Position numbers and translations under genes: made by a program. Source: Nitrospirota bacterium (GTDB taxonomy: Bacteria; Nitrospirota; UBA9217). Taken from it: a stretch of 64,000 nucleotides of DNA. Location: the NCBI GenBank assembly GCA_049793155.1, contig JBARBN010000106.1, positions 16,390 through 80,389 of the forward strand. Direction: 5' to 3'. Of the stretch, positions 1 to 64,000 are shown piece by piece (positions within the stretch are counted from its first letter, which is position 1; the number at the start of each line of letters is the position of its first letter). The notes below the pieces were generated by a model. That model was not told where the DNA came from, ran no database searches, and saw nothing but the letters and a program-made list of their open reading frames with translations.

Positions 1-943
1 CATCACCCTTAGTCAGCTTGATTTCTTTCGCCAGCGCCGCATCGGAGATAAGCTCGTTCCCCTTCACTGCTATCGAGCCGACCCGGAACTGGTCGCCTTC
101 TTTGATCTTGATGCGTATGACGAGTTCGCTCTTCCTGGTAAATGTTTTGGGAGCACCCCAGAAATAGCATTCGCGAAAGGTGTAGGACTCCGGCTCGATG
201 ACCGGATCATCCACTACGACCTGAATGTAGCCTTTGTTGTAATAGAGGTTCCTGATGGTCTCCAGATCGTCCTTGAGCTCCTCCGTCCTCAGCGTGCCGC
301 TGCGGTCGAGGAAGGAAAAGAACCAGCGCTCCTGGTTCTTGAGGGCCGCCTTGATCTCCTTGGATGAAATCGCCTTATTGCCGGTTATGACGACTTCCTG
401 CAATCGAACCTTTTTCCCCTCCTCAATATGAAAGACAACATTCCGGTCGCCGCCCCGAAGCTCGGTGACGACGGGCACAACGACAGCGTCGTAGAACCCT
501 TCATCCTGGTATTTGAGCCGTATTTTCTCGGCGTTATCATTGATCAGCTGCACGTTGTACGCGGTTCGGGGAAGCAGCGTAAGTATTTCTTTCAGTTTTT
601 CCGTTGTCAGTTCATCGTTGCCCTCGAAGGTAATTTCGCGAACGAGCGGTTTTTCCTTGACGAAGAAGATGACCTTGAGCCCGTTTTCAAAACCCTCGGT
701 CCTTACCTGCACGTCCTCAAAATGCCCGAGCTGGTACAGCGCCTTGATGTCTTCCCGGATCAATGCAGGGGAAAAGACATCGCCTTCCCTGGTCTTGATC
801 TTGGCAAGGATCGTTGAGGTCTCTATTCTCTTGTTTCCCTGTACTTCGATCAGGGTCACCTTCGTCTCTGCCGCACTGAAACCGGCAAAAACAAACAGGA
901 ACAGGAACGTCAGCACCCCGATGGCGGTACCGTATTTGTTCAC
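1..943 (-). CDS. bamA: Outer membrane protein assembly factor BamA, N-terminal part (POTRA domains); partial, runs off the window start
   Basis: Reverse-strand translation from GTG at 943 gives VNKYGTAIGVLTFLFLFVFAGFSAAETKVTLIEVQGNKRIET...ITFEGN...KGYIQVVVD, which is a signal peptide plus repeated POTRA-like units. The RBS 'ggaggaag' lies upstream (rc of 953-960). The ORF track does not list it because it is partial. Confidence 0.75.
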   Translation of the reverse strand, partial: MNKYGTAIGVLTFLFLFVFAGFSAAETKVTLIEVQGNKRIETSTILAKIKTREGDVFSPALIREDIKALYQLGHFEDVQVRTEGFENGLKVIFFVKEKPLVREITFEGNDELTTEKLKEILTLLPRTAYNVQLINDNAEKIRLKYQDEGFYDAVVVPVVTELRGGDRNVVFHIEEGKKVRLQEVVITGNKAISSKEIKAALKNQERWFFSFLDRSGTLRTEELKDDLETIRNLYYNKGYIQVVVDDPVIEPESYTFRECYFWGAPKTFTRKSELVIRIKIKEGDQFRVGSIAVKGNELISDAALAKEIKLTKGD

Positions 944-1018
944 TATTATAACTTCCTCCATTCATCGCAATAAGAACGGAACACTATAGCATGGGGCGGG
1001 AAATGTGTAAACAAAAAT

Positions 1019-2149
1019 TTATACGGACAGCCTTGCCAGGGCTTCATTCGACAGGAGAATTCCCCGGTCAGTGAACCTCAGACGCCCTTCCGTCATGCGC
1101 AGAAGTCCCGCATCCCTGAGCGGTGCCGCGTTCTTCTCGAGCCGTCGGAGAAGGTCGGCTCCGTACTCCTGTTCAAATCGAAGAAGGTCCAGTCCCTTCA
1201 TGGTCCGGAGTCCCAGAAAGATCGTTTCTCTCGCTGACGATTCCGGTCCGATGGTCTCCCGGGCATCGACCGCGGAAAGGCCGCTTGACAGCCGCTGCGC
1301 ATATTCCGTCGTATCGGAAATATTAGCATATCGCCGCCCCGAGATGAACGACCATGCCCCCGGACCGAGACCGAGGTATTCTCCCCGGTCCCAGTAGTTC
1401 ATGTTATGCCGGCATTCGTGCCCCGGCAGGGTAAAGTTCGATATCTCGTAACGTTCATAGCCCTCTTTGTTCAGCTTGATGACCGCGCGCTCGTACATTG
1501 CCGCGACGACCTCATCAACAGGCATGGTTAATCTGCCTGCCTCGGCCTCCCACAGGAACTGTGAACCTTCGTCAAGGGAGAGGCTGTAAGTCGATACATG
1601 CTGGGGTCTCAGCGCGATGGCCGCGTCAAGGGTCTCTTCCCAATGGGTCGCGGTTTGTCCCGGTATTCCATAGATAAGGTCAATGCCGATGTTTCTGAAT
1701 CCGGCGATTCTTGCAAGTCTGAACGCATTGGCGGCCTGTTCCCCCGTGTGAAGCCTGCCCAGGGTTTGAAGTATCTCATCCGAGAAGGACTGTACGCCCA
1801 GGCTCAGCCTGTTTACTCCCTGAGCAAGTAAAAACGAGAGCTTCTCGCTGGTGACCGTGTACGGGTTTGCCTCTACCGAAAATTCAACATTGTCTTCGAT
1901 CGCGAAATGTTCCCTGATGACCCTTACGAGCTGCCCGAACTTCGAAGGACTAAGAACGGTCGGGGTGCCTCCTCCAATATAAATGCTGCTGAAGGGCTGC
2001 TGACTGAAATCATTTCGATACATTTCCGCTTCGTGGATTAAGCCGGACAGAAATTCATCAGCTCGGCCGGGAGCATACGATGTTGAATAAAAGCCACAAT
2101 ACCGGCACTTTTTGACACAAAAAGGGACGTGGATATAAAGAGATAACAT
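1019..2149 (-). CDS. hemW: Radical SAM heme chaperone HemW (coproporphyrinogen III oxidase-like)
   Basis: 376 aa. The N-terminus MLSLYIHVPFCVKKCRYCGF carries the CxxxCxxC radical-SAM motif. The protein is similar to HemN/HemW over its full length. Confidence 0.85.
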   Translation of the reverse strand: MLSLYIHVPFCVKKCRYCGFYSTSYAPGRADEFLSGLIHEAEMYRNDFSQQPFSSIYIGGGTPTVLSPSKFGQLVRVIREHFAIEDNVEFSVEANPYTVTSEKLSFLLAQGVNRLSLGVQSFSDEILQTLGRLHTGEQAANAFRLARIAGFRNIGIDLIYGIPGQTATHWEETLDAAIALRPQHVSTYSLSLDEGSQFLWEAEAGRLTMPVDEVVAAMYERAVIKLNKEGYERYEISNFTLPGHECRHNMNYWDRGEYLGLGPGAWSFISGRRYANISDTTEYAQRLSSGLSAVDARETIGPESSARETIFLGLRTMKGLDLLRFEQEYGADLLRRLEKNAAPLRDAGLLRMTEGRLRFTDRGILLSNEALARLSV

Positions 2150-2346
2150 ATTGATCTTTCAGCTAATGACACAGATAAGATAAAAATGGTTGAATTGTTC
2201 AGGCTGAATATGCAACACGAATGCCAGTAGCATAACAGTCTGAAGGCCGGGGGCCGAAGCGAAACCTTTCATCACTTCAGTCGATCAACCCTCAGATCGA
2301 TCCACTTGACAGGTGGTTGCGAAATTTGATTGTCGATCGTTGGATG

Positions 2347-2811
2347 TTACCCGGCATTCCGGGAAACGGTGAAGATCAGCGCAGACTCATCACAGTCGGG
2401 GAACTTGACGCAGTTCAGGCAGTCCGTCCATATCTTATGAGGAAGCTCTTTTTTATCCACCTCGGCAAAACCGAGCTTTCTGAAAAAGCCGGACTGGTAG
2501 GTCAGCACAAACACCCGTTCGACCCTCAGCTCGGCGGCCTCTGCCAGGCATCGCCGCACCAGTTCACCTCCGATACCGCTTTTCACCCGGTCCTGCCTCA
2601 CCGCGAGGGATCGGATCTCGGCAAGGCCGTCCCAGCTCACATGGAGCGCGGCCGCGCCAACGAGAGAACCATTGTCCTCATAGACGTGAAAATCCCGGAG
2701 ATGCTCATAGAGCTCGTTCAGGGTGCGCGGCAGCATCTGTCCCGAATCGGCATAACTATTGACCAGCGATTGGATCGCCTTAACATCCATGAATGTTGCT
2801 TTTCGTATCAT
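2347..2811 (-). CDS. GNAT family N-acetyltransferase
   Basis: About 154 aa with an acetyl-CoA binding-like core (RQDRVKSGIGGELVRRC). The start was placed at the ATG (MIRKATFMDV) rather than the TTG used in the track. Confidence 0.7.
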   Translation of the reverse strand: MIRKATFMDVKAIQSLVNSYADSGQMLPRTLNELYEHLRDFHVYEDNGSLVGAAALHVSWDGLAEIRSLAVRQDRVKSGIGGELVRRCLAEAAELRVERVFVLTYQSGFFRKLGFAEVDKKELPHKIWTDCLNCVKFPDCDESALIFTVSRNAG

Positions 2812-2970
2812 GGACAATAATTACCCTGTTGACGGAATAAAGTCAAACAAAAAAACTTTTTCGCTTGCTTTCAAAGGCCCATATGCCGGTAACGCCGCCA
2901 GCTTATAAACGCGATGAAGCCGGTGGAACGCCGCGCCAGGCAAACCTGGCCTCGACAGGCAAAAGGACTC

Positions 2971-3000
2971 TTGACTTTGGCGTGTTGATTGGAGTATATT
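2971..3000 (+). promoter_or_regulatory. Putative sigma70-type promoter upstream of clpC (TTGACT-N18-TATATT)
   Basis: TTGACT lies at 2971-2976 and TATATT at 2995-3000, about 50 nt upstream of the clpC start. Spacing is 18 nt. Confidence 0.25.
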
Positions 3001-3049
3001 TTATTCAAGTGAACTGAAATCATGCTGCAATGAAGGTGGTTCTTCTAAT

Positions 3050-5491
3050 ATGATGTTCGAAAAATTCACGGAACGGGGAAGAAAAGTTATCGTCTATGCA
3101 CGGGAGGAGGCGGAGCGGCTCCAGAACGATTATCTGGGAACGGAACACGTTCTGCTCGGCACGCTGCGTGAAGAAGACGGGATCCCGGTAGCAGTGCTCC
3201 GCAAGATGGGCATTGATGTCGATCAGATTCGCACGGAGGTGGAACGGAATCTTCCCTCGAGCGGGAACACCCTCACCTTCGGCGACATTCCCTTTACTCC
3301 CCGCGCAAAGAAGGTCCTTGAATATGCAGTCGAGGAAGCGCGGCTTCTTGGACATAACTATATCGGCAGTGAGCACTTGCTCCTCGGGCTGATCCGTGAG
3401 GAGGAAGGCATCGGCGGAAAGATCCTTCGCAGTTTCGGAGTGAATCTGCTGGGCTCCCGCCAACTGGTCATCAACTACCTGCGTCGTGCGGCGACCCAGG
3501 TGAGCGCAAAAAAAAGCCCTACCCCGGCCCTCGACGAGTTCAGCAGGGACCTTACGCAGCTGGCCAGGAGCGGCAAGCTCGATCCGGTCATCGGACGAGA
3601 TCAGGAAATTGAACGCGTCCTTCATATCCTCTCCCGCAGGACCAAGAACAACCCCGTCATTATCGGCGAACCCGGCATCGGCAAGACGGCGATCGTCGAG
3701 GGGCTTGCCCAGCGGATCATCAATTCAGACGTCCCGGAGAACATCCAGAACCGTCGTGTGGTATCGCTCGATCTGGGCGCCTTGATCGCGGGAACCAAAT
3801 ACCGCGGCCAGTTCGAAGAACGGCTCAAGATCGTCATGAAGGAGATCGTGCAGGCCGATAATATCATCCTGTTCATAGACGAGCTGCATACCCTGGTAGG
3901 CGCGGGGGCCGCTGAAGGCTCCATCGATGCTTCGAGCATGCTGAAGCCGGCCCTGGCGCGCGGCGAGGTCCATTGCATCGGAGCCACGACGCTCGATGAG
4001 TACCGAAAACACATCGAAAAGGACGGCGCCCTCAAACGGCGGTTCCAGCCGATCTACGTTCAGCCGCCCAACGTCGATGAGACCATCAACATCATAAAAG
4101 GCCTTCGTTCAAAGTACGAATCACACCACAAGATCAAGATCACCGATGAGGCCGTTGTCGCTTCCGCGCAGCTCTCGGACCGCTACATGACGGACCGTTT
4201 TCTTCCCGATAAAGCCATTGACGTCATCGATGAGGCGGGAGCAAAGGCGAAGCTCAAACGCTACACCTGCCCCACCGAGATGAAGGTCATAGAGAAAAAG
4301 CTCAAAAAACTCGAACAGGAAAAGAACCTTTTCTCGCGGATCAAGGATTATGTGCGGGTGGAGTCCATCCAGGAAGAGGAAGACCGCCTGCGCGAAACGC
4401 TCGAGGGCATTCACAAGGACTGGAAGGACGACCAGGAGAAGAACATCCCCATTGTCGATGAAGAGGACATTGCGCTGATCGTGTCGCATATCACCGGCAT
4501 TCCGCTTTCGCGGCTCGAGGAAAAAGAAGCCTCCCGCCTTCTCAGAATGGAAGAAGAGATCCACAAGAGGATCGTGGGTCAGGATGCGGCGATCGAAGCG
4601 GTATCCCGCGCCATTCGACGTTCACGGGTCGGGCTCAAGACGCGCAAGCAGCCCATCGGCTCGTTCATCTTCCTCGGCCCCACCGGCGTCGGCAAGACGG
4701 AACTCGCCAGGTCGCTCGCCCAGTTCCTGTTCGACACCGAAGACGCGCTCATTCGCGTCGATATGTCCGAATATATGGAAAAGTTCAGTTCATCCCGGCT
4801 CGTCGGCTCGCCTCCCGGGTATGTCGGGTATGATGACGGCGGTCAGTTGACGGAAAAGATCAGGCGCCGTCCCTACTCGGTCGTGCTCTTTGACGAGATA
4901 GAGAAGGCCCACCCGGATATCTTTAACATGCTGCTCCAGGTCCTCGATGACGGCTTTATGACGGACAGCTTCGGCAGGAAAGTGGACTTCCGCAATACCA
5001 TCATCATTATGACATCGAATCTCGGTGCCAGAATGATCGATAAGGATACGACGCTTGGCTTCCAGCAGGCGAGTGCCAGGTCGCAATATGACAAAATGAA
5101 GGACAATGTCACTTCGGAGCTCAAGAGGGCGTTCAACCCCGAGTTTCTGAACAGGATCGACGACGTGGTCGTTTTCCATCCGCTCGCCAATGAACACCTC
5201 ATCAAGATCGTGGATATGCTGGTCCTTGAGCTGAACAACCAGATGGTGCATGACCGGAACATCGAGCTCGAGGTAAGCCAGGAAGTGAAGGAGTGGCTTA
5301 TTCAGGAAAACTTCCAGCCCACCTATGGCGCCAGGCCCATGCGGCGGGCGATCCAGAAGCATCTCGCGGACCCGCTTTCAGAGCACATCCTGAGAGGACG
5401 TTTTAAAGACGTGCACAAGGTGCTCGTGACGCTCAAGGACGGGGCGGTTGATTTTCAGGAAGTGGAGTCCGTTGTGCTTGCCAACGTCTGA
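3050..5491 (+). CDS. clpC: ATP-dependent Clp protease ATP-binding subunit ClpC (Clp_N repeats plus two AAA+ modules)
   Basis: 813 aa with Clp N-domain repeats ([11 protein letters not shown] / [11 protein letters not shown]). Walker A motifs are GEPGIGKT and GPTGVGKT. There is no long ClpB-type middle coiled-coil. Confidence 0.9.
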
Positions 5492-5644
5492 TCGAAAAAG
5501 ACAGCATCCTCCTTTTTGATGCGGCTTAATGCCCTGGGAAATTCACTTTTCTCAGGGTTTTCTTTGTCCTTCAGCAGCGCGCCACATCAGCGGCAATCTC
5601 CTGTAACGCGCAGAACTCGTTACGATCAACACTCCGACCCGCTT

Positions 5645-7081
5645 TCACGACATAAGTATGCTTCCTTGTGTTCCCTGACTGCGCACCATCTCCTTCAACT
5701 GAAGTATGCGCTCCCTGATCTTGACAAGCTTGCTGAATCCGAGCTCGCCGACATAGGGGGCCATCGCTATCATGATCTTACTTTGGGTCAATTTTTCCTT
5801 GGGGATCCTTTTCAGCACTTCGGTGACGATCTCCTTGATCCTCCTGTCATACAGCATGTCGCCAAGGCCGCGGGCATCCCCTGTTCGTGCCGCTGTCGCG
5901 GCCGCGATCCGTTCGTTCAAGTCCGCCTTGTACTCGGGATCGACCATGCCGGTATATTCATAATAGTCGAGCGCTTTTCGTATCTCCCCGGGGGGCGTAC
6001 TCATCTTCAGGATGTGACCTATGATCGCCCGAGTGTCCTTGTTGAATACAGCCTCGTAGGGGAGGATCCCTTTGTCCAGCTTCTGCCGCCGGTCCATGAC
6101 GATCCCAACCTCGTCAGCCATGAGTCCGAGGTCACTCTCTGTCCTGCCTTTGAGCTCCTCCGGATATTTGACGAGGGCGATCAGAGCGTTATGAAACTCT
6201 TTCATCGAACAGGGAGTTCCATCCTTTGAGGTCCCCCGGAACTTATCCAGCATCTTCCTGAACGCTGCCGGGTCATCATCGCTCCAGTTGACCAGAAAGG
6301 TGAATTCCAGCCGGTTCAGCTCCTCGATCGGCCGGAACCTCTCGCGCGCCGTCAGGAGAACCTCGATCCCGCTTCGCGCGTGCCTGTACCTCATGCCTGG
6401 AAAATCCTCTGCGTCGATCCAGTTATCGGGGTTGTCGACCAGACTGGGAATAAAACCGAGATCGACCAGCGCGTCGATGTTCTGCAGGCCCCGGATCATG
6501 ACCGTCGCTCCGCTCTTCGCCTTTTCCACGGCATCCAGGACGGTCTCGATCCTGCACTCACGGGATATCCTTGCCTCCGCAAGGTTCTTTTCAGAGATGA
6601 GCCTTCTTTCCTCCCGCTGATAGTCATGAGCTACGTTCGCATAGACCTCACGCAGCTTGAGGCGTTCGAACATCAGATTCGAGAGCGGCATTCCTGCAGC
6701 CTCGAGAAGATCGTTCAATGACGGCATATAAGGCGTTATGACGATCACGGACCCGTCGAGCGTTCCCCGTGTCTTCACCACGCTGAAAAGCGACTCGTCG
6801 CCAAACTTCAAGATGTCCCTCTTCCCTTTTGCAAGGATCTGATAGGCGACCGTCCCGTTCTTCTTGTCCACCTGCCCGTTCGTCAGCTCATACACTATCT
6901 GGGAGAACTCTACCGGGGTGCCTCGAATGGGTCCGCATATCCCGGCCCTATCCGTCAGGAGCTGGACAAACGGATTCTGTTTGAAGCCGCCAAGTAACTT
7001 TGTTCGTATTTGTTCGTTCCTGTCCTGGGTCACGCAAGTTCCTCTTCCCGCAGCGCCGGGGGATGGCGGATTAACGTTCAC
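5645..7081 (-). CDS. Hypothetical protein (about 470 aa), co-directional with and immediately downstream of the REC-PilZ gene
   Basis: Long ORF with protein-like composition. I recognise no family. The track start at 7081 is a GTG without an RBS. An alternative GTG (VTQDRNEQ) is preceded by 'ggaagagga'. Confidence 0.6.
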   Translation of the reverse strand: MNVNPPSPGAAGRGTCVTQDRNEQIRTKLLGGFKQNPFVQLLTDRAGICGPIRGTPVEFSQIVYELTNGQVDKKNGTVAYQILAKGKRDILKFGDESLFSVVKTRGTLDGSVIVITPYMPSLNDLLEAAGMPLSNLMFERLKLREVYANVAHDYQREERRLISEKNLAEARISRECRIETVLDAVEKAKSGATVMIRGLQNIDALVDLGFIPSLVDNPDNWIDAEDFPGMRYRHARSGIEVLLTARERFRPIEELNRLEFTFLVNWSDDDPAAFRKMLDKFRGTSKDGTPCSMKEFHNALIALVKYPEELKGRTESDLGLMADEVGIVMDRRQKLDKGILPYEAVFNKDTRAIIGHILKMSTPPGEIRKALDYYEYTGMVDPEYKADLNERIAAATAARTGDARGLGDMLYDRRIKEIVTEVLKRIPKEKLTQSKIMIAMAPYVGELGFSKLVKIRERILQLKEMVRSQGTQGSILMS

Positions 7082-7113
7082 CGCAGACTATTGTCAAACC
7101 GTAAGGCAGTGCA

Positions 7114-7851
7114 CTAAATTTTTTTGCGTTCTTGAAGTTCCCTCATCACGCTCGCTCTGATGAATTCGCGGATTGAGGTCAGATCCGCCTCGTTCACCGT
7201 CGTAAATTTCATGCCCATGCCGGGGAATGCATGAAGCCCTGCTTTCTTCGAACTGAAGAGCACGACCGCAGTCGCCTCGATCTCCCTATCACCGAGGATA
7301 AGCACAAGCGAGACAAGTGCATTTGCCGGTTCCGGGGAGTCTGTCCTCACATAGAGACCGCCTTCGGAAAGGCTGGTCACCTCTTCGATCCTGACTTGGC
7401 TGCCTTCAGCCGGTCCCGCCCCTATCCGGGCCTTGAGCGAGGTATTGATGCGGATATTCTGACGAGGCGTTGCTTCAGAGGCAAATTGGATCGCACGGTA
7501 AAGCGCTTCGAGGTCAACAGGTTTTATGAAATAAGCGGCACAGCCGGCCTCTGTGCAGGCTTCTTTGACCGCTGTGCTTTCGTCTGCCGTATTGATAATT
7601 ACCGGGATGAATCGGAGGCTCGCGCTTTTTTTAATTTGCTTCAGAAGATCGAGACCGCTCATCTCCGGAAGGATGGCATCCGTGATCACGACGGTAGGGG
7701 CGGAACGGGCTATTTTTTCCAGCGCATCTTCGCCGCTGGAAACTGCCTCGACAGTATACCGAAGCTCCCTGAGCAGCGATGCAATGTAGAATATGGACGA
7801 GGGGCTTCGGTCCACGATCAGGATCGTACGTTTTTTCTGTTCCATATGCAC
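7114..7851 (-). CDS. Response-regulator receiver domain fused to a PilZ (c-di-GMP binding) domain
   Basis: The N-terminal REC is ILIVDRSPSS...VITDAILPEMSGLDLL. The C-terminal PilZ motifs are RQNIR (RxxxR) and SLSEGG (D/xSxGG). Confidence 0.75.
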   Translation of the reverse strand: MHMEQKKRTILIVDRSPSSIFYIASLLRELRYTVEAVSSGEDALEKIARSAPTVVITDAILPEMSGLDLLKQIKKSASLRFIPVIINTADESTAVKEACTEAGCAAYFIKPVDLEALYRAIQFASEATPRQNIRINTSLKARIGAGPAEGSQVRIEEVTSLSEGGLYVRTDSPEPANALVSLVLILGDREIEATAVVLFSSKKAGLHAFPGMGMKFTTVNEADLTSIREFIRASVMRELQERKKI

Positions 7852-8029
7852 CTCACGCTTTATGCATCAAAACCGTTAACAACTCCTGCGCATGCGATAA
7901 ACAATACCGGTGTATTCCATGCACCGGGATGAGTCATGTCAAAACGGTATCATACAAAAAGAGGAATGTCAAAAATAAAAGACCCTTTTGCTCATCGTAC
8001 ACTTTACGTTATAATACGCCCACGAGGTC

Positions 8030-8377
8030 ATGATGAATAAAAAACCAGAGGAACCTTTTATGCCCCCTTCGATGTATGATACGACCCGGCAGGAGATCAT
8101 TGCAGCTCTTCTGGAAGGGCCCTGCTCTGCCCGGGAGCTTTCGGCAGCGGCAGGGACGCCGGAGCGCGAGGTGCCTGTTCATCTCGAACATATCAGAAGA
8201 TCGATCACGCCCTCCGGACAGCGCCTGACCGTCATACCTGCGAAATGTAAAAAGTGCGGTTTTGTGTTTTCTAAGCGCGACAAACTTAAGAGGCCGGGGA
8301 AATGCCCGATCTGCAAAGGGGAGTCGATCAGGGAACCCCGGTTCATGATCGATAAAGGCATGGACGTCGGCAGATAA
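8030..8377 (+). CDS. Small winged-helix (ArsR-like) transcriptional regulator with a C-terminal C4 zinc ribbon
   Basis: 115 aa. The HTH-like segment is IIAALLEGPCSARELSAAAG. The Cys pairs are CKKCGF and CPICKG. Confidence 0.6.
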   Translation: MMNKKPEEPFMPPSMYDTTRQEIIAALLEGPCSARELSAAAGTPEREVPVHLEHIRRSITPSGQRLTVIPAKCKKCGFVFSKRDKLKRPGKCPICKGESIREPRFMIDKGMDVGR

Positions 8378-8515
8378 CCAGGGATGCCAAAAATAACCTG
8401 CCCACACAAAGATGTTTTGTGCCAACATCATACTTGACAGGCGCATTATGCAGTGGTAACCTGCTCAGCACAGCATCGACGTGCTGAACTTTTTAATAGG
8501 GGGAGGGAAAAGAAT

Positions 8516-8803
8516 ATGAAGAAGCGTGGGGTTATTCTGGTCCTAGTTGCAATGATCCTGATGGTCGTTGCCGGCGCAGCATTTGCAGCGGAAATGTCCG
8601 GAACCGTATCCGCGATGGATGCCGCGAAAGGAACGCTGACGATCAAGAATGAGAAGGTTGATGTCGGATTCGATTGTGAAGTCGGCTCTCTGATGAAGGA
8701 CGTCAAGGTTGGGGAAATGGTGACCGTCCAGTATAATGAAGTTAATGGGGTGAAGAAGGCTACGAAGATCACCCCGAAGAAAAAGGCTGCTGTCGGCTGT
8801 TGA
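8516..8803 (+). CDS. Small secreted/periplasmic protein with a CusF-like beta-barrel pattern
   Basis: The RBS 'gggggaggg' precedes an ATG at 8516. The signal peptide is MKKRGVILVLVAMILMVVAGAAFA. The mature part reads GTLTIKNEKVDV...VGEMVTVQY. Confidence 0.6.
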   Translation: MKKRGVILVLVAMILMVVAGAAFAAEMSGTVSAMDAAKGTLTIKNEKVDVGFDCEVGSLMKDVKVGEMVTVQYNEVNGVKKATKITPKKKAAVGC

Positions 8804-8810
8804 TGAATTC

Positions 8811-8846
8811 CTGCATGGGGGCAGGCGCATGCCTGCCCCCATGCAG
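8811..8846. terminator. Perfect GC-rich 16-bp inverted repeat hairpin between convergent genes
   Basis: ctgcatgggggcaggc gcat gcctgcccccatgcag, read directly from the sequence. No clear U-tract follows. Confidence 0.5.
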
Positions 8847-9047
8847 CCTGTTAGCGATTCTTCCGCAACCTTTGCCCCTCCCTTGCCCATGTTCCTGACG
8901 CAGTTTATCCCGCTACGACCTAAAAACGTAAGACGTCCCCGATTCGGGCCGGACCGGACATACTGTTGTTCGTTTCCAGGTACGGTCTCTGCACCTCCCC
9001 GCCTCATGGAACCTGTGAGTTAGCGCCTTCAGCGCACCGATCCCTTC

Positions 9048-10598
9048 CTACCCGCTCTCCCGCAAGAACGCCGTTTCGCCGGAGCCGCCTGTATGCCCGG
9101 ATCTCAGCGGATGCTCCGGGAGAAAGAGCACGAGCACGAAGGCCAGGGCAGTGATGACGGCGCCGACGAGGAACGTGGTGCTGATCGCGTGGCGGTATGC
9201 CCCGATCACGATCTCCCTCTGGGCATCGGGGAGCGCGGCGATGTCCTGGATCCCCTGCTCCATGAGCGCGCGGCCGCGCCCGAGCAGCCCGGTCCAATGT
9301 TCCGTGTTCAGATCCCGGAGCCGGGCCGTCATGATGGCGCCGGACATGGCCACGCCAAAGGTGCCGCCGAGCTGTCTGAAGAAGGCCGCGGTCGCCGTTG
9401 CCGCGCCCTGCTCGCGGGCACCCACCGCGTTCTGCAGGGCGACGACAAGATTGGGCATGACCAGGCCAAAGCCGCACCCGAGGATGATGAGGGCCGCCTC
9501 GATCATGCCGATGCCCGCGTTCGACGCGGCCGCCCACATCACGACGATAAATGAAAGAGAGGCGCAACCCAGGCCGACGACGGGGAATATCTTGTACCTG
9601 CCGGTCCGGGAAACGAGGCGCCCGCCGATAAAGGACGTTGCGATCAGGCCGCCGGTCATGGGCGCAAGCATGAGCCCGGCCCTCGCCGGCGCCATGCCCA
9701 TGACAAGCTGGAAAAAGAGCGGCAGGAATACGAAAGCGCCGAAGATCCCCATGAAGGCAAGCCCCATGACCGAGGAAGCGATCACCACGGTCCTGTTGTG
9801 GAAGATGTGCGGCGAGAGCACCGGCTCGAGAGAGCGCCGCTCCGTTCGGATCAGAAGAACGATGAGCACCGCGGATGCCGTGCCAAGTCCGATAATGAGC
9901 GGGGACGACCACGGGAACTGCACGCCGCCCCAGGACAGGACAAGGAGCAGGGCCACGGTGGCCGAGGTGAGAAGTGCAACCGCCGTGTAATCGATGCGAT
10001 GCGGGACCTTGTGATGGGGCCGGTGGAAACCGAAGGCGATCATGGCAAGGGCCGGAATGCCCACGGGTACGTTCACGTAAAAGATCCAGCGCCACGACAA
10101 CGCGCTCGTGATGAACCCTCCCAAAAGCGGACCGGCAATGCTCGAAAACGCGAAGACCGCGCCGAAGAGCCCCTGGTAGCGGCCGCGCTCGCGGGGTGCA
10201 ACCAGGTCCGCGATCGTGGTCTGGGCGAGCACCATGAGGCCGCCCGCTCCCATACCCTGGATTCCGCGAAAGACCACGAGTTGTGTCATTGAGCGGGACA
10301 GGCCGCAGAGGCAGGAGCCGATGAGAAATATGCCGATCGCGATGATAAAGAGCGGCTTCCTGCCGTACATGTCCGAGAGCTTTCCGTAGAGCGGCGTTGT
10401 TGCCGTAGAAGTTACGAGAAATGACGTGACGACCCACGAAAGATGATGAAGGCCGCCCAGCTCGCTCACGATCTGCGGCAGGGCCACGGCCACGATATTC
10501 TGGTCGAGCGAAGCCAGGGCGAGCGCCAGCATCAGGCCGGCAAACACGGTCCGGACCTCGCGGGGCGTCGGCGGAGTTTCATGAAGTTCGGAAGACAT
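9048..10598 (-). CDS. MFS transporter, DHA2 (EmrB/QacA) drug-efflux subfamily, 14-TMS type
   Basis: 516 aa. Conserved MFS motifs are present (GKLSDMYGRKPLF). Length and hydrophobicity are typical of DHA2. Confidence 0.8.
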   Translation of the reverse strand: MSSELHETPPTPREVRTVFAGLMLALALASLDQNIVAVALPQIVSELGGLHHLSWVVTSFLVTSTATTPLYGKLSDMYGRKPLFIIAIGIFLIGSCLCGLSRSMTQLVVFRGIQGMGAGGLMVLAQTTIADLVAPRERGRYQGLFGAVFAFSSIAGPLLGGFITSALSWRWIFYVNVPVGIPALAMIAFGFHRPHHKVPHRIDYTAVALLTSATVALLLVLSWGGVQFPWSSPLIIGLGTASAVLIVLLIRTERRSLEPVLSPHIFHNRTVVIASSVMGLAFMGIFGAFVFLPLFFQLVMGMAPARAGLMLAPMTGGLIATSFIGGRLVSRTGRYKIFPVVGLGCASLSFIVVMWAAASNAGIGMIEAALIILGCGFGLVMPNLVVALQNAVGAREQGAATATAAFFRQLGGTFGVAMSGAIMTARLRDLNTEHWTGLLGRGRALMEQGIQDIAALPDAQREIVIGAYRHAISTTFLVGAVITALAFVLVLFLPEHPLRSGHTGGSGETAFLRESG

Positions 10599-10631
10599 GA
10601 TCGGGGAATTATAAGGGGCCGCGTTCTTTTG

Positions 10632-11555
10632 TCAAGGGGAGAGTTTTTGAGGCGCCTTCTGACTCCCGGCGGCGTTCAGCCCTCCCTGCTTCTTCTCATT
10701 GAAAATGTCATACACCGCGGAGAAATCCTGTTCACCCAGTCCCTTCCGAACAGCGAGGGCATAGATCTCTTTCACGACGCTTGCCGAGGGTATGGCCACT
10801 CCGGTTTCGTATGCCGTATCGGCGGCAAGCTGCATATCCTTGTGCATCCACTGGAGCGGGAACTCGGTCTCGAAGGTCCCTGACTCGATCTTCCGTCGTT
10901 TGAACGCGAGGAACGGTGCAGCTACGGGCGAACCCAGGATCGTGTCGAACAGCATGTCCTTTGAAATGCCGAGCGCTTCTCCGAACACCACCGCCTCGGA
11001 AAACGCGACCATTGCCTGGGCAAGAATAAGATTATTCACCATCTTCATCGATGAACCCATGCCATGACCGCCGACATGATACACGGCTTTCCCCATGGCC
11101 TCGAGAAGCGGCCGTGCCTCTTCCACGTCCCCCTTCTCGCCTCCCGCGAAGAACAGGAGCTGTCCCTGCTCGGCCGGACCTTTGGACCCGCCGACCGGGG
11201 CGTCGATGAACCTGACCCTGCGTTGTCTCGACTCGTCGGCCAAAAGCCGGGAGAAGGAAGGATTTACCGTACTGCAGTCGATCCACAGAGACCTGTCGGC
11301 CAGGTGGTTCAAAAAGCCGTATTTCCCGAGCAGCGCTGTTTCCGCGACCGCGTCCGGTTTGGCAAGCATGGTGAAGATGATCGTCACCTGTTTTGCCAGC
11401 TCCGCCGGCGTGGCCGCCCAGACCGCCCCGTTCGCGATCAGCGTTTCCGCCTTCTGTTTTGTCCGGTTGTAGACGACGAGCTCATGCCCCTTTTTTTGCA
11501 AATTGGCGGCCATGCGGCTGCCCATGATCCCCAGTCCGATAAAACCGATCTTCAT
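10632..11555 (-). CDS. NAD(P)-dependent beta-hydroxyacid dehydrogenase (3-hydroxyisobutyrate dehydrogenase family)
   Basis: MKIGFIGLGIMGSRMAANL Rossmann N-terminus. The family's catalytic-lysine region is GGHGMGSSMKMVNN. Confidence 0.8.
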   Translation of the reverse strand: MKIGFIGLGIMGSRMAANLQKKGHELVVYNRTKQKAETLIANGAVWAATPAELAKQVTIIFTMLAKPDAVAETALLGKYGFLNHLADRSLWIDCSTVNPSFSRLLADESRQRRVRFIDAPVGGSKGPAEQGQLLFFAGGEKGDVEEARPLLEAMGKAVYHVGGHGMGSSMKMVNNLILAQAMVAFSEAVVFGEALGISKDMLFDTILGSPVAAPFLAFKRRKIESGTFETEFPLQWMHKDMQLAADTAYETGVAIPSASVVKEIYALAVRKGLGEQDFSAVYDIFNEKKQGGLNAAGSQKAPQKLSP

Positions 11556-11787
11556 AATCTCTCCTCTTTTCGTGATGGAGACTTCAACACCTCACGTCCG
11601 GTTATTCCCTGTCGCACAGTTTTGGTTTAATTTTACCACATGATAACAAATGGCGCGGGGTATCCGTTCATTTTTTCGTCCGTCTCCCCTTGTCCGTCAT
11701 TTCAAATGGTTATTCGGTCAAAGTTGACGATTGGGACAAAAACGGATAGACTTAGTGACAGAAGTGTGCCATTTATTGGAGGGTCAC

Positions 11788-13242
11788 ATGCTTACCGGTT
11801 GTTTCATCGGCATTGATCAGGGGAGCAGCGCGACAAAGGCCTTAGCCATCAGCACCGACGGACAGGTGCTCTTCCAGGTCCGGAAGATCCTTCCGCCGCC
11901 TTTCCGGGGCGGGAACCGCATCGAGCATGATGCCGAAGAGATACTCCGCTCGATCTCTGATGCCCTGAACGAATCCATTCAGACGGTACAGGGTTCGGGC
12001 GTTCGGGTGCTTGGCATCGGACTCTCGTGCCAACGCTCCTCCTGCCTCGCCTGGAACGGATCAACGGGCGCTCCTCTCACGCCGGTGATCAGCTGGCGCG
12101 ATGCCCGGGGGAGCGATCTCATCGAGAACCTCAGGGACCAGGGACCCGATATCCTTCAGCGCTCCGGCCTTCCGCTCACACCCTACTATTCCGCCTCGAA
12201 GCTGCGCTGGATCCGGGACACCATGGCGGAGGCAAGACAGCCGGAAGCCATATACGGAACGCTCAGCAGCTTACTGGTCCGGCATCTCACCGGGAACAAT
12301 ACGGACGTGATCGATCACACCCATGCGGCCCGCACCCAGCTCATGAACATCGGGACGCTTACCTGGGACGAAGAATTGATCCGGATCTTCGGCTTGACCG
12401 GCATTGTACTTCCGCGGATCGTACCATCGGCGCACGCCTTCGGGACCGCGCGCACCCCGGCGGGAGACTTCCCCCTGCTTGCCTGTCTCGGCGACCAGCA
12501 GGCGGCCATGCTCGGGCTCGGCGTTTTCGAAAAAGGAGACGCGGGGATCAACCTGGGGACGGGCGGGTTTCTGATGCTGAACACCGGCGCCGGGCTCGTG
12601 CCCGCGGAAGGCCTTATGGCATCGGTTCAGTATTCGGATGAGAGAGAATTGCATTATCTGCTCGAAGGCAGCGTGAACGCGGTTGGCGACGCCCTCGAAT
12701 GGACCAGGACGAACCTCGGCCTGTTCAAGGAATACGAGGAGATGGACGATCTCTGCTGGAAAGCCGCGACCGACACCATAGCGTTCATCGGCCTGAACGG
12801 CATTGGCTCGCCGCACTGGGAAACGAACATCTCAAGCGCGTTTCACGGCCTGGGGCCGGAGAGCACCTCGGCGGACATGGTGCGAGCCGTAGTGGAGGGC
12901 ATTGTATTCTTCATCAAGGACATCGCCGAAGAGGTCCATAAGAGCGGTATCGAACCGCGGAAATTCGTCCTTGCAGGAGGACTTTCGACCCTCACCTATC
13001 TCAGCCAGATCCTGGCCGATATCCTCAAGAAGGACGTCCTCGTCAGCATCGGCAGGGAGGCTTCGGCCCTGGGCGCGGCATTCCTGGCAGGCATGCAGAA
13101 CGGCACGTGGAAGGCCGATGACATCAGAAGAATGGCGGCGCAGGGCGAGCTGGTGCACGGCGCGGAGAACCCCGGACTTGAAAGAAGATATAAAAAGTGG
13201 AAGGAACTGCACCGGATGACGAGAGAGATGGACAGGATGTGA
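11788..13242 (+). CDS. FGGY-family carbohydrate kinase (glycerol kinase-like)
   Basis: The RBS 'ggaggg' precedes an ATG at 11788. FGGY N- and C-terminal domains are present (GIDQGSSATKA ... GGLSTLTYLSQILADIL). Confidence 0.7.
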   Translation: MLTGCFIGIDQGSSATKALAISTDGQVLFQVRKILPPPFRGGNRIEHDAEEILRSISDALNESIQTVQGSGVRVLGIGLSCQRSSCLAWNGSTGAPLTPVISWRDARGSDLIENLRDQGPDILQRSGLPLTPYYSASKLRWIRDTMAEARQPEAIYGTLSSLLVRHLTGNNTDVIDHTHAARTQLMNIGTLTWDEELIRIFGLTGIVLPRIVPSAHAFGTARTPAGDFPLLACLGDQQAAMLGLGVFEKGDAGINLGTGGFLMLNTGAGLVPAEGLMASVQYSDERELHYLLEGSVNAVGDALEWTRTNLGLFKEYEEMDDLCWKAATDTIAFIGLNGIGSPHWETNISSAFHGLGPESTSADMVRAVVEGIVFFIKDIAEEVHKSGIEPRKFVLAGGLSTLTYLSQILADILKKDVLVSIGREASALGAAFLAGMQNGTWKADDIRRMAAQGELVHGAENPGLERRYKKWKELHRMTREMDRM

Positions 13243-13336
13243 CCAGGCGGTGCTGATGGATGCGAAACGCCGGGCGTAATGAGCTGTTCAAAATAAAACA
13301 CCAACCAGCCACCCGCATAAAAGCGTGAAGGTCCTC

Positions 13337-14875
13337 TTATGTAATGCTCTCCTTTTTCAATTTATTTCCGCCCGTATCCTCTTTCCAGCGCGCAGGAAAA
13401 ATAAAACGGACCGTCGTTCCCACACCCAACTCGCTATCCAGGGTGATCTCGCCCATATGCTCTGTAATGATCTGCCTGACCAGCGGAAGCCCCATTCCGG
13501 TCCTTCCCTTCGTGCTGTAAAAGGGTTCAAAGATCCTGTGAAGCTCTTCGGAGGTCATCCCTTTCCCCGCGTCTTTGATCGTCAGATAGGGATTGTCATC
13601 CTTTTCTCCGGTTTCAATGACTATTTCACCCCCGGGTGTTGACGCGTCCACCGCATTGCCGATAATGTGCTGTATGGATATCTTGATGAGCTGCCTGTTT
13701 GCATTGAACATGAGCTGTTTATCATGCAGTTTCACCACGAGCCTCAGGCCGGCGTCCTTGATCTTGCGTTCCATAAGCCCCGCGATCGTGGAGGCGATCT
13801 CATTCAGGTCTTCGCGCTTAAACAGAAACCTCTTGCTTTTCACGAGGGCGTCAAAATCGGCGACGATCGTTTCCATCTTCATGCATTCGTCAAGGATCAT
13901 CTGAAATTTCTTTGCAGGAACCCCCTCGGGCTCTTTTTTCGAGAGCTGCCTGCAGAGCCCCCCGATGACCGTTACCGGGTTCCGTATGCGGTCCGCGACC
14001 TTCAATCCGAACATTCCCATGGTGCGTTCGGCAACGATATCCTCCATCTCATGGTTCAGGTTCATGACCTCCTTGTTGACGCTCTCAATAATATTTCTAT
14101 CAGATTCGATCTTCCCATAGAACCACTCGAACCTCATGTTGATGAGGTAAAAAATGATGGCAAAAAAGACCGTATAAAGCCCGATAAAGACCGCAACCGT
14201 CCGCCTGGCCTCGTCAAGAGCTACATGCACAGGAATATACGCCATGAGGGCATCAACCCTCTCTCCTACCTTCATCTGAAAGCCTGCGGTATCCCCGTAT
14301 TGCGCTACCATTTCTTTCGGCGCTTCTCGAGGGTCTCCATGACACGAAAGACAGGATTCCTGAATGGGCAAACCGGCCCGGGCAAGTACATAATAATGAG
14401 CATTCTGTTCTTCGATGAGCCCTTTCCATTCCGAGATGTCGCTTTTGCTCCTGAATTCGTTGATGATCCGCGTTTCAAGTTCGTCGGCTCTATTTATGGG
14501 ATTTCTCGGATTCAAAGAGGCATTCTTAAAGCGATGACCGGGAAGCTCCTTCAGAACCCTGCGAGAAATGCTTCTCGCAATATAAGACCTCGACATGCCC
14601 TGAATAATGAACCTGCCTGGCAGTTCCTTCTGCAAGACGGGTCTCAGTTCCTCGGCGACATAATGTCTTGTTTCCTCATAGGATCTTAAATACAGACTGG
14701 CGGTGTTATATGCATTGTCGATCGCGTGCTGTTTGAGGATGTAATAGGTAATGAGAGAGATAATCGGCAGCGAAATAATGTAGATCAGGGTCATGAGGGC
14801 AGCAAAGCGTCTTTTTTGATTCAGCTTTTCCCAGAGTACAGGGACACGTACTTTTTTGAATGCGTTCATCGTCAT
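13337..14875 (-). CDS. Sensor histidine kinase with a periplasmic c-type-heme (CxxCH) sensor domain (DUF3365-like)
   Basis: An N-terminal TM precedes a periplasmic region that contains ESCLSCHGD (CxxCH). A second TM, HisKA (ADRIRNPVTVI) and HATPase_c (GMGLPLVRQI) follow. Confidence 0.75.
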   Translation of the reverse strand: MTMNAFKKVRVPVLWEKLNQKRRFAALMTLIYIISLPIISLITYYILKQHAIDNAYNTASLYLRSYEETRHYVAEELRPVLQKELPGRFIIQGMSRSYIARSISRRVLKELPGHRFKNASLNPRNPINRADELETRIINEFRSKSDISEWKGLIEEQNAHYYVLARAGLPIQESCLSCHGDPREAPKEMVAQYGDTAGFQMKVGERVDALMAYIPVHVALDEARRTVAVFIGLYTVFFAIIFYLINMRFEWFYGKIESDRNIIESVNKEVMNLNHEMEDIVAERTMGMFGLKVADRIRNPVTVIGGLCRQLSKKEPEGVPAKKFQMILDECMKMETIVADFDALVKSKRFLFKREDLNEIASTIAGLMERKIKDAGLRLVVKLHDKQLMFNANRQLIKISIQHIIGNAVDASTPGGEIVIETGEKDDNPYLTIKDAGKGMTSEELHRIFEPFYSTKGRTGMGLPLVRQIITEHMGEITLDSELGVGTTVRFIFPARWKEDTGGNKLKKESIT

Positions 14876-15177
14876 CACCTGTGGAACAGCGGAAGCGTTG
14901 AAGGTCCGGTCTTCTCACCAAGCTGCTGATGATCGAGCAATGAAAACAACTATCCACTCACCACGTGACGTAAGGTGATAAACTGCACCAGCGCATTCTC
15001 GTCTAAGGAGGGGGTCATGCAGAAAGGATAGCAAGGAGAACGCGCAATGTCAAATTAGAAGACCCCAAGATGAAGCCCCCGCCAAGAGCTGTGCAAAATG
15101 GTTGACTATTGTTTTTTCCCCTGACTGCCGGAAAGCGTGCTATAGTTTAAGAAAAAGGAGTGAAAGGAGAGATTATC

Positions 15178-15672
15178 ATGAAAAATGAATCCACCAATGG
15201 AAAAGGATCGATCCTGGTGCCGGTTCTTGCGGCCGGGGCCGTAGCGGCGGGGTTGGCGTTCTTGTTCGCGCCGAAATCGGGAACCGAGCTCAGGAAGGAC
15301 CTGAAACGGGTCGCTGACCGTTTCTCGCAGGCGATTGATATAGGCAAGGACCTCTATGGTGAAGGCAAAGAGTTCGTAAGCAAAGCCGCGGAAGCCGGAA
15401 AGAAAGCGTACGTGGAGGAAAGGCCCTTAGAGCCCGTTATCAACCGGAAGAGTTCGCTCATCGTGCCGATCCTGGCGAGCGGCATCATCGGGGCGGGCCT
15501 TGCATTGCTGTTGTCGCCGAAATCGGGAGCCGCGATCAGAAACGACCTGAGGCGTTTCGCCTCGAGCGCCGGAGAGCAGGTAGTATCCGCCGTTGACAAA
15601 GGCAAGGACATTTTCGGATCAGGCAAGATAGAGTACTTCGAAGGAAAAGAGCCGTTCGAGCACGCAGTGTAG
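15178..15672 (+). CDS. YtxH-domain protein (two tandem YtxH-like units)
   Basis: The RBS 'aaaggag' precedes an ATG at 15178. The unit [LVPILAAGA..GLALLFAPKSG.ELR.DL.R] is repeated twice. Confidence 0.65.
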   Translation: MKNESTNGKGSILVPVLAAGAVAAGLAFLFAPKSGTELRKDLKRVADRFSQAIDIGKDLYGEGKEFVSKAAEAGKKAYVEERPLEPVINRKSSLIVPILASGIIGAGLALLLSPKSGAAIRNDLRRFASSAGEQVVSAVDKGKDIFGSGKIEYFEGKEPFEHAV

Positions 15673-15762
15673 CAGTGCTGGTTTCCTGAAGAGCGTAGCG
15701 CAGGGTGAGGCGGCACTCCCGGTATAGAGGGACATGATTTCAATCCTATAAGGAGGTGCACC

Positions 15763-15891
15763 ATGGGAGACAAAGGCGGCAAAAAGAGTAAGGACAAGGA
15801 GCATAAACAGAAAGATCTCAAGCAAGCACATGACCTAAAAGATAAGAAGGACAAACAGCCGAAAAGCGCATCAAGATCAGGAGCAGGTTGA
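15763..15891 (+). CDS. Small lysine-rich protein (42 aa), MGDKGGKKSKDKEHKQKDLKQAHDLKDKKDKQPKSASRSGAG; not in the ORF track
   Basis: A strong RBS 'taaggaggtg' sits 5 nt upstream of the ATG. A paralog lies at 36427-36573. The gene is downstream of the ytxH-like gene on the same strand. Confidence 0.55.
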   Translation: MGDKGGKKSKDKEHKQKDLKQAHDLKDKKDKQPKSASRSGAG

Positions 15892-16199
15892 GAGAGGAAG
15901 ACCCGGCATGTCTTGTGGAGCCCTTTGACTTTTAACCATGAGGTGCAATGTTTAAAGGATTGAGAACGCGGCTCTCTGAAGATTTTGATCTACCTTGAGC
16001 GGGGGCAGCGCTTTCCGCATCAGGAAGAATCCCTCTACGACAACAAAAATTCCATAACTTTCGGCGCAAATCCCCTGTTCCGACACTGATGACATCTACA
16101 TCCTTCCCCTTCTATCACAATACGGAAAGTTAAACCTCTGCCTTTGTTCGACGCCGTTGTATCTCTTCTCAACAGGACGCAATCTGAGCAGCCATGCGC

Positions 16200-17729
16200 C
16201 TACCAGTCAATGGGGAAATAATCCTTCAGGAATTTCCCGCTCCAGTGCCTCCCTGTCAGGATGCCGTCAAAGAAAGGATCGCAGACCCGCGCTGCTCCGT
16301 CAACGATATCCAGGGGAGGCTGGAAATCGTGGACCTTTTGCTTGAGTTCGGAAAGGGCCGCAGGATCCTCATCCGTGACCCACCCCGTATCGACCGCATT
16401 CATGTAGATGCCGTCCTTGGCAAGATCCGCTGCCGAGGTATGGGTCATCATGTTCAAGGCCGCCTTCGCCATATTCGTATGGGGATGTCGTTCATCCTTT
16501 TTGAACCTGAAGAACTTGCCCTCCATTGCGGTCACATTCACAATATGTTTCTGCCCGGTATGGGCCCGCCGCATAAGGGGCACAAGCCTGTTGCACAGGA
16601 TAAAGGGGGCCACGGAATTCACCAGCTGCACCTCGAGCATTTCCGTGGTCGGGATCTCTCCCATACGCAACCGCCAGCTGTTCGTCCTGCGGAGATCCAC
16701 CTGCTGAAGGTCCGCATCCACCCTTCCCCTGGGGAAGAGCGCTTCAGACCGGGAAATAGGGTCATGATCGGAGGGCTCCTGCGAAAGCCTGGCGGATTCG
16801 CACAGACCGATGCCAACCCTCTCTTCGTTCCATGCCTGAGAAAGGACGGTACTCCCCTCCCCGCAGCGGCTGCCGGCAGGCGAAAGCTGTTTTGTACACG
16901 CGACATGATCATCAAGCAGCGTCCGGACTTCTCTCGGCAGTTCATGGCAACCCTGTTCTTCTCGTTCCATCAGATGGGCATAGAACCCGGGCGGTCTCCT
17001 CACGGTCTGGGCAGCGTTATTGATCAGGATGTCGAGGCGTCCGTACGTGTGCTCCACATATCGCGTGAACAGCTCGACGCTCGGGACATGCCTGAGGTCA
17101 AGACCGTGAACATGCAGCCGGTGGCCCCACGCGGCAAATCCGTCTTCCCGGGAATAACGCAGGGCCGCATCAAGGGGAAACCTGGTCGTTGCAATGACCG
17201 TAGCGCCGGCGCGCAGCATCATGAGCGCTGCCTGAAACCCTATCTTCACGCGTGCGCCTGTGATCAAGGCGACCTGGCCGGCAAGTGATGCCGTCTGGAA
17301 GCGCTTCCGGTAGTTCTGGTCCCCGCATTTCCTGCACATGCAATCATAAAAAAAATGCAGCTCCGTGAACTTTTCCTTGCACACATAGCAATTGCGGGAG
17401 GAACGCAGTTCCTCCCGCCCCTGATCAGGTACGGAGGCATATCCCTCGATCTGCGCAGGGGCAATAAAGGTTCCCCGGGCGCGGGCAATGCGGATACCTG
17501 TCGCATTTCTCGCACGCCGGTCCTGTTCGAGCCTTGCCAGGCCGCGCGTTTTGTTCAGCGACTTGTTCCTTTTCTTTCTTTCCGCCCGGTCGGGACGGGA
17601 TAGTTCCCCGGCCGCTTTCAGCAGCGCGCGTCGTTGTTCTTCAGAAACACCTGCAAACAGTCCCGCATCGCCGACCAGGTCGCCGAGGAGGGAGATACAC
17701 TTTGCAATTTCGTCGGGGCCGTGTTTCAT
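16200..17729 (-). CDS. SDR-family oxidoreductase with an N-terminal extension containing a C4 zinc-ribbon-like motif
   Basis: The SDR core is [11 protein letters not shown]...NNAAQ. The N-terminus carries [24 protein letters not shown]. The start was set at the internal ATG ([10 protein letters not shown]) because the upstream extension lacks support. Confidence 0.6.
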
Positions 17730-18045
17730 GGCACGACCTCCCTTCATGAGAGATACAGTACAAAGTCTAAAAAATATTAAACTGATCCCAGGATGCTTTT
17801 CTTGATCGAAAAATGATACGCCTCTTAAGCGAAAGGGGCAAGCGGAAATTGCGGCAGATAGAATATCGTCACCGAGAGCTCGGAGTAACGTTATCGGATT
17901 AAAAGCATTAAGCGGTGTACCGGGCGACTCTGCGGACATCCGGGGTCGCGGAGATGGCAATGCATCCCCTTGTATGTCTGCGTCTTGGAAATTAAAAACA
18001 GGCGGAACGGATTTACCGTCCCGCCTGTTGCAGATAATTTATACG

Positions 18046-19734
18046 TTAAGCGACAACTTCGTTCGCTTCAACACATTCAGCCTTTGTTTTTGACCAGCAC
18101 GGGCCGAGGATCGTATTCAGATCTTCTTCCGGCGTCTCTGCGATAGGCTTGATACCGAAATTCTTCACGAGCACGGCAAGTACATTCGGCGTGATGAAGG
18201 CAGGGAGCGAAGGGCCGAGCCTGATATCCTTGATCCCGAGCGAGAGCAGGGAGAGCAGTATGGCAACGGCCTTCTGCTCGTACCACGACAGGATGAAAGA
18301 CAGCGGCAGATCGTTCACGCTCACCTTAAAGGCCTTCGAAAGCGCAACGGCGATCTGGATGGCCGAGTAGGAGTCATTGCACTGACCGATGTCCAAAAGC
18401 CTCGGGATGCCGCCGATATCGCCCAATTCCTTGTCAAAGAACCGGAACTTACCGCATGCCAGCGTAAGCACCACGGTATCCTTGGGAGTTTTTTCCACGA
18501 AATCGGTGTAGTAATTCCTTCCCGGTTTCGCCCCGTCGCACCCTCCGACGAGGAAGAAGTGTCGGATCTTTCCCGCCTTCACCGCGTCGATCACCTTGTC
18601 CGCTACACCGAGCACGGCGTTTCGCGCAAACCCGGCGAGGACCTCCTTGCCGGGGGTGTCTTCCGTGAACCCGGGAAGCGCGCGCGCCCGGTCGATTGCC
18701 GGTGAAAAGTCATCCGCAGCGATATGCGTAACATCGGGCCAGCCAACAAGCCCGGCAGTGAAGATATTGTCCTTGTAGGAAGCGAGCGGTTTCTGTATGC
18801 AGTTCGTGGTCATGATGATCGCGCCGGGGAACTTTGCAAATTCCTTGTGCTGGTTTTGCCACGCCGTACCGTAGTGGCCATAGAAGTGCGGATATTTCTT
18901 GAGGCCCGGATACGCGTGGGCCGGCAGCATTTCGCCGTGTGTATAGACATTGATCCCTTTGCCCTCTGTCTGCGTCAGGATGGCGTCAAGATCCTTCAGG
19001 TCATGACCGGAGACGATGAGCGCCTTGCCCTTCCTTGCGCCGAGCGGAACCTTGACCGGGATCGGGTGGCCGTAGGTCCCCGTATTGCCCGCGTCGAGCA
19101 GCTCCATGGCCCTGATGTTCACTTCGCCGCATTTGAGCGCAAGACCGATCCACTCGTTCAAACCGAGGTCAGTGCCGGTCATGGCTGCCAGCGCCTCGCT
19201 CATAAAGGCATGGACGGCATCATCCGTCTTGCCTAGGATCTGGGCATGGTCGGCATACGCTGCAACGCCCTTGAGTCCGAACAGGACGATATCCTGAAGC
19301 GATTGGACGTCGGGGTTCACGACCGCGTCGGGTATGTGCTCACGCACCGCTTTTCCCTGCTTGACGAGTCCCTCAAGAGCGGATTCCGGCTTATAGGAAG
19401 CGCTCGCATGGGCAAAATCCGTTTTGCCGTCCGACTGGCGTATCTTTGAGCCAAGTTTCTTCCGAAGTTCCACGCTCTTCCGGATCAGCGTCTCGAACCG
19501 CTTCGGGTCAAAATCAACGTTCGTGAGCGTTGAGAAAAGGGCCTTGCTCATGAACAAGTTCACGTCCTGGTCGATAACACCGACCTTCCTGCCCGCAACC
19601 GCATGGAGCGCCAACCCCTTAAGTGAATAGATCAAAAGGTCCTGCAGCGCCGATACCTCCGGATCCTTTCCGCACACGCCGATCTTGGTGCAGCCCTTGC
19701 CGTTTGACGCCTGTTCGCATTGATAACAAAACAT
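18046..19734 (-). CDS. hcp: Hydroxylamine reductase / hybrid-cluster protein
   Basis: The Hcp N-terminal Cys cluster is MFCYQCEQASNGKGCTKIGVCGK. The RBS 'gggagg' precedes the ATG at 19734. Similarity runs the full length. Confidence 0.9.
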   Translation of the reverse strand: MFCYQCEQASNGKGCTKIGVCGKDPEVSALQDLLIYSLKGLALHAVAGRKVGVIDQDVNLFMSKALFSTLTNVDFDPKRFETLIRKSVELRKKLGSKIRQSDGKTDFAHASASYKPESALEGLVKQGKAVREHIPDAVVNPDVQSLQDIVLFGLKGVAAYADHAQILGKTDDAVHAFMSEALAAMTGTDLGLNEWIGLALKCGEVNIRAMELLDAGNTGTYGHPIPVKVPLGARKGKALIVSGHDLKDLDAILTQTEGKGINVYTHGEMLPAHAYPGLKKYPHFYGHYGTAWQNQHKEFAKFPGAIIMTTNCIQKPLASYKDNIFTAGLVGWPDVTHIAADDFSPAIDRARALPGFTEDTPGKEVLAGFARNAVLGVADKVIDAVKAGKIRHFFLVGGCDGAKPGRNYYTDFVEKTPKDTVVLTLACGKFRFFDKELGDIGGIPRLLDIGQCNDSYSAIQIAVALSKAFKVSVNDLPLSFILSWYEQKAVAILLSLLSLGIKDIRLGPSLPAFITPNVLAVLVKNFGIKPIAETPEEDLNTILGPCWSKTKAECVEANEVVA

Positions 19735-20081
19735 TCTGTAGTCCTCCCTCGATAAATTATATTTCAATCGACATTGAAAAGCTGGGGTGAACTATACACG
19801 ACCAGGGCGGCACTGCATATGACAGAGATCATACGAGATGAACAGGTTTTTCAAGGAGAAAGGCTTTGACTTCCTGATCATTCCGCCTGAGAAGCAACGA
19901 CTCTTATCGGGGAAAAAGATGCGGTCAAACATTGGAAAGCCGGTCACCGGTCCCCGATTCTTGCGTTTGTGATGAAAAGCACTGCGCAAAATTGTCATTT
20001 TATGTTATAGTTGTCTTGCTGCGATCTGTCTTGATCGCAGTCAGGAAGTCAACCTCGCACTCAAGACAAATAACGGGACCA

Positions 20082-20948
20082 ATGTCAGATAAGACCTCGC
20101 CGGACATTTCAGGATACAGGACCTTATACAGGCTGTCGATCTATGTTGTGATCCTTGCCTGGATCGTGCTCGGACTCTATTTCTTTGTGTTTACGAGGGC
20201 GGAATACCCGTCGGCAGCGAAGATAGTCCAATATTTCTTATCACCCGAGCAGCTTGGAATAAAGTTCAGGGCATTAATACTTCTCGCCCCGCTTATTCTT
20301 ACCATTGTCAGCTATCTCATCTATGACCGGGCCAATCTATTTCTGAAATCGATCATCGCGGAGCAGCAGTTGCGCGTCCTCCGGGACGATCTCATCGTTG
20401 CGTTCGCGAACGCCCTTGACGCAAAGAGCTCCTGGACACATGGTCACTCGCAAAGGGTCACTTCCTACGCCCTCATGATCGCCGAGAAGCTCCACGTTAA
20501 CGGTGAGGACCGGGAAACGCTCAGGATCGCAAGTTTACTCCATGACGTCGGAAAGATAGGAACGTATGATGTCATTCTTGACAAGCCGGGTCCGCTTACC
20601 GAGGAGGAATGGCGCCTCGTCAAGCTGCACCCCGGCAAGGCTGAGGAAATCCTCAAGCCGATAAAACAACTTCAGCATGTGCTGCCGATCATTAAATATC
20701 ATCACGAGAGGATTGACGGGAAAGGATATCCGGACGGTCTTACGGGAGCAGAAATACCGCTGTTGGCGAAAATACTCTGTCTTGCGGATTCATTTGACGC
20801 CATGATCGAAAATAGGCCGTATAAAACGGGGATGAGCAGGACCGAGGCCTATGGTGAGATCAAGGATAAAACGGACACGCAATTTGACTCGGCTGTTGCG
20901 ACGGCATTCTTGAGCGCAATTGATGCGCGGAGTAATGATCCGCGCTGA
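20082..20948 (+). CDS. Membrane-anchored HD-GYP domain phosphodiesterase
   Basis: An N-terminal TM segment is followed by HD (LLHDVGKIG) and HHERIDGKGYP (HD-GYP signature). Confidence 0.75.
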   Translation: MSDKTSPDISGYRTLYRLSIYVVILAWIVLGLYFFVFTRAEYPSAAKIVQYFLSPEQLGIKFRALILLAPLILTIVSYLIYDRANLFLKSIIAEQQLRVLRDDLIVAFANALDAKSSWTHGHSQRVTSYALMIAEKLHVNGEDRETLRIASLLHDVGKIGTYDVILDKPGPLTEEEWRLVKLHPGKAEEILKPIKQLQHVLPIIKYHHERIDGKGYPDGLTGAEIPLLAKILCLADSFDAMIENRPYKTGMSRTEAYGEIKDKTDTQFDSAVATAFLSAIDARSNDPR

Positions 20949-21019
20949 TACGCATCAGAGCTGCCCGTCGGAGGGAACTCCCCCAACCCGCACATCTCCG
21001 GCGCGGTCCTTACGAGTTA

Positions 21020-21982
21020 TCACTTTCTCCCCATTACCAGCACCGTATCATTGATCAGTTTTTCCCGGCCATTTTTAAACCCCGTTTTCACGAGCCACTT
21101 CCTCATTTCCCGCGGCGTATAACTCCTCCCGGTTGAAGTGTTCACGAGCATATTAACCGAGAAGAGGGCTCCAACAGGGGGGCGGGCCCTGTCAGGTTCG
21201 ATGAAGAATTCGTGGATCGCGACCTGCCCGCGCGGATTCAGCGCGTTGCGAGCCTTCCTCAGAAGCGCGCAATTCTCTTTCTCCGAGTAGAAATGGAGAA
21301 CCTGGCTGATAAGGACGAGGTCGTATCCTTTGCCTACCGGATCGGTAAGGAAATCCCCTGCCTTGAGCTCGATCATCCCGGCCTTTGACGATCGAATGAT
21401 GGACTCCGCAACGTTAAGCGTGGAAGGCACGTCAAAGAGCGTGACCGCAATGCCATGCTTTGCCAGTTCAATGCTATAGGTGCCCGGTCCACCGCCCAGA
21501 TCCAGCGCTGTTTTAACTCCCCGCAGGTCAAGGGCCTTCACGATCGCGGGAGCCAGAAATATGGCATTATCATGCATGCCCCGGATGAAGACGTCATGGT
21601 CGCGGCCTTCCGGACGGCTCGGTATGCCGGACTTGATAACGGCGTCGAGGTTGGACCATGATTTCCAGAGCGTGTCCGCGTGGCGCAGTATATCTCCCTG
21701 GTACAAAGGGCTCTCTTTCAGCAGAAACTGCCTGGCCGTGGCGGTGATCCGGTAGCGTTTCCCCTGCTTCGCCAGCAGCCCGAGGCTTGCTACGGCGTCG
21801 AGCAGTATCTCGGTTGCGCGAAAGTTCGTATCGAGAATATCGGCCAATTGTCCCGCCGTCCGGGCAATTTTCAGGTGTTCAAAGATATTGTAGTTGTTCG
21901 CGGTCAGCACAACGCGGGCGGGCGGAAACCCGCCCCACAGGCTCGCGAATTCCCGAGCCTGTTTCGCGATCGACTTGTTCAT
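21020..21982 (-). CDS. Class I SAM-dependent O-methyltransferase (COMT/hydroxyneurosporene-OMT-like)
   Basis: The winged-helix dimerisation N-terminus is followed by the SAM motif LDLGGGPGTYSIELA. Confidence 0.75.
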   Translation of the reverse strand: MNKSIAKQAREFASLWGGFPPARVVLTANNYNIFEHLKIARTAGQLADILDTNFRATEILLDAVASLGLLAKQGKRYRITATARQFLLKESPLYQGDILRHADTLWKSWSNLDAVIKSGIPSRPEGRDHDVFIRGMHDNAIFLAPAIVKALDLRGVKTALDLGGGPGTYSIELAKHGIAVTLFDVPSTLNVAESIIRSSKAGMIELKAGDFLTDPVGKGYDLVLISQVLHFYSEKENCALLRKARNALNPRGQVAIHEFFIEPDRARPPVGALFSVNMLVNTSTGRSYTPREMRKWLVKTGFKNGREKLINDTVLVMGRK

Positions 21983-22318
21983 TGCTCATTCCCCTTTTTG
22001 GCAAAGAATCGAAAATTACAACCACGCATTATGATAAAGAATAGCACAGTCAGGCTCAAAAAGCCCCTGAAGGCGGTCATTTTTCGCTGCACAAGTGACC
22101 ATATGACACACGGCCCGCGGTATTCGATGCGATAGGGACGGACCATAGGCGGAGGATAGCAACGTAAAAAGGAAATGTCAAACACTAAAGATCAGACCTA
22201 TGATGCTCTCTACCCGCAAATCGACTGTACTTTATCAGGCGCTGATGATAATATCAAAACAATTCAGCATGCGAATGAATAAAGGATATCGCCTGGCAAA
22301 AGCAGGGGGGTAACTACC

Positions 22319-22765
22319 ATGAACGTTGCGGAAATGATCAAGCAGGTCCTGGAGCAAAAGGGTTACCGGAACCTGCGGGAAGCCTCGAAGGCGCTCGGCA
22401 TAAGCCAGGAGCTTCTGAGGCTCACGGTCAATAAACGGCACATCCCGAAGGATGACCTCCTCGGCACGATAGCGGACAAGCTCGGCATGGACCGGTCTGC
22501 ATTGCTCCTCGCAGCGCACCGGGAGAAGGTCCCCGTCGAGGTGCAGGGGTTCTTCCTCTCTCCGACGGAAGATAAAAAATACCAGCAGAAGCGGGTTTGG
22601 CCCCTTTCCGAGGAGCAGTGCAGCTATCTCGAGAAGGTCCTGAACGAAACGGAGATCCAGCACATCAGAAAATTCCGGCAGCTCCCGGACGAGGCACAGG
22701 AGCAGATCACGGGCTACCTCGACTATACCTGGGCAATGAAACGGTTATTGATGAAGAAAAGTTGA
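22319..22765 (+). CDS. XRE-family HTH transcriptional regulator
   Basis: The HTH is LREASKALGISQELLRLTVNKRHIP. The protein is 148 aa. Confidence 0.65.
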   Translation: MNVAEMIKQVLEQKGYRNLREASKALGISQELLRLTVNKRHIPKDDLLGTIADKLGMDRSALLLAAHREKVPVEVQGFFLSPTEDKKYQQKRVWPLSEEQCSYLEKVLNETEIQHIRKFRQLPDEAQEQITGYLDYTWAMKRLLMKKS

Positions 22766-22769
22766 AGTT

Positions 22770-22895
22770 AAGGCGGACGTAAAGGCTGATGCAAAGGCGA
22801 GGTAAAGCGAGGCAAGGCGACAAGAAGCGACTGGGAGATGAGAGGACGATGCACTTTTCTATTTTGGTCACAAAGTCGCTTTTTGTCGATTCTCG
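22770..22895 (+). repeat. Intergenic composite repeat, R3 block (gacgtaaagg..gcaaggcgac..agaagcgactgggagat..cgctttttgtcgattctcgtc)
   Basis: Long shared blocks with the reverse complement of 58545-58717, including an exact 21-mer 'cgctttttgtcgattctcgtc'. It shares 'gtcgattctcgtcgg' with the rc of 53500-53620. Confidence 0.5.
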
Positions 22896-23062
22896 TCTCT
22901 CTTATCATGTCGCACATAGTCCCTTGCTTCTTATCCCCTGTCATTATATAATACGGGTGATTAAATGAGTGAAGTCCCCCTGACCTTTCTGAACAGGTGC
23001 GTTGCTGGCTGACAGGTCAACACCCCTGAGGGGATGCATACCAGGGATCAATACGAGAGAAC

Positions 23063-24841
23063 ATGGCTTTTACCGGAGATCTGGAATATCTGAACATAGT
23101 GGACATCATTCAGCTGGTCCACGCCACGAAGCAGTCGGGCATTTTTTCCGTTAAGATACCCAACGCCGAGAGCAGGATCGTCTTCAGGGCCGGAAACATC
23201 GTTGGTGCAAATCATATCGACAACAGCGTTCGCATCGGGACCGTCCTGGTAAAGATGGGCGCTATAACGATCGACGATCTCAAAGAGGCAATAAGCGCCA
23301 GGAAGAACGCGGATAAAGACCGCATGCCGCTTCTCGCTACCCTGGTACAGATGGGCAAGCTGAAGCGGGAAGACGCCCTGCGAGGATTGAAAAAGCTGGT
23401 CGAGCTTGCGATCGTTGAACTGATGAGCTGGACGAAGGGCACGTTTACCTTCGACACTGAAGCGGCCGTCATTTCCTTCGAGGGGGGGCAGGATCTAGCC
23501 GTTGATGCCCAGATGGTCCTGATGGATGCGCTTCGCATCTCCGACGAGCGGGAACGCGACCGCCGTGAGGGAAAAGAAGTGCCTTCCATTGTGGCGCTCT
23601 ATCCCGATGTCCTTCCCGGTGAAGGCGACGCTGAAACGGAAGCTGAACGTTCGATGGTTACCGCGGATGATCTCGGGCTTGCCGACCTCGACCGTCTTGA
23701 AAAGAAGATACCCCGGCCTGCTTCTGAAATGGAGCTCTACGATCCGCTCGAGATCCACCGCCGGACCATACAGGAACTTCTCCCGGGTTTTTCTTCCGAA
23801 GAACAGGTTGCCTTTTTTTCTTTTCTGAAGAAATCCCTGGACCGAAAGGCCGGGCCCGACGATAAGGGGAAACAGGCGGGCAAGGCCGTCGTCATGTTCA
23901 GCAAGGACGCGCTGATAAACCATTCGGTCATGTCTCTTTGCAACAATGAGGGAGCGCTCGTATTTACGACAGACGACGATAAGGATCTCGGCCGGATGGT
24001 ATCGCAGTGCCTCCTTTCCGCGAGAATGCCCGTGGTTGTCTTCGACAGTCCCGCGGGACCGGAAGGCGTTTTTTCCCGGGAGAGGATCGCAGAACTGAGG
24101 AATCAGGTGAGGGCAAAGTACCCCTCGGTCCCTGTGCTTCAATTCGCCTCGCCTCAGGACAGCGAGTTCATCCTTCGCTCGTACCATGACGGCGTGAGGG
24201 CCGTCCTCCCCAAACCGTCGAAAGAGGGCCAGAGACAAACGTATATCCAGGATACGATAAAGTTCCTTGACGCGTTCAAGTCGTATGTTAAGAGCATTCA
24301 GAACGAAAGTGATGATGCCGATATCTACGTGAGGAAACTGAAAGACGGCATCGCGTCGCTTCGCGGGCTCACCAACCCTGCCGATGCGCCGCTCGTTGTC
24401 CTCACCGCAGTTTCCGGGATGTTCGAACGCGCGGTCACGCTTGTCGTCCGTGCCGCGGAATTGATCGGTGAAAGGGCCATAGGGATAGGTTCCGAGAAAC
24501 GCGAGGTGCCGACTCCTGCGGGCAATCTTAAGATCCAGCTTTCAAAACCTTCTGTTTTCCGCGACGTTGTCGAAAAGGGGCGGGTCTATTACGGAGAGAG
24601 CGGCGATGAAACGCTCAGGACATTTTTTGCGGAAATAGGCGCGCCGTTGAGGCCTGCCATCGTTCTGCTGCCCCTGATATCCGATCGAAAGGTCCTTGCG
24701 GTGATATATGGGGATTTCGGCCTGAAAGAGGCGTCTCCCGTGCGGCTCGACATGCTCGAGATCCTTGCTCAGCAAGCGGGCATTGTTCTGGAATATGAGA
24801 TCTTCCGAAGACAGATGACGAAAGCGGCGCAAAAAACATAG
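23063..24841 (+). CDS. PATAN/DUF4388-domain protein with a central receiver-like region and a C-terminal GAF-like domain
   Basis: The N-terminus GDLEYLNIVDIIQLVHATKQSGIFSVK matches the DUF4388 (PatA N-terminal) consensus. It is followed immediately by a PilT-like ATPase gene. Confidence 0.6.
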   Translation: MAFTGDLEYLNIVDIIQLVHATKQSGIFSVKIPNAESRIVFRAGNIVGANHIDNSVRIGTVLVKMGAITIDDLKEAISARKNADKDRMPLLATLVQMGKLKREDALRGLKKLVELAIVELMSWTKGTFTFDTEAAVISFEGGQDLAVDAQMVLMDALRISDERERDRREGKEVPSIVALYPDVLPGEGDAETEAERSMVTADDLGLADLDRLEKKIPRPASEMELYDPLEIHRRTIQELLPGFSSEEQVAFFSFLKKSLDRKAGPDDKGKQAGKAVVMFSKDALINHSVMSLCNNEGALVFTTDDDKDLGRMVSQCLLSARMPVVVFDSPAGPEGVFSRERIAELRNQVRAKYPSVPVLQFASPQDSEFILRSYHDGVRAVLPKPSKEGQRQTYIQDTIKFLDAFKSYVKSIQNESDDADIYVRKLKDGIASLRGLTNPADAPLVVLTAVSGMFERAVTLVVRAAELIGERAIGIGSEKREVPTPAGNLKIQLSKPSVFRDVVEKGRVYYGESGDETLRTFFAEIGAPLRPAIVLLPLISDRKVLAVIYGDFGLKEASPVRLDMLEILAQQAGIVLEYEIFRRQMTKAAQKT

Positions 24842-24999
24842 ATACCTAACCCGGACAAACCGGAACCAAGCCCACCATGAAGGCACTAAGGCACGAAGAA
24901 ATGCCGGAAGAAACGGATGAGAGAGCCTGACCTCAGCATTTGGTTTTCTTTGTGTCTTCGTGACTTTGTGGTGAATAAACGCGGAGGTACACGGTCGCC

Positions 25000-26079
25000 A
25001 TGGATAGTGCAATCTTCAACCAGATCCTTCACATTGCATTCGATAAAAAGGTCTCGGATATCCATTTTGAGGTCGACAACCCGCCGATGTTCCGGGCGCG
25101 CGGCCATCTTATTCGCTCCAAGCTCGAGAACCTGACCAAAAAGGATACCGAGTTCGTCGCGAACGCGGTCATGGAGCAGCACCTCCGTAAGCTGCCCGAA
25201 GACCTGAAGGAACTTGATACTTCCTATACGCTGGCGAATGTCGGCCGCTTCCGGGTGAGCATCTTTCGTCAGCGCGGCAATCTCGGCGTTGTCATGCGCG
25301 TTATCCCCCACCAGATCGGCACGTTCGAGGAGTTGAATCTTCCGCCGGTGCTCGGCAAGATCGCGCAGGTCCCGAACGGACTGATCCTCGTCACCGGGCC
25401 GACCGGCAACGGCAAATCAACGACGCTTGCTTCAATGATGCGGTTCATCAATGATAATTTCGATTACAATATCATTACGATCGAGGACCCGATCGAGTTT
25501 CTGTTCACCTCGAACAAAAGCTGCATCATCCAGAGAGAGGTGGGCATCGATACGGAAAGTTTCAGCGTTGCGCTGCGGTCCGCAATGCGCATGAATCCTG
25601 ACGCCATCATGGTCGGAGAACTGCGCGATCTCGAGACCATAGATGCCTGTATGAAGGCCTCCGAGACGGGGCATCTGGTCTTGTCCACTCTTCATACCCA
25701 TAATACGTCTTCGTCCGTCAGCCGTATCGTTGGTTATTTTTCACCCCAGGCGCAGGAGAATGCCCGGCAAAGGCTGGCCGAGAGCCTTGTCGCGGTCATC
25801 TCCCTGAGGCTGGTACGGGGAAAGAACGGCGAGACCATCCTGCCGGTCCTGGAAGTGATGTATGCGACGTCCACCATCAAGGCGTGCATCAGGGATAATC
25901 ACCTCGACGATATCGAACAGTATATCGAAAAGGGACGCGACGAATACGGCATGCAGACAATGGACCAGCATCTCATTCAGCTCTGCAGGGCTGAACTCAT
26001 CACGCTCGATGAGGCAAAGCGCACGTCTCGCTCGAAAGACCTTGAGCGAAAACTGACCTACAGCGATAATGTAAGGTAA
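25000..26079 (+). CDS. pilT: PilT/PilU-family type IV pilus retraction-type ATPase
   Basis: Walker A is GPTGNGKST. Walker B/Asp box is AIMVGELRD. The His box is STLHTHN. The 359-aa length fits PilT. An RBS 'ggagg' is present. Confidence 0.8.
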   Translation: MDSAIFNQILHIAFDKKVSDIHFEVDNPPMFRARGHLIRSKLENLTKKDTEFVANAVMEQHLRKLPEDLKELDTSYTLANVGRFRVSIFRQRGNLGVVMRVIPHQIGTFEELNLPPVLGKIAQVPNGLILVTGPTGNGKSTTLASMMRFINDNFDYNIITIEDPIEFLFTSNKSCIIQREVGIDTESFSVALRSAMRMNPDAIMVGELRDLETIDACMKASETGHLVLSTLHTHNTSSSVSRIVGYFSPQAQENARQRLAESLVAVISLRLVRGKNGETILPVLEVMYATSTIKACIRDNHLDDIEQYIEKGRDEYGMQTMDQHLIQLCRAELITLDEAKRTSRSKDLERKLTYSDNVR

Positions 26080-26142
26080 TTCTCCTGCCGATAGCCTTGC
26101 CTTCTCTGGAGCGAAAGGGGCAGAGAGCCCCCCAGTGGTTCA

Positions 26143-27177
26143 TCATGCCTTCTTCGCTTCAGCCGGAATGACAAAAAGCGTGATCTTCTCTGTTCCCCGT
26201 ATGAACCGTATCGGCATGCTCGACCCCGCTACCTCATGGGTAAGGAGCCGGTGCAGATCATCGATGCCGGGCACCGGTATCCCGCCGAAACCGATTATAA
26301 TATCTCCCTCGCGAAGTCCCGCCTGCTGTGCCGGACTATCCTGCTCGATCTGTTCAACTCTCACGCCGCTCTCAACCGGGAGGTGGTAAAATCGCACAAC
26401 GCGCCGATGGAGCGGAACATTCTGGCCGCCGACGCCGATATAGCTTCGCCGCACCCTTCCCTCCTTGATCAGGGCCGCCGCGATGAACTTTGCCGTATCG
26501 ATGGCAATGGCAAAACACAGGCCCTGTGCGGGCATGATCATCGCCGTATTCACGCCGATCACCTCTCCCCGTGACGTTACCAGCGGGCCGCCGGAATTCC
26601 CGGGGTTCAGTGCCGCGTCGGTCTGGATCACATTGTCGATGAGCCGGCACGTACGGGAACGAAGCGAGCGGCCCAGCGCGCTCACGACACCCGCGGTCAC
26701 GCTGCACTGGAAGCCGTAGGGATTGCCCACGGCGATCACGAGCTGCCCGACGCGGGTCGATCTTGAATTGCCGAGCGGGGCCGCGGCCAGGTTTGGCGCA
26801 TGGATACTGATCACCGCCAGGTCGGTGTCCGGATCATCCCCGACCAGTGTTGCCCCGTATCGCTGTCCATCCACCAGGGTCACATCGATCGCGGAGGCGC
26901 CGTGCACAACGTGGCTGTTGGTAAGAATAAAACCGTCGGGGGTGAAAAAAAATCCGGACCCTCCGCCTTTCGTCTCACCCGGCCGCGGGCCCGCGTCCCG
27001 GCTGGACACCTCGATGTTCACGACAGTTGGGCTGATCCGCTCTGCGGCCTGTATCACGGCGCATGAGTACGCATCGAGAAGGCCGTCATCCGGTGAAAAC
27101 GGTGAGCCGGCCGCCTGTGCCGCCTCGGATTGCGAATGCCCGGATGCGGCTATTTCAAGGACCTGTTCCATCCTCAT
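26143..27177 (-). CDS. Trypsin-like serine protease with a C-terminal PDZ domain (HtrA/DegP family); no N-terminal signal peptide apparent
   Basis: The catalytic-triad context is TNSHVV ... D ... GNSGGPLV. The PDZ region is GVRVEQIEQDSPAQQAGLREGDIIIG. The RBS 'ggagg' precedes the ATG at 27177. Confidence 0.8.
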   Translation of the reverse strand: MRMEQVLEIAASGHSQSEAAQAAGSPFSPDDGLLDAYSCAVIQAAERISPTVVNIEVSSRDAGPRPGETKGGGSGFFFTPDGFILTNSHVVHGASAIDVTLVDGQRYGATLVGDDPDTDLAVISIHAPNLAAAPLGNSRSTRVGQLVIAVGNPYGFQCSVTAGVVSALGRSLRSRTCRLIDNVIQTDAALNPGNSGGPLVTSRGEVIGVNTAMIMPAQGLCFAIAIDTAKFIAAALIKEGRVRRSYIGVGGQNVPLHRRVVRFYHLPVESGVRVEQIEQDSPAQQAGLREGDIIIGFGGIPVPGIDDLHRLLTHEVAGSSMPIRFIRGTEKITLFVIPAEAKKA

Positions 27178-27349
27178 TTACCTCCTGAGGTATTCTACCA
27201 CCGTTGTCAAGGGCCTCGAAGGTACAAGACGGCCTGTTATCGTATTGCTTCAACGAATCAAAAAAACCATTTTATTCTTTGAAATTTGATCTTGCCGGTT
27301 TATAATGTCTATAATGACTGCCGATGCGGCGGAAGGGAGACAGGATATC

Positions 27350-27670
27350 ATGAGTCTGTGGAGCGTGGCTGCACTTGTTTTAGTATTGAATCTGCCATTT
27401 GGCTACTGGCGGGCAAATGCGAATAAATTCTCGCGCCAGTGGTTCCTCGCGGTCCATGTTCCCGTGCCCTTTGTCATTGCGCTCAGGATACTGTCAGGGC
27501 TCGGCTGGCATTTTTCCACGTTTCCCGTCATGATCGGTGCGTTCTTTATCGGACAGTATCTTGGAGGGATTTTGCAAGGACTCATGAAGCAGCAAAGGAC
27601 CGCGGTCACCGCATGCCTCGTGATGGATATCGCCGCCGGGCTCGGCGTGAGAAGACGTAATATCGGCTGA
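27350..27670 (+). CDS. Small integral membrane protein (3 predicted TM)
   Basis: The RBS 'gggaga' precedes an ATG at 27350. The sequence is hydrophobic (MSLWSVAALVLVLNLPFGYW...). Confidence 0.5.
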   Translation: MSLWSVAALVLVLNLPFGYWRANANKFSRQWFLAVHVPVPFVIALRILSGLGWHFSTFPVMIGAFFIGQYLGGILQGLMKQQRTAVTACLVMDIAAGLGVRRRNIG

Positions 27671-28036
27671 AAATCCCCGCTGGTTTTCTCCCCTCTTGCC
27701 GCAACACTCCCTGATGATCTTCACCGCACCCGCTTCTTTTTTTTTGATTCTATGTCGGCGAGAGGTGAATGCACAGGGGGCTAAAACACTCAACGTGGCG
27801 ACTTTCCGGCTTGAGACGATGTATACTATGATGAAGGCTTAAATAGTTGAAAAACTTCCGGCCTGTCATTTCGAACGAAGTGAGAAATCATGGTTTTCCA
27901 TTCGGTTGAAAGATCCCTCTCTTCGATCAGGATGACACATTCTGACTTTTTACAAGACCAGACCATATCATTGTTATGATTCGCATGGATTTACGCGGCA
28001 AAAGACATCTGCGTTGAGGGGCCAGGAGGCTATAAG

Positions 28037-28801
28037 ATGAACATCACGCCGTCAACAGATAAAGAAACCGGAAATCGCGCCATTGTTATCGCGGGCGGGC
28101 AAACCAGGGATATGCTCTCCCTTTCGTTTCTGCTCCAGCGGTTCGCGTACAAGGTCTACAGCGCTCACACGTCCACCCAGGCCCTTGAGCTTATCTCATC
28201 GGCCCGTCCGGCCCTGGTCATTGCTGATCCGGTCCTCGCGGGTGCGAGCCAAGCGGACCTCCTTCACCTGCTGATGAAGCGGAACACTGCCGTCGCGTCC
28301 ATTCCCGTGCTCTACATGGTATTTCCCGGCGACGCCGCAATGGAGCAAAAATGTCTTCAGTACGGAGCGGCAGGCTGTATCTCAAAACCTGTCCAGGCCG
28401 AGGAATTGTTTCATGCAGTCCAGGCGGCCGTCGAGCCAAAACCGCGCGCCGATATCCGGATCGACACCCGTTTGCCGGTATCCCTGGACAATGTTCCTCT
28501 CGAGTGCTCCGACGATGAAGGCGGATGCGCGATCGACCTGTCCGCGCATGGGATGCATGTTCCGATGGCCGCGCCCTATCCCCCGAACAGGCGGCTCAAG
28601 GTACGGATCAGCATCAAGGACCGGACTATCTCGGCAGAGGGCCGGGTGATGTACAGCCATACCCCGGGGGCAGGATCAAACCGCAAACCCGGCATGGGTC
28701 TCAAGTTCAGTACCATCGAACCGCAGGACCAGGAGTTCATCAGAAAGTTCATACGAGATGAGGTCATGAGGGATGTAGCAGCAGCATTGAGCGGGGCTTA
28801 A
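28037..28801 (+). CDS. Receiver-like domain fused to a PilZ domain (paralog of 7114-7851)
   Basis: The PilZ motifs are RADIR (RxxxR) and DLSAHG (DxSxxG). The N-terminus is receiver-like. The RBS is 'ccaggaggc'. Confidence 0.7.
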   Translation: MNITPSTDKETGNRAIVIAGGQTRDMLSLSFLLQRFAYKVYSAHTSTQALELISSARPALVIADPVLAGASQADLLHLLMKRNTAVASIPVLYMVFPGDAAMEQKCLQYGAAGCISKPVQAEELFHAVQAAVEPKPRADIRIDTRLPVSLDNVPLECSDDEGGCAIDLSAHGMHVPMAAPYPPNRRLKVRISIKDRTISAEGRVMYSHTPGAGSNRKPGMGLKFSTIEPQDQEFIRKFIRDEVMRDVAAALSGA

Positions 28802-28938
28802 CAAACGCGATAACTGCGACGGAGGGAACAAGACTTCTCCCGGAGAGTCGTCAGGATCATCCGGAGTTCGTTCAAAAGGCTCGATACCATCAACAGGAAA
28901 GACCCGGTCCAGGATGTTCGAATGATATTTTATTGGTA

Positions 28939-29349
28939 CTAAGATCGCCCCAACAAGCTCCTTTTCGCGTTGCCTCTCCCTGCAATATGACCGCCTGCCA
29001 TGCCGATCGGCACCATCGCAGCAAAACTGACTGCTTCATACCAGAGAGGCAGGTTGGGTTCCCGCAAAAAAAGAGCGAGTACCAGGCCTGTTCCCGCTAC
29101 AGCCGCTCCGTGCAGGGCCTCGGCCTGCCCGGCCGTGCGTCCGGCGACATAACCGCCGACGAACGTAAAGCCGAGTCCTATGATCATCATAAACAGAAGT
29201 CCGCTGAAGCCGTGCATTCGAGCGGTAATTTCATCCATCGGGATCCCGTTTGCCCCCATCGCAAACATTATCGTGAATGCAACGGTCAGTGTGCCGAGCG
29301 TATCAATGAGGAATCCCAATAATATGGCCCTGAATTTAAGTCTCCGCAT
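28939..29349 (-). CDS. Integral membrane protein, hypothetical (4 TM)
   Basis: Hydrophobic 136-aa ORF with no recognised family. Confidence 0.5.
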   Translation of the reverse strand: MRRLKFRAILLGFLIDTLGTLTVAFTIMFAMGANGIPMDEITARMHGFSGLLFMMIIGLGFTFVGGYVAGRTAGQAEALHGAAVAGTGLVLALFLREPNLPLWYEAVSFAAMVPIGMAGGHIAGRGNAKRSLLGRS

Positions 29350-29633
29350 TTGAAGCTTTACCTTTCTTGATTCTGCAATATTCGGGCGGGCCGCGGGAGC
29401 GTGAGGGTCTTGAAGGTGTCTATCGAAATTCTTATTATCATCTGACCGAGAGAAGAGCAGGAAGGCGGCAAGATCTTATTCAGCACGGGTTTGTTCGCGT
29501 ACCGCCGGCTTTTGAAAATCTCCGGAATTCGCAAGGGACGAGCCATGAACCGAGAGTATCAAAGATACGAGGGGAAGTCAAACATTAAAGAGCTGGCCCT
29601 GCAATGCCTCAGCCTCCCCCCTCATCGTTGCTG

Positions 29634-30509
29634 CTAATTTTTAAGATATCTGCCAAACCATACCAGGCAGTGTTTCCATGCGTCTTTTGCCGCTTCAGGG
29701 CGATAACTGGGACGGTAGTCCGCGAAGAAGGCATGAGGCGCCCCGGGATAGATGATAAATTCCGCCGTAACTCCGCCTGCCTTGATCGCTGCTTCCATTT
29801 CCTTTACATCCGACGCGGGAATACCCATATCATCCCCGCCGTATAGTCCGAGAACGGGCGCCTTGATATGCCCTGCGACATCGAGGGGCCCTTCCGTGCG
29901 AATGCCGGGTCTCTTTTCCGGTTTGATGCTGCCGTACCACGCGACTGCCGCCTTGAGTTCACGGTTGTGGGCGGCATACAGCAGCGCGTACATCCCGCCT
30001 CGACAGAAGCCAGTGACGCCGATCCGGTCAGGTCGGGCAGCCGGATGTTTTCTCGCATAGGAAACAAGTGCGTCCAGGTCCGCCATGACCTGCTTATCTG
30101 GGACCGCGTCGGTGATCTTCCGCACTGACGGCATATCCGGCAGATGCAGAACGCCGCCTTCCCGGTCATAGGGCTCGAAGGTGATGCAGAGATAGCCCTC
30201 ATGGGCAAATCGGCGCGTCACATCCTTGATGTGCTCATGCATCCCGAATATTTCCGGGATCACGAGCAGGACCGGATATTTTCCGGCAGCCGCGGGTCGA
30301 GCTTCGAAAAGAGGGACCTGATATCCTTCCGACAGCACCGTGCTGTCGGCAGTAACGATTCCCTGCGAGGAAGTGACGATCACTTCCCCTGCAACCGACT
30401 TGGATGCCAAGGCGAAACCTGCCAGGTTGATACCCGCGGAGCTCATCTGGGCAAGGAACTGCCGCCGGGACATACCCTTGTACGCGTTTGCCAGCCAGTC
30501 TTCAAGCAT
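29634..30509 (-). CDS. Dienelactone hydrolase family protein with a twin-arginine (Tat) signal peptide
   Basis: The RBS 'aaggagg' precedes the ATG at 30509. The Tat motif is SRRQFLAQMSSAG. The DLH nucleophile elbow is GFCRGG. Confidence 0.75.
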   Translation of the reverse strand: MLEDWLANAYKGMSRRQFLAQMSSAGINLAGFALASKSVAGEVIVTSSQGIVTADSTVLSEGYQVPLFEARPAAAGKYPVLLVIPEIFGMHEHIKDVTRRFAHEGYLCITFEPYDREGGVLHLPDMPSVRKITDAVPDKQVMADLDALVSYARKHPAARPDRIGVTGFCRGGMYALLYAAHNRELKAAVAWYGSIKPEKRPGIRTEGPLDVAGHIKAPVLGLYGGDDMGIPASDVKEMEAAIKAGGVTAEFIIYPGAPHAFFADYRPSYRPEAAKDAWKHCLVWFGRYLKN

Positions 30510-30775
30510 TCGGCCTCCTTGTTGAACAATGTTGTCCTGGTTCGCCGTAGCCTCGAACGGCAGCACCTGCGCCCTGTCACAACAAAATCAACAGCCTATA
30601 CCTAACTAATATCACTTTTCCCTGCCCTGTCAATCAAACTTAAGCATGATGAGCCTAAAATACCTTGTGAAGCTTTTTAAAGAACCCCTTCAGCGGAAAG
30701 AACTAAGTGGTCTTTGACGGTCTCAAGCGTGATATGCTTAAGAGAAAGGATATTAAGACAGGAGGATGATCACCT

Positions 30776-31510
30776 ATGGCAAATGGATTACAGAAAAAGG
30801 TCGCTCTCGTGACCGGGGCGAGCCGCGGCATAGGACGGGCGATCGCCCTTGCCCTCGCCGAAGCCGGGGCCGATGTAGCAGTGAACTATTTCTCTCATGA
30901 GCATGAGGCCCTCGACGTGGTAAAGGCAATTGAGGGCATGGGCCGCGGGTCCATCGCCGTACAGGCCGATGTCTCCCGGGCTTCCGAGGTCGCGCGCATC
31001 GTTAAAACCATACCTCATGAGCTGGGTGAAATTGATATCCTGGTGAACAATGCGGGAATTGCGCGGTCCCGTACGGTCGACACGATCACTGAACAGGATT
31101 GGGAAGACGTCCTGGCAACGAATCTCACTGCATCGTTTCTGCTGACCCAGGCAGTGCTCCCCGCCATGCGACGGAAGAAGTGGGGACGCATCATCAACCT
31201 TTCCTCTGCTGCCGCCCAGACAGGAGGTGTTGTCGGCCCCCACTATGCTGCCTCGAAAGCCGGCGTCATCGGGCTCACGCATTACTATGCGGCCCATCTC
31301 GCAAAAGAAGGCATAACCGTGAACGCCATAGCCCCCGGTCCCACCGACACCGAGATGGCGGCAGCGCTGCCCCAATTGTCCGCGAGCAGCATTCCCGTCG
31401 GCCGCTTCGGCACCCCCGAAGAGATCGCATCCGTGGCAGTGCTGCTGGCCAATAACGGCTTCATCACGGGTCAGACCATAAATGTGAACGGAGGCAGGTA
31501 CTTCGACTGA
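30776..31510 (+). CDS. fabG: 3-oxoacyl-[ACP] reductase (SDR)
   Basis: TGASRGIGRAIAL ... NNAG ... YAASKAG, which is the classical FabG pattern. The RBS is 'aggagg'. Confidence 0.8.
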   Translation: MANGLQKKVALVTGASRGIGRAIALALAEAGADVAVNYFSHEHEALDVVKAIEGMGRGSIAVQADVSRASEVARIVKTIPHELGEIDILVNNAGIARSRTVDTITEQDWEDVLATNLTASFLLTQAVLPAMRRKKWGRIINLSSAAAQTGGVVGPHYAASKAGVIGLTHYYAAHLAKEGITVNAIAPGPTDTEMAAALPQLSASSIPVGRFGTPEEIASVAVLLANNGFITGQTINVNGGRYFD

Positions 31511-31629
31511 TCCGGGCGGGCATGCATCCGAACAAAGGGCCGGAGTCCCTGCCGGGATTGAGGTGATTAAAATGATAATTGCTGATGATTTCAAGGGATA
31601 AGAGAGGTAGTATACAGTGACCATACGTA

Positions 31630-33444
31630 ATGTTTTGTGCCATGACGAACCTGCTCACCTTCATATCCAGATCCCTTGCGGCAAAACTGATCATTGCCCT
31701 TGCCTTGCTCATCGTCATCGGAGGGGGGATATCCTCTTACGCGTTGATCCATGCCGGCAAAAATAATCTTGTAAATGAAGCCGTTAAAGACGCCGCCTCT
31801 TCCTCGGACCTCGTTAAAAAGAGCGTGCACTACAGCATGCTCACCCGCAACAGAGAGGCCATACAGCGCACCATAGACGACCTGAAGTCGGCCAGGGATA
31901 TCGGGAAAATAAAACTATTCGACAGCAAGGGAAGCATTTTTTATTCGTCGGATCACGAGGAGATCGGCCATCAGGTCAATAAGGCTGATCGCGCCTGTCA
32001 GGGCTGTCATGCTAATGGCGCAAAACCTGCCAATACCCTGGGTGAGGCCGGTCAATGGACGACCTATCGAAGCGAAGAAGGCAACAACATTCTGACGGTT
32101 GTCACGCCGATCTACAACGAACCTTCCTGTTTTACATCCGCCTGCCACGTCCATTCCCAGAACCAGCGGGTACTCGGCATCCTTGCGGCCGATTTTTCAC
32201 TGGCCTCCGTTGATGAAAACATCAAAAGGCAGACAATACAGACGACCCTGTATGCCCTTGCCCTGATGAGCATGATCTCCGTCGTCCTCTACCTCATCCT
32301 CCGGAAACTCGTATTGAAACCCGTCAGCAGCCTCTCGAACGCCATGGCAACCGTTGCGGAAGGAGACCTGGGCCGCCGGGTGACGCCGGTTTCCCGGGAT
32401 GAGATCGGCCTGCTCGTCCGCAGCTTCAATGACATGATAGAAGAGCTCAGGACAGCGAGGGAAAAGATGGAGGATTGGACCGCGAGCCTCGAACGGGAGG
32501 TGGCAATAAAGTCGAAGGAATTGAAGAGGTCCCAGGACAACCTGATAGAGGCGGAGAAACTTGCAGCCCTGGGAAGACTGACCGCCGATGTGGCTCACGA
32601 GATAAGGAACCCGCTCACCGTTATCGGTGGCTTTGCCCGCAGGCTCCACAAGAGCGCTACAGGAGAAAAAGAGAAGGAACGAGCCGACGTCATCGTCTCC
32701 GAGGTGAACCGGCTCGAGAAAATATTGCGGGATATCCTTACCTTCTCAGGGGAGGTCCGGTCTTGCCTTGAAAAACACCCGGTCGGGGAAATCGTGCGTG
32801 AGGTGGTCAACAGCCACGAACAGGTATTCATCGAGCAAAACATAAACATCGAGGTGGCGATGGGAAATAACCTCCCTCCCATCCTCATAGACAGATACCA
32901 GGTCAAGCAGGCCCTCACCAATCTCATCATGAACGCTTGCGATGCAATGCCCTCCGGCGGGATGTTGAGGATAACGGCGGGGATCGAATCCTTCAATGAT
33001 GTGCGGTATGTTGTCCTGCAGGTGTCAGATACGGGGCACGGGATCGATGAAAATAAATTTTCTCTGATATTCGAGCCCTTCTTTACGACAAAGGCGGCCG
33101 GCCGCGGCACCGGCCTGGGTCTTTCCATAGCGAGAAAGATCATGGAAGAACATGGAGGATTCATCAAGGCCGCGATCTCTGCGGAAAAAGGCGCAGCGTT
33201 CAGCCTCTATTTCCCCCAGCAGAGCGAAGAAGAATCACAAAAGATAAAATGCTGGGAATTCAAAAAATGCGGCAGGGACAAGGATGCAACAACGAAATGC
33301 CCCGCCTACTCTAATTTCGGCAGGATCTGCTGGGCAGTGGCGGGCACCTTCTGCGAAGGCAAAGTCCAGGGGACTTTTGCGCAGAAATATGAAGATTGCA
33401 GGAAATGCGACTATTATCAGATGATGAAAAAAGCGAGAGAGTAA
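31630..33444 (+). CDS. Sensor histidine kinase with a heme-type periplasmic domain (CQGCH, CFTSACH), HAMP, HisKA, HATPase_c and a C-terminal two-CW-like Cys/Trp-rich module
   Basis: The periplasmic region carries CxxCH at ADRACQGCHANG and a CX4CH-like SCFTSACH. HisKA is HEIRNPLT. HATPase is GTGLGLSIARKIM. The C-terminus is KCWEFKKCGRDKDATTKCPAYSNFGRICWAVAGTFCEGK...CRKCDYY. Confidence 0.8.
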   Translation: MFCAMTNLLTFISRSLAAKLIIALALLIVIGGGISSYALIHAGKNNLVNEAVKDAASSSDLVKKSVHYSMLTRNREAIQRTIDDLKSARDIGKIKLFDSKGSIFYSSDHEEIGHQVNKADRACQGCHANGAKPANTLGEAGQWTTYRSEEGNNILTVVTPIYNEPSCFTSACHVHSQNQRVLGILAADFSLASVDENIKRQTIQTTLYALALMSMISVVLYLILRKLVLKPVSSLSNAMATVAEGDLGRRVTPVSRDEIGLLVRSFNDMIEELRTAREKMEDWTASLEREVAIKSKELKRSQDNLIEAEKLAALGRLTADVAHEIRNPLTVIGGFARRLHKSATGEKEKERADVIVSEVNRLEKILRDILTFSGEVRSCLEKHPVGEIVREVVNSHEQVFIEQNINIEVAMGNNLPPILIDRYQVKQALTNLIMNACDAMPSGGMLRITAGIESFNDVRYVVLQVSDTGHGIDENKFSLIFEPFFTTKAAGRGTGLGLSIARKIMEEHGGFIKAAISAEKGAAFSLYFPQQSEEESQKIKCWEFKKCGRDKDATTKCPAYSNFGRICWAVAGTFCEGKVQGTFAQKYEDCRKCDYYQMMKKARE

Positions 33445-33599
33445 GACGATTGGCAACGGAGCCTCTCAGGGTAATGCACGGCGGCGGATTGCCCGATCAC
33501 TCTCCGGAACGCCCTCAAGCGATCAGGAACCGCTCCGTGTCAATCCTCATAATAACCCGTGGTGAAGAGACGAGCTCGATACCCTAAACATAATAAAAA

Positions 33600-33623
33600 G
33601 GCTTGGAGGATATCCTCCAAGCC
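33600..33623 (-). terminator. Rho-independent terminator for the Met-rich protein gene
   Basis: The hairpin is ggcttggagg-atat-cctccaagcc. It is followed on the minus strand by TTTTT (rc of aaaaa at 33595-33599). Confidence 0.6.
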
Positions 33624-33672
33624 TGGACCTGCCCTGTGAAGTGCATCCAACCGTTGCCCTGCCCAAGACGGG

Positions 33673-33951
33673 TTAATACTTCATTCCTTTATTTTCGGGC
33701 GCTTCCTTCTTCTCATCGCCCTTCATCATCTTATCGTCCGTCATCATCTTGTCGTCTTTCATCATCGTATCATCTTTTTTCATCGTATCATCGCTTTTCA
33801 TCGTCTCGTCTTTCATCATCCCCTTGTCGTCTTTCATCATCGAATCATCCTTCTTCATGGACTTGTCGTCCATGTCCGCGGCAAAGACGGGACCCGCAAG
33901 CAGGAATACGGCGATGGTCGCGAGCAGAAATGTTCCTATTTTCCTAGTCAT
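33673..33951 (-). CDS. Secreted Met/Asp/Lys-rich repeat protein ((M)MKDD pentapeptide repeats)
   Basis: The RBS 'aaggaggtgaaaacc' precedes the ATG at 33951. The signal peptide is MTRKIGTFLLATIAVFLLAGPVFA. The mature part is tandem repeats MKKDDSMMKDDKGMMKDETMKSDDTMKKDDTMMKDDKMMTDDKMMKGD, encoded by tandem DNA repeats. Confidence 0.65.
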   Translation of the reverse strand: MTRKIGTFLLATIAVFLLAGPVFAADMDDKSMKKDDSMMKDDKGMMKDETMKSDDTMKKDDTMMKDDKMMTDDKMMKGDEKKEAPENKGMKY

Positions 33952-34243
33952 GGTTTTCACCTCCTTTCGGGCCTTCAAGAGAATGGATCCAGAAGCCTTC
34001 GGAAGCGGATATCTTTCCCGCTTGCCTCGGTCTCTTTGTGCCACTGTATTGATAGTATACCGCGGTAAGATCACGCGGTGATCACGGCAATATTAATTTA
34101 CTAAACGGGGTGCACTGCTGCGCGGGGTGATACTATAGAATGATAATTGGCAGGTGTCAATTAAACACATCGACATGCGAAGGAGGCGTATCATGCAGAT
34201 GATTCAGCATGCCGCCGGAGTGCTTTACCATGAAAAGTCTGGC

Positions 34244-35308
34244 CTACGATGTCTCGAAGATCTTGTCAAAGTCCGGTGCGATCTCCCTGAACGCCTTGAG
34301 CACGTCGGGGTCGAAATGTCCCGGCATTGTCCTTTCGTCTCCCTCGATGATGATCTTGAATGCCTTTTGGCTGTCGTATGCTGTTTTGAAAGGCCGCCCG
34401 CTGCGCAGGGCGTCATACCGGTCCGCAAGCAGGACGATCCTCCCTGCAAGGGGAATTTCCTTTCCCCTGAGCCCGAGCGGATAGCCGCCGCCGTCCCACT
34501 GTTCGTGATGGGTCCATGCGATAGCAGCAGCCATCTGGATGACGGGATAGGTTGAATTGGACAGGATCCTTTCGCCGATGGTGGTGTGCGACCTCATGAT
34601 CCCCGTTTCCTCCCGCGTAAGCGGTCCCGTTTTCAGAAGTATACGGTCGGGGATCCCGATCATCCCGACGTCATGCGCCTGGCTGGCGAAGGCAATGTCC
34701 TCGACAAAATCCGGGGACAGGTCCATGGCCTCGGCGATCCTGCGCGAAAACAGTCCGATCCTCGAAATATGACCGCCGCTGTCCGTATCTCTCAATTCAG
34801 CGGCCGCGGTCAACTTCCGCACCATCTCGCTGCTGATGTCCTTGATCTCACGGAACGCCTCGTCGAGCTCAAGCGTCCTTCTCCGGACCTCCTCTTCCAG
34901 TCTCTGGTTGTGCGTGAGCATGAAATCCCGGGCAGCCTTGACCGCGAGAAGGTTCTTCACCCGCAGGGTCCACTTTGACTGGTCAATGGGCTTTGAAAGG
35001 AACTCGTCCGCGCCGACCTCCAGGCCCTTCAGCATCGATTCCCGGTCATGCAGTGCCGAGACCATGATTACGGGGATGGTCGCCGTGTCCAGGTTTGCCC
35101 TTATGTGACGGCACACCTCGTATCCGTCCATGAACGGCATCATGATGTCGAGGATGACGAGATCGGGCTTGATTTCCATGCACCTCTTCACCGCCTCTTC
35201 GCCGTTCGAGACCAGGAATGCTTCATATCCCAGCTCGGTCACGAGCATGCTGATCAGCTCGCGATTCACTTCCTCATCGTCTACGATAAGGATCTTTTCC
35301 TTGGCCAT
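34244..35308 (-). CDS. Response regulator with receiver plus HD-GYP phosphodiesterase domain (RpfG-like)
   Basis: The REC is ILIVDDEEVNRE...LDIMMP. The HD motif is AHDVGMIG. The HD-GYP signature is HHEQWDGGGYP. The RBS is 'aaggagg'. Confidence 0.85.
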   Translation of the reverse strand: MAKEKILIVDDEEVNRELISMLVTELGYEAFLVSNGEEAVKRCMEIKPDLVILDIMMPFMDGYEVCRHIRANLDTATIPVIMVSALHDRESMLKGLEVGADEFLSKPIDQSKWTLRVKNLLAVKAARDFMLTHNQRLEEEVRRRTLELDEAFREIKDISSEMVRKLTAAAELRDTDSGGHISRIGLFSRRIAEAMDLSPDFVEDIAFASQAHDVGMIGIPDRILLKTGPLTREETGIMRSHTTIGERILSNSTYPVIQMAAAIAWTHHEQWDGGGYPLGLRGKEIPLAGRIVLLADRYDALRSGRPFKTAYDSQKAFKIIIEGDERTMPGHFDPDVLKAFREIAPDFDKIFETS

Positions 35309-35482
35309 TGATCCAGTACCTCCTTCAGAGGAAACCTATGACGCATTATAGCAGAAGTGGGCCGATGACGGAAGAGGACAAAAAGGATGACGGGGGCTTC
35401 TTTGATTCTGTTTTTTCCATGCGCCGGGCAGCGGATGAGATCATTCTTGAAACAACTAAGACCTGCGGGTTGGAGTAACGCT

Positions 35483-36325
35483 TTACTGCAGCATCACGTA
35501 ATCGGCGTCGTGGAGCGAAACTGAACCCCTCTCGACCTGTCCGGGGACCGCGGGCAGGACAACTTTGTACGTAAAGGATGTCTGTCGGGCAAGCTGTTCC
35601 GGAATACCCCGCTTCCAGGCATGGCCCACGCCTGAAAGCACGATCATGGTCTTGCCAGGGTGCTTCCGGTGATATTCGATCAGGTTCCAGGCCATGCTCT
35701 TATCCCATACCATCTGTGCTTCGCAGAAGTTCAGGAACTGCCTGTCTCCATGGTGCGCGTGCCCCGCATAAGCCTGTCTGATAAATTGCATGTACGTCGG
35801 ATCGATATCGCAGCTTATCCCCGGCGGAAGTTTTTGTTTCTGCTCCGAGTTCAACGCGGTAAAGCCGCTTCGTGCAACAGCGCTGCTGATATCAGCCGGG
35901 ATATTGAGCCCGACGAGCGGTATCCGATGCTCCCTCGCAAAGAGAAAGATGCCGCGGTATTCGGGCCAGGGCTGTTGCCAGTTATCATAGTACGATGGAA
36001 GGAACTGCTCCAGCGATGAAGAACCGTTTACCCACGAATTCAGGACTTTTTGACTATCGGACCTGAACATCTCCAGGCCGACGGAAATAGGCGCGCCCGA
36101 TTCGTGAAACGACCTGATGATCCTGAGCTCCATGTCATGGTGGGCCTGTTCATCGTGTACTTCCCCGACGAAAACGATGTCGGCTTTACTGATCTCCCGG
36201 ATCATGCGGTCGAAAGAAATAACGGCACCGTCGCGGACACGCAGGATGTCGCCGCCCGCGCATACGCGGGTGAAGCAGGCAAAGACCAGAAAAACGGCTG
36301 CCAGGATGAACGCTCTTGATCTCAT
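35483..36325 (-). CDS. ChaN-family (heme-binding, Tiki/TraB-like) lipoprotein
   Basis: A signal peptide is present. The motifs FVGEVHDEQAHH and LSGVGHAWKRG are typical of ChaN/PF04187. Confidence 0.65.
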   Translation of the reverse strand: MRSRAFILAAVFLVFACFTRVCAGGDILRVRDGAVISFDRMIREISKADIVFVGEVHDEQAHHDMELRIIRSFHESGAPISVGLEMFRSDSQKVLNSWVNGSSSLEQFLPSYYDNWQQPWPEYRGIFLFAREHRIPLVGLNIPADISSAVARSGFTALNSEQKQKLPPGISCDIDPTYMQFIRQAYAGHAHHGDRQFLNFCEAQMVWDKSMAWNLIEYHRKHPGKTMIVLSGVGHAWKRGIPEQLARQTSFTYKVVLPAVPGQVERGSVSLHDADYVMLQ

Positions 36326-36426
36326 ACTATGATTTTTGCGCTAACTGACGCCAAAGTCAAGTCACCCTCAGGCGCCCGTGGAAGGATATTCTCTCTCGTG
36401 GTAAGTATCACCGCGGAAGCAGATCA

Positions 36427-36573
36427 TCAAGATGCCAGACGTGAACCTAAAAGACCGCCTTTTACTTCGACCGTGCCCGTCGTCAGATGGTCCTTCTTCT
36501 GATGCGCATGCTTCGCCGTATTCTGCTTCTTGCTCTTATCCTTGTTTTTCTTGCCGCCCTTGTCTCCCATCAT
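36427..36573 (-). CDS. Small lysine-rich protein (48 aa), MMGDKGGKKNKDKSKKQNTAKHAHQKKDHLTTGTVEVKGGLLGSRLAS; paralog of 15763-15891; not in the ORF track
   Basis: A reverse-strand ATGATG follows the RBS 'aaaggaggcgt'. The N-terminus is near-identical to the other small ORF (MGDKGGKK.KDK). Confidence 0.5.
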   Translation of the reverse strand: MMGDKGGKKNKDKSKKQNTAKHAHQKKDHLTTGTVEVKGGLLGSRLAS

Positions 36574-36768
36574 ACGCCTCCTTTATGCACCTCAATATAT
36601 TGTATGTAGCCATTATATCATAGTTTTTGTTTTCTATTAGTTGCAGCGGGAAGATCAGGGTGGATGGAGTAAAAGCGGTATAGATCTGAACCAGATTTTT
36701 ATAGTTCCCCATGCGAAAATTTAGCAGGGTGACCGATTCCGAGTTATGAGCTGACCATAAAAACACCG

Positions 36769-37617
36769 CTACAGCGCCGCTTTAACCGCCGCTGCCAATG
36801 ATGTTGTCGGTCTACCTATCAGTTTGCTCAGTTGATGTCCGTCATCGAACAGTCCTCCCTTGGAAACGCCCGCGTCGGAATCGGAGAGCAATGCGGCGAC
36901 CGGTTCCGGCAATCCCGCTTTCACGAGGACTTTTTTGTATTCGGCCTCCGGCATATTCACGTAACCGATCTTCTTGCCGGATTGGCGAGAGATTTCAGCG
37001 GCAAACTCGGCCAGGGTGAAGGCAGCATCCCCGGCAAGTTCATAGACCCGGCCTGCCTGATTTTCCGCAGTCAACACCGCCGCATCTGCTTCCGCGTAGT
37101 CGGCGCGCGCTGCAGCGGCAATGCGTCCTTCGCCCGCGCAGCCATACACCGCGCCCTGCGCCAGCGCGCCGGGTATGCCGGCCGTATAGTTTTCGGTATA
37201 CCAGCCATGGCGGAGCAGCGCAAAAGGAACGCCGGATGCGCGGATCAATGCCTCGGTCGCTTTATGTTCAACGGCAAGACCCAGCGGCGATGTATCGGCA
37301 TGCAGGATGCTGGTGTAGGCCAGGAACTTTACGCCTGCCCGTTTGGCGGCGTCGATGACGGATCGATGCTGTTTCGCGCGCTGCCCAAGCTCGCTGGAAG
37401 AGATCAGCAATACCTTGTCCGCGCCTCTCAGCGCAATGTCCCACATCGCAGGCTGGTTGTAATCGGCGTTGCGTATGTGCACGCCCAATGCTGCGATGCT
37501 TTTGGCCTTTTCACCATTTCGGACGGTGGCGACGATGCCGGATGCAGGCACCTTTTTAAGCAGTGCCTTGATGACCAGGCTTCCCAAGTGCCCTGTGGCT
37601 CCCGTAACAACGATCAT
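36769..37617 (-). CDS. NmrA-like / atypical SDR NAD(P)H-binding oxidoreductase (quinone oxidoreductase 2-like)
   Basis: The RBS 'aaaggag' precedes the ATG at 37617. The N-terminus is MIVVTGATGHLGSLV. The family has a truncated Rossmann fold. Confidence 0.7.
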   Translation of the reverse strand: MIVVTGATGHLGSLVIKALLKKVPASGIVATVRNGEKAKSIAALGVHIRNADYNQPAMWDIALRGADKVLLISSSELGQRAKQHRSVIDAAKRAGVKFLAYTSILHADTSPLGLAVEHKATEALIRASGVPFALLRHGWYTENYTAGIPGALAQGAVYGCAGEGRIAAAARADYAEADAAVLTAENQAGRVYELAGDAAFTLAEFAAEISRQSGKKIGYVNMPEAEYKKVLVKAGLPEPVAALLSDSDAGVSKGGLFDDGHQLSKLIGRPTTSLAAAVKAAL

Positions 37618-37807
37618 AAAAACTCCTTTCAAAAAATGGTTGTGATCAAACTATAGCACTTCTTGTTCATTTTTCTGTATCCGTTCGTGTACCTCATGCG
37701 AAAATTTACCCGGGGCGAGGGTCAAGTTAAGTTTTCTGTATACTAAATGCATAAAAAAGAGGGACAAAACATATTCTTTGTCCCTCTTTTTCTGAACGAT
37801 AGAATTG

Positions 37808-38043
37808 CTACTTCCAGGTTTGCATTGCGCGGCAGACCTTCAGGTTGCACGTAGTTGTACATTTGGCACATCGGTATGCATACCGCGCGATCCCGAAAGC
37901 CACGACCACTGCAGTCCCGGAGATAAGCAACAGCGGCAGCTGCGTACTCAGGGCGATTTCTGGCAGAACGCCTCTTAATCCGAATAACACGAGCCCCGCC
38001 AAAACCAGGGTCCTCACTAGGTTATCAAATATATCTTCCTTCA
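37808..38043 (-). CDS. Small membrane protein with a C-terminal Cys cluster (CAKCTTTCNLKVC)
   Basis: The RBS 'aaaaggag' precedes the ATG at 38043. One TM helix is predicted. Confidence 0.45.
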
Positions 38044-38372
38044 TATCAAACTCCTTTTGGACGGCTCGCGTGCGAGCGTCCTTTATTTCATTATACTCAG
38101 ACATCATTACACTTGTTATAAGTATAGCTCTATTTTTTCATTCCTGCTGTGGGGAGAACTACCTGTGGGGCATTCGTTTTCAACGGTACGCTTATTCGGG
38201 TCTTAGGCAAAAGAGGGCGAGGAGAATATCCTGATAAGAAGGCATAAAGACCCGCGGCGGGCCTGCCAAGTATCGCTGGGCAGGGAGAAGATAAGGTGAA
38301 AACTCAATCGTAAATTTTACGTTTAAAAAATATGCTGGAGCATCAGGATCGATGCTCCAGCGAAATCGAAGG

Positions 38373-38642
38373 CTACCGTCGTGAACCTCTCATACCGCTG
38401 CCCATTCCGCCGCCGCCCATGCTGCCGGCCCCCGTATCCATACGGTCATGGATTTGGTCGCGGTTTCGGATCTGATCAGGAACACCGTCCCCGGTATTGT
38501 CTTTCAGCCGGTCACGGTCCCGCGTCTGGTCCATGGCTATGTTCGGATATGCGGCAGCCTTTTCTTCCGCCGGTGCAAGCCCTGCAATGCCCAAAAACAT
38601 GAAGCATGCTGCTATCAGAACAACAATCCGTCTCGTAAACAT
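38373..38642 (-). CDS. Small secreted protein with a Gly/Met-rich C-terminus
   Basis: The RBS 'agggagg' precedes the ATG at 38642. The signal peptide is MFTRRIVVLIAACFMFLGIAGLAPA. The C-terminus is GAGSMGGGGMGSGMRG. Confidence 0.5.
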   Translation of the reverse strand: MFTRRIVVLIAACFMFLGIAGLAPAEEKAAAYPNIAMDQTRDRDRLKDNTGDGVPDQIRNRDQIHDRMDTGAGSMGGGGMGSGMRGSRR

Positions 38643-39036
38643 GATCGGTCCTCCCTTTTTTGTTGGTGTGTATCCCACCGTCCCTGTTTTTTTCAATCAA
38701 CAGCCGGTTACTTCGCAGCTCCTCGGCCGAGGTGAGTACTCTTGCGCTGCGCTGTATACACTCATAAGACGACGGCCTGCGAAAAAGGTTACAGAGAAAG
38801 TTGATCACGCATCAAACCTGCCGGACACAGCTCCGTACCGCACACCTCGTCATGTGATGTACCGGCATTGGAATAACTCTTCGAGCAGCCCTGAAGGAAG
38901 GCCATCAGCAGGCAGACGTCAACGCTCGAAAAAAGCTTGTAGTATGGAATGGCATGATTGCGCTCCCTGGATCAGACTGGAGGGAAGCAACCGGTCGAGG
39001 GGACCCTTTAAATGGGTGAGCGTAAGATGTTTGACC

Positions 39037-39495
39037 CTACGAACGGCTGGCGACGATCTGAAGTGTCCTGGCATCCCGCTTCCCCTGAAAATACTTGTCA
39101 AGGACACGCTCGAACACCGAATGCGGTTCGGTCACCAGCGCGAACAGGGTCATGGATGATTGAAGCTTCATGTCGTCGGGGTGTCCGAAAATATCCGGAG
39201 CAGACGACCCCTGAACAGCAAGGACCACTTCCGCGCACTCCTTGAGCCGCGCCCCGAGAAGAGGATGGCTGATGTAGTCCCGCGCTTCTTCCAGGCTTTT
39301 GATGGCATAATGTCGGGTTGTCGGGCTGTGTCCCAATCCGTCGATCTGCGGGAATATGTACCACATCCAGTGCGAGCGCTTCAAACCGTTCCGCAACTCG
39401 GCAAGGACACGGTCATAGACCCCTTCCTGCACGCTGATGAAGCGGTTCAGATCATAGGGATCGTTGCAATCGTCGGCCCTGTTGCCACGTTCCAT
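39037..39495 (-). CDS. DUF1810-family protein
   Basis: The RBS 'aggaga' precedes the ATG at 39495. The conserved stretch HWMWYIFPQ is characteristic of DUF1810. Confidence 0.6.
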   Translation of the reverse strand: MERGNRADDCNDPYDLNRFISVQEGVYDRVLAELRNGLKRSHWMWYIFPQIDGLGHSPTTRHYAIKSLEEARDYISHPLLGARLKECAEVVLAVQGSSAPDIFGHPDDMKLQSSMTLFALVTEPHSVFERVLDKYFQGKRDARTLQIVASRS

Positions 39496-39592
39496 GTCTG
39501 TCTCCTGCAGGTGACCCAAAGAGGTTCCGGGCACATGATGAAGATCGGATGATCAGAAGAAGAAAGAAAAATCAAACAGTACGGACCTGACC

Positions 39593-40012
39593 TTAAGATT
39601 TCTTCTCATTCGCCGCTTTGCCTTCGATGTATGGCTTGTACTTCTGGTCCTCGTCGAGGATGTGCAGGTTCAGCCAATTAGCCATGAGCAGCATCACCTC
39701 GATCGTAGTCGGGGAATGCCCGCTGTCGAACGCCTCCTTGAGGCTCTGCGCTTTCCTGACCAGGGTATCGTGCATCTCCTTATGCAGGTCAAAGTCAGGA
39801 TACCCGTGCTGGAGCAGCAGCCGTTCCTCGGCCTTGAAATGATAATCGGTAAAGTCCACGAACTCGTCTACGACCGTACCTATCACGTCACTGCCCTTGC
39901 CCGCGTGCATCGCGTCGTACATGGCGTTCACGAGGTCGAAAAGCTTTTTGTGCTGCTCGTCGATCTCCGCCACATTGACCGAATATTTATTTTTCCATTT
40001 TAAATAGCCCAT
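39593..40012 (-). CDS. Bacteriohemerythrin (hemerythrin-like metal-binding domain)
   Basis: The hemerythrin His/Glu ligands are in the conserved pattern IDEQHKKLF ... HF.AEE ... HK.MH ... WL..HI. The RBS is 'gggagaggg'. Confidence 0.8.
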   Translation of the reverse strand: MGYLKWKNKYSVNVAEIDEQHKKLFDLVNAMYDAMHAGKGSDVIGTVVDEFVDFTDYHFKAEERLLLQHGYPDFDLHKEMHDTLVRKAQSLKEAFDSGHSPTTIEVMLLMANWLNLHILDEDQKYKPYIEGKAANEKKS

Positions 40013-40437
40013 GAATACCCTCTCCCGTGTTCAGATAACAGCAGGGCCAGATCTGGAGAAAACCGTTGTAAAGCCGTCCCCTCGCCACAAGAATACTATA
40101 AATTGCGGGAAACGACAAGCAATATAGCGGAAACGACTCAATTCCCGGAGGATGCGGTCCGTATTTCTGTACTGCATCAATGATCTCTTTGTCTCCAACA
40201 GGAATGTCAAACCGCGAGACTTGATGATCATATGAAGCACCCTATAGATACCCCGCATCAACGATGTGACTCTGCCATAATTTGTCACCGGAAGTGTCCA
40301 AAAACGCATGTCCCGTGAAATAAATCCGTTTGCGTATGTTGAATATCGTATATATCCGGCAGGTTATGCATTGGTATGGATATTGCTCTTTAATAGATTG
40401 AAATTCATTTCTTTTCAATGAAAGGTGGGCTGAAAAA

Positions 40438-40689
40438 ATGAATTGCTGGGAATACAAAAACTGCGCGGAAGAGGTATTCAAGACTTGTCCTGCGTATCCT
40501 GACAGCGGTGAGCGCTGCTGGGTGATCGCAGGTGTAAAGTGCCAGGGCGTCGGGGAGACGGAGTTCTCAAGCCTGGATGAGCAGATCGCCTGTTGCGGCA
40601 AATGCGATTTCTACGGACATGGGAGCGCGCGGGATCGCCTGAAGCCGGCTGACAACAGCGAATATGATCAAGAAGCGGCAGGCATATGA
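40438..40689 (+). CDS. Standalone two-CW-like Cys/Trp-rich domain protein (83 aa)
   Basis: MNCWEYKNCAEEVFKTCPAYPDSGERCWVIAGVKCQGVG...CCGKCDFY. Seven Cys and two Trp are shared with the C-terminus of the kinase at 31630-33444. Confidence 0.6.
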   Translation: MNCWEYKNCAEEVFKTCPAYPDSGERCWVIAGVKCQGVGETEFSSLDEQIACCGKCDFYGHGSARDRLKPADNSEYDQEAAGI

Positions 40690-40934
40690 GATAAGCTTTA
40701 TCCGGGCATTTTGCAGTAAGGCCGCCGGAGCTTTGAAGGGAGTCAGCAAAAGTTCGAGCAAAAGTCAAATAGTAAGGACCTGCCCCAGCGCCTCTTTTCA
40801 AAATCTAACCACAGGGTCCACAAAGAATTCAAGGAGTAAATAGATCGCCGGCCTTCTCTCCCTCTGTGACCCTCTCATTACCAACGCTTCTGATTCTGTT
40901 CTTGATCCTGTAACCGCGAGAGGAAATTATAACC

Positions 40935-40965
40935 ACGGAGTTCACAGAGTTTTATGAATAACGAA
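40935..40965. repeat. Degenerate copy of the 9-bp tandem repeat (gagttcaca gagttttat gaataacga)
   Basis: Read from sequence. It belongs to the same GAGTYNATA family as 53669-53738. Confidence 0.3.
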
Positions 40966-40986
40966 TGGTAATTTTCTCAGTGTTCT

Positions 40987-41035
40987 CTGCCTGCACCCGG
41001 CGATTACGAGTGCTTAGCGCGAGTGCAGAGTGCGG
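40987..41035 (+). repeat. About 50-bp element 'ctgcctgcacccggcgattacgagtgc..gcgcgagtgc..gtgcgg', copy 1
   Basis: It matches 42111-42159 at about 75% identity in the same orientation (ctgcctgcacccggc ... gcgcgagtgc). Confidence 0.45.
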
Positions 41036-41274
41036 TTAAGTTCTGCCCCAGAGATGTTCGAGATAGGCAACGTATAGAATGCTACTTCGCCTTGCGTGAT
41101 GGGTGACGAGTTTTATAGGGACGCTCACGGGACTCGATCGCCCAATCATTCAAAGTTCAGAGGCTGCACCAAGCGTTTATGCGCGGATGTGTAAATGCGG
41201 GTGTTCAGATTTCAACGCATCAACGGATCAACGCATCCCACGGCCCCTATTCCATCAGGGTCAAAGGGCATCCC

Positions 41275-41910
41275 TTACATAAATTTCAGCAGCCCGCGCC
41301 CATCTCCCGTAAACAAAACAAGTCCCGCATGAATCATACTGATGGCCGATAACACGATGACCACGATCCCCTGCCCCAAAACGTTCAAGACCATATGCAC
41401 CAGCATCTCCACCGTCGTCATTGCCAGAACAACGAAACCGCACATCACAATCACGACACTAATGATCATTATTTTTGGGCTCCGCGTCTGCAGAAGCTCA
41501 TGGAGGTTGTGCGGCATGCCGGTATGGCCAAATACATAGAGGCCGCCAAGTCCAAGAATCAGTATGACTACCGCTACGATCGGTATGCTTCCCAACTGCC
41601 GGGCGCTCAGAGAAAGGCCGAGGATCAGCATGAGAAGAACGGTATACGAGGTCCTCACCGTAAGACCTCCAGACGTAACGATTGCATATATTGAAGCACC
41701 TATCAGCAAAACCCCTACGATCGCCGAAAGGTTTTGCAATGTGCTGCTTTCATGCTCCCTGGTCTTGATCGTCCGGTTGATACCCATGACCACACCGAGG
41801 CAGCCGGCGGCCAGGATCAGCCACAAATGAAGTGACGCCATTTTTTGACCCATTTTGTCCGACCCCCACAGGGTCAGCACAGTTAACCACGGATACACAC
41901 TGATGTACAC
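41275..41910 (-). CDS. Integral membrane protein, hypothetical (about 6 TM); start uncertain (alternatives at 41853/41841)
   Basis: Long hydrophobic ORF without a convincing RBS at any of its candidate starts. It is flanked by repeat copies. Confidence 0.45.
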   Translation of the reverse strand: MYISVYPWLTVLTLWGSDKMGQKMASLHLWLILAAGCLGVVMGINRTIKTREHESSTLQNLSAIVGVLLIGASIYAIVTSGGLTVRTSYTVLLMLILGLSLSARQLGSIPIVAVVILILGLGGLYVFGHTGMPHNLHELLQTRSPKIMIISVVIVMCGFVVLAMTTVEMLVHMVLNVLGQGIVVIVLSAISMIHAGLVLFTGDGRGLLKFM

Positions 41911-41987
41911 GGATGCAATAATTTAAAAGAATTCAAATGATGTTCTCATCTGAGTGCGTGAGGAAACCAGTCGCGCACCACCGTTAA

Positions 41988-42028
41988 AAGAATATTCCTA
42001 ATGAGTGGAAAAGTAAAGGAGGTTTTTG
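41988..42028 (+). repeat. R1 block 'aagaatattcctaatgagtggaaaagtaaaggaggtttttg'
   Basis: Near-identical to 53622-53662 (aagaatatccttattgcggggaaaagtaaagtaggtttttg). Confidence 0.45.
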
Positions 42029-42110
42029 TTCAAGCCGGGGCTTTGTTGCTTTACTCACATTCGAAAATTCAGGTGTGCGACCGAGTCCGAGGGTTAAGCA
42101 TTTCGAAGGA

Positions 42111-42159
42111 CTGCCTGCACCCGGCATTTACAAGCGCAACGCGCGAGTGCGGGCGTCGG
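42111..42159 (+). repeat. About 50-bp element, copy 2 (ctgcctgcacccggcatttacaagcgcaacgcgcgagtgcgggcgtcgg)
   Basis: Direct repeat of 40987-41035. The two copies bracket the membrane-protein gene 41275-41910. Confidence 0.45.
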
Positions 42160-42415
42160 CAAGCCAGGTGAGGAGCGCACTGAGTGACCGCAGTCCTCCG
42201 GGATCGCCGGAAATCACGATCTTTTCCTCTTTATCGGTGATCTGGATGTTTCCACTCAGCTTGGGGAATCGCATCGGTTCCTCTTGAAGGGCTGAAGGGT
42301 GAAGGGGCGATTAAGTCTGGAATTCGGAGTGAGGAAGACTACTGAGGGGCCTTGTGTCGCTTTAATTCCGACCCAATAGGCCCCTACATATAACAGCAGT
42401 CATTTACGAAGTGCT

Positions 42416-42706
42416 CTATTCTTTTCTGCTATACAAGGTACAGTAGGCCTCCGGGCTGACCGAACCCTCCACTACCGTGCAAGTGCCATCGGCCGTTTTC
42501 GTCTTGCCGGGGACAAAGAGGTTACAATTGCTGCATTTCTTATCGCCATTCGGCTTGTCCTGGTAATTCGCCGCGGATTTGGACGACTTTGCCGCTAATG
42601 CCTTACCGGTAAAAGCCGATGCGAGTGCGACGCATGTTACTGCAGCAGCGCCTTTAAGCAGTGTGCGGCGGGAAATCAATTGGTCCATGTCCAGGTCTTC
42701 GTTCAT
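42416..42706 (-). CDS. High-potential iron-sulfur protein (HiPIP) with a Tat signal peptide
   Basis: The RBS 'aaggagg' precedes the ATG at 42706. The Tat motif is SRRTLLKGAAAV. The C-terminus has four Cys in HiPIP spacing (CSNCNLF ... CTVVEG ... YCTLY). Confidence 0.8.
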   Translation of the reverse strand: MNEDLDMDQLISRRTLLKGAAAVTCVALASAFTGKALAAKSSKSAANYQDKPNGDKKCSNCNLFVPGKTKTADGTCTVVEGSVSPEAYCTLYSRKE

Positions 42707-42893
42707 TTGAGCCTCCTTTTTTTTATTATCTCCATCGTCATTGACCTCGTCGGGTCTACCTGCTGACTGCGCTATGAAAAGAACTTAGCGCGTTAAAGTC
42801 GAGTTGTCAATACGACGAAGGTACAAGGGTCAGGCACGCAAGAAAATTGGCAGTAAGGAGCGTGTGGAGTGGCCTAGATGGTTCCTAAGTTGT

Positions 42894-43184
42894 CTATTCT
42901 CTGCCTATGTCTCTGTACCTGGTGCTGGTATTAATTTTAATCTTCTTAGGCATGCCGCTTTTTTGATACCTTCCTATAATAATATAAAGCAGTATTCCAA
43001 CCGGCGGGATCAGCATCACAAAAAAGAACCAGATTATTTTATCCGTATTATTCGTGAACTGGCTGCTAACGATATCTATGATCGTTACCAACCATAGCAG
43101 AAACAACACACTGGCTACTATTATTATTACGGCGGCGAAGTGCGAAATTTGCTCCAATATCCTTGGATCAACATTAGGTGTCAT
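42894..43184 (-). CDS. PLD nuclease/cardiolipin-synthase N-terminal domain (PLDc_N) small membrane protein
   Basis: IIWFFFVMLIPPVGILLYIIIGR is typical of PF13396. The start lies 5 nt after the stop of the upstream epimerase gene. Confidence 0.6.
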   Translation of the reverse strand: MTPNVDPRILEQISHFAAVIIIVASVLFLLWLVTIIDIVSSQFTNNTDKIIWFFFVMLIPPVGILLYIIIGRYQKSGMPKKIKINTSTRYRDIGRE

Positions 43185-43187
43185 AGT

Positions 43188-44165
43188 TCAACCTTTCATC
43201 GGGGCTGCTTGACTGCTATCGCACCGAGGCGTGGCAACGGCCGTTGGCTTCATCGACGTGACCGTCGATCGGATCCCCTCACGGTATGGTGTTGCCTTGA
43301 AATCAAATGCCTTGTCGAATTTGCTGCTGTCAAACAGATATTCTGAATCATTCTGATAAAGCATCTCCACGCTTTCTCGAACGTTCCCGTTAAAAAGTCC
43401 GGCCATTTGAATCATCCAATGGGGAAGAACCGTATACCGGGGTGACGATCCGAACTCCCTGGCAACCTGCTCGATGAATTCCTTGCCGGTTAATGCATTC
43501 TTGTCCGTTGGTAAATGCCATATCTGATCATAGGCGCTCTCGGTATTGCCCAACAGAGCAGTCGCTTTGCCTGCATCCGGCGTATAGGTCAGAGAATGTC
43601 TCACGTTGTCATTTATCAGCCACTGTGCCTTCTTCCCTTTTTTAATATTGTCGAAAACCATGATCGTGGCAACGCTGAGCGGGGTATGGGGCCCGTAGAA
43701 GTCTGCTGACCGTGCAATGAGAGCCTTCAGTACCCCTCGACCGACTTCATCCAGTATCATGTCAGCAAGTCTCTTCCTCACCTCGCCCTTTTTGCTCGAT
43801 GGATTCATAGGGGTATTTTCTGTCATCCATCCATTGACCCGTCCGTAGGAATAGACATTATCAAAGAAAACCAGCCTGGCGTCGTGCTTCTTACAGGCAT
43901 CAATGACATTTTTCATGATTTGGGGCCAATGGCTCTGCCACGTTTTGAGGTTATAAGGAATGCCCGCCGTGAGGTAAACAACTGCAGAACCTTGCACTGC
44001 CTTCATCGTTTGTGCGGCATCAAGAAGATCGGCCGGAAATAACTCAGCGGTTATTGTTACCTTCTTTGGATTACGACTCACTAATCTGATTCTGTCAGTA
44101 TATCCGGGAAGGCTCTTTGCCAGTTCTTTTCCGATAATGCCCCCGGCACCCAAAATGGTTTGCAT
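43188..44165 (-). CDS. NAD-dependent epimerase/dehydratase family (atypical SDR)
   Basis: The RBS 'ggggagg' precedes the ATG at 44165. The N-terminus is MQTILGAGGIIGKEL. The family has an extended SDR fold. Confidence 0.7.
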   Translation of the reverse strand: MQTILGAGGIIGKELAKSLPGYTDRIRLVSRNPKKVTITAELFPADLLDAAQTMKAVQGSAVVYLTAGIPYNLKTWQSHWPQIMKNVIDACKKHDARLVFFDNVYSYGRVNGWMTENTPMNPSSKKGEVRKRLADMILDEVGRGVLKALIARSADFYGPHTPLSVATIMVFDNIKKGKKAQWLINDNVRHSLTYTPDAGKATALLGNTESAYDQIWHLPTDKNALTGKEFIEQVAREFGSSPRYTVLPHWMIQMAGLFNGNVRESVEMLYQNDSEYLFDSSKFDKAFDFKATPYREGIRSTVTSMKPTAVATPRCDSSQAAPMKG

Positions 44166-44319
44166 GCCATACCTCCCCATCACTCCCGGATCTGCATTTC
44201 TGATCATATCATTGCTGCAATGTTAATGGGGGTCAAGTCCGCAATTTGACATCCGCCAATCAAATAAGAAGTATAAATGATAAATTATGAAAATTACTTC
44301 TTCCTTTTTCTCGCTCGCA

Positions 44320-44484
44320 TTAATTTTGCGATAACAGGACAATGATAACGATCAAAACAATCGCAGCCAGGATCCACCAGGCGAATTTTGGAAAGCGGCG
44401 TTTCTTCGAATTTCTGTCCCGTAATCCGCCCCGATCCCAGTCGATCTCCTTTTCCCGGTACCAGTCCCTGTCTTCCATTCCCAT
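44320..44484 (-). CDS. Possible small membrane-anchored protein (about 54 aa)
   Basis: MGMEDRDWYREKEIDWDRGG... with a C-terminal TM (FAWWILAAIVLIVIIVLL). The RBS is weak. Confidence 0.3.
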   Translation of the reverse strand: MGMEDRDWYREKEIDWDRGGLRDRNSKKRRFPKFAWWILAAIVLIVIIVLLSQN

Positions 44485-44714
44485 GACAATACCGCCCGCC
44501 TTTTTTCTGCAGGATCCACTCCGTTTCCCGTTAACGCGTACGGGAGATACCTTCTGCCTCCCCATCTTAAGGTGCCAACATGGCACTTCAAGTCGTCGAA
44601 CTCCACGTTTGTCAGCTTTTTTATGAAATCATGAGGGAAGCGATAAAGATTCCTTTTTACAGCACTCACCAGCCTTTTGTCGTCACCGCATCGAATACAC
44701 CGCGCCGTATGAAG

Positions 44715-45848
44715 CTACAGTGTAAAGAAGAACTCAGCACCTTTGTCCACCGCGCCTTCGGCCCCGACGCGGCCTCCATGCCGGTGAATGATGCGGCGCA
44801 CGGTTGCGAGGCCAATGCCGGTTCCGGGAAACTGGGCCTCCTGATGAAGACGCTGAAAGGGAATAAAGAGCTTTTCCGCGAAGGCCATGTCAAAACCGGC
44901 CCCGTTGTCCCTGACAAAATAGACCGGCTTCCCCTCCTGACTCCTGATCCCGAACTCTATCCGCGCCTTCCTGCGGCCGGCAGTGAACTTCATCGCGTTC
45001 CCCATCAGGTTCTCCAGGACGATCCGGAGCAGACGGCCGTCGCCGGTGACCCGGACCCTGGGCGCTATGATGAACTCAATGTCGCGGTCAAGGAAGGCTT
45101 TCTCCAGGCTGTCCGCCACAACGTCGGCAAGCTCACTGAGATCGACGGGCTCGCCTCTCATCTCGCCCCTGGTCACCCGGGAAAGGGCCAGCAGGTCATC
45201 GATGAGCTGGTCCATTCGGGTGCCTGCGGCATGAATTCGTTCGAGGAACCCCCTCGACTCCTTGTCAAGGCTCGCGGCGTGGTCGGAGATCAGTACCGCG
45301 CTGAAACCGCGTATGCTCCTGAGCGGCGCCTTCAGGTCGTGCGAAACCGAGTAGCTGAAGGACTCCAGCTCCTGGTTCGCTGCCTCCAGTTGCGCGGCCC
45401 GGCGGCGCAGCTCGTCTTCAACGTTCTTGAGCTTCGTAATGTCTTCCAGAACAAGCAGGGTGAATTCCCTGTCCTCGTACCGGATGGGGCTGGCGGTCAC
45501 CATCATATGGACCTCGCTCATCCCGCCGTTGTGCAGGAGCAGCATCTTCACGGTCTCCTGCTCCACCGCGTCCCCTTTAAAGGACCTGTTGACGGATTTC
45601 CTTACGACGCAGTCCACGCAGGCAGGGGCCCTTCCGCACCCTTCGGGGGTCTCAGTCGAATGGAGGCAATGCAGCGCCTCGCCGCCCCGTTTCAAAAGGA
45701 CCATGTCCTTGTCAGCGCCCAACAGCCGTGACGCGGCAATATTCAGGTGATGGATCCGGACATCCTCGTCAACGATGAAGATGAACGAAGGGATGGTGTC
45801 GAAGAGATGGTGGAGGAAATCAGCTTTTTGTAGCAAGTCTTTATTCAT
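44715..45848 (-). CDS. PAS-domain sensor histidine kinase (cytoplasmic)
   Basis: The PAS region has a Cys cluster (HCLHSTETPEGCGRAPACVDC). HisKA is SHDLKAPLRSI. HATPase is GTGIGLATVRRII. Confidence 0.8.
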   Translation of the reverse strand: MNKDLLQKADFLHHLFDTIPSFIFIVDEDVRIHHLNIAASRLLGADKDMVLLKRGGEALHCLHSTETPEGCGRAPACVDCVVRKSVNRSFKGDAVEQETVKMLLLHNGGMSEVHMMVTASPIRYEDREFTLLVLEDITKLKNVEDELRRRAAQLEAANQELESFSYSVSHDLKAPLRSIRGFSAVLISDHAASLDKESRGFLERIHAAGTRMDQLIDDLLALSRVTRGEMRGEPVDLSELADVVADSLEKAFLDRDIEFIIAPRVRVTGDGRLLRIVLENLMGNAMKFTAGRRKARIEFGIRSQEGKPVYFVRDNGAGFDMAFAEKLFIPFQRLHQEAQFPGTGIGLATVRRIIHRHGGRVGAEGAVDKGAEFFFTL

Positions 45849-45989
45849 GGTTTCTGGTCGTCGAAAAAATGGGCTGTGAACTTCTTGGCGTCTTTCCTAT
45901 TCCGGCACTGCCCTCTTTCCGCCGGTCCGGCATACTACCTGAACAGCGGGCTCAAAGCAATAAGCCAAAGCAACGTACCAGGTTCGGTG

Positions 45990-46430
45990 CTAATCGTCGG
46001 CCTGATCCTGTCTCTTCCACTTGAGCAATAAACAGATGACGATCCAGGTAAAGGTCCTGAACATCATGGCGAAGATGCTGATCATGGCCACTTCCTGCCC
46101 GTACTGCTGCATGCCGACAAGGCCGAAAAAGACGATGCCGTGGAACGCAAGGATGTTCACGCTCAGGCTGATGCTCCACGCACTACGCATCCACATGCCG
46201 ACGCCGGCGACAACGGAAACAGCGCCCATCGCTGCATTGTACCACACGAGCCAGGGGATAACGTGGTAGACGGGTATTGTCACGCCGAGAAGAACGCTTC
46301 CCCCTTCCCTGATGGAGAGCAGGCCGAGCGCGACCGCGAGTATGGATGCAACGCGGTCCCGTTTCTGCTGGGTTATTGTTGCCTTTGCCGGAGGCAGATT
46401 CGTTTTATTTTTTGTTTTCTTTTTTGCCAT
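45990..46430 (-). CDS. Membrane protein, hypothetical (4 TM) with a Lys-rich N-terminus
   Basis: The start was placed at an internal ATG (MAKKKTKNK). The upstream part of the track ORF has no support. Confidence 0.45.
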   Translation of the reverse strand: MAKKKTKNKTNLPPAKATITQQKRDRVASILAVALGLLSIREGGSVLLGVTIPVYHVIPWLVWYNAAMGAVSVVAGVGMWMRSAWSISLSVNILAFHGIVFFGLVGMQQYGQEVAMISIFAMMFRTFTWIVICLLLKWKRQDQADD

Positions 46431-46501
46431 GTCTTTCAATAGTTCTCTGCCGCGTTTCACCCCAACCCCGCACATCCCCGGAGCGGCCCTTCCACCCTGC
46501 A

Positions 46502-47005
46502 CTAGGATCTCATGCCTGCCGGGCGTCGGACTGCCTTCCGCGATCGCACTGACCGCGACACTGCCGCCTTCTTTGTGCTGCTCTTTTTCTTCGCCTTTGC
46601 CTTCGGTGCATGCCAATTGTGCGGGATGGGCTGCAGCATGCTTACGCGATTGCCTTCAGAGTCAACGAACGAGACATAACTTCCCACGTCGGGTATCTCC
46701 ATCGGCTCACCGAGCACAGTACCGCCCGCTTTGACGACCTTCCTGGCCGCTCTCTTTATATTGTCGACCGCGATGACGATGGACGGATATTGCGCGGGCC
46801 AATCGGGTTTTTTCGGGTAAAATCCCCCATTGATCGCGCCGCGCCTTGTGGGCCCCTTCTTGCTGGTCTCGACGGTTGTCGCAAGGACATAGTTCCCCAT
46901 CTCCTCGCCAAGCATCTGAGTCTGCCAGCCGAAAGCGGACTTATAGAACTTCGCCATGCGCATCCGGTCATCATACGGCATCTCAAAGTGAACAACGGCA
47001 TCCAT
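46502..47005 (-). CDS. VOC-family (glyoxalase/bleomycin-resistance fold) protein with a Lys-rich C-terminal tail
   Basis: The RBS 'aaggagg' precedes the ATG at 47005. The glyoxalase-like N-terminus is followed by the tail KAKAKKKSSTKKAAVSRS. Confidence 0.65.
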   Translation of the reverse strand: MDAVVHFEMPYDDRMRMAKFYKSAFGWQTQMLGEEMGNYVLATTVETSKKGPTRRGAINGGFYPKKPDWPAQYPSIVIAVDNIKRAARKVVKAGGTVLGEPMEIPDVGSYVSFVDSEGNRVSMLQPIPHNWHAPKAKAKKKSSTKKAAVSRSVRSRKAVRRPAGMRS

Positions 47006-47499
47006 ATTGTGTCCTCCTTGTTATTTGAAGTATCAGCCCGGAAAACCTCCCGCGAACTTCTCAGGGTCAGGTCCTTAGCCCCCCGTCTTGTGCTGAGCGT
47101 ACTATAATTAAACGATTTTGGCAAGGATATTGGTGCTCTGAAAAGAGATAGAACATGGATAAAATCAGTCATCAGGCATTCCCTGATCTTGGGCTTCGCT
47201 TTGCTGATGATCATCGGACAGTGTGGAATTTTCCGTGGGTTTTTAGACTCCTTTTTTTTGAGGAACAGGGATTCGTGATCGCCTCATGCAATATCTCTCA
47301 GATATGAGCAGCCTTATTTATGTTTTGATATAATTGACTCCCTTGGCCGGGAATGATATATTAATTGAATGCGCGATCTGCCATACACGGCTCGTGCAAC
47401 GATGTTCGTTATCTGACGCGCAGTATCCTGAAAATTCAGTGATCGGCGCTCTTCGCTTTTCACTGGCCACGATGCAGCTTGCGCAAGGAAGGCCGGTTC

Positions 47500-48819
47500 G
47501 TGAAAAAGAATATTCTCATCATAGACGACGACCACATGGTCCTGTCCGCCATTGAGCCGTTCCTCGAGGATGAAGGCTTCAACGTCCAGACTGCTGTTAC
47601 CCTGGCGGGCGCCCGGGAGAACGTCTCCCTGCGAAGTTATGATGCGGTCATTATCGACCAGAACTTGCCTGATGGCAGCGGCATCGATCTTATACGGGAA
47701 TTGCGCGCGACAAACGCCGACATGGCTATCGTTGTCATCACCGGGGCCGCGGACGTGCCGCTGGCCGTTAAGGCGATGCAGGAAGGCGCTGACAATTTCC
47801 TTCCGAAGCCCCTGCGTCTTGACAACCTGCTCTTTATCCTCAAGAAGAGCCTCGAGGTCAGCTCCCTGCGCAGGAGCTCGGACGGCCGCAAGCGGATGGA
47901 AAAACGAAGCTACTTTGATTTTGGCATGAGCCCGGCGATGAAATCGGTTCATGAGCATGCCGGGCTGGCGCGGGACAATGACTCACCGCTGCTCATTATG
48001 GGGGAAACGGGTGTGGGCAAGGGCGTCCTGGCCCGATGGATCCACGAGAACGGCAGGCGCGGCACGGGGTCGTTTGTCGAGGTGAATTGCTCTGGCCTTC
48101 GCGGCGAACTGCTGGCGAGCGAACTGTTAGGCCACTGCAGGGGCGCCTTCACGTCGGCAGTGCAGGACCGGCAGGGGCTTTTGGACGTTGCTGACGGCGG
48201 GACCTTGTTTCTTGACGAGATCGGAGACATGGACCTTGTGGTGCAGGCACAGTTCCTGAAAGTGATCGAGGAGAAATCCTATCGCCGCCTCGGCGAGGTC
48301 AAGATGCGCTCAAGCGACTTTCGTCTCATCTGCGCCACGAACAAAGACCTGACAGAAGAGGCGTCACAGGGCCGCTTTCGAAAAGACCTTTTGTATCGTA
48401 TCCAGGTGATGCCTATCGTCGTTCCGCCGCTCAGAGAGCGGTCCGAGGATATCGAACGTCTGGCGCTCCATATCCTTGCCAACCTGAATTATTTCTTCGA
48501 AGGCATTGCGTCCGATATCGTTACCCTTCTCAAGACCTATCCTTGGCCCGGCAATGTCCGGGAACTCCGCAATGTGCTGGAGCGTGCGGTCATCCTGGCT
48601 CGCGGGAGCGTACTCACCCCTCAGCTCTTTGCCAGCATCAACGGGCCGTCGCGAACGGCCCTCCTGGAGCCTGTTGACCGAATGAATGGCACTGAGCTGG
48701 AGATGATCAGGACCGCGCTGAAACGCACCAGCGGCAATGTGATCAAGGCAGCCAAAGAACTTGGCATGTCGCGGGCAACACTGTACCGAAAGATCAAGAG
48801 AATGCATCCCCGGGGTTAG
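47500..48819 (+). CDS. Sigma-54-dependent response regulator (NtrC family: REC, AAA+ sigma-54 activator, HTH)
   Basis: A GTG start follows the RBS 'aaggaagg'. The REC is ILIIDDDHMV. The AAA motif is GETGVGKG. The GAFTSA motif and the C-terminal Fis-type HTH are present. Confidence 0.85.
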   Translation: MKKNILIIDDDHMVLSAIEPFLEDEGFNVQTAVTLAGARENVSLRSYDAVIIDQNLPDGSGIDLIRELRATNADMAIVVITGAADVPLAVKAMQEGADNFLPKPLRLDNLLFILKKSLEVSSLRRSSDGRKRMEKRSYFDFGMSPAMKSVHEHAGLARDNDSPLLIMGETGVGKGVLARWIHENGRRGTGSFVEVNCSGLRGELLASELLGHCRGAFTSAVQDRQGLLDVADGGTLFLDEIGDMDLVVQAQFLKVIEEKSYRRLGEVKMRSSDFRLICATNKDLTEEASQGRFRKDLLYRIQVMPIVVPPLRERSEDIERLALHILANLNYFFEGIASDIVTLLKTYPWPGNVRELRNVLERAVILARGSVLTPQLFASINGPSRTALLEPVDRMNGTELEMIRTALKRTSGNVIKAAKELGMSRATLYRKIKRMHPRG

Positions 48820-48913
48820 CTCACGATCCCCTTTTGCTGACCACGCGGCGAACGGCCATTGTTTCGGTAAAACCTATCACTGTTTTTCGTCCCGATCCTT
48901 AAAGCAACCGCAT

Positions 48914-51238
48914 TCAGAAACGTTCGAATTCCTTATCCCGGAAGTCAGGCGTGTCATAACTTTCCAAACTGATCTTCGCACCCGCGAGCTTTGGAGGACG
49001 GACCGGCGCGTACACTTTCGTGAACGGTCTGTCCGCAGTGACAAGCGGGCGGGCCTCATGGTGTGCTACCTCTTCGTTCACCCTGGCAACTTTGAAGAAC
49101 GCGATCGTGCCCTGAAGCTGTTCGGACTGGGACGACAACTCCTCCGCGGTAGACGACATCTCCTCCGCAGCGCCCGCGTTCTGCTGGATCACCTGATTGA
49201 GCTGCTGGATGGCGCCGTTGATCTGGTCCGCACCCGTGGTCTGCTCTTTCGATGCAGCGCTGATCTCCTGCACCAGCGCTGCGGTCTTCTGGATATCAGG
49301 CACCAGCTTGGCCAGCATCGCCCCGGCTGTTTCGGCAACGTGGACGCTTATGGTCGACAGCTTGCTGATCTCTGTGGCCGCCACCTGGCTCCGCTCCGCA
49401 AGCTTTCTCACCTCCGAGGCAACCACGGCAAAGCCCTTCCCGTGCTCGCCGGCCCGGGCCGCCTCGATCGCAGCATTCAATGCCAGCAGGTTTGTCTGGC
49501 GGGCGATCTCCTCGATGATCGATATCCGGGACGCGATCTCCTTCATGGCAACCACGGTCTCGGACACGGCCTTGGCGCTCTCCAGGGCATCGGCGGATGA
49601 CTTGAGCGCGATCTTCTCGGTCTGTGATGCGTTGTCCGCGTTCTGCTTGATCGTGGCGTTTATCTGTTCGACGGACGACGAAGCTTCCTCGGCTGATGAC
49701 GCCTGCTCGGTATTGCCCTGCGACAACTGCTCCGCGCTGGCGGACAACTGCTGGCTGCCCGAGGCCACATTCTCTGCTGCTGCCTTGACGTCGGTTACCA
49801 CTCTGTGCAGTTTTTCGACCATTTTGGCAAGGGACTTTCCAAGGCTGTCGTTTTCAGAGAGCACCTTGACCGTGCGCGTGACGTCGCCATTTGATATCAT
49901 CTCAGCTACCTGGGCGTGACTGCTCAGGGTTTCGACCATGCTGTTCATGCTTTTTCCCAGCACGTCTTTTTCGGAAAGGACCCGAACTTTCACATTGAGA
50001 TCGCCGAGGGCGATCCTCTCTGCATTTTTCGCATGGTCGCTGAGGTTCTCGACCATCTTTTTCATGGCATCGAATATGCGGCCGAACTCATCATGTCGAT
50101 CGATCTGTATCTGCTGCGTCAGATCGCCGCTGCTGATCTGAGTAACATAATCGAGGGTGCGTTTCACCGGCCTGCGGATCAATCTCAACGAGAGAAGATA
50201 GATCGCCGCGATGAGGGCCACGACCACAAGAGCGCTCGCGAGAAGCAGATAATTTCTTATCTTCGCGGTCACGGCAGACATATCAGCGGCGTATATTCCG
50301 GCCCCGATGACCCAGTTCCAGTTGTCATGGGAGGTATAGACCACGATCTTGTCCCGCGGATGGATCTCCTTTGCTTCAGTATTCAGCCAGGGGTACCTGA
50401 TGATGCCGTTCTTCTTTTCGAGCATTTCCTTGATGAATTCCCGCCCATTGGAGTCTTTGGAATCGAGAATATTCTGGCCTTCCTTGAACGGATGAACGAC
50501 CAGATTTCCGTATGTCGGGCCTGTTTTTGCGTCCAGGACGTAAAGATAACCGCTTTCGCCCACCTTCAATGACCGGATCTTATCTTTGAGGCCCCTGAGG
50601 TTTTCGGTGAAGTCCACGCCGATAAAAAAGATGCCGATAACGCGCCCTGCGCTGTCCTTGATAGGAACATACTTGGTCATATAATCTTTGTTAAAAAGCG
50701 TGGCTTTGCCTGTGTAGCTCTCACCCTGGATCAGCTTTTTATATCCGGGATGTTCCTGTCCAAGAATCGTCCCTATAGCCCTCGACCCATCCTGCTTTTT
50801 CAAGGAAGTAGCGACGCGTACGAAGGTATCATCATCCCTTCTTGCGAATATCGTTGCCACCGCCCCGGTGATGCGTGTAAACGCATCGATCCTCTCAAAA
50901 TGCAGATTTATGACGCTGTTGCCTGCCAGTAACGTCGGGGTATCCGTCTCTCCGATGCGTATCTTCTTTGTCGGGGCGATCGTGATCTTTTCTGGATAAT
51001 ATGACGTAAAGACATTGGACAGCATGTCCGCATTGTGCTGCAAATTGCTGTCATAGGTCTCTACCATATCCTTGACAAGCTGCACTCGCGACGTCAGCTG
51101 TTCCAACGTTTGTTCCTCAAAAACTCCCGTAGTATGGCGGCTGACAAAGAACGTCAGGATGAAGAATGACAGAGAAACAATGGCAACAAGAATGATCACC
51201 AACTTCGTCCCAATGGACATATCGCGATAGCTCATCAT
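48914..51238 (-). CDS. Methyl-accepting chemotaxis protein with a periplasmic Cache-like domain and tandem HAMP repeats
   Basis: The RBS 'aaaggaga' precedes ATGATG at 51238. A TM and Cache-like region are followed by three copies of the unit (GDL.V.V.VLSE.D.LGKS...MVE.L). The MCP signalling domain is ([15 protein letters not shown]). Confidence 0.85.
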
Positions 51239-51278
51239 GTTAGTCTCCTTTGTAGCGTTGAAATTTGTTGATGGTAGC

Positions 51279-51821
51279 TCACGATCGTTGTTCGCTGCCC
51301 GTAATCCATCCTGCATTCGCCGCGTCCTGTGCCGCGTCAGCTTCGAAATGCTCCGCTCGCGCACGTTCATCGGAAGAAAACACCTTGTCGATGTCCAGGA
51401 TGATGACGAACCTTTCGTTATGCCTGCCCATGCCCTTGATGAACTCCGTGTTCAGCCGCTTGCCGATCTTGGGCGCCGGCTCGACATGCTCGGACCCCAG
51501 GTCCATCACCTCCTGCACCGAATCAACAAGCGCGCCCAGAACAACGGTCTCCCCGTCAACCGTCACCTCGACGATGATGAGGCAGCTGTTCACAGTCTTC
51601 TCGGTCTTCGCCAAGCCGAACTTGAGCCGCAGGTCCACCACCGGCACCACGCTGCCGCGGACGTTGATCACACCGCACATGAATGCCGGCGTGCGCGGGA
51701 CCTTCGTGACCGCCGTGAAATCGAGCACCTCAAGCACCTTGCCGATCTCGAGCGCGAAAACCTCTTCGCCAAGTTTGAAGCTCAGATATTGAGTCGTTTC
51801 CATGATACCCGCTTCGGCCAT
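51279..51821 (-). CDS. cheW: Chemotaxis coupling protein CheW
   Basis: The RBS 'gggagg' precedes the ATG at 51821. The CheW fold is [17 protein letters not shown] ... [14 protein letters not shown]. Confidence 0.8.
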
Positions 51822-52228
51822 AGGAACCTCCCGTTTGAAATTCGGAGTGTACATTGCCAGAGATGCTGTGAAAGCGATACTCGCAACTGTAATACCGTTA
51901 TTTTTGTCTTATCCTTTTATATTTGTGATATAGAAAGCAAAATCCATACCATCCTGTCCGCATATTTTTTATTGCGACACCTGTCATTCGAGCAACGACT
52001 TCCGTGAAATTGCCCGAAGGCAGCCTGCAGCTGCACAACACGGTTATGCTCAAAAATATGCTTTAATATCGCGGTCATTGCTTGAGCAGATGGACGCTGT
52101 CCGTGGCTTTCCGTGAAGACATGCTGTCGGTCTGACCACTATTCATGATCTGCAATATAAACACATTCTAAAAAATGCGCCAATTTAGCCTCTGATTCTC
52201 CCCTTTTTATCTGATTATTCTCAATATA

Positions 52229-52242
52229 TGAGACATGTCTCA
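52229..52242. promoter_or_regulatory. Perfect 14-bp palindrome tgagacatgtctca plus a third half-site (atgagaca at 52258-52265) in the long AT-rich region upstream of cheW-mcp
   Basis: Read directly from the sequence. It is operator-like. Confidence 0.35.
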
Positions 52243-52642
52243 AGACAAAATCTCACCATGAGACAGCGTGTGCGACAATATAATTCAAACGATTAAGAGC
52301 TTATGAGCTATCTGATTGATTCGGAAGGGATCATTTCGTTCACATCGAGAAGGGATGTAGCAGTCGATTTGAGCAAGGCCGTGGTGGGAGAAAAGCACTT
52401 TTACCACATTTCAAGGGATGGTTGCAAACCAGGAAATTGCCCTCGCGCTTCGCAAGATGCCGTGCGCGACCCCTTCACCGCGATTGGAATCTTTCCGTGA
52501 AACATACCTGAGTGCCGATGCGCTCTGGTATGCCGAGGTGCCTTCATATGATTATTAGGCTTTTAATCTTAACATTGAGCGCATTCGAGATTTTTATGAA
52601 CTGCCTGCTGCCTGTCGCGGAGAAACAGATCGATAACCCGAT

Positions 52643-53026
52643 CTACTCCCCCTTCTTCTCCTCTTCTTTTATGATCAGAATAAGGGTGTCCGTCATCGTC
52701 GCGCCCGTTTGCGCGTCCTTCCACGGATTCTGAACCACCACATCCACGTCAATATCCATCTTCTTGAACCGCGCACGCTCTTTCGACGGGCTGCCGACCT
52801 TCAGGAACAGAAGCCCCTGCTTATTATAAAAGGCTATGACCTTTTCGATACTATCGTTGGTCCGGTATGCCGCCCCCTGGATCGACGGGTTCCGCGCGAG
52901 CAGATTCGTTCTGATCTGATCGTATTTCGCTCCGGGGTACACAACGACCCCAAACCGCTCTTCGGCAGCAGCGGTCGATATGCACATCATAAATACAAAC
53001 GCAGCAACACTAATCCTCGTTATCAT
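52643..53026 (-). CDS. Secreted hypothetical protein
   Basis: The RBS 'gaaggaga' precedes the ATG at 53026. The signal peptide is MITRISVAAFVFMMCISTAAA. Confidence 0.55.
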   Translation of the reverse strand: MITRISVAAFVFMMCISTAAAEERFGVVVYPGAKYDQIRTNLLARNPSIQGAAYRTNDSIEKVIAFYNKQGLLFLKVGSPSKERARFKKMDIDVDVVVQNPWKDAQTGATMTDTLILIIKEEEKKGE

Positions 53027-53103
53027 CTTTGTGTCTCCTTCCCGGGCCCCCCTTGGGTCAGCCGTCTGTTCGCCTTTCATCACCTGGTCGATCCTCTTCG
53101 CTT

Positions 53104-53484
53104 TTACCCCTTATATTCCCTCAGCGTCTTCGTCTTCTTTGCCTTTGCCTTCCCCTTCTTTTCCGGCAGCGACAGCGCGTACTCCTTCCCTATCCCCAGC
53201 CACTTTGCGAGACCTGCGGCGCCCTTCCAACCTGCTTCCCGCACCATGACCCAGCCGCTCATCGGCTTGCCGGTGATATCGAAGGGCTGCACGTTCTTGT
53301 CCTTGAGGCTCTTCTCTCCCTGCTCCTTGTCCGTGCGCACGATCAGGCTGTCCTTGTGGATGCCGAAGGCCATGTTGCCCCTGAGCAGGTAGCCCACGCC
53401 GCCGAACATCTTCTTCTTTTCCAGGTCCTTCCAGCGCTTCGCGGCAATATCGATCATTGCCTCCAATTTTTCGTTATAGGGCAT
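53104..53484 (-). CDS. TfoX N-terminal domain family protein
   Basis: The stretch KKKMFGGVGYLLRGNMAFGIHKDSLIVR matches the TfoX_N consensus. Confidence 0.55.
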   Translation of the reverse strand: MPYNEKLEAMIDIAAKRWKDLEKKKMFGGVGYLLRGNMAFGIHKDSLIVRTDKEQGEKSLKDKNVQPFDITGKPMSGWVMVREAGWKGAAGLAKWLGIGKEYALSLPEKKGKAKAKKTKTLREYKG

Positions 53485-53499
53485 ATCTGGCTCCGGTGA

Positions 53500-53620
53500 T
53501 GCCGACGAGAAACGACTAAGTACCGACAAGGATCGACGCAGAATTGACCAGGCGACATGTTAATGCAAAAAAAACCGACGAGAATCGACCGTCAGTCTTC
53601 ACCTGGAGCCGCTTTTTTGA
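53500..53620 (-). repeat. Partial R3-type repeat (gtcgattctcgtcgg, cggtacttagtcg motifs)
   Basis: The reverse complement shares 'gtcgattctcgtcgg' and 'gtacttagtcg' with 22770-22895 and 58545-58717. Confidence 0.4.
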
Positions 53621-53621
53621 G

Positions 53622-53668
53622 AAGAATATCCTTATTGCGGGGAAAAGTAAAGTAGGTTTTTGAGAGAC
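53622..53668 (+). repeat. R1 block 'aagaatatccttattgcggggaaaagtaaagtaggtttttgagag'
   Basis: Matches 41988-42028. Confidence 0.45.
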
Positions 53669-53738
53669 TAATGAGTTCATAGAGTTCATAGAGTTTATAG
53701 AGTTCATTGAGTTTGTAGCGTCTAAAGAGTTTAAATCA
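53669..53738. repeat. Tandem 9-bp repeat array (gagttcata x about 7; consensus GAGTYNATA)
   Basis: actaatgagttcatagagttcatagagtttatagagttcattgagtttgtagcgtctaaagagtttaaatc. Strict 9-bp periodicity is visible in the sequence. Confidence 0.55.
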
Positions 53739-53833
53739 TCACGCGCTCAAGATAATCTTGCCCCCGAGACCGACTATTTGTATAATAAGAACAAGTGCGT
53801 ATCCTTCATGAGAAAAGACCTGAACTATTGTCC

Positions 53834-56800
53834 ATGACCTTGCGAAAGAAAATACTAATCTGGCTTGCGGTCAGCATGACCGTGTTCCTTGCCGCCGTGA
53901 TCTTCATGGCGCCGGTCTATCTTAATTCCAAGTCAGCGAAAGGCGGCATCGAGGCCGCGGTATCGAAACGGCTCGGTGGAACCATGTCGTATGAGAGGCT
54001 CGATCTTTCACTCTTTCCCCGCCCCCATATCTCGATCACGAAGCTGAAGCTTCGCTATCCCCGGACGTTCCGCGGGACCCTTCAAGCGCTCGACATTTAT
54101 CCTCAACTCTTGCCGCTGTTCTCCGGCAAAATGCGCCTTGCGAAGATCCGGATCGCGGAGCCCGACTTCAGGGTCATTCTGCCCGCATCGGTCTCTGAAT
54201 CAACTGCAGAGGCTCCCTCTCTTGTAGAGGCCAAGAAAGATATTCGCGCCGCGCTCTACTATCTGGAGGCTATCGGCCCGGGCCTTGTCATGGAGATGGA
54301 CAACGGCAAATTCCTTTTCAGGAGGAGTCACCGGGATTTTCTCTCTCTGAAGGACGTGACCGTGCACTTCAACGCGCCGCCCGGCGATATGAAGTTCCTG
54401 GTCAAGGCATCCACGGAGCAATGGGGGAATTTTTCCTTGAGTGGATCCTATTCCTTCACCGAGGAGAGGTCTGAGGTCAGGGACCTGGCAATATCCATGG
54501 GGCTCTCTTCTCTCACCGGATTTTCCGCGAACCTGTATTGGGACCGCATACCCTGGCTGGACATGTTCTCAGGCAGCGCCGTGGTCAATCTCGATGAGCT
54601 CTACTCCTGGCTGTCGTCCTCGGAAAGCCTGACTCCGTTTCTGCAGCACGTGCGCCTGAAACGCGGGGTGCTGACCATCTCCTCCCTGTTCGGCGGCGGG
54701 CTGATCGATCATCCCGAGACATGGAAGGGAAAGATGACCGGCGAGGTGAAGGATGTGCTCGCGGAATCTCACTGGCTACCGGCGCCGCTGGGCCTCAGCA
54801 CCCGGTTCATAATCGATGAAAGCACCCTGGAAGTCACCGGGTTGTCGGCCCGGCTTGGATCATCTTCCCTTGACAATGTCTCGGCGCAGTTTGTTAAAAG
54901 TAAGGTGCCCGACTTCGCGGTTTCAGAAGGACGGGCATCGATCGACCTGGCAGAGCTGTTTGGCTGGAGGAGCAGGTACGAAAAGGCAGGGACGATGTTA
55001 AAAGACATTAATGATCTCGCTGGTAAAATATCCCTCTCTTCTCTGAGCATGGGAGGTCCACTGCTGCAGCCCGAGAAATGGCGTCTGAACATCACGGGCG
55101 AGGCGAGGGGGATCGCGATAGGCTCTCCTCTCCTCCCCGCGTCGCTTGGCGTAAGCGGACGGTTCTCCCTGGAGGAGAACAAGGTGGCGATCTCGGACAC
55201 GACGGTCCGCCTCGGCACGTCATCCCTGTCCCGCGTCTCCGCGAGCATCACCGGCCGCGATACACCCGTGCTCGAGATCGCGAACGCCAACGCGCTCATC
55301 CATGTTGCAGAGGTTTTCCAGTGGCGCAGCCGGTACCCGGCGTTGGACAGCTCGCTGAGCAGCGTGCATGACCTGAAGGGAGATCTGACCGTGACCTCGC
55401 TTGGTTTCAGGGGACCGCTGCTTCATCCCGAGCGCGGAGAGATCACTGCTGCCGGCGGTCTTGACCATATCATCATCGACTCATCGATCCTGCCGGCGCC
55501 GTTCGGTCTGGCAAGAGGCGATTTCAGGTTCGTTCCGGACAGCTTGTCCTTCGGCCTGCGCGAAGCCACGATCCTGGATTCGTCCCTGACCGGTACGGCC
55601 GTTATCAGCCGCATTACAAACACCCTGGAACGCACCATCGATATGACCATTGACGGGAGCTCCGGCAGAAAAACGCTTGACTGGGTCTTTGCGAACCTCG
55701 AACTGCCGCCCGGGCTCATGATCAAGACCCCCATTGCGGTCAGGAATTCCCATCTGACCTGGGAAGGGACAAAAGGACTCACCTTCTCCGGATCGATATC
55801 CGTTCCGGAAGGACTGGCCTTCCTCGTCGATCTTACCCAACGCAATACCGATCTCGACATCCGGCGTCTGGTGATCAAGGACCGGGAGACGAACGCGGCC
55901 ATCACGTTGAACTGGCAGAAACAGAAGGCAGACATTTCCTATTCAGGTGTCATGGCCCAGTCCACGCTGAGCAGAATATTCGAACAGGGAAATTTCGGCA
56001 AAGGCTCCGTACAGGGCGATATTCATGCAGTGATCCACACGGACCTTCCGCTCAGGTCCCGCATCAAAGGCGATCTTGAAGGCAGCGATATTTTCATTCC
56101 CTGGGGGATGCCGGTGCCCATCACGATCGACAAGTTCGCGATCAACGCAGATGGTGATGTCCTGACCGTGGACAAAGCTGATGTCACCTGGGGCGGACAT
56201 CATTACTCCATGACGGGCGCGGCAACGACCTCGGACGAGGGGATCGCCTTCAGCATGGCGCTCAAGGCCGACGGCATTGAGATACAGGAAATTCAGCAGG
56301 CCATGGAGCAGGCAGGCAGGAAAAGCACCGATCAAAAGGTCAGGTCTTTTCCCCTGCCGCCCATACGGGGCGACCTCCGAGCCGACTCGTCGTATGTTAA
56401 ATTCAGAAGCTTTATCTTTGCCCCCGCCCACGCCGTCGTAACCGTGGATCCGGACAGGGTGAACATGGAATTTACCGACACCAGGACCTGCGATATTTCG
56501 ATACCGGGTTCGCTCCTTATTTCACGGGAAAGCATCTCTTTTACGTTCACCCCCACGGCAAAGAAAGAAACCCTGGGTTATACGGTCTCCTGCCTGACGA
56601 ACATGGATGCGCATATCTCCGGCGAGTATGACCTAAGTTCGAGTTTCAGGTCGCACGGTATGGGAAAAGAGCTGCTCTCTGCCCTGGAAGGCAGGGTGGA
56701 TTTCAAGGCGCGGGACGGCAAGATTTACCATTATCCGCTCCTGCAAAAAATATTTTCCGTTTTGAGCGTGCTTGATATCTTTCGCGGCAGGGCCCCGGAC

Positions 56801-57190
56801 TTTGGGGGAAGCGGCTTCCCTTATCATTCCATGGCAATACGGGGAGATATTCACCAAGGCGTTTTCACCCTGGAGAAAGCCTATATCGGCGGGCAGTCTT
56901 TGGACATCATTGCCGAAGGCAAGATCGATCTGGGAAAGCAGCGTTTGGACCTCATCGTGCTCGTTGCGCCCTTTTCATCGATCAACTGGATCATCCGGCA
57001 CATTCCGCTCGTAGGAAAGGTCATGGGCGGCACCCTCATCTCGATCCCGGTCCGGGTGTCCGGCGATCTGACGAATCCGAGTGTTGTATTCCTCTCACCC
57101 ACGGCCGTGGGCTCCCGGATCTTGAAGCTTTTGGAGAACATCATAAAACTGCCGGTGGATATCGTTTCGCCGCTGATGCCGAAGCAATAA
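53834..57190 (+). CDS. AsmA-family large envelope protein (N-terminal TM anchor, long repetitive beta-rich body, AsmA-like C-terminus)
   Basis: About 1119 aa. The N-terminus is MTLRKKILIWLAVSMTVFLAAVIF. The body has repetitive segments (RLGSSSLDNVSAQF / RLGTSSLSRVSASI). The start was chosen at the ATG (53834) over the upstream GTG. Confidence 0.55.
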   Translation: MTLRKKILIWLAVSMTVFLAAVIFMAPVYLNSKSAKGGIEAAVSKRLGGTMSYERLDLSLFPRPHISITKLKLRYPRTFRGTLQALDIYPQLLPLFSGKMRLAKIRIAEPDFRVILPASVSESTAEAPSLVEAKKDIRAALYYLEAIGPGLVMEMDNGKFLFRRSHRDFLSLKDVTVHFNAPPGDMKFLVKASTEQWGNFSLSGSYSFTEERSEVRDLAISMGLSSLTGFSANLYWDRIPWLDMFSGSAVVNLDELYSWLSSSESLTPFLQHVRLKRGVLTISSLFGGGLIDHPETWKGKMTGEVKDVLAESHWLPAPLGLSTRFIIDESTLEVTGLSARLGSSSLDNVSAQFVKSKVPDFAVSEGRASIDLAELFGWRSRYEKAGTMLKDINDLAGKISLSSLSMGGPLLQPEKWRLNITGEARGIAIGSPLLPASLGVSGRFSLEENKVAISDTTVRLGTSSLSRVSASITGRDTPVLEIANANALIHVAEVFQWRSRYPALDSSLSSVHDLKGDLTVTSLGFRGPLLHPERGEITAAGGLDHIIIDSSILPAPFGLARGDFRFVPDSLSFGLREATILDSSLTGTAVISRITNTLERTIDMTIDGSSGRKTLDWVFANLELPPGLMIKTPIAVRNSHLTWEGTKGLTFSGSISVPEGLAFLVDLTQRNTDLDIRRLVIKDRETNAAITLNWQKQKADISYSGVMAQSTLSRIFEQGNFGKGSVQGDIHAVIHTDLPLRSRIKGDLEGSDIFIPWGMPVPITIDKFAINADGDVLTVDKADVTWGGHHYSMTGAATTSDEGIAFSMALKADGIEIQEIQQAMEQAGRKSTDQKVRSFPLPPIRGDLRADSSYVKFRSFIFAPAHAVVTVDPDRVNMEFTDTRTCDISIPGSLLISRESISFTFTPTAKKETLGYTVSCLTNMDAHISGEYDLSSSFRSHGMGKELLSALEGRVDFKARDGKIYHYPLLQKIFSVLSVLDIFRGRAPDFGGSGFPYHSMAIRGDIHQGVFTLEKAYIGGQSLDIIAEGKIDLGKQRLDLIVLVAPFSSINWIIRHIPLVGKVMGGTLISIPVRVSGDLTNPSVVFLSPTAVGSRILKLLENIIKLPVDIVSPLMPKQ

Positions 57191-57255
57191 AGGGCCGATG
57201 CCAGGATCACATTTGTTTTGATCCATGATCCAGGACTGATCCCATGACAGGCCGC

Positions 57256-58344
57256 CTACTCGATGGTCGAGTTGATGATCTCGGTAAAGGTGTCGCTGTG
57301 CATCGAGATCCCGGGCAGTGCATACCACGACCCGCCGACATTGCGGCTTATCACGGAATCTTCCACGTGAAGCGTGCCGGTATGGTCGTTCGAAATGAAG
57401 AAGATCGCGGAGCCGTAGCTGTTCACTTCGTTGTCCCTGATGTCCGACCCGTACAATGCAAGCGTCATGGTATTGCCGTCGTTGTAGATCGCGCCTCCGC
57501 TCCCGCCGCCGGGGGTCCCGGACTGGACGGGATTGCCGCCATTACCGATCGCCCGGTTGTGTGAGAACAGGCTGTTATAGATCGCCCAGGAGACCCCGAT
57601 GCTGCTGATGCCGCCGCCGTTCGCGCCGACGTTGCCGTAGCCCGGCGCACCGCCAAAGGTGCTGTTCACCACATAAACAGGAAGGCCGTTGTATTGGCTG
57701 AAGACCCGGACTGCGGCGCCCCCGACATCGGGCCCCGAGTCGGCGCAGACATTATTGAAGAACCGGCTGTTTACGACCTTGAACCGGCCTCCCCTGACCC
57801 AGACGGCCCCGCCGCCATCGTACACGGTCTCATTCCTGGAGTTGCCGTCGATGAACGTCAGGTTCTGGATGGTCAGTCGCGGATGGTCCTGGTCCTGGCA
57901 ATGCGACGTGGTCCACACCTGGTCCTGATCGCACGTGTTCATGTACAGAATGCGGGTAACGCCCCCGCCGCTCAGCGTGACCAGCCCGCCACCATCGATC
58001 ACGACATCCGGCCGGTCATTGAACACCTTGGCCGGGCGATCGAGGGTGATTGTGAGCGGACCGGGTCCGCAATCGAAGGTGATCTTGCCGCCTTGGGCAA
58101 CGGCCTGGATAAACTCCTCTGCCGTGCAGCTCTCGCGCGTTCCGCTGCCGATGACATGATCCGGGGAAGAAACGTCCTCAGCCCCGGCCCCGGCAGGGAC
58201 GAGATAGTGGCCGGACGGATTTCCGGCTAACGGTCCCTGCAGCGGGTCCGTATGGGGGTCAGCTACCGGCGTATTGCCTGTTTCTCCTGTGCCGCTGCTG
58301 CAAGCACAGCATAGTACGATCCCGAGGACAGCGATCGCCTTCAT
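57256..58344 (-). CDS. Secreted/lipoprotein-like protein with right-handed parallel beta-helix (pectate-lyase-like) repeats
   Basis: The signal sequence is MKAIAVLGIVLCCACSSG. The repeats are Gly/Asn-rich (NNV, GGGA, GNGG, ISNDHTG). Confidence 0.65.
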   Translation of the reverse strand: MKAIAVLGIVLCCACSSGTGETGNTPVADPHTDPLQGPLAGNPSGHYLVPAGAGAEDVSSPDHVIGSGTRESCTAEEFIQAVAQGGKITFDCGPGPLTITLDRPAKVFNDRPDVVIDGGGLVTLSGGGVTRILYMNTCDQDQVWTTSHCQDQDHPRLTIQNLTFIDGNSRNETVYDGGGAVWVRGGRFKVVNSRFFNNVCADSGPDVGGAAVRVFSQYNGLPVYVVNSTFGGAPGYGNVGANGGGISSIGVSWAIYNSLFSHNRAIGNGGNPVQSGTPGGGSGGAIYNDGNTMTLALYGSDIRDNEVNSYGSAIFFISNDHTGTLHVEDSVISRNVGGSWYALPGISMHSDTFTEIINSTIE

Positions 58345-58386
58345 CAGCTGAAGTCTCTCAGGGTTCGGTCTTTTTTCGTGCATCAC

Positions 58387-58533
58387 CTACTTCCACCCCG
58401 TCAACCATTCCAGGATGAACCAGGCCGCGACCAGCACGACAACGAGAAACACCCACCTCGCGACGTTCATCCATGCGCTGCCGTGTTCCGGCTCCTCCGG
58501 CGTTCCAGGTTCTTTATTCACTTTATTCTCCAT
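58387..58533 (-). CDS. Possible small membrane protein (48 aa), translationally coupled to the beta-helix protein gene
   Basis: MENKVNKEPGTPEEPEHGSAWMNVARWVFLVVVLVAAWFILEWLTGWK. Its stop is adjacent to GTGATG of the downstream gene. There is no clear RBS. Confidence 0.3.
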   Translation of the reverse strand: MENKVNKEPGTPEEPEHGSAWMNVARWVFLVVVLVAAWFILEWLTGWK

Positions 58534-58544
58534 TCAAGGGGCGT

Positions 58545-58717
58545 AACAACCGATGTAAAGCGACTGAGTACCTACTAGAACCGAAACTGATGAAGACCGA
58601 CGAGAATCGACAAAAAGCGATCTCCGAGTCGCTTCTCCGCCGCTTCTCGTCGCCTTTACGTCTGCCTTTTTGCCTCTTCGTCGCCTTGCATCGCTTTACA
58701 TCGCTTTACGTCTGTCT
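58545..58717 (-). repeat. R3 composite repeat, inverted orientation relative to 22770-22895
   Basis: The rc contains gacgtaaagcga, gcaaggcgac, agaagcgactcggagat, cgctttttgtcgattctcgtc. Confidence 0.5.
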
Positions 58718-60541
58718 TTAGCCGCTCTCCTTGATGACGCGGTAGACGGTCTCGCTGAAGTCTTTAATGCTGTAGGGCTTGGTCAAGACGCCTTTGAAGC
58801 CGAACTTCCTGAATTGCTCCATGACCGTATCATTGGAATAACCGCTCGACACGATCGCCCGGACATTAGGGTCTAATTCGAGCAGTTTCGCAACCGCTTC
58901 CTTTCCTCCCATGCCTCCCGGTATGGTCAAATCCATGATGACCGCGTGAAAGGGCTTCCCCGACGCCATTGCCTCTTGGTAAGCCTCTATCGCACTCTTC
59001 CCCTCTTGAGCAAGCACGACATCATAGCCCAGGGCTATAAGGATTTTTTTCGACGCGTCCCGGACTGCCTCGTCATCGTCCATGACCAGTATCCGTCCGT
59101 CTCCCTTCTGAAGTTCCTGTTTCTTGACCTCTTGTTTCACGACCTTGCCTTCCGACGCGGGAAGGTAGATGATGAAGGTCGTACCCTTGCCCAATACGGA
59201 GGACGCGGTGATCTGGCCCTTATGTTTTTTTATAATGGAATAGGACGTCGCAAGACCGAGGCCGTTTCCATTCTTTTTCGTCGTAAAATACGGATCAAAT
59301 ATTTTTGACAGATGTTCTTTCGCTATGCCTGCTCCGCAGTCTTCAATCGATATTTTCACATACTTTCCTTTATCCAGGGAAGGGATATTCGACGCGCCGA
59401 GCTCGACATTCTCGCCGATGACCGTGATCGAACCGCCGGCCTGCATGGCCTGGTCCGCGTTGATGACCATATTATTGATAACCTGTCTCAACTGTCCCCC
59501 ATCGGCGTCGACAAGCCAGAGGTCCTGCGGAATGGAAAATTCACACTTCACCTTGGTCCCCCGCAGGGAGAAATGCACTGAGTCCTTGATGAGCTCCCCG
59601 ATGGCCTGCGTGCTCTTGACCGGCCCCCCTCCTTTGGAGAAGGTCAGGAGCTGCTGGGTCAGATCCTTTGCCCTGAGAGTCGCCTGCGCAGCCTCCTCCA
59701 GCCGTTCAAAGACCTTATTCTCCTGGACGGAATACATCTTCGCCAGTTCAACGTTGCTCAGGATCCCCGACAGGAGATTGTTAAAGTCATGGGCGATCCC
59801 GCCAGCAAGAAGGCCGACCGATTCAAGCTTCTGCGCGCTGAGAAGCTCTTCTTCCATTGCCTTGCGCTCGGTAATGTCTATGATCATTGCCTGTTTGGAA
59901 ATGGTGCCGTCCGTGTTGCGAATGGGCGTATTGGTCACATGGTACCACCGGTTGTCCTTGGGGCTCTGCACTTCCCATTCAACGGTTTCACCCCTCAGCA
60001 CCTTGTCATTCACACACCAGGTACAAACAGAATCCTTTTCGTGCAAAGCTTCATAACAGTTCCGCCCGGTGGCGTCGTAACCGGTGCGTTCTTTCAACCG
60101 GTCGTTCATGAACTCAATGCGATAGTCCGGAGAACAAATGTAGATGAATCCGTCAAAGGCCTCGATCATGGCGCGGTACCTCGCTTCGCTCCGCGCGAGC
60201 GCCTGCTCGGTCTGAATCCGTTCCGCGATCTCCTGCTGAAGCCGCAGGTTGATGCTTTTCAGCTGTGCCGTGTACCTCATAAAATATATAACGATCGGAG
60301 CGACGATCAAGGGCACGAACAGCGCGTCAATGGCGCCTATGATCAGCAGCTCTGTCGACAGCTTTCCGTACCAGATAAAGCTTTGTACGGAATTCAGCAG
60401 TGCCGTAAATAGTTCCGAAATTACGACGGCAATCCAGATGAAATGCCAGGGATTTATCGGCTTCTTGTTCTCATTCATGTTTGTGATCATACGTGGTGCG
60501 CTCCGCACTGCATCAGGAAACCTCCCCTTTCTGCCCGACAA
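58718..60541 (-). CDS. Hybrid sensor histidine kinase (TM, PAS, HisKA, HATPase_c, C-terminal REC)
   Basis: HisKA is AHDFNNLLSGI. HATPase is GNGLGLATSY. The REC is ILVMDDDEAV...VIMDLTIPGGMGG. A TTG start follows a 'gaagga' RBS-like sequence. An ATG alternative lies at 60490. Confidence 0.8.
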   Translation of the reverse strand: MSGRKGRFPDAVRSAPRMITNMNENKKPINPWHFIWIAVVISELFTALLNSVQSFIWYGKLSTELLIIGAIDALFVPLIVAPIVIYFMRYTAQLKSINLRLQQEIAERIQTEQALARSEARYRAMIEAFDGFIYICSPDYRIEFMNDRLKERTGYDATGRNCYEALHEKDSVCTWCVNDKVLRGETVEWEVQSPKDNRWYHVTNTPIRNTDGTISKQAMIIDITERKAMEEELLSAQKLESVGLLAGGIAHDFNNLLSGILSNVELAKMYSVQENKVFERLEEAAQATLRAKDLTQQLLTFSKGGGPVKSTQAIGELIKDSVHFSLRGTKVKCEFSIPQDLWLVDADGGQLRQVINNMVINADQAMQAGGSITVIGENVELGASNIPSLDKGKYVKISIEDCGAGIAKEHLSKIFDPYFTTKKNGNGLGLATSYSIIKKHKGQITASSVLGKGTTFIIYLPASEGKVVKQEVKKQELQKGDGRILVMDDDEAVRDASKKILIALGYDVVLAQEGKSAIEAYQEAMASGKPFHAVIMDLTIPGGMGGKEAVAKLLELDPNVRAIVSSGYSNDTVMEQFRKFGFKGVLTKPYSIKDFSETVYRVIKESG

Positions 60542-61034
60542 AATGGTCCTTCTTGTCCTTGAACAGGATGTTGAACGTGGTCAGGGAACCATATATGCGG
60601 GTAATGTACTGCTGCAGCTCTACCTTCTCGGTGTCGGTCAACTTCTTATGGCCGTTGATCTGCGCCTCCATGACCCGCAGGCGGTCGCGGACCATCACGA
60701 TCTTGTGGAAGAAGGCCTCGATCGGAACGGACTTTGGCGTCTGGCCCGTGTCAGCCGGCTTCAGCACCAGCTCCCCGCCCTGCCACCGCGCGCCGAGCTC
60801 GATCGCGGGCAAGTCCTCCTCGTTCAACTCGCGGGCGGCGAGCATCACCATCTCGTACGCCGCCGCCTCGGCATCGGACAGCGGCTGCAGATCATCAACA
60901 TCGACCAGGGTCTGCTTGTACAAACGCGGGAAATAGACCTCGCAATCAGGTCCGCCGCCCTTTGCCGTGCTTTCCACGCGGCCGATGCCGAAATGATCGT
61001 GCCGCACAAAGTCTCCCTTTAACAGGTCAGCCAT
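60513..61034 (-). CDS. Hypothetical protein (173 aa) whose 3' end overlaps the hybrid kinase start by about 29 nt
   Basis: The RBS 'ccgggagg' precedes the ATG at 61034 (MADLLKGDFVRHDHFGIGRV...). The longer track ORF (to 61469) overlaps the nitroreductase gene and was truncated. Confidence 0.55.
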   Translation of the reverse strand: MADLLKGDFVRHDHFGIGRVESTAKGGGPDCEVYFPRLYKQTLVDVDDLQPLSDAEAAAYEMVMLAARELNEEDLPAIELGARWQGGELVLKPADTGQTPKSVPIEAFFHKIVMVRDRLRVMEAQINGHKKLTDTEKVELQQYITRIYGSLTTFNILFKDKKDHFVGQKGEVS

Positions 61035-61052
61035 GATGGTCCTCCCGGTGTT

Positions 61053-61118
61053 TGTAAAGTCTAAAGAGGATATAGAGTCTATTGAGTAAATAGAGTTAAT
61101 GGAATTTGTAGAAATTAA
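61053..61118. repeat. Tandem 9-bp repeat array (aagtctaaa gaggatata gagtctatt gagtaaata gagttaatg gaatttgta gaaattaaa)
   Basis: 9-bp periodicity. It belongs to the GAGTYNATA family. It lies immediately upstream of the 60513-61034 gene. Confidence 0.5.
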
Positions 61119-61780
61119 AAACCTTTGAACCGGACAGCTTCTTCCACTCTTCTTCTTGTGCTCCGGAATTTGTTCTGCGCGTGATCGGGATCGGGATAGC
61201 CGAGTGCGATGCCTATGACGATCGCGAGGTGGTCGGGTATGCCGAGTTCCTCGCGGATCAGATCGGGATGGGCCGCAAGGGTGACGGCCACGGCCGAGCC
61301 GATCCCCTGCTCCTCCGCCGCGAGCATGATACCGTGGCTCATTGCGCCGAGATCGAACAAGGACCACGGGGTGAGGCAGCGGTCCATGCAGAGGTAGACG
61401 ACAACGGGCGCGTTGAACAACCTGTAGTTCATCTGCATCAGATCGGGGATGGAGGCAGGGTCCTTGCACACCTGCTCAAGTGCTTCGGCGCGCCCGGACT
61501 TGAGCGCTTCCATGCGCATGCGGCACTCCTCGGACCATGCCCCGGGTATCGCGATGTCCGGGTTCCGGGGCACACAGTTCTTGAGGTTCACGGCATATGC
61601 CGTGCGCAGCCGCTCGAGCGGCTCCCCCGCGGCAACGACGATCTCCCACGGCTGGGTATTGGCCCAGGAAGGCGCGTGAAGCGCGGGCTCGAGGACCTTT
61701 ATGAGCAGAGCCCGGTCGATGCGGTCCGGTTTGAAGGCGCGAATGGTGCGGCGGGTGGTTAAAGCATCAGTGACGTTCAT
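61115..61780 (-). CDS. Nitroreductase-family protein (FMN-dependent)
   Basis: RRTIRAF ... PSWANTQPW, which is the nitroreductase fold. The start is at the ATG (MNVTDALTT). Confidence 0.75.
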   Translation of the reverse strand: MNVTDALTTRRTIRAFKPDRIDRALLIKVLEPALHAPSWANTQPWEIVVAAGEPLERLRTAYAVNLKNCVPRNPDIAIPGAWSEECRMRMEALKSGRAEALEQVCKDPASIPDLMQMNYRLFNAPVVVYLCMDRCLTPWSLFDLGAMSHGIMLAAEEQGIGSAVAVTLAAHPDLIREELGIPDHLAIVIGIALGYPDPDHAQNKFRSTRRRVEEAVRFKGF

Positions 61781-61871
61781 AGGGTTCAGTGACCCCCTTT
61801 TTTTGTTCAAAGCGTACTCCAAATGAACGAATTTGGCAAGAGGTATCAGTTCGGGTCAGGATGCGGTATGG

Positions 61872-61930
61872 AAAGTCTATTGAGTTCATAGAGTCTATTG
61901 TGTTCATAAAGTCTAAAGAGTGTATAGAGG
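61872..61930. repeat. Tandem 9-bp repeat array (aagtctatt gagttcata gagtctatt gtgttcata aagtctaaa gagtgtata)
   Basis: An 18-bp super-unit 'gagtctattgagttcata' repeats twice. The array is upstream of the nitroreductase gene. Confidence 0.55.
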
Positions 61931-61951
61931 TGAGGAGATGTCTGCTCAAGA

Positions 61952-63181
61952 TCAGCTTATTTTATTTACAAACCTGTTCACTGCCGACATTACCTGAAGC
62001 GGGGCTGCCTGAGCATTTTTCAGAAGATAGAGATTCCCCCTGGAACCCCGCGAAAGAAGTGATATCCCCTCTTTTGATCGAAGCGGTTTAAAAGCAACGC
62101 CTTCAGGCAGAACGATCCCTTCAACGCCGGTTCTCTGCTCGTCGCTGAAGACGAGATGATCGTTTAAAAAAGGGATGAGCCTGTTCAGGCGATCGATGAG
62201 GTCCTGCTTATCGTGAGCGCTGCCCTGCTCCGATCTGAACGTCATGCTCAGCGCGCTCATGCCTTTGGGAGCGCTTGCAACGTCATCTTTGGCCCCGAGT
62301 GAGAGCGTATAAAATTGCCGGGGAGAATGATAGTCCGGGAGATAAAGCACCTCCGGGCACATACCAACCGGGATGACCGTGTCCCGCAATCCCATGAAGA
62401 TCGTCGACGGATGAGGGCTCGGCGACAGGTTCAGGAGGATCGCGTCAGCCTCTATGACCCCCTGTTTTGTTTTAATAGTGTTGCCTCTCGACAGGATTTC
62501 GATATCGGCCTGGTTATACAGAATTTCACCGCCCTGCTGAAGGATCGTGCCCTGCAGCTGGTCAACGAGTCCTTTGAAGCCGCCTTCGGGGTAGCGTGGA
62601 GGAGTATCGCATAATGCGATAAGGTCCACCAGGGATATTTCCGCAACTGGTCTCTGAAAGAAATAAAGCGACTGCACATCAAAGAATGCCGTCAATCCTG
62701 CACTGAAACGGTATTGCCGCATGAACCCGGCAGCCGAACGCTGCCTTGTCACGTATGCCCAGAACCGGTTTTTTAAGACCTTCTCAGCCAAGCCATGCAG
62801 ATCCCGGTAGAACGTGATCAGCGCATTTATTTCCCGGGGAAATTCTCTTCCGAGCTCCTCGAGCGTTTCGGCCTTATCAGCAAAAATGGTTATCCGGTGG
62901 TCGGGAAGCGCGACTTGATAACAGGGTGATCGCACGGCTGCGGCTTGAACGATCCCGATCTGCGCACTGAGCACATGAAACGCCCCTCCCGGGTCGAACC
63001 CGTAGGAAAGCGCCGGTGAGGCATGGAAGCTGTATCCATCCCTTGTATATGCCCCCACCGCTCCGTCCAATGATCCTCCGTGCTCAAGGACGATGACTCT
63101 TTTCTTCTTACCGGACAACAGTGCCGCAACGGCAAGTCCGCCGAGCCCTGCACCGACCACGGCTGCATCGTATTTCGGCAT
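61952..63181 (-). CDS. FAD/NAD(P)-binding oxidoreductase (phytoene desaturase/amine oxidase-like)
   Basis: The dinucleotide-binding N-terminus is YDAAVVGAGLGGLAVAALL. The start is at MPKYDAAV with a 'ggag' RBS. Confidence 0.7.
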   Translation of the reverse strand: MPKYDAAVVGAGLGGLAVAALLSGKKKRVIVLEHGGSLDGAVGAYTRDGYSFHASPALSYGFDPGGAFHVLSAQIGIVQAAAVRSPCYQVALPDHRITIFADKAETLEELGREFPREINALITFYRDLHGLAEKVLKNRFWAYVTRQRSAAGFMRQYRFSAGLTAFFDVQSLYFFQRPVAEISLVDLIALCDTPPRYPEGGFKGLVDQLQGTILQQGGEILYNQADIEILSRGNTIKTKQGVIEADAILLNLSPSPHPSTIFMGLRDTVIPVGMCPEVLYLPDYHSPRQFYTLSLGAKDDVASAPKGMSALSMTFRSEQGSAHDKQDLIDRLNRLIPFLNDHLVFSDEQRTGVEGIVLPEGVAFKPLRSKEGISLLSRGSRGNLYLLKNAQAAPLQVMSAVNRFVNKIS

Positions 63182-63496
63182 GAGCACTCCAATTCGACTG
63201 AAACAAAGATACTTCTGCAAGTTATTTGAACAAACTTTGCTCACGGCGGAGGCGCTGAGACGCAGAGGAGTGACCAGTATCTTATCTCAGATCACCACCA
63301 AGAGCTTCTAATGTTATGTTCTGATCATTCCGGATAACGGTAAAGAGCTTCCCCGTGACTTTCTCCGCGTCTCCGCAGTCATGCCTTTGCCATCAATTGT
63401 ATTAAAAAGATCCAAACAAAAAAGGAAACAGGGAATCTCATCGAGTCTCCTATTTCCTCTCTTTTATTTATACCGTGTTCTGTTGATGATGTCAGG

Positions 63497-64000
63497 TTAT
63501 TTTGTTGTTCCTCTTTCACGCATGGCTTCCTTGCGGGAGAGGCGGATCTTCCCCTGCCGGTCGATCTCAAGCACTTTCACGAGGACCTCATCGCCTTCCT
63601 TGAGTGCGTCCGTGACCTTTTCGAGCCGCTGGTCCGAGATCTGCGATATGTGAAGCAATCCGTCGGTGCCGGGGAATATTTCCACAAAGGCGCCGAAATC
63701 CATAATCTTCCTGACCTTCCCCATATAGATCTTGCCGACCTCGGCGTCCTGGCAGATGCCCCGGATGATCTCCTTTGCCTTGAGGGCTGCTGCTTCGTCC
63801 GACGAAGCGATGTTGATCGTGCCGTTGTCCTCGATGTCGATCTTCGCCCCGGTCTGCTCCACGATGCTGCGGATGACCTTTCCTCCGCTGCCGATCACAT
63901 CCTTGATCTTGTCCGTGTTGATCTTCATGGTGATGATCCGCGGCGCGAAGGTGCTCAGGTTCTTCCTCGGCTCGGTTAGCGTCTCCAGCATCTTGCCGAG
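63497..64000 (-). CDS. pnp: Polynucleotide phosphorylase, C-terminal KH and S1 domains; partial, N-terminus beyond the window end
   Basis: The KH region is [29 protein letters not shown]. The S1 region is [33 protein letters not shown]. Confidence 0.8.

Follow-up and report, generated by a model that had tools for sequence, protein, structure and literature searches.

What does a PilT-like ATPase do when it stands beside a PATAN-domain regulator, with no other pilus genes nearby? We followed up this question in a 64-kb stretch of Nitrospirota DNA, called the window here. The unit consists of a 592-aa ORF at 23063-24841 (+), gene 1, and a 359-aa ORF at 25000-26079 (+), gene 2, with a gap of 158 nt between them. 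Positions, lengths, strand and gap all match those given in the initial annotation. On balance, we favor the reading that these genes form a two-gene operon, in which a PilT-family ATPase paralog is gated by its own signal-integrating adaptor, encoded directly upstream.

Gene 1 encodes a PATAN domain with a helical insert, a linker carrying a conserved motif, a receiver-like domain and a GAF domain, as assigned from the ORF, Pfam and an AlphaFold2 model. Its N-terminus had been named beforehand as the test of the DUF4388 assignment, and it scored 86.8 bits with Pfam DUF4388 (PF14332; cut-off 25, E 1.5e-24), residues 4-163 covering profile positions 1-121 of 122. We found 634 homologs, the closest of which are named DUF4388 proteins from Nitrospirota MAGs. 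In a set of 38 diverse homologs every member matched DUF4388, and the PATAN domain (aa 1-168, 23063-23566, +) was the best-conserved portion of the protein. Its invariant residues include G5, L7, D14, Q17, L18, G26, G44, W123, G126, F128, R158, D161 and E162. The same 38 homologs served as the input alignment for the AlphaFold2 model, which reached a pLDDT of 85.1. In this model the beta-rich PATAN core is split by a four-helix insert (aa 55-122, 23225-23428, +), with helices at 58-64, 70-82, 90-96 and 102-121 and strands at 45-50 and 127-131 on either side. The insert thus has the two repeated antiparallel-helix units, known as alpha-clips, that are described for PATAN/DUF4388. It resembles MshEN_N by NCBIfam NF053729, by weak profile matches of PilF and MshE N-termini and by the model. 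The two repeats span R57-R80 (nt 23231-23302, +) and P89-L112 (nt 23327-23398, +).

Behind the PATAN domain lies a linker whose residues 188-225 were modeled with pLDDT below 50. Within this disordered region we identified a conserved short linear motif, VTADDLGLADLDRLEKKIP (aa 199-217, 23657-23713, +), with a conservation of 0.82 against 0.62 in the flanking linker. Its L204-G205-L206 core is present in all 116 orthologs and in 94% of the 38 diverse homologs. The receiver-like middle and GAF-like C-terminus described earlier proved to be real folds of divergent sequence, as judged by the model and Foldseek. The top Foldseek match of the model was the receiver-GAF dual-sensor kinase 6ob8 (E 1.4e-9). 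The receiver-like domain (aa 271-390, 23873-24232, +) has a (beta-alpha)5 pattern and matched 6ob8, RssB, LuxO, FixJ and PleD in Foldseek; CheY-like and NtrC receivers gave weak PDB profile matches, and Pfam Response_reg had no match in the gene 1 protein. Its candidate phospho-acceptor D328 is found in all 116 orthologs, as are D282 and P385, and K384 is found in 103 (Arg in the other 13). The first acidic residue is replaced by S280, giving S-x-D (S280-x-D282) in place of D-D, and the switch Thr is replaced by A362. Because the acidic pocket is incomplete, the switch position is Ala, and the Asp and Lys are not universal among the 38 diverse homologs, phosphorylation of this domain appears doubtful. 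The GAF domain (aa 437-592, 24371-24838, +) matched 3ci6, DevS GAF-B, the PDE2A and PDE10A GAF domains and Lcd1 GAF-cAMP in Foldseek (TMt 0.63-0.72, E down to 2.6e-6). Pfam GAF_2 scored 21.6 bits (cut-off 28.6) and was matched by only 6 of the 38 diverse homologs; GAF_3 was also below cut-off. R456, Y549 and D551, the latter two within a Y549-G-D551-F-G motif, are invariant in the same set.

Gene 2 was confirmed as a PilT/PilU-family ATPase, presumably hexameric, with 417.9 bits against a cut-off of 319.1 for TIGR01420 (residues 6-346 covered) and an E value of 1.6e-48 for T2SSE. The closest solved structures are Thermus PilT 5fl3 (E 1.5e-81) and Aquifex PilT 2gsz. The protein aligns end to end with both and has no N1/MshEN N-terminal extension. 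Walker A (GPTGNGKST, 133-141), Asp box (IITIEDPIEF, 158-167), Walker B (DAIMVGELRD, 201-210) and His box (GHLVLSTLHT, 224-233) are all in place, and by its sequence gene 2 is a canonical PilT with every catalytic signature retained. PATAN-linked PilTs are 61-69% identical across phyla, whereas the linked PilT of Trichloromonas scored only 273-278 bits with the Geobacter PilT structures 5zfq and 6ojx (about 275 with Geobacter PilT4). Judged by these scores, the linked PilTs, gene 2 among them, form an ATPase paralog family of their own, separate from the pil-cluster PilT4 of Geobacter. The PilT is more constrained than its PATAN partner, with a mean top-residue frequency of 0.88 versus 0.72.

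The spacer between the genes (24842-24999, +) contains a long imperfect palindrome at 24873-24973, followed by a GGAGG ribosome-binding site at 24983-24987. The palindrome has arms of 29 nt that are 79% complementary, an RNA fold energy of -53 kcal/mol (z -3.65) and a single occurrence in the window. No intrinsic terminator was scored in the 158-nt gap. Relatives with a 51-nt gap have no palindrome, those with long gaps have different hairpins, and the GGAGG region ahead of pilT is conserved in relatives.

The neighborhood survey proposed earlier for DUF4388 and PilT showed that the pair is strictly co-conserved. A pilT start was found on the same strand within 600 nt downstream of the PATAN gene in 101 of the 105 loci with enough DNA; with five further remote loci (L138-L142) that also have pilT downstream, the count becomes 106 of 110. 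The gap has a median of 60 nt and is most commonly 51 nt. When flanking ORFs were clustered over 49 genomes, only the PATAN gene and pilT were co-conserved (41 and 40 loci), and the pairing persisted down to 25-30% partner identity (L051, L052, L141, L142). The pair occurs in Nitrospirota and in proteins named Desulfuromonadales and Trichloromonas. The PATAN gene and pilT are a conserved two-gene unit, and all other neighbors change. That the two are kept together across two bacterial phyla points to a previously unstudied regulator dedicated to a PilT motor. The architecture by itself does not imply a PilT partner: in L054-L057, PilT is missing beside related proteins, both PATAN-REC-GAF proteins encoded at Che cluster ends and PATAN-REC proteins.

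The initial annotation had suggested a regulatory ATPase module under c-di-GMP control. The two-gene module stood, and the proposed c-di-GMP route through the neighboring genes found no support. These neighbors were as described: a Trypsin_2+PDZ protease of HtrA type (26143-27177, -) that has no hydrophobic N-terminus, in line with a cytoplasmic protein, a REC-PilZ gene (28037-28801, +), an HD-GYP gene (19932-20948, +) and a REC-HD-GYP gene (34244-35308, -), all assigned with Pfam. The window is rich in c-di-GMP genes, with two REC-PilZ and two HD-GYP in total, but beyond the two or three closest relatives (L002, L003) unrelated genes take the place of the REC-PilZ and HD-GYP neighbors. We regard the protease, REC-PilZ and HD-GYP genes as lying outside the PATAN-PilT module.

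The same idea survives with another sensor, namely that the alpha-clip insert is a working MshEN_N-type site that couples the c-di-GMP level to PilT activity. NF053729, the MshE-related c-di-GMP motif model, was matched by 33 of the 38 diverse family members (best E 1.5e-10), and 8 of the 38 also matched the NfrB-like MshEN glycosyltransferase model. The window protein itself is matched at residues 57-109, but its 22.4 bits are below the cut-off of 38 for an MshEN c-di-GMP receptor. Repeat 1 fits the relaxed 24-residue MshEN motif of Wang et al. 2016, and its R-I-G, L17 and h21 positions are kept in 107-113 of the 116 orthologs. Imperfect motifs may still bind, as in Bd2402 (PMC5013675). However, the MshEN double motif RLGxxhhxxGhhxxxxLxxxLxxQ, in two copies 5 residues apart, was not found in the gene 1 protein. 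Position 24 of repeat 1 is Arg in the window protein and variable in the clade (Gln in 39, Met in 27, Thr in 21, Ala in 8, Lys in 7). Repeat 2 has L, I or M at position 3, Gly in none of the 116 orthologs, and an invariant Leu at position 24 where MshEN has Gln; the spacer between the repeats is 8 residues versus 5 in MshEN. The polar contacts of MshEN come from these Gly and Gln residues of its motif. One subclade (P0250, P0239, P0257) has lost the R-x-G of repeat 1 and still has PilT directly downstream. Also, no c-di-GMP riboswitch or other Rfam family was detected in 22000-26500, and alpha-clip repeats have already been described as a general structural feature of PATAN (bioRxiv 10.1101/2021.06.11.447907). 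On these motifs, c-di-GMP control of the PATAN-PilT pair is unproven, and we consider gating of PilT through the insert unlikely.

Another explanation is co-expression without direct contact. Here the target of the adaptor would be extension, through PilB or PilC as in cyanobacteria, and pilT would be co-transcribed so that the retraction motor and a brake on extension are made together. [quoted passage not shown] Synteny is moreover proof of functional linkage, not of binding. Against this explanation, the two genes have long been very close neighbors, with gaps often of 9-60 nt, and the PilTs concerned belong to one specific paralog family, which is more typical of physically interacting pairs. 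We give co-expression alone a low probability.

The claim that the ATPase has no pilus genes nearby held for the window and for its relatives. No PilB, PilC, PilM/N/O or secretin family was found among the approximately 50 ORFs scanned with Pfam in the 64-kb window (ORFs of about 120 aa and longer), no prepilin GF(T/S)LxE motif in any frame, and no second T2SSE ATPase by tblastn. A classical type IVa pilus cluster, with pilB, pilC, pilMNOPQ and a pilin beside pilT, is accordingly absent from the window. Pfam-annotated flanks of 6-10 kb on each side of L001, L051, L052, L138, L139, L141 and L142 contained no pil genes either, and across about 110 loci none were seen close to the pair. A link to small Ras-like GTPases had also been raised, and the window has no MglA- or MglB-type gene.

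From the orphan position it had been suggested that gene 2 could be something other than a classical retraction motor. The protein retains every PilT catalytic signature. In P. aeruginosa, the pilTU genes lie apart from pilBCD and from pilMNOPQ. To expect PilT beside pilB and pilMNOPQ as a rule was too strong, as only pilT4 of the four G. sulfurreducens pilT genes is inside the pil cluster (PMC5065972). With pilT so often unlinked, the orphan position is no argument against a retraction motor. This PilT paralog and its adaptor might instead work in some other machine, for instance in DNA uptake, in the control of polysaccharide or polarity or in a type II secretion-like system, or have a regulatory task only. 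This would fit the lack of pil genes and the separate paralog family, the conclusion of Speers et al. that PilT4 is the G. sulfurreducens retraction ATPase and that PilT3 may serve a separate apparatus (PMC5065972), and the AIRNLIRE-equivalent segment, which is TIKACIRD (292-299) with only I..IR[DE] retained; yet we find this quite improbable, as gene 2 is well above the PilT/PilU cut-off and about as close to Thermus and Aquifex PilT as the lineages allow, Thermus PilT departs from AIRNLIRE in the alignment too (Aquifex PilT retains it), and no alternative machine is encoded nearby.

In the operon reading that we favor, the N-terminal PATAN domain, with two alpha-clip repeats as at the N-termini of PilB, GspE and MshE, would be the output end of the adaptor. 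Its docking site would be the type IV pilus motor, PilT itself or the PilC/PilM platform, and it would in effect supply PilT, in trans, with the N-terminal docking module that PilT lacks. The conserved acidic-hydrophobic linker motif is a likely tether peptide, and input would come through the receiver-like and GAF domains. Switched by a phosphorylation-like or small-ligand signal, the adaptor would then determine when or where PilT engages and retracts pili. The physical interaction, the direction of regulation and the nature of the signal are what we infer here, and we assume a type IV pilus, encoded in another part of the genome, as the machine acted upon. Geobacter has REC-MshEN-T2SSE and GAF-MshEN-T2SSE fusions (PMC5013675, Supplementary Table 4), so sister ATPases carry these regulatory domains in cis. 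Taken further, PATAN-REC-GAF might be the missing regulatory N-terminal module of PilT in trans, with the alpha-clips as a site for c-di-GMP or a related nucleotide and the GAF and receiver-like domains as a second input. This would make a signal-gated retraction motor, whose regulators would form a widespread, unrecognized PilT-specific class in Nitrospirota and Desulfobacterota, a speculative idea with the odds against it.

Regulation of type IV pili is understood mainly on the extension side, from PilB with MshEN, FimX-PilZ and the cyanobacterial PATAN regulators, and dedicated regulators of retraction ATPases are scarce. A PilT paralog with the same multi-sensor PATAN partner over two phyla is a concrete candidate for such a regulator. 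It would extend the link between PATAN and pili beyond cyanobacteria and Myxococcus, and would give a likely role to a large family (approximately 160 clusters at 50% identity with E < 1e-30) now annotated only as 'DUF4388 domain-containing protein'. Many of the hosts are uncultured anaerobes of sediment, groundwater and soil, for which pili are important in attachment, in aggregation and possibly in electron transfer.

Several known systems resemble the pair in part. In structure, the C-terminal two-thirds of gene 1 come closest to the receiver-GAF dual-sensor histidine kinase (6ob8, 6oap, 6oaq), with a receiver, a long helix and a GAF domain in common. This likeness is structural only (11-13% identity). 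The 6ob8 protein is a bilin-binding kinase, whereas gene 1 lacks a kinase module and shows no sign of a chromophore. G. sulfurreducens, from the same class of bacteria in which the PATAN-linked PilT is found, likewise has several PilT-family ATPases per genome, PilT1-4, of which the majority lie away from the pil cluster, each with a gene context of its own. The contexts described, by which alone we compared them, are recA-pilT1, pilT2-GSU0231, mshE-pilT3 and pilB-pilT4, with no PATAN gene mentioned upstream (PMC5065972). In the Xanthomonas PilB-PilZ-FimX system, separate cytosolic signaling proteins are also attached to a pilus motor ATPase and regulate it. There the domains are PilZ and GGDEF/EAL, the signaling proteins act on PilB, an extension ATPase, and their genes are not known to form a conserved two-gene operon with that of the ATPase.

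The MshEN ATPases (V. cholerae MshE, Geobacter Gmet_3473 with REC-MshEN-T2SSE and Glov_1971 with GAF-MshEN-T2SSE) use the same set of parts as the pair, namely alpha-clip/MshEN_N-type helices, a receiver, a GAF domain and a T2SSE-family ATPase. Their sensors are fused in cis to extension-type PilB/MshE/GspE, whereas in gene 1 they form a separate protein, with the helices nested in PATAN, beside a retraction-type PilT, and the second c-di-GMP half-site is degenerate in the gene 1 family, unlike in MshEN. The cyanobacterial PATAN-REC regulators PixG, PixE, LsiR and PilG differ from gene 1 in their hosts (cyanobacteria versus Nitrospirota and Desulfuromonadales) and in their location in a Che-like cluster instead of beside PilT. 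Gene 1 departs from the two-domain PatA type by its extra C-terminal GAF, by the linker of approximately 100 aa that carries the conserved motif, and by a receiver so divergent that Pfam does not match it. Gene 1 has no Che genes beside it in the window, and only its more distant relatives L054 and L057 are hosted by Che clusters. By synteny its partner is the retraction ATPase, whereas the cyanobacterial proteins, in which PATAN is the output contacting motor parts, chose PilB1 and PilC over PilT in yeast two-hybrid. In both groups an N-terminal PATAN with two alpha-clip repeats precedes a receiver-type domain, and each group has a functional link to a motor ATPase of the type IV pilus.

ORF calling placed the two genes exactly where the initial annotation had put them, with gene 1 at 23063-24841 (+, 592 aa) and gene 2 at 25000-26079 (+, 359 aa). 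They are separated by 158 nt, and a GGAGG ribosome-binding site lies 12 nt ahead of the gene 2 ATG. The DUF4388 (PATAN) domain proposed for the N-terminus of gene 1 was confirmed with the Pfam HMM (DUF4388/PatA_N, E 1.5e-24), as was the PilT-like ATPase call for gene 2, which matched T2SSE (Pfam, E 1.6e-48) and the PilT/PilU family TIGR01420 (417.9 bits, the cut-off being 319.1). NCBI assigns identical and near-identical proteins to an uncultured Nitrospirota bacterium, in line with the origin of the window.

The pair was found far beyond the window. A scan of one genome per species identified 49 loci, and a metagenome scan gave 80 further loci. Where no less than 700 nt of DNA was available downstream of gene 1 (105 loci), a PilT gene started within 600 nt on the same strand in 101 cases, with a median gap of 60 nt and a commonest gap of 51 nt. 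Clustering of the flanking ORFs showed that only the two genes themselves were co-conserved (41 and 40 loci), the next family being present in 7. All but one of the 49 genome loci were titled Nitrospirota/Nitrospirae (including Nitrospiria and Nitrospiraceae), Ca. Sulfobium or Thermodesulfovibrionales MAGs. The sole exception, L009 (JBLMWN010000087.1), is labelled a Betaproteobacteria MAG, and its two genes are 70% and 90% identical to those of the Nitrospirota window, which probably points to misbinning and not to transfer. In addition, an exhaustive remote search among representatives identified about 100 full-length gene 1 homologs with 26-49% identity, and named relatives include Desulfuromonadales, Desulfuromusa, Geobacterales and Trichloromonas. 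The neighbourhoods of six remote full-length homologs were inspected (L051, L052/L053, L138, L139/L140, L141 and L142), and each had a T2SSE gene of 355-357 aa located 9-54 nt downstream, amid unrelated housekeeping genes. The predicted co-conservation of gene 1 and PilT in related genomes was thus borne out, and both the anatomy and the linkage of the pair are demonstrated.

The linked PilT proteins of the remote loci were 61-69% identical to the window PilT, as compared to only 25-38% for their PATAN partners. The linked PilT of Trichloromonas reached only 273-278 bits when compared with 5zfq and 6ojx, the PilT structures from Geobacter, though these come from its own class, and its score against Aquifex and Thermus PilT was about equal to that against Geobacter. 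Together, these identities and scores mark the linked PilT as an old, separately inherited paralog that moves together with its adaptor.

Gene 1 was modelled with AlphaFold2. A model from 16 close homologs reached a pLDDT of 56 and was discarded in favour of one that drew on 38 diverse homologs and had a pLDDT of 85.1. It predicts five parts: a PATAN core (residues 1-168; strands 3-6, 26-50 and 127-131 with flanking helices) that contains a four-helix insert (58-121), a linker without predicted order (about 170-225), a receiver-like domain of (beta-alpha)5 type (about 271-390) and, connected to the latter by a very long helix (391-434), a GAF domain (about 437-592). The top Foldseek match in the PDB was the receiver-GAF dual-sensor kinase 6ob8 (E 1.4e-9), followed by many isolated GAF domains with TM-scores of 0.63-0.72. 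The receiver-like middle and GAF-like C-terminus that had been proposed were therefore recovered as folds, but no Pfam receiver family matched gene 1 and the Pfam matches to GAF_2 and GAF_3 were weak and sub-threshold. Judged by its residues, the receiver-like domain is atypical. In 116 orthologs D328, the candidate phospho-acceptor, and the K384-P385 pair are conserved, S280-x-D282 stands in place of the usual acidic pair and Ala362 occupies the position of the switch Thr; across the wider family, G, A or N sometimes replaces the Asp, and Arg usually stands in for the Lys. Disorder is predicted for linker segment 199-217 (VTADDLGLADLDRLEKKIP), yet this segment is conserved as strongly as the PATAN core, with an L-G-L motif found in 100% of the orthologs and 94% of the diverse set. 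Such conservation despite predicted disorder is the signature of a putative short binding peptide.

Some relatives were found without PilT. Two PATAN-REC-GAF proteins (L054, L057) end Che clusters and are preceded there by a separate GAF protein, and a PATAN-REC protein of 416 aa is encoded on its own (L055, L056). The Che-cluster relatives suggest that the PATAN-REC-GAF family has Che-coupled and PilT-coupled branches. The Che clusters contain CheA, CheW, CheR, CheD and CheB; the PATAN-REC-GAF proteins, which are more distant relatives, lie at the 3' end, directly downstream of the GAF protein of about 288 aa (regions L054 906-3560 and L057 7085-10301).

The neighbours initially named are real according to Pfam, and comprise a Trypsin_2+PDZ protease, encoded on the opposite strand to the pair and lacking a hydrophobic stretch at its N-terminus, a REC-PilZ protein and an upstream HD-GYP protein; a REC-HD-GYP protein is encoded further downstream. 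The HtrA-like protease, REC-PilZ, HD-GYP, O-methyltransferase and hybrid-cluster protein were rejected as parts of the module, since they were kept only in the two closest relatives (L002 and L003). No PilB, PilC, PilM/N/O, secretin or pilin families were detected with Pfam among the approximately 50 ORFs scanned over the whole 64 kb, tblastn found no second T2SSE ATPase in the window, and a prepilin leader motif was absent from all frames of the window, in agreement with the claimed lack of other pilus genes nearby.

Signalling genes are unusually dense in the window, including those at 7114-7851 (-), 19932-20948 (+), 28037-28801 (+), 34244-35308 (-) and 48914-51370 (-). The set comprises two REC-PilZ paralogs (33% identical), two HD-GYP proteins, a Cache-HAMP chemoreceptor, several histidine kinases and a sigma-54 activator. 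A 148-aa protein with an HTH-like N-terminus and no Pfam family (22319-22765, +) precedes the pair in the window as well as in L001 and L002, and a homolog is found downstream of pilT in L038 (13294-13620) and L043 (13302-13742). A 278-aa minus-strand ORF without a family (30788-31624) is the shadow of a short-chain dehydrogenase gene (30776-31510, +). Another ORF of 586 aa (16200-17960, -) has an unusual architecture and an uncertain start: short-chain dehydrogenase matches fall in two stretches (229-320 and 433-537) behind a long match-free N-terminal region, and it overlaps a 364-aa plus-strand ORF.

Between the two genes lies a long imperfect palindrome with 29-nt arms (24873-24973; RNA fold energy -53 kcal/mol, z -3.65), and a second one was observed in non-coding DNA near the pair (22815-22939). 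Relatives with long PATAN-pilT gaps (L002, L015, L017, L025, L028 and L043) each have a different long hairpin, located between a conserved stop-proximal piece and a conserved ribosome-binding piece; no hairpin occurs in relatives whose gap is 51 nt. The palindromes resemble REP- or MITE-like insertions, which could affect the expression ratio of the two genes.

The initial annotation had suggested that this could be a regulatory ATPase module controlled by c-di-GMP. The module is real, but no evidence was found for control through the neighbouring REC-PilZ and HD-GYP genes. An alternative, weak c-di-GMP lead runs through the PATAN insert. The NCBIfam model NF053729 ('c-di-GMP motif, MshE-related') matched residues 57-109 of gene 1 with a score of 22.4 bits, short of the cut-off of 38, and had matches in 33 of the 38 diverse members of the family (best E 1.5e-10); the family profile also gave weak matches to PilF and MshE N-termini in the PDB. 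This likeness to MshEN, the c-di-GMP receptor domain of MshE-type ATPases, is already known. In the account of Makarova 2006 given in bioRxiv 10.1101/2021.06.11.447907, the PATAN insertion consists of two 'alpha-clip' repeats that also occur N-terminally in PilB/GspE-type ATPases, and such repeats were later shown to build the MshEN c-di-GMP site, where the polar contacts with the ligand come from Gly and Gln residues (PMC5013675). In gene 1, repeat 1 (R57-R80) satisfies the relaxed 24-residue MshEN pattern, with Arg at position 24 in the window protein and a variable residue there in the clade (Q39, M27, T21, A8, K7). Repeat 2 (P89-L112) never has Gly at position 3 and has an invariant Leu where MshEN has Gln, and the spacer between the repeats is 8 residues as compared to 5 in the MshEN definition. 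Moreover, the repeat 1 R-x-G has been lost from a subclade (P0250, P0239 and P0257) in which PilT still lies immediately downstream. On this evidence c-di-GMP binding is possible in part of the family but cannot be the core of the mechanism, and c-di-GMP gating is judged unlikely.

In several unrelated lineages, a PilZ-domain gene recurs downstream of pilT at a distance of one to three genes or at most about 5 kb, but in a small minority of loci (window, 28037-28801; L003, 13782-14285; L025, 8454-9170; L048, 16637-17350; L052, 9923-10720; L053, 3682-4479). This may reflect chance or a loose association.

It had also been proposed that the ATPase is not a classical pilus retraction motor. Gene 2 aligned over its full length with the PilT structures of Thermus and Aquifex (E around 1e-81) and retains Walker A, the Asp box, Walker B and the His box. 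The AIRNLIRE motif is partly retained, as TIKACIRD, and Thermus PilT diverges equally there; no feature of the gene 2 sequence marks a non-motor. A non-retraction role is kept alive by the linked PilT being a distinct paralog, but orphan pilT genes are ordinary, so the proposal is not established and we regard it as improbable. A riboswitch or other known RNA near the pair was rejected, as Rfam gave no match at E <= 1 over 22000-26500, and so was an anti-phage defence role, with only weak PADLOC matches to generic P-loop and protease proteins.

The best-supported reading is a two-gene operon that encodes a PilT-family motor together with a multi-sensor PATAN adaptor dedicated to it. Literature searches on PATAN with PilT and on DUF4388 found no report of such a pairing; to our knowledge, the PATAN-receiver-GAF architecture, its pairing with PilT and the phyletic range of the pair have not been described previously. 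The literature on pili in Thermodesulfovibrionia gave nothing useful. G. sulfurreducens has four PilT paralogs, with only PilT4 within the pil cluster, and none of the four contexts is reported as PATAN-linked (PMC5065972). Geobacter also has REC-MshEN-T2SSE and GAF-MshEN-T2SSE fusions (PMC5013675). PATAN regulators of pilus motors are already known: in PatA-type regulators of Synechocystis, the PATAN domain contacts PilB1 and the PilC N-terminal domain (bioRxiv 10.1101/2021.06.11.447907). For the two-gene operon we infer an adaptor-motor contact, a signal and a target machine. By analogy with Synechocystis, the adaptor may dock PilT on the pilus base or gate PilT, with the receiver-like and GAF domains as the inputs that would control this docking or gating.

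Follow-up and report, generated by a model that had tools for sequence, protein, structure and literature searches.

Gene organization at the locus

The window, that is, the whole 64-kb stretch of DNA that was analysed, carries on its minus strand a small, genuine gene that encodes a secreted Met-Lys-Asp repeat peptide predicted to be disordered; the features of the locus are collected in Table 1. The open reading frame and its repeat sequence, read from the minus-strand translation, match the original prediction exactly. The gene lies between a histidine kinase (HK) gene, the product of which carries a CQGCH heme motif in its periplasmic part, and a gene for a response regulator with an HD-GYP domain (RR-HD-GYP); its neighbours in the window also include genes for ChaN-like and NmrA-like proteins. 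The proposed convergence with the kinase gene holds, the latter being located on the plus strand. A search of the 64-kb window found no second Met-rich ORF.

Table 1. Features of the Met-rich repeat peptide locus and its immediate flanks (positions within the window)
Feature	Position	Strand	Details
Histidine kinase gene	31630..33444	plus	CQGCH heme motif in periplasmic part
Intrinsic terminator	33599..33624	minus	11-bp stem, 4-nt loop, then TTTTT (33594-33598)
Met-rich repeat protein CDS	33673..33951	minus	ATG 33951, TAA 33673-33675; 92 aa
Tandem hexapeptide array	33703..33870	minus	~8 units M-[M/K]-K-D-D-x; 18-nt period, one 21-nt unit
Signal peptide, residues 1-24, MTRKIGTFLLATIAVFLLAGPVFA	33880..33951	minus	predicted cut after VFA (sequence, clade conservation)
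Putative 5' leader	33952..34131	minus	no recognisable RNA element
Shine-Dalgarno AAGGAGGTG	33955..33963	minus	~7 nt 5' of ATG; identical in L001 and L035
Candidate sigma-70 promoter	34132..34160	minus	TTGACA-17-TATAGT, 11/12 matches; leader ~180 nt
RR-HD-GYP gene	34244..35308		

An upstream extended ORF (GTG 34074, 133 aa), which the gene callers had chosen for the clade proteins P0001 and P0002, was rejected. The extension is non-coding, since all three differences from P0002 within it are non-synonymous, and ATG 33951 is favoured as the start because both the strong RBS AAAGGAGGTGAAAACC, immediately 5' of this codon, and the signal peptide sit there.

The N-terminus, MTRKIGTFLLATIAVFLLAGPVFA followed by AD, has by rule-based reading the n/h/c layout of a Sec-type signal peptide with a VFA-A cleavage motif, and it is kept across the window clade in the sequence comparison. 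In the AF2 model (pLDDT 55) residues 5-18 form the only helix and the mature part is without secondary structure, which agrees with the signal peptide proposed originally and predicts that the mature peptide is intrinsically disordered. The mature peptide of 68 aa is composed mainly of Asp (17, 25%), Lys (17, 25%) and Met (15, 22%); charged residues account for 56% of it, 21 residues being acidic, and the composition count revealed no Cys, His or Trp. Comparison with Pfam and NCBIfam gave chance-level matches only (Trypan_PARP, PorY and WGxxGxxG), and plasmids yielded nothing by tblastn, where the query is masked as low-complexity sequence. The pN/pS of 0.09 against L035 (9 synonymous and 4 non-synonymous changes) points to purifying selection, which supports translation of the 92-aa ORF.

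The array had been described as pentapeptide repeats with a DNA period of about 15 bp. This needs correction: the period is 18 nt, or six residues, with one unit of seven. Tandem Repeats Finder (TRF) returned a period of 18 with 8.1 copies, and the repeat search (repeat family D1) gave successive spacings of 18, 18, 18, 18, 21 and 18 nt. The autocorrelation at lag 18 was 0.69 as compared with 0.41 ± 0.04 in codon shuffles, none of 2000 reaching that value, while the lag-15 autocorrelation of 0.47 was equalled by 220 of the 2000 shuffles.

Expression signals

The clean intrinsic terminator noted earlier was confirmed. The hairpin AGGCTTGGAGGATATCCTCCAAGCCT, followed by TTTTT, begins 48 nt past the stop codon and has a dG of -22 kcal/mol (z = -3.86), none of 200 shuffles folding equally well; it was also picked up as inverted repeat I1 and recurs in L001, L035 and L072. 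The sigma-70 promoter remains a candidate: L001 and L035 preserve its -10 box with the flanks but not its -35 hexamer, and the number of promoter-type matches in the region (one, versus 1.2 in shuffles) is not above chance. The SigF-type motif GTAAC-N14-19-CGAA does not occur upstream of the gene, its sole match in the window being at 42525.

The long leader was considered as a riboswitch and this was rejected: its fold z-score is -0.36, and it is about 91% identical to those of L001 and L035, a conservation no higher than that of the neighbouring genes. In Rfam searches of the locus and of the whole window no match passed the threshold, the weaker ones inside the repeats being archaeal snoRNA noise, and no tRNAs were found in the search.

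Strain variation and local synteny

The proteins of the window clade are 76, 90, 92 and 95 aa long. Slippage-type variation of the repeat number, an expectation of the original prediction, was confirmed among these close relatives, which have 8-11 Met units; P0003, for example, equals P0002 without two MMKDDKG units. The 18-nt repeats would make the array prone to gain and loss of units, tuning the methionine count. The orthologue in L075 has 92 aa with one substitution, and in comparison with L001 the CDS is 81% and the RR gene 97% identical. In the near-identical strain L072 (HK 96% identical) the peptide gene is cleanly deleted, HK and RR being kept, and the gene is therefore dispensable. 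The stand-alone cassette varies among strains, being present or absent and differing in its number of Met units.

The order HK-peptide-RR is common to the window, L001, L035 and L075. As functional evidence this synteny was rejected: it carries little information because it is seen only among contigs at least 95% identical, L072 lacks the gene, and the neighbours of HK orthologues differ, those at 89% and 81% identity having no adjoining Met-rich gene. Linkage of the peptide gene to HK and RR is not conserved in more distant relatives.

A tblastn search of the 64-kb window found no methionine sulfoxide reductase (Msr) gene, whether MsrP, MsrQ, MsrA or MsrB, the query proteins coming from related loci, and no NrsF or SigF-type ECF sigma gene. 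No transcription factor gene adjoins the peptide gene, the adjacent response regulator having an HD-GYP output and not a DNA-binding one. A monocistronic copy such as this one, with neither Msr nor ECF sigma nor NrsF genes in the surrounding 64 kb, is unusual.

Relationship to the MXKDX repeat family

The family TIGR02953, 'pentapeptide MXKDX repeat protein', includes MrpX from Azospira, BcrX from Brucella and C3568 from uropathogenic E. coli (UPEC) (PMC4436054, PMC8315932, PMC8550376). Like its members, in which M-x-K-D-x-like repeats come after a signal peptide and the expected length is about 80-130 aa, the window protein has 92 aa, a signal peptide at residues 1-24 and eight units of M[M/K]KDDx. 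It differs from the family in its unit of six residues, [M][M/K]KDD[x], instead of five, and its C-terminal tail, KGDEKKEAPENKGMKY, is distinct.

The window protein did not match the TIGR02953 model (cut-off 41 bits) even at E ≤ 10; the composition correction of HMMER strips about 43 bits from it. Within the clade P0003 scored 18.8 bits and P0001 8.7 bits, P0002 giving no score, and among the comparators an ORF of L004 reached 45.9 bits, above the cut-off, and UPEC C3568 35.2 bits. A profile of the window clade and two relatives (profile A1) retrieved 62 proteins. For eight of these JGI uses the name 'pentapeptide MXKDX repeat protein', and their E-values were 1e-11 to 6e-4; the same eight scored 25-37 bits against TIGR02953. 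An HMM built from these eight TIGR02953-positive proteins scored the window protein at 67.5 bits with the composition correction off (--max --nonull2), while 200 shuffles of the mature part had a mean of 37.4 and a maximum of 55.6 bits. Since the score exceeds the shuffle maximum, the order of residues fits the HMM beyond composition. On this profile evidence the window peptide is placed as a divergent relative of TIGR02953, with the proviso that profile similarity does not clearly distinguish common descent from convergence when the repeat is of such low complexity.

Relatives and their gene neighbourhoods

The genes of relatives at 40-60% identity either adjoin Msr genes, the arrangement taking at least 10 different forms, or encode fusions with thioredoxin-like domains. 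An Msr gene stands beside the Met-rich ORF in 32 of the 36 metagenome loci outside the window clade; in the remaining four the contigs stop 0.3-2.2 kb past that ORF. Clusters of the Rokubacteria/Methylomirabilota type contain, in order, genes for MXKDX, a thioredoxin-like protein, HK, OmpR-type RR, MsrP and MsrQ. The ORF of L031 is divergent from ECF sigma, NrsF, MsrB, MsrB and MsrA genes, and those of L004, L029, L052 and L071 adjoin MsrA/MsrB genes. In an unbiased count of neighbour families (146 ORFs at 30 representative related loci) SelR, DsbD_TM and AhpC-TSA were each found six times and PMSR and Oxidored_molyb four times each; none of the 25 commonest families was a copper family. Two-component systems are recurrent neighbours as well.

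Many relatives are fusions of a Met-repeat and a thioredoxin-like (CxxC) protein, found in Acidobacteriota, Patescibacteria and low-GC metagenome contigs. The repeat is at the N-terminus in L007, L009, L012 and L020 and at the C-terminus in L050-L070, and in L070 the thioredoxin-like fusion continues into MsrA. The MMKDD(K/A)-type repeat of the window peptide recurs in three forms: by itself, at the end of thioredoxin-like proteins of the periplasm, and joining the parts of Trx-MsrA(B) fusions. In the last two it is a tail or linker of a redox enzyme, whereas in the window it is free-standing. The MMKDD-type repeat spans at least six phyla, almost always beside Msr genes, and the Met positions stay conserved across very different lineages in the sequence comparison.

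Comparison with characterized methionine-rich peptides

MrpX (Dsui_0158), a periplasmic peptide rich in methionine, belongs to the SigF/NrsF regulon of Azospira suillum PS (Melnyk et al. 2015, PMC4436054). It is induced and oxidised by hypochlorite, the reduced form being back within 50-60 min, and its gene is co-transcribed with yedY1-yedZ1 (msrPQ) under an ECF sigma factor responsive to reactive chlorine species (RCS) (PMC4436054). In Brucella melitensis bcrXQP is induced by HOCl and adds to HOCl resistance (PMC8315932), and in UPEC CFT073 c3566-c3568 are induced by peroxide via the two-component system OrhKR (PMC8550376). The three peptides are regarded as periplasmic methionine sinks for HOCl or ROS that are recycled by MsrPQ (PMC4436054, PMC8315932, PMC8550376); the sink role was shown for MrpX and is inferred for BcrX and C3568.

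Compared by its published description, MrpX resembles the window protein in being small and predicted periplasmic, with a signal peptide followed by a low-complexity, highly charged, Met-rich region (20% Met and 44% charged in MrpX (PMC4436054), 22% and 56% in the window peptide). It differs in its genetic setting, the gene in the window being monocistronic and having none of the Msr, ECF and NrsF genes in the 64 kb around it, and in its host, a perchlorate-reducing betaproteobacterium as against a Nitrospirota-like lineage. BcrX and C3568 are likewise secreted Met-rich peptides, but they are encoded in operons with msrQP-like genes and the window protein is not. C3568 shares with the window protein a score below the TIGR02953 cut-off, its RefSeq name being 'hypothetical protein', and a connection to two-component genes, which control it in UPEC and flank the gene in the window. 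However, C3568 contains His and Cys and is irregularly spaced, whereas the window protein has neither residue and forms a regular hexapeptide array. The response regulators differ as well, with a DNA-binding protein of the OmpR type for C3568 and an HD-GYP enzyme beside the gene in the window. Two features of the known sink systems, linkage to Msr genes (by tblastn) and an oxidant-responsive regulator of the SigF/NrsF ECF or OmpR type, were not found within the 64-kb window.

The host, with HemN and a hydroxylamine reductase/Hcp, looks like a member of the Nitrospirota that lives anaerobically or microaerophilically. Such an organism would not obviously face HOCl stress, which counts against an oxidant-sink reading of the peptide.

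Possible function of the peptide

The peptide is probably exported by Sec as a disordered periplasmic peptide, and by analogy with MrpX its methionines most likely serve as a sacrificial oxidant sink, a reading that we hold with moderate confidence. The 15 exposed methionines would absorb oxidants of the periplasm, among them HOCl, peroxides and species derived from chlorite, and in being converted to methionine sulfoxide would spare essential envelope proteins. In known systems re-reduction is by MsrP with MsrQ, or by an exported MsrA/B supplied through CcdA and thioredoxin-like proteins. The peptide gene forms a transcription unit of its own, with a promoter-like site, RBS and terminator; since it stands alone, recycling, if any, would need an Msr encoded elsewhere, and otherwise the peptide would be consumed. 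For the window peptide, scavenging, recycling and regulation are all inferred. Two readings had been offered at the outset, an oxidant sink and a Cu(I)/Ag(I)-binding protein. The former is favoured by the family link and by the Msr and thioredoxin neighbours of the relatives, together with the lack of copper enrichment among them, while the latter found no support in ligands, families or neighbours.

Among the alternatives, a generic secreted polyampholyte without a redox role is unlikely. Such a peptide might be a hydrophilin-like protectant, a buffer of divalent cations or a fast-evolving, functionless filler, and this would suit its predicted disorder and high charge, the 21 acidic residues being available for cation buffering, the dispensability of the gene in a close relative, and an array that evolves faster than the neighbouring RR gene. 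The conservation of Met positions across very different lineages and the low pN/pS are at odds with it, and the steady Msr/thioredoxin association of the relatives points instead to methionine chemistry.

Binding or buffering of Cu(I)/Ag(I) in the periplasm seems distinctly improbable. Met-only Cu(I) sites are known, and thioethers in MM pairs and M-x4-MM spacing could chelate soft ions after the model of Met-only Ctr1-type motifs or of the disordered proteins PcoE/SilE; the high Met content of the mature part, with its regularly spaced Met pairs, fits this, and two relatives gave sub-threshold CopL_fam matches, although at E = 1.2 and E = 0.32 these are at chance level. PcoE/SilE, CopA/PcoA, PcoC/CopC and CusF are likewise periplasmic and Met-rich, and PcoE/SilE are disordered, but these proteins combine His, Met and Trp, whereas the mature window peptide is devoid of His and Trp as well as of Cys. 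Furthermore, the window protein matches no copper or silver family of Pfam or NCBIfam at E ≤ 10, no cop, cus, pco or sil gene is present among the window genes scanned, the relatives too are without copper or silver gene context, their commonest neighbour families including Msr, thioredoxin and DsbD, and the papers found that mention MXKDX draw no link from these proteins to metals.

It is highly doubtful that the peptide serves the flanking signalling pair as an accessory or ligand, the peptide or its oxidation state being sensed by the periplasmic heme-motif domain of HK with c-di-GMP turnover via the upstream REC-HD-GYP regulator as the output. The position of the gene between HK and RR-HD-GYP in four contigs and the recurrence of two-component systems beside relatives would agree with this, as would the control of c3568 by such a system in UPEC (PMC8550376). 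Against it stand the restriction of the synteny to nearly identical contigs, the retention of HK and RR in L072 after deletion of the peptide gene, the HK orthologues without a Met-rich neighbour, and the promoter-like site and terminator that the gene has for itself. We give correspondingly little credence to two further variants, in which the peptide would be a redox-reporting ligand or decoy read by the heme-motif HK, so as to convert oxidant load into c-di-GMP, or a consumable antioxidant in an anaerobe that is not recycled.

That the locus is no gene at all, but a chance ORF over a non-coding tandem repeat, or that the plus-strand ORF 33603..33947 is the real one, could be suspected from the low-complexity repeat DNA with several overlapping ORFs on both strands, but is effectively refuted by the strong RBS and signal peptide exactly at the ATG, the excess of synonymous changes relative to L035, the frame-preserving indels among relatives that remove whole units, the terminator on the same strand and the homologous secreted peptides in many phyla.

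Peptides with sacrificial methionines have been recognised only recently as a defence of the cell envelope, and the cases studied to date come from three Proteobacteria (Azospira, Brucella and UPEC). The locus described here extends the motif in three respects: to a regularly built hexapeptide form from a Nitrospirota-like organism that is probably anaerobic or microaerophilic, to a peptide gene that can occur separately from the reductase genes, and to fast change of the repeat number and outright loss of the gene between near-identical strains. The survey of the repeat lends genomic support to a methionine-redox role of the MMKDD-type repeat and suggests that part of the family escapes TIGR02953 and similar curated models. 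The practical gain is modest, a testable annotation taking the place of 'hypothetical protein'.

The Met-rich gene and its product

The gene is a 92-codon open reading frame on the minus strand, and AAAGGAGGTGAAAACC lies directly 5' of its ATG (coordinates are collected in the table). The protein begins with MTRKIGTFLLATIAVFLLAGPVFA followed by AD, with a basic n-region, a hydrophobic core and a VFA-A cleavage motif; from this n/h/c layout, MTRKIGTFLLATIAVFLLAGPVFA is predicted by rule to be a Sec signal peptide. The mature part of 68 residues, ADMDDKS MKKDDS MMKDDKG MMKDET MKSDDT MKKDDT MMKDDK MMTDDK MMKGDEKKEAPENKGMKY, contains 15 Met (22%), 17 Asp and 17 Lys, with Cys, His and Trp absent by composition count. 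In the AlphaFold2 model (pLDDT 55, pTM 0.16) a helix at residues 5–18 is the sole secondary structure, and the mature part is therefore predicted to be disordered.

The original prediction described a pentapeptide repeat of about 15 bp, which proved wrong in detail: the true unit, M-[M/K]-K-D-D-x, spans six residues (18 nt), as found by TRF (period 18, 8.1 copies), by the spacings between copies (18, 18, 18, 18, 21 and 18 nt) and by autocorrelation. Identity at lag 18 was 0.69 versus 0.41 ± 0.04 for codon shuffles, a value matched by 0 of 2000 shuffles, while the 0.47 at lag 15 was matched by 220 of 2000. Sub-threshold Rfam matches of 17–21 bits to the archaeal C/D-box snoRNAs sR30 and sR5 within the array are almost certainly artefacts of GATGA-rich repetitive sequence.

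Against the orthologue at L035, a related locus, 9 synonymous and 4 non-synonymous differences were counted (pN/pS = 0.09), and indels among relatives are in frame, taking out whole units. On this comparative evidence the frame is judged a real, translated gene, and it is extremely improbable that it is spurious. The longer GTG-started frame chosen by gene callers on other contigs was rejected as non-coding, since each of the three differences within the extension is non-synonymous.

The terminator hairpin AGGCTTGGAGGATATCCTCCAAGCCT folds with a dG of −22 kcal/mol (z = −3.86), which none of 200 shuffles equalled. The near-consensus sigma-70 site implies a leader of about 180 nt; its −10 box is kept in relatives and its −35 hexamer is not, and the count of sigma-70-like sites in the region is not above chance, so that it is regarded only as a candidate promoter. 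The leader showed no special fold (z = −0.36) and no Rfam match.

Coordinates of features in the window and at related loci
Feature	Sequence	Coordinates	Strand	Remark
REC-PilZ protein	window	7114-7851	-	
Hydroxylamine reductase (Hcp)	window	18046-19767		
HD-GYP protein	window	19932-20948	+	
REC-PilZ protein	window	28037-28801	+	
SDR gene	window	30776-31510		upstream of kinase
Convergent kinase	window	31630..33444	+	HAMP-HisKA-HATPase
Terminator hairpin, then TTTTT	window		-	48 nt 3' of stop codon
Met-rich ORF	window	33951..33673	-	ATG 33951 to TAA 33673-33675
snoRNA-like matches	window	33814-33873, 33725-33768	-	almost certainly artefacts
Candidate sigma-70 site	window	34160..34132		TTGACA-17-TATAGT
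HD-GYP protein	window	34244-35308	-	
Kinase-regulator intergenic region	window	33445-34243		indel hot spot
Same region	L072	6815-7326		
Same region	L001	6385-6934		extent of L072 deletion
C3568 gene (C_RS16940)	L034	31948-32190		E. coli CFT073
TGA-split frame	L002	649-1173		
TGA-split frame	L006	6185-6710		
TGA-split frame	L024	~7750-8270		
TGA-split frame	L030	6288-6815		
TGA-split frame	L032	2455-2982		
TGA-split frame	L036	~6180-6700		

Relationship to the MXKDX family

Searching with the single sequence yielded only 5 homologues; a profile built from these matched 62 proteins, and HMMER, run exhaustively against 1.84 billion representatives, returned 34 clusters. Eight matches carry the JGI name 'pentapeptide MXKDX repeat protein', with TIGR02953 scores of 25–37 bits, under the curated cut-off of 41 bits. 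Scores were 45.9 bits for the ORF at locus L004, 37.1 for the related protein P0023, 35.2 for C3568 of uropathogenic E. coli and 18.8 for P0003, a close orthologue of the window protein, which itself does not register. As C3568, a published MrpX homologue that RefSeq calls a 'hypothetical protein', falls below the cut-off, the model under-calls experimentally studied members.

The failure of the window protein is due to the HMMER composition correction. On an HMM of eight TIGR02953-positive proteins it scored 24 bits by default, with a bias of 43 bits; with the correction off, it scored 67.5 bits, and 200 shuffles of its mature part averaged 37.4 and peaked at 55.6. Its residue order thus fits the MXKDX family, although by the curated cut-off it stands outside formal membership.

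Variation among close relatives

The window clade comprises the window, L075, L035, P0001, P0002 (on L001) and P0003. Across 5.4 kb, L075 and the window share 97.3% identity, and the 92-aa orthologue of L075 carries one substitution; the other orthologues measure 92 (L035), 95 (P0001, from its ATG), 90 (P0002) and 76 aa (P0003). The predicted slippage-type variation in repeat number was borne out: the proteins have 8–11 Met units, and P0003 equals P0002 less two MMKDDKG units. The repeat gene diverges faster than the neighbouring response-regulator gene (81% and 97% identity to L001, respectively).

In L072 (assembly GCA_936413265.1), whose kinase is 96% identical to that of the window, the Met-rich gene has been lost through a clean deletion of 550 bp by comparison with L001, with a TCA microhomology at the junction. 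Of the coding sequence only the final 11 nt survive, along with the 3' UTR and the hairpin; leader and promoter region are gone. It follows that the gene is dispensable and varies between strains. Among strains sharing 95–97% identity, the intergenic region between kinase and regulator is a hot spot for indels: about 110 nt between stop codon and hairpin in L001, L035 and L072 are missing from the window, and about 120 nt of upstream sequence in L001 and L035 are replaced there. The SDR gene is found in the window and L075, and L072 is without it.

Genomic contexts

Upstream of the Met-rich gene, on the same strand, lie genes for a REC-HD-GYP regulator, a ChaN-like (Cofac_haem_bdg) protein and an NmrA-like protein. 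The window also encodes HemN, ClpB, Hcp, an MCP, a YhdP/AsmA-like protein and several REC-PilZ and HD-GYP proteins. NCBI gives the name 'Nitrospirota bacterium' to one protein in the 90% cluster of the convergent kinase, and the host therefore probably belongs to a Nitrospirota MAG lineage whose gene set is anaerobic or microaerophilic. Genes of c-di-GMP signalling are dense; one of the two HD-GYP proteins is of REC-HD-GYP type, with its best NCBIfam resemblance, under the cut-off, to the NosR-type c-di-GMP phosphodiesterase response regulator (NO-responsive). The periplasmic region of the convergent kinase has CQGCH and CFTSACH (CX4CH) motifs, no Pfam domain above gathering score was found in its sensor domain, and its C-terminal tail is Cys-rich (KCWEFKKCGRDKD...CRKCDYYQ). 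This kinase is very widely conserved (3106 proteins at E ≤ 1e-30, many of about 600 aa and 60–96% identical). No Met-rich gene adjoins its orthologues of 89% and 81% identity, so kinase and peptide became linked recently, and their linkage does not argue for a shared function.

The relatives are strongly associated with methionine sulfoxide and thioredoxin genes. Outside the window clade, an Msr gene lies beside the Met-rich ORF in 32 of 36 metagenome loci, and the other four contigs end 0.3–2.2 kb past it. MsrA/MsrB genes adjoin it in L004, L029, L052 and L071, and MsrPQ in L023, L024/L067 and L025; in L031 it is divergent from ECF sigma, NrsF, MsrB, MsrB and MsrA. In a low-GC clade (L050–L070) the repeats form the C-terminal tail of a WCPxC thioredoxin-like protein immediately upstream of MsrA-MsrB, a fusion extending into MsrA in L070, and in Acidobacteriota and Patescibacteria they are N-terminal to thioredoxin- or peroxiredoxin-like domains. 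An unbiased count over 146 ORFs from 30 representative loci gave SelR (MsrB), DsbD_TM, AhpC-TSA and HATPase_c (6 ORFs each), Response_reg (5), and PMSR (MsrA) and Oxidored_molyb (MsrP) (4 each).

Clusters of the Rokubacteria/Methylomirabilota type run MXKDX, thioredoxin-like, HK, OmpR-type RR, MsrP, MsrQ. The called genes of 66 and 103 aa (AhpC-TSA/Redoxin) after the Met-rich gene are one reading frame split by a conserved in-frame TGA (...VVLVEFWTFG-TGA-INCRNVIPQL...), which creates a U-x-x-C redox motif; about 10 nt 3' of the TGA begins the hairpin CCGCAAC-N11-GTTGCGG. The frame probably encodes a periplasmic thioredoxin-like protein that contains selenocysteine. A Caldimonas-type subfamily of secreted Met-rich MKKD peptides (L003, L005, L011, L013, L014, L018, L019, L026 and L028; Caldimonas, Burkholderiales and Rhodoferax MAGs) has two conserved Cys and one His (…MQECKDHMAMAKKD…MCADMMKKD…); its flanks yielded no Msr gene, and its context and function therefore differ from those of the Msr-linked clades.

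Possible function

MrpX of Azospira suillum bears a signal peptide, and Met makes up 20% of its residues and charged residues 44%; SigF/NrsF governs its co-transcription with yedY1-yedZ1, chlorite or hypochlorite induces it 20–60-fold, and hypochlorite oxidises the protein, which then regains its reduced form (PMC4436054). Uropathogenic E. coli c3566-c3568, comprising msrQP-like genes and a Met-rich peptide, are activated in response to peroxide via the two-component system OrhKR (PMC8550376). An MrpX-like periplasmic sacrificial methionine sink is the best-supported explanation of the window peptide, and a reasonably probable one. We infer oxidant scavenging, as well as how, or whether, the peptide may be re-reduced and regulated: MsrP, MsrQ, MsrA, MsrB, NrsF and ECF sigma were not found in the 64-kb window by tblastn with queries from related loci, and neither an Msr gene nor an oxidant-responsive transcription factor lies near the gene.

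That the peptide is a polyampholyte of no redox role is unlikely. Slightly less likely still is the binding of Cu(I) or Ag(I): the mature peptide is devoid of His, Cys and Trp, there is neither a family match nor a copper context, and copper families are absent from the top 25 neighbour Pfam families. A ligand for the flanking kinase and HD-GYP pair is improbable, a case weakened by the L072 deletion strain and the non-conserved synteny.

MrpX-like peptides are a known kind, of which the window copy is a variant with a hexapeptide register, scoring below the family cut-off. It is further distinct in being monocistronic and unlinked to Msr genes, in its Nitrospirota-like anaerobe host, and in its polymorphism of both presence and unit number.

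Follow-up and report, generated by a model that had tools for sequence, protein, structure and literature searches.

We found that the two-CW domain, a Cys- and Trp-containing domain present twice in the 64-kb stretch of DNA analysed here (the window), is a modular and promiscuous component of prokaryotic signal transduction. Among its relatives, recurrent fusions and operon linkage connect it with diverse transmitter and output domains, as is characteristic of a signal-transduction module. Its presence on nearly all classes of bacterial signalling proteins makes it likely, as judged from sequence, that the domain contains metal and works as a sensor or for docking. The first-pass annotation of the window had noticed the resemblance between the two copies, and overlooked the main point, namely how widespread and promiscuous the domain is as a signalling module. 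The window copies are new members of a catalogued, functionally blank family, to which the evidence for a signalling module is the addition.

Two homologous copies in the window

One copy forms the C-terminal tail of a sensor histidine kinase and the other a free protein of 83 residues. The features concerned are as follows.

31630..33444, + strand: sensor histidine kinase, 604 aa (Pfam, hydropathy)
31996..32148, + strand: putative periplasmic heme-c attachment motifs of the kinase, CQGCH (aa 123-127) and CFTSACH (aa 167-173)
33238..33435, + strand: two-CW C-terminal tail of the kinase, aa 537-602 (NF045718 HMM match)
40438..40689, + strand: standalone two-CW protein, 83 aa (ORF with ATG start)
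40438-40617, + strand: two-CW domain of the 83-aa protein, aa 1-60, followed by a variable, probably disordered tail

Both copies carry the pattern C-W...C...C-P...C-W...C...C-x2-C. BLASTP aligned residues 1-59 of the 83-aa protein onto residues 539-596 of the kinase with 39% identity (E=8e-15), which places in register the seven Cys and two Trp that the first-pass annotation had matched. The framework Cys are C3, C9, C17, C27, C35, C53, and C56 in the 83-aa protein and residues 541, 547, 557, 567, 575, 590, and 593 in the kinase, where the two Trp are residues 542 and 568. The annotation had suggested, with reservation, that a family named two-CW exists, and had allowed that a database search might assign the two regions to unrelated families. 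Both proved to belong to NCBIfam NF045718 (two_CW_domain), for which the curated cutoff is 35 bits; the 83-aa protein scored 39.0 bits (E=7.9e-10) and the kinase tail 69.5 bits (E=2.3e-19). Since the family has already been catalogued, the window copies are members of a known family and not of a new one. Our own family HMM scored 84 bits on the kinase tail, and the extent of the NF045718 match agrees with the position of about 33240-33444 given earlier. A six-frame regex scan of the 64-kb window revealed no third copy.

Cysteine framework and predicted fold

The two-CW domain is a small (about 60-95 aa), mostly helical, cytoplasmic domain with seven near-invariant Cys and two Cys-Trp dipeptides. 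Its consensus is N-C-W-E-F-K-K-C-G-R-E...G-V-C-P-A...G-R-x-C-W-A-V-A-G-T-x-C-x-G-K-V-Q-G-T-F-A-Q-K-x3-C-x2-C-D-F-Y, with the Cys spaced as C-x5-C-x9to17-C-x9to20-C-x7-C-x14-C-x2-C. The alignment of homologues that had been proposed for defining invariant Cys was made with 383 unique domains. All of C-W-C-C-C-W-C-C-C, that is, all seven Cys and both Trp, were present in 348 of them, most exceptions being truncated sequences, and three of the seven Cys were strictly invariant. The near-invariance of all seven Cys across the 383 domains strengthens the earlier idea of a metal or redox cofactor, and on this conservation we consider it very likely that the seven Cys bind metal. No coordinated loss of Cys subsets, which would mark separate metal sites, was observed among the 383 domains, and no conserved His was found in the alignment. 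A point against a metal-based sensor is that the Cys spacing matches no canonical Fe-S or zinc-ribbon signature. CxxCxxC is absent and only a single CxxC is present, so that the domain does not conform to the motifs of 4Fe-4S ferredoxin, rubredoxin, or zinc-ribbon sites (CxxCxxCxxxCP, or two CxxC knuckles), and no Pfam match was obtained.

The segment between C-P-A and the second C-W falls into two length classes, with 23 residues in about 80% of the domains and 12-13 residues in the rest. The short-loop class comprises both window copies and standalone proteins of 68-85 aa. AF2 modelling of the short-loop kinase tail gave a pLDDT of 65. Because of this low confidence, a typical long-loop member was chosen for modelling; it yielded a pLDDT of 91 and a pTM of 0.81, with the Cys placed at helix ends and in a hairpin. 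In Pfam, the 83-aa protein matched no family at E<=1, and the region of the kinase tail was likewise without a match. A search of the PDB with the family profile gave no match at E<=10, and Foldseek found no structural match for the domain. The modelled fold is probably novel.

NCBI already names many relatives 'two-CW domain-containing protein', and NF045718 is a sequence model without a described function, structure, or cofactor. Full-text searches of one literature library for 'two-CW' and NF045718 found no paper naming the domain, nor was any paper found for the combination of chemoreceptor, hemerythrin, and cysteine-rich domain. With no Pfam model, PDB sequence relative, Foldseek match, or paper to its name, the domain is as uncharacterised in function as the first reading had supposed.

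The host histidine kinase

The kinase is organised in the order TM1, periplasmic domain, TM2, HAMP (aa 224-274), HisKA (aa 314-373), HATPase_c (aa 421-531), and two-CW tail, with the H-box HEIRNP at aa 323. The two-CW domain thus lies C-terminal to the catalytic domain, in keeping with its description as an output-side appendage. Orthologs with the two-CW tail were found in loci L001, L002, and L047-L072. Mean pairwise identity among orthologs was 81% for the two-CW tail, 74% for DHp, 67% for CA, 54% for HAMP, and 49% for the periplasmic region, and the tail is therefore the best-conserved region of the window kinase. In one ortholog locus, L068, the match to the kinase body (1355-2656) stops where a separate 171-aa two-CW ORF (2655-3170) starts; natural gene fission would explain this, as would a frameshift or assembly error.

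Hydropathy placed the heme-c motifs between the two hydrophobic (TM) segments. CQGCH and Cx3-4CH (Cx4CH in the window kinase, Cx3CH in some orthologs) were invariant in their Cys and His in 17 orthologs of 47-89% identity, which substantiates the periplasmic heme motifs noted at first pass. Because of this invariance, 'heme-c sensor kinase' is a reasonable, provisional label for the predicted product of 31630-33444. The periplasmic region showed only weak Pfam similarity to dCache_1 and Mcp40H-20 sensors. Together with the invariant CxxCH/Cx4CH motifs, this weak dCache_1 similarity suggests that the periplasmic domain may be a heme-c Cache-like sensor.

The following genes lie downstream of the kinase on the opposite strand.

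33673-34074, - strand: small ORF located between the kinase and REC-HD-GYP genes, its product hydrophobic near the N-terminus, with a repeat rich in Lys, Met, and Asp (MMKDD/KDDKMM) and without Pfam match; the equivalent in L040 was called as a gene of 92 aa
34244-35308, - strand: REC-HD-GYP (HD_5) response regulator, convergent with the kinase
35483-36325, - strand: ChaN/Cofac_haem_bdg heme-binding protein, beyond the REC-HD-GYP gene

The REC-HD-GYP and ChaN/Cofac_haem_bdg genes are kept only in the closest relative, L001, and none of the kinase neighbours, the REC-HD-GYP gene included, is conserved beyond it. The search for a conserved cognate response regulator of the kinase found none, the convergent REC-HD-GYP gene failing on this count.

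The standalone protein and its neighbours

The 83-aa ORF is preceded by a Shine-Dalgarno sequence, AAAGGTGGG, about 9 nt upstream of its ATG, and has 28 orthologs at 50-100% identity. On the basis of this good Shine-Dalgarno sequence and the orthologs, we regard it as a real, selected gene. NCBI labels the exact sequence 'hypothetical protein'. The protein is, by its sequence, a divergent short-loop two-CW member with its own clade signature: the alignment of the clade shows EFSSLDEQI where the family has KVQGTFAQK, with every framework Cys kept. C52 is an extra, non-conserved Cys, the position being C, Y, H, or F among orthologs. No riboswitch or other RNA element was found in the long intergenic regions flanking the gene, and no sigma-70-like promoter match was found for it.

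The surroundings of the gene include the following.

38373-38696, - strand: ORF of 107 aa, signal-like at its N-terminus and rich in Gly and Met at its C-terminus (GAGSMGGGGMGSGMRGS), without family match
39037-39534, - strand: DUF1810 gene (Pfam)
39593..40012, - strand: bacteriohemerythrin gene (NF033749, 140 bits; Pfam hemerythrin)
42416-42706, - strand: HiPIP with TAT signal (Pfam), with sub-threshold similarity to Iro iron oxidase (NF041615, 48 bits where the cutoff is 100)

The hemerythrin gene is divergent from the 83-aa two-CW gene, with a 425-bp intergenic region between them. Pfam confirmed the hemerythrin, DUF1810, and HiPIP neighbours that the first-pass annotation had named; the link to them that it implied found no support. 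Their adjacency occurs only in near-identical contigs and is absent around the more distant orthologs P0128, P0119, and P0133 (66-82% identity), and these three genes were rejected as partners of the 83-aa protein. The link that it implied to the kinase fared no better. In L001, the closest other genome, the 10 kb on either side of an 89%-identical kinase lack the small gene, and the 7-kb spacing between the two genes is not conserved; coupling by synteny was likewise rejected. Since the adjacency is limited to near-identical contigs and the small gene does not lie within 10 kb of the kinase in L001, synteny supports no partnership of the 83-aa protein with the hemerythrin or with the kinase. 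The neighbours of the three orthologs are variable and non-signalling, which counts against the sensor reading.

Fusions to signalling domains

Two-CW loci were fetched and examined by ORF calling and HMM scan, which gave 101 domains, and architectures were assigned by Pfam. The following were recovered.

HAMP-HisKA-HATPase-twoCW (orthologs of the window kinase): L047-L072
PAS-HisKA_2-HATPase-twoCW: P0170
twoCW-PAS(-GAF)-HK: P0210, P0224
REC-twoCW: P0161, P0212, P0201
twoCW-CheW: L073, L075
HAMP-MCP-twoCW: L105
MCP-twoCW-hemerythrin: L080, L099
twoCW-cNMP_binding-Pkinase: L077, L088
twoCW-PP2C: L088, L095 (second gene)
twoCW-cNMP-Pkinase-twoCW-PP2C: L101, P0138
twoCW-adenylate/guanylate cyclase: L109
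GGDEF-twoCW: P0156
twoCW-DUF4118-Usp: L082, L083
rubrerythrin-like-twoCW: P0256

In a census of 56 long representatives, the accompanying domains were HATPase_c (14), HisKA (9), Response_reg (9), PAS_9 (7), Pkinase (5), cNMP_binding (5), PP2C (3), STAS (3), GGDEF (2), and GAF (2). The domain is thereby linked to two-component, chemotaxis, Ser/Thr-kinase/phosphatase, partner-switching, and cyclic-nucleotide pathways. It occurs at either terminus of multidomain proteins, mostly in the N-terminal (input) position, and this dominance favours the reading of the domain as a redox or oxidant input.

Size and spread of the family

When 1.84 billion representatives at 50% identity were searched exhaustively with HMMER, 1,975 matched the family with E<=1e-3 and 1,060 with E<=1e-10. 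A word-indexed profile search found at least 7,668 clusters at 90% identity (E<=1e-8), and a metagenome scan confirmed at least 567 loci. The host range was taken from a few dozen source labels, where present, and is not a systematic survey. The bacterial labels were Nitrospirota/Nitrospirae, Thermodesulfovibrionales, Desulfobacteraceae, Deltaproteobacteria, Polyangia, Planctomycetota, Omnitrophica, Terriglobia, Latescibacterota, Firmicutes, and Ammonifex degensii, and the archaeal ones were the Asgard archaea Thorarchaeota and Hodarchaeota. The window itself derives from an uncultured member of the Nitrospirota. Proteins of about 186 aa with two two-CW domains in tandem abound in the two Asgard groups (P0321-P0351, P0136, P0137), which shows that the family spans both prokaryotic domains. 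We take the labelled hosts to be mostly anaerobic lineages or lineages of anoxic habitats, and this favours the redox or oxidant reading.

Standalone copies and pairing of copies

Standalone two-CW genes are often embedded in signalling operons. One follows genes for an NtrC-type regulator, a histidine kinase, and a REC protein; another lies 25 bp upstream of a CheW-CheW-MCP-CheB-CheR-CheA cluster. Further contexts are CheA-CheW-twoCW; an NtrC-type regulator, two-CW, and a hybrid histidine kinase; and an Rrf2 regulator followed by two-CW, the last being a hint of redox or metal chemistry. Among 92 proteins flanking standalone genes, 7 contained Response_reg and 4 CheW. Many standalone copies in this census have no signalling neighbour, which was counted against the reading as a signalling sensor. 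SelA (selenocysteine synthase) accounted for another 4 of the 92 flanking proteins, which may all come from one lineage; the candidate SelA loci, guessed from ORF size, are minus-strand ORFs of 469-491 aa in L094, L108, L120, and L124.

Across the fetched loci, two-CW copies were frequently paired. The kinase-twoCW ortholog adjoins a standalone copy in L053 and L070, and standalone genes stand in tandem in L112, L116, and L126. A gene for twoCW-cNMP_binding-Ser/Thr kinase is followed by one for twoCW-PP2C in L088 (1484-3154 and 3191-4249) and in L095 (5229-6935 and 7049-8053), the twoCW-PP2C protein being confirmed by Pfam in both; in L091, the twoCW-Ser/Thr kinase gene adjoins a second, truncated two-CW copy. 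In L101 (608-3097) and P0138, kinase and phosphatase are fused into one protein of 820-829 aa with two two-CW domains. These gene pairs and fusions indicate that an opposing kinase and phosphatase each own a two-CW copy.

Such pairing is what would be expected if the domain were a docking module with structural Zn, one that does no sensing itself and uses homotypic or heterotypic interaction to bring free two-CW proteins, or other signalling proteins with the domain, together with kinases, kinase/phosphatase pairs, and chemoreceptor arrays. The output position in REC-twoCW proteins, together with the tandem duplicates and adjacent gene pairs, is explained by docking or an adaptor function no less well than by sensing, and the fusion to the scaffold protein CheW, the Asgard tandem proteins, and the ability of the domain to stand at either terminus point in the same direction. 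However, seven Cys with a single CxxC are unusual for structural Zn sites, the association with diiron domains and with mostly anaerobic lineages is not predicted by docking, and the N-terminal input position is the dominant one in multidomain proteins. We regard docking without sensing, the main rival reading, as possible, with the balance tilted against it. Docking and sensing are compatible, and the domain could be a redox-controlled pairing module.

Proposed role as a metal-based input domain

In the sensor mechanism that we favour, the Cys of the two-CW domain would bind one or more metal centres, with Zn-thiolate sites or an Fe-S cluster as the candidates. If such a centre were oxidised, lost, or occupied by a ligand, the conformation or the pairing of the domain would alter, and this change would modulate the signalling domain attached to it or encoded alongside. 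The tail of the window kinase would thereby supplement the putative heme-c sensor on the periplasmic side with a redox or oxidant input from the cytoplasm, and the free 83-aa protein, as a divergent version consisting of the domain alone, would act on some partner in trans. We give even chances to the central proposition, predicted from architecture and conservation, that sensing takes place at the metal centre and that the domain provides a cytoplasmic input for redox state, oxidants, or gas. Besides the N-terminal position and the host lineages, two observations favour it. An opposing kinase and its phosphatase both carry the domain, which argues for a sensor, and the fusions to diiron domains (hemerythrin in L080 and L099, and P0256 with its two-CW at the rubredoxin position) argue for redox or metal chemistry.

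A more specific form of this sensor mechanism is offered tentatively. The domain might represent an unrecognised class of cytoplasmic sensor with a fold outside the PDB, carrying an Fe-S or mixed metal-thiolate centre on its seven Cys, possibly in a 4+3 arrangement with an open or inter-subunit site. The signal might be O2, NO, an oxidant, or iron, with mostly anaerobic bacteria and Asgard archaea as the carriers, and the domain might act through homotypic pairing, such that free copies tune two-CW-bearing kinases, chemoreceptors, and kinase/phosphatase pairs.

A different kind of input is conceivable, in which a metal-stabilised fold would serve as a PilZ-like receiver and regulate the partner domain according to its occupancy by a diffusible ligand, be that a metal ion, a nucleotide messenger, or heme bound via Cys-Pro. 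The distribution of the two-CW domain over standalone small proteins, MCP C-termini, and REC and GGDEF fusions is like that of CZB and of PilZ. Residues other than Cys are conserved as well, namely E6, G11, R12, P21, R28, and the motif K-V-Q-G-T-x-A-x-K, and the invariant C-P dipeptide bears some resemblance to a heme-regulatory motif. The clade of the 83-aa protein, however, has replaced KVQGTFAQK and yet retained every Cys, which argues that the Cys framework, not the putative pocket, is the conserved core; we consider a ligand receiver of this kind unlikely. That the standalone forms are Cys-rich RiPP-like precursors or secreted products, with the kinase fusion incidental, would suit their small, Cys-rich ORFs (68-110 aa) and the HemN-like radical SAM enzyme next to one of them (L085), but was rejected as highly improbable on the strength of the in-frame fusions to many cytoplasmic signalling proteins at either end, the lack of a conserved maturase, protease, or exporter in the 92-protein neighbour census, and a whole domain that folds confidently in the AF2 model without leader/core organisation.

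The outputs of bacterial signalling are well mapped, and many input domains are still unassigned. If the two-CW domain is a metal-based redox or gas sensor, thousands of 'hypothetical' proteins would gain a function, oxidant sensing in uncultured anaerobes would gain a new handle, and the heme-c kinase of the window would integrate one periplasmic and one cytoplasmic signal.

Comparison with known systems

Within NF045718, the 83-aa protein stands apart from typical members, as it belongs to a divergent short-loop clade and scores just above the cutoff. Outside the family, the closest functional analogue in deployment is CZB, whose modular distribution is comparable. This small metal-thiolate domain of the cytoplasm, present in TlpD and DgcZ, is located at the C-termini of MCPs and also accompanies diguanylate cyclases, and it passes on an oxidant signal when its Zn-bound Cys is oxidised (PMC6715182, PMC8262984). 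The two-CW domain differs from it in giving no match to the Pfam family (PF13682), in its seven Cys and lack of a conserved His, and in its predicted topology. CZB folds as a bundle of four helices, in which a 3His/1Cys site binds the Zn.

The hemerythrin domains of DcrH-type MCPs are cytoplasmic metal-centre sensors of O2 or redox state placed C-terminal to the MCP signalling domain (PMC9388753). In some MCPs, the two-CW domain directly precedes such a hemerythrin domain. The chemoreceptors encoded at L080 (545-2827) and L099 (562-2871) have the order sensor-MCPsignal-twoCW-hemerythrin and are like DcrH-like MCPs, except that the two-CW domain is inserted between the signalling domain and the hemerythrin. 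Hemerythrin has a His/carboxylate diiron site in a four-helix bundle, whereas two-CW is Cys-based and unrelated in sequence.

The eukaryotic zf-CW domain (PF07496), also named for its Cys and Trp, is a chromatin reader that binds zinc with four Cys. The two-CW domain has seven and gave no Pfam match to it, so that the likeness is in name only. WhiB-like proteins, FNR, NreB, AirS, and the rubredoxin of rubrerythrin contain small iron centres with Cys ligands, which either sense O2, NO, or redox state or pass electrons to a diiron site. All of these differ from the two-CW domain in Cys number and spacing, and no Pfam or NCBIfam match to them was obtained. The last comparison is also one of position. 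P0256 (268 aa) combines a rubrerythrin-like diiron four-helix-bundle domain with a C-terminal two-CW domain, at the position where canonical rubrerythrin carries its rubredoxin Fe(Cys)4 domain.

Follow-up and report, generated by a model that had tools for sequence, protein, structure and literature searches.

A TfoX_N gene and an AsmA/YhdP-like gene lie divergently in the stretch of Nitrospirota MAG DNA analysed here (64 kb, hereafter the window), and three kinds of repeat stand side by side in the spacer between them: half of a long tandem-repeat RNA hairpin (R3'), a 41-bp promoter-like duplicate (R1) and a 9-bp minisatellite (R2). As the original prediction had claimed, all three blocks are concatenated at this site, spanning positions 53485–53738 (Table 1). 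Their recurrence elsewhere in the window was likewise borne out, at levels far above chance: the R2 pattern AGTNNANNGAGTNNANNGAGTNNA (up to 2 mismatches) gave 15 matches versus 0.19 expected, the 22-nt core of R1 occurred twice versus 0.00 expected, and an exact 22-mer of R3 was common to 22876–22897 and, inverted, 58599–58620, inside a 28-nt inverted match of 93% identity. R1, R2 and R3 have no sequence in common with each other, however, and co-occur at 53.5 kb alone; the proposal of one composite family is not supported. The sole ORF running through the composite (53516–53707, minus strand) would be broken in the sister species by 1–2-nt indels, and the region is therefore non-coding; small ORFs through the arrays also displayed no conservation in the sister-species comparison. 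The blocks are thus intergenic, recurrent and lineage-specific, as originally described. A GC content of 26–34% in R1 and R2, against 54% in the window, agrees with the description of the elements as AT-richer than the genome, which does not extend to R3 (48–51%).

Table 1. Coordinates of the genes and features at the composite locus, and of further repeat copies in the window
Feature	Position	Strand	Context and sequence
TfoX_N gene	53104–53484	-	
R3', relic 3' (pyrimidine-rich) R3 arm	53485–53621	-	TfoX_N upstream/leader region; repeated GTCG(N)TTCTCGTCGG units
Terminator-like stem-loop followed by U8 run	53562–53600	-	Inside R3'; consensus scan: 12 pairs, 7-nt loop, T-run
R1 copy 1, 41-bp module	53622–53662	-	CAAAAACCTaCTTTACT-N17-TATTCT on minus strand, promoter-like, faces TfoX_N gene
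R2 array 1 (53.67 kb)	53663–53738	+	~8 units of 9 bp, GAGTTCATA type; between R1 module and promoter-like site of AsmA-like gene
Sigma-70-like promoter site TTGCCC-17-TATAAT	53758–53786	+	For AsmA/YhdP-like gene; consensus match only, 10/12 in promoter scan
AsmA/YhdP-like gene	53834–57190	+	
R3 copy 1, long imperfect hairpin	22766–22925	+	Begins 4 nt past stop of 148-aa gene (22319–22765); upstream of DUF4388-GAF gene (23063–24841)
R3 copy 2, long imperfect hairpin	58539–58717	-	Begins directly past TAA stop of hybrid histidine kinase (58718–60541); upstream of 48-aa ORF (58387–58533)
R1 copy 2	41988–42028	-	~80–135 nt upstream of 192-aa membrane-protein gene (41275–41853, minus strand)
R2 array A	61050–61118	+	~7 units; fills 80-nt spacer from nitroreductase stop to 173-aa gene start (both genes minus strand); ends 19 nt before ATG
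R2 array B	61866–61933	+	~7 units, 18-bp super-period; begins ~18 nt past 430-aa gene stop; ends ~90 nt upstream of nitroreductase start
Two-unit R2-like relic (GAGTTCACAGAGTTTTAT)	40938–40955	+	Sole non-array match of GAGTT-N4-GAGTT in window

The whole composite was found at the orthologous site in sister-species genomes L660–L662, and was therefore inherited, not inserted; it is an ordinary vertically inherited control region rather than a single mobile element. Arrays A and B are also present at orthologous sites in the sister species. Identity at fourfold-degenerate sites between the window and L660 was ~81%, and R1 (83%), array A (83%) and R3' (88%) were indistinguishable from this neutral level. 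At a neutral divergence of only ~19%, comparison with the sister species has no power to detect purifying selection. Searches of Rfam returned no match at the gathering score, none on the repeats at E values up to 5, and none in 20 loci with array hairpins, and the literature held nothing relevant on the unit strings or on 9-bp repeats.

R2 is a low-copy 9-bp minisatellite with an 18-bp super-period (TRF period 9/18). All 15 pattern matches fall in three plus-strand arrays (53665–53733, 61058–61108 and 61874–61933), which also have a 10-mer, GTCTAAAGAG, in common (3 matches versus 0.05 expected). The array at 53.67 kb was only 58% identical to its L660 counterpart, from which it differs by a 9-bp indel (−9 nt), and so evolves faster than fourfold-degenerate sites. 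The length of array A was constant in five genomes, whereas array B was shorter than in strain L124 by 27 nt in the window, 36 nt in L123 and 18 nt in L660, all multiples of 9. This behaviour as a variable-number tandem repeat had been missed earlier. Besides the three orthologous sites, such arrays were limited to one other site, in a sister genome (L013), and their orientation relative to transcription varies (ACTC-sense at four window sites, GAGT-sense in L013). The degenerate copy previously placed at 40935–40965 comes down to just two units, GAGTTCACAGAGTT at 40938, of a type for which ~0.09 non-array matches were expected by chance; the site, present in L664 and absent from L665, is a plausible R2 relic, on weak evidence.

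Two further ideas about R2 were rejected. One would have the arrays act as one arm of a hairpin in sense RNA, but they fold no better than shuffled sequences (z = +0.6 and +1.6; the latter value marks array A as unusually unstructured). A conserved cross-phylum family was also considered: a 4-unit R2 pattern gave at least 120 matches in 185,579 species genomes, spread over many phyla and including archaea. In a viral collection, however, three permuted-unit controls gave at least 120 matches each versus 92 for R2, so that the wide spread of the matches is due to the general frequency of 9-bp tandem arrays and not to homology. Among the cross-phylum matches there was an apparent orientation rule, with GAGT arrays past stop codons and ACTC arrays ahead of start codons; this is a lead only, resting on naive ORF calls over units that themselves contain stop and start codons.

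The original prediction had also offered shared regulatory sites as an explanation. Applied to R2, and possibly R1, it would make the repeats binding sites of one DNA- or RNA-binding regulator, with the TfoX_N/AsmA pair, the nitroreductase and the 173-aa and kinase genes forming one regulon. Such a regulon would account for three arrays of related units with a common 10-mer, all within 8.3 kb and adjoining gene starts, for the length of array A being kept, and for R1 being common to two gene upstream regions. We nevertheless regard it as unlikely: repeats spaced by 9 bp do not keep phase with the helical turn of DNA, units drift fast (58% identity in the 53.67-kb array), copy number is free to vary, conservation is not above the neutral level, and distances to start codons (19 nt, ~90 nt and ~100–185 nt) and to predicted promoters are inconsistent. 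Nor do the genes adjoining the arrays include one for a DNA-binding protein. In our reading, the R2 minisatellite grows and shrinks by slipped-strand mispairing and would at most tune how promoters or leaders next to it are spaced or how strong they are, rather than act as a sequence-specific element.

For R1, shared regulatory sites were a fair guess. Its two copies, 41 nt each and 85% identical, both carry TTTACT-N17-TATTCT on the minus strand; the conserved blocks coincide with the −35/−10-like hexamers and the differing part is an 8-nt middle lying in the spacer. Agreement with the sigma-70 consensus was 8/12, which is below the threshold of the promoter scan, and the scan did not report the module. 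Copy 1 was kept in L660–L662; copy 2 was kept in strains L664, L665 and L666 and was absent at the orthologous site of sister species L663. These features suggest a duplicated promoter-like module, with an UP-like A-tract, that may serve two minus-strand genes.

R3 is an imperfect hairpin of 150–185 nt in which a purine-rich arm of 10–11-nt tandem units (detected by TRF at 22770–22840 and 58640–58712) faces a complementary pyrimidine-rich arm. The window holds two full copies and one partial copy, with GACGAGAATCGAC matched exactly at 22885, 53577 and 58599. The RNA folding proposed as a check of the original prediction revealed long hairpins in the sense strand, with free energies of −54 to −64 kcal/mol for copy 1 (z = −2.5; antisense −39 kcal/mol) and −64.7 kcal/mol for copy 2 (z = −2.0; antisense −56.6 kcal/mol), the z-scores being modest. 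Copy 1 includes a 14-bp stem formed by GACAAGAAGCGACU and AGUCGCUUUUUGUC. In all six copies compared, from the window and its relatives, sense RNA was the more stable by 6–26 kcal/mol and contained more G.U pairs (5–12 versus 1–5 in antisense). RNAalifold yielded no usable covariation from these copies, as only six sequences were at hand, several pairing registers are possible and the alignment is register-ambiguous.

Position and orientation of R3 follow a strict rule. Every copy found, full or partial (~10: window 22766 and 58717, one in L123, three blocks in L124, L660 at 6033 and 6249, L141 and L149), stands in sense orientation 0–10 nt past a stop codon, and both full copies in the window lie between co-directional genes. 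The statement that the elements always lie upstream of gene starts thus fails to describe where the full R3 copies begin, directly past a stop. Both the long hairpin and the fact that the piece at 53.5 kb is only its 3' arm had gone unnoticed in the original prediction.

This piece, R3', does not fold by itself (z = −0.04). Matches of the GACGAGAATCGAC type occur within it at 53504, 53525 and 53577, and a complete R3-like hairpin occupies the corresponding position in the TfoX relative L141. The terminator-like sequence within R3' was kept, with changes, in L660, L661 and L662. We interpret R3' as a probable leftover 3' arm of R3 that still bears a small stem-loop and U8 run.

Between strains, arm length in R3 varies by unit-sized indels, as in the 5' arm of copy 2, where the window and L123 differ by ~27 nt. 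At the orthologous kinase site in L660 the purine arm stands alone in a 64-nt spacer and the 3' arm is missing, so that the hairpin is not indispensable at this site. A short R3 version in L660 has the form of a canonical terminator (GCGACGAAG-loop-CTTCGTCGC-TTTT); the two full copies in the window were not called terminators by the consensus scan. The same architecture built from other units is found in the clade, including (CAGAAGC)n/(CTCCTGA)n in the L123 spacer that separates DUF503 from rbfA, (GATGCGTT)n past the membrane-protein gene, and further examples in L155 and L161.

Strain L124 departs from variation within single loci. Its kinase site carries an R3 variant that matches the 22.8-kb copy better than the kinase-site copy of the window (score 150 versus 92), which slippage alone does not explain and for which inter-locus exchange is needed. 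In the same strain a bAvd-like gene has been swapped in, with three R3 blocks around it, and the gene content from the 48-aa ORF to the end of the AsmA gene varies by strain, some having a 376-aa gene there, others a bAvd-like gene and others no gene.

These L124 observations can also be read as mobility, with R3 or the whole composite being a non-autonomous element (MITE or REP/REPIN) that inserts beside gene ends and relies for its spread on a transposase or RAYT from another part of the genome. R3 is indeed palindromic, extragenic and dispersed, an exact 22-mer is common to loci 36 kb apart, and a Y1_Tnp gene in related strain L665 and a DDE transposase gene in L663 lie near the R1 copy 2 locus, although the former is not flanked by R3. 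Against this, no terminal inverted repeats flank the composite, R1 or R2, R3 is a hairpin of tandem units from end to end rather than a body bounded by short terminal inverted repeats, and no duplicated flank or target-site duplication was seen at the orthologous sites in L123–L126 and L660–L662. The earlier impression that neither signature was visible by eye thus held for every block searched. All of these orthologous sites carry the elements, with differences consisting of unit-sized indels or loss of one arm, mostly the former in R3, rather than presence or absence. The proteins of the window include no transposase, RAYT or integrase (no Phage_integrase match among them), and the R3 core had zero exact matches in JGI metagenome contigs. 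With the composite and arrays A and B orthologous in the sister species, the MITE originally suggested is not supported, and we judge mobility of either kind very unlikely.

REP, BIME and REPIN sequences of E. coli and Pseudomonas are palindromes dispersed outside genes, at 3' ends or in the gaps separating cistrons, that act on mRNA stability or termination; REPs measure 20–40 nt, occur in hundreds per genome, are not composed of tandem units and are mobilised by RAYT. As a functional analogy the term 'REP-like' is fair for R3, itself a dispersed extragenic hairpin at gene 3' ends, but R3 differs in size and build, consisting of 150–185 nt of tandem units in two full copies and one partial copy per 64 kb with no RAYT found there.

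Imperfect palindromes directly past the stops of co-directional genes, together with the strain-variable set of genes lying from the 48-aa ORF to where the AsmA gene ends, might also call to mind a sedentary integron, with R3 elements as the attC-like sites at which its gene cassettes recombine. We consider this extremely improbable, since GTTRRRY/RYYYAAC core sites were absent from five R3 copies, the window proteins include no integrase, R3 differs from attC in having arms made of tandem repeats, and the flanking genes are ordinary housekeeping and signalling genes with promoter-like sites of their own.

A further alternative takes all three blocks as neutral by-products of replication slippage and template-switch inverted duplication, functionless at the DNA or RNA level. 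Conservation at or below that of fourfold-degenerate sites in every block, the dispensable 3' arm of R3 at one orthologous site, the many different tandem units in the intergenic DNA of the clade and the commonness in public sequence of 9-bp arrays of any unit are all in its favour. Such by-products would not, however, be expected to keep R3-type sense orientation and stop-codon adjacency in all ~10 instances, to have more G.U pairs and higher stability on the sense strand in 6/6 copies, to take the form of canonical terminators in short versions, or to be length-stable in array A and not in array B; we rate this reading as rather unlikely.

The explanation we favour, which combines the readings of R1, R2 and R3 given here and which we hold to be about as probable as not, is that the 53.5–53.74-kb region is an inherited divergent control region of the TfoX_N and AsmA/YhdP-like genes in which three unrelated, lineage-specific repeat kinds are juxtaposed. 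R3 would be a transcribed 'tandem-repeat hairpin': purine-rich units (GACGTAAAGGC, GGCGACGAAG) may have been amplified by replication slippage right past the stop codon, and an inverted, pyrimidine-rich copy of the array would then yield an imperfect RNA stem of 50–60 bp. Such a stem would exert its effect in the RNA, either terminating or attenuating transcription, protecting the 3' end or serving as an RNase III-type processing site where co-directional genes adjoin.

The closest precedents are the STRR hairpins of cyanobacteria and the repeat hairpin of Haemophilus hmw1A. STRRs of heterocystous cyanobacteria are short tandem units dispersed in intergenic DNA, often capable of forming hairpins between co-transcribed genes such as hupS-hupL, for which roles in transcript stabilisation or translation coupling have been proposed (PMC2670836). 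Both R2 and the arms of R3 fit this description, and R2 consists of head-to-tail units in non-coding DNA that change in whole-unit copy number and occur at several loci per genome. STRR units, however, are of 7 bp and reach high copy number in cyanobacteria, compared with units of 9 bp (R2) and 10–11 bp (R3) of unrelated sequence and, so far, low copy number in Nitrospirota, and the function of STRRs is itself unproven. In the 5'-UTR of Haemophilus influenzae hmw1A, a long RNA hairpin pairs an (ATCTTTC)n repeat of variable number with a purine-rich second arm; the hairpin is transcribed and cut by RNase III (PMC12721329). By analogy, the common architecture offers a plausible mechanism for R3. 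The hmw1A hairpin differs in that only one arm is a repeat and that it occupies a single locus, in the 5' UTR of a phase-variable adhesin, while R3, characterised here from sequence, occurs at several loci past stop codons.

Likenesses to two other systems are partial. Array B and the 53.67-kb array resemble intergenic VNTRs and contingency loci in that close strains differ in them by whole numbers of units and that they lie upstream of promoters or leaders, but a unit family at 3–4 loci is unusual for classic contingency loci. R3' (53562–53600) and the short L660 version resemble intrinsic terminators in being stem-loops followed by T-runs, with A-rich 5' flanks pairing with the U-tract as in bidirectional terminators; the full R3 copies differ in having interrupted stems of 50–60 bp and large loops, with no clean U-tail past the outer stem.

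A bolder generalisation, which we put forward as distinctly unlikely, is that self-renewing tandem-repeat hairpins are borne by numerous 3' ends of genes and intercistronic spacers throughout this Nitrospirota clade, and perhaps beyond it. A slippage-prone, purine-rich array past the stop would be joined by a fold-back inverted second arm, and family members would exchange sequence from locus to locus without transposase, as the L124 kinase site suggests. Such hairpins would constitute a class of their own, evolving quickly and acting at RNA 3' ends or in processing, with stem length tuned by repeat number, and each R2 array would belong to this system as a lone arm.

If the favoured explanation is true, it adds little new biology beyond one more lineage, of uncultured Nitrospirota, in which STRR-like tandem-repeat hairpins and minisatellites occur. 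For annotation it would mean that such blocks are neither genes nor mobile elements, that R3-type blocks mark gene 3' ends in a fixed orientation, and that short-read assemblies break at such blocks; in L123 the contig stops 150 bp inside the AsmA gene, ~250 bp from the 53.67-kb R2 array. If repeat number set the strength of a terminator or RNase III site, strain-level repeat variation would amount to cheap tuning of expression in environmental bacteria.

The flagged stretch belongs to a normal part of the chromosome of an uncultured Nitrospirota bacterium. Two proteins encoded in the window, TfoX_N and a 192-aa membrane protein, have identical counterparts in an NCBI Nitrospirota MAG. Positions 53001-55183 were 100% identical to a Logan contig from run SRR28023564, and Pfam annotation of the ~55 ORFs in the window returned signalling, transport and housekeeping genes and no transposase, integrase or Y1/RAYT gene. 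The blocks R1, R2 and R3 of the original prediction proved to be real: a three-unit R2 pattern (≤ 2 mismatches) matched 15 times in the window against 0.19 expected, all within three arrays, the R1 core occurred twice against 0 expected, and an exact 22-mer of R3 was common to 22876-22897 and 58599-58620, inverted relative to each other. The blocks have no sequence in common, however, and therefore the single composite family proposed for them reflects adjacency, not homology. The interpretation is thus partly supported, and the lineage-specific repeats in the region are of three unrelated kinds: an RNA hairpin family resembling cyanobacterial STRR sequences (R3), a 9-bp minisatellite (R2) and a promoter-like duplicate (R1). 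Likewise, the AT-richness ascribed to all blocks applied to R1 and R2 (26-34% GC vs 54% in the window) and not to R3 (48-51%).

Coordinates of repeats, promoter-like sites and flanking genes in the window
Feature	Position	Strand	Remarks
R3 copy 1	22766-22925	+	Starts 4 nt past TGA of a 148-aa gene
8-bp array (GATGCGTT/GATCCGTT)n, then complement (CACGCATAAACGC...)	41170-41245	-	Just past stop codon of membrane-protein gene 41275-41853
TfoX_N gene	53104-53484	-	Pfam; one flank of flagged stretch
Flagged stretch	53485-53833		Between TfoX_N and AsmA/YhdP-like genes
R2 pattern matches, 53.67-kb array	53665-53733	+	Pattern scan
Promoter-like site TTGCCC-17-TATAAT	53758-53786		Consensus match; adjoins 53.67-kb array
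AsmA/YhdP-like gene	53834-57190	+	Pfam; other flank of flagged stretch
R3 copy 2	58539-58717	-	Starts directly past TAA of hybrid histidine kinase
R2 pattern matches, array A	61058-61108	+	Pattern scan
R2 pattern matches, array B	61874-61933	+	Pattern scan
Promoter-like site TTGCCA-17-TACGCT			Upstream of nitroreductase gene; conserved

The suggestion of a mobile element was not borne out. The whole run of partial R3 (R3'), R1 and R2 at 53.5 kb, as well as arrays A and B, occupied the same positions in sister species (L660-L662), and comparison of the window with orthologous sites of relatives showed neither filled/empty pairs nor terminal inverted repeats or target duplications; by this comparison the composite is inherited rather than inserted. 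Sister-species identity (R3' 0.88, R1 0.83, array A spacer 0.83) was indistinguishable from the neutral value of 0.81, so that conservation is evidence neither for nor against a function.

R2 has a period of 9 bp and a super-period of 18 bp, with GTCTAAAGAG common to all three arrays (3 matches vs 0.05 expected). The 'degenerate' site at 40938 comprises two units and is the sole GAGTT-N4-GAGTT match outside the arrays (0.09 expected by chance). Across close strains L123-L126 (90-93% nucleotide identity) and sister species L660/L661 (4-fold-site identity 0.81), the length of array B varied by 18, 27 or 36 nt and that of the 53.67-kb array by 9 nt, and array A was constant; these length changes are variable-number tandem-repeat behaviour. 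At 58% identity, vs 0.81 at 4-fold sites, the 53.67-kb array evolves faster than neutral sites. R2-type arrays were found only at the three orthologous sites and, in the sister genome, at one intercistronic site with an ABC ATPase gene on either side; 0.35 Mb of sequence from more distant relatives contained none. Folded as sense RNA of the minus-strand operon, the arrays did not exceed shuffles in structure (z = +0.6 and +1.6). They have no fixed orientation with respect to transcription, and no evidence of a sequence-specific role was found; an effect on the spacing or strength of adjoining promoter-like sites is possible.

A four-unit R2 pattern gave at least 120 matches (one genome per species), including Bacteroidota, Acidobacteriota, Planctomycetota, Omnitrophota and archaea, many of those listed having an inverted array that forms a hairpin. 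A conserved cross-phylum element was ruled out, since permuted control patterns match at least as often (at least 120 matches for each of three controls with fixed letters permuted vs 92 for R2 in a viral collection); the matches are widespread because 9-bp tandem arrays are abundant in general. Among the matches listed (L002-L121), ~22 GAGT-type intergenic arrays start ≤ 30 nt past a same-strand stop codon vs ~4 in the opposite orientation, ~17 ACTC-sense arrays end ≤ 30 nt from a start codon vs ~4, and ~35-40% of arrays pair with an inverted array downstream, counts that serve as a lead only, with genes called as naive ORFs and several loci drawn from the same MAGs. Downstream of array A, a 173-aa protein without Pfam domain (60513-61034, minus strand) has > 8000 homologues at E ≤ 1e-5 (70-97% identity among the best 120); its N-terminus GDFVRHDHFGIGRVE may resemble the CarD/TRCF RNA-polymerase-interacting motif.

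R1 is a 41-nt pair, 85% identical, in which two conserved blocks correspond to -35/-10-like hexamers and an A-tract, and eight central bases differ. Both copies read CAAAAACCTnCTTTACT-N17-TATTCT on the minus strand, 135 nt (copy 1) and ~80-135 nt (copy 2) upstream of minus-strand genes. Both copies match the sigma-70 consensus only weakly (8/12, under the scan threshold), and R1 may be regarded as a putative promoter. Copy 1 (53622-53662) is kept in sister species; copy 2 (41988-42028) is conserved in three strains and absent from the sister species, whose site is taken up by a different purine-rich repeat, and it thus probably arose by recent duplication. A direct repeat of 40 bp, 83% identical (40987-41026 and 42111-42150; CTGCCTGCACCCGGC...GCGCGAGTGC), brackets copy 2 and a membrane-protein gene, its upstream copy being kept in L664 and L665. 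L665 lacks segment 40600-41130 and has a Y1_Tnp gene in its place, and in L663 a DDE transposase occupies the site; the locus has the appearance of a local hot spot for insertions.

RNA folding, suggested for R3 in the original prediction, returned a long imperfect hairpin for every full copy (-64.7 and -64.3 kcal/mol; z = -2.0 and -2.5 vs dinucleotide shuffles). The purine-rich 5' arm consists of 10-11-nt tandem units (e.g. GACGTAAAGGC, GATGTAAAGC, GGCGACGAAG) and the 3' arm is its pyrimidine-rich complement (CGCTTTTTGTCGATTCTCGTC...). Position and orientation are strict: both copies are sense-oriented between co-directional genes, and the placement past a stop codon in sense orientation is also kept in L123 and L124 (L124 has three blocks, all of them past stop codons), by two short versions in sister species L660 and at more distant TfoX loci L141 and L149. 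Sense RNA was 6-26 kcal/mol more stable than antisense, with more G.U pairs, in 6/6 copies representing only ~4 independent loci; such a bias would be expected of a structure that is important in RNA, with which the evidence is consistent, not conclusive. RNAalifold was unusable because the repeats permit many pairing registers.

The 53.5-kb R3' shares the 13-mer GACGAGAATCGAC (at 53577) with the two R3 loci. On the TfoX sense strand it is the pyrimidine-rich arm alone, with no fold of its own (z = -0.04). L141, whose TfoX is 81% identical, has a complete R3-like hairpin that follows a stop codon and precedes the TfoX start. The 3' arm of this hairpin resembles R3' (TTCTCGTC(T/G)GTTTT...TGCAT), and we interpret 53485-53621 as the relic of an R3 3' arm. 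A conserved 48-aa membrane micro-ORF at 58387-58533 (minus strand; MENKVNKEPGTPEEPEHGSAW...WFILEWLTGWK) lies immediately upstream of TfoX_N in related metagenome contigs (L130, L132-L137, L146, L154-L156, L159-L162, L169-L172, L177); in the window's lineage an oppositely oriented 3.3-kb AsmA gene separates the two, an arrangement that points to an earlier insertion or inversion, by which an R3 hairpin may have been broken up. After TfoX_N, sister species L660 has a 530-aa gene (10598-12190) with no tblastn match across the entire window, where 51371-53103 (1.7 kb) holds short ORFs only, without Pfam matches.

R3 arms differ between strains by unit-sized indels. In the sister species the kinase is followed by a 64-nt spacer with the purine arm only, so that the 3' arm was recently gained or lost. 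The L124 kinase-site R3 is closer to the window's 22.8-kb copy (score 150 over 132 nt) than to its 58.6-kb ortholog (92 over 74 nt), hence sequence was exchanged between R3 copies at different loci. Genes between the 48-aa ORF and the AsmA gene end (57256-58386, minus strand) are also variable: a 376-aa Gly/Asn-rich protein without Pfam matches in the window and L123, a 124-aa bAvd/23S-rRNA-IVP-like protein with R3 blocks on either side in L124, and just a 57-nt spacer with a terminator in L660 and L661.

R1/R2/R3-type repeats appear to break short-read assemblies. The contig of the closest strain, L123 (ENA ERZ25039551 contig_63760, 28.5 kb), ends 150 bp into the AsmA gene, ~250 bp from the composite, and R2-type arrays lie at contig ends in several MAGs among the matches listed (e.g. 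L019, L021, L022, L027).

No Rfam family matches the repeats. Among described elements the nearest are the STRR sequences of cyanobacteria, in which 7-bp tandem units form hairpins between co-transcribed genes with a proposed role in transcript stabilisation or translation coupling (PMC2670836), and the H. influenzae hmw1A 5' UTR, where (ATCTTTC)n is one arm of a long hairpin cleaved by RNase III (PMC12721329). REP/BIME elements offer a functional analogy, although R3 differs from them in size and, within the window, in copy number and in the absence of a RAYT gene; attC sites were ruled out, their core motifs being absent.

Hairpins of other tandem units are common directly past stop codons in this clade. 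In L123, (CAGAAGC)n, a loop, (CTCCTGA)n and TTTT (2671-2771; 7-nt stem period, one C.A mismatch per unit) make up the entire spacer from the DUF503 stop codon to the rbfA start codon within the infB-rbfA-truB-rpsO-pnp cluster, and (GTAAGAA)n and (AGTTCAG)n hairpins were found in L155, L161 and L165. The window's 8-bp array is another, built of an unrelated unit (~3 units in the window, ~6 in L664, ~8 in L665, ~6 in L663). Separately, ~8 copies of an 18-bp tandem repeat (33685-33870) encode a D/K/M-rich repeat within a 133-aa minus-strand ORF without Pfam matches (33673-34074), with an orthologous repeat in L664 (18020-18177).

A simple scan called no terminator in either full R3 copy; a terminator-like 12-pair stem with a T8 run lies within R3' (53562-53600), and a short R3 relative in L660 (6271-6300) is terminator-like (GCGACGAAG-loop-CTTCGTCGC-TTTT). 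R3 is the member of the tandem-repeat-hairpin class that has spread to several loci, where it would serve to terminate transcription or to process or protect RNA 3' ends.
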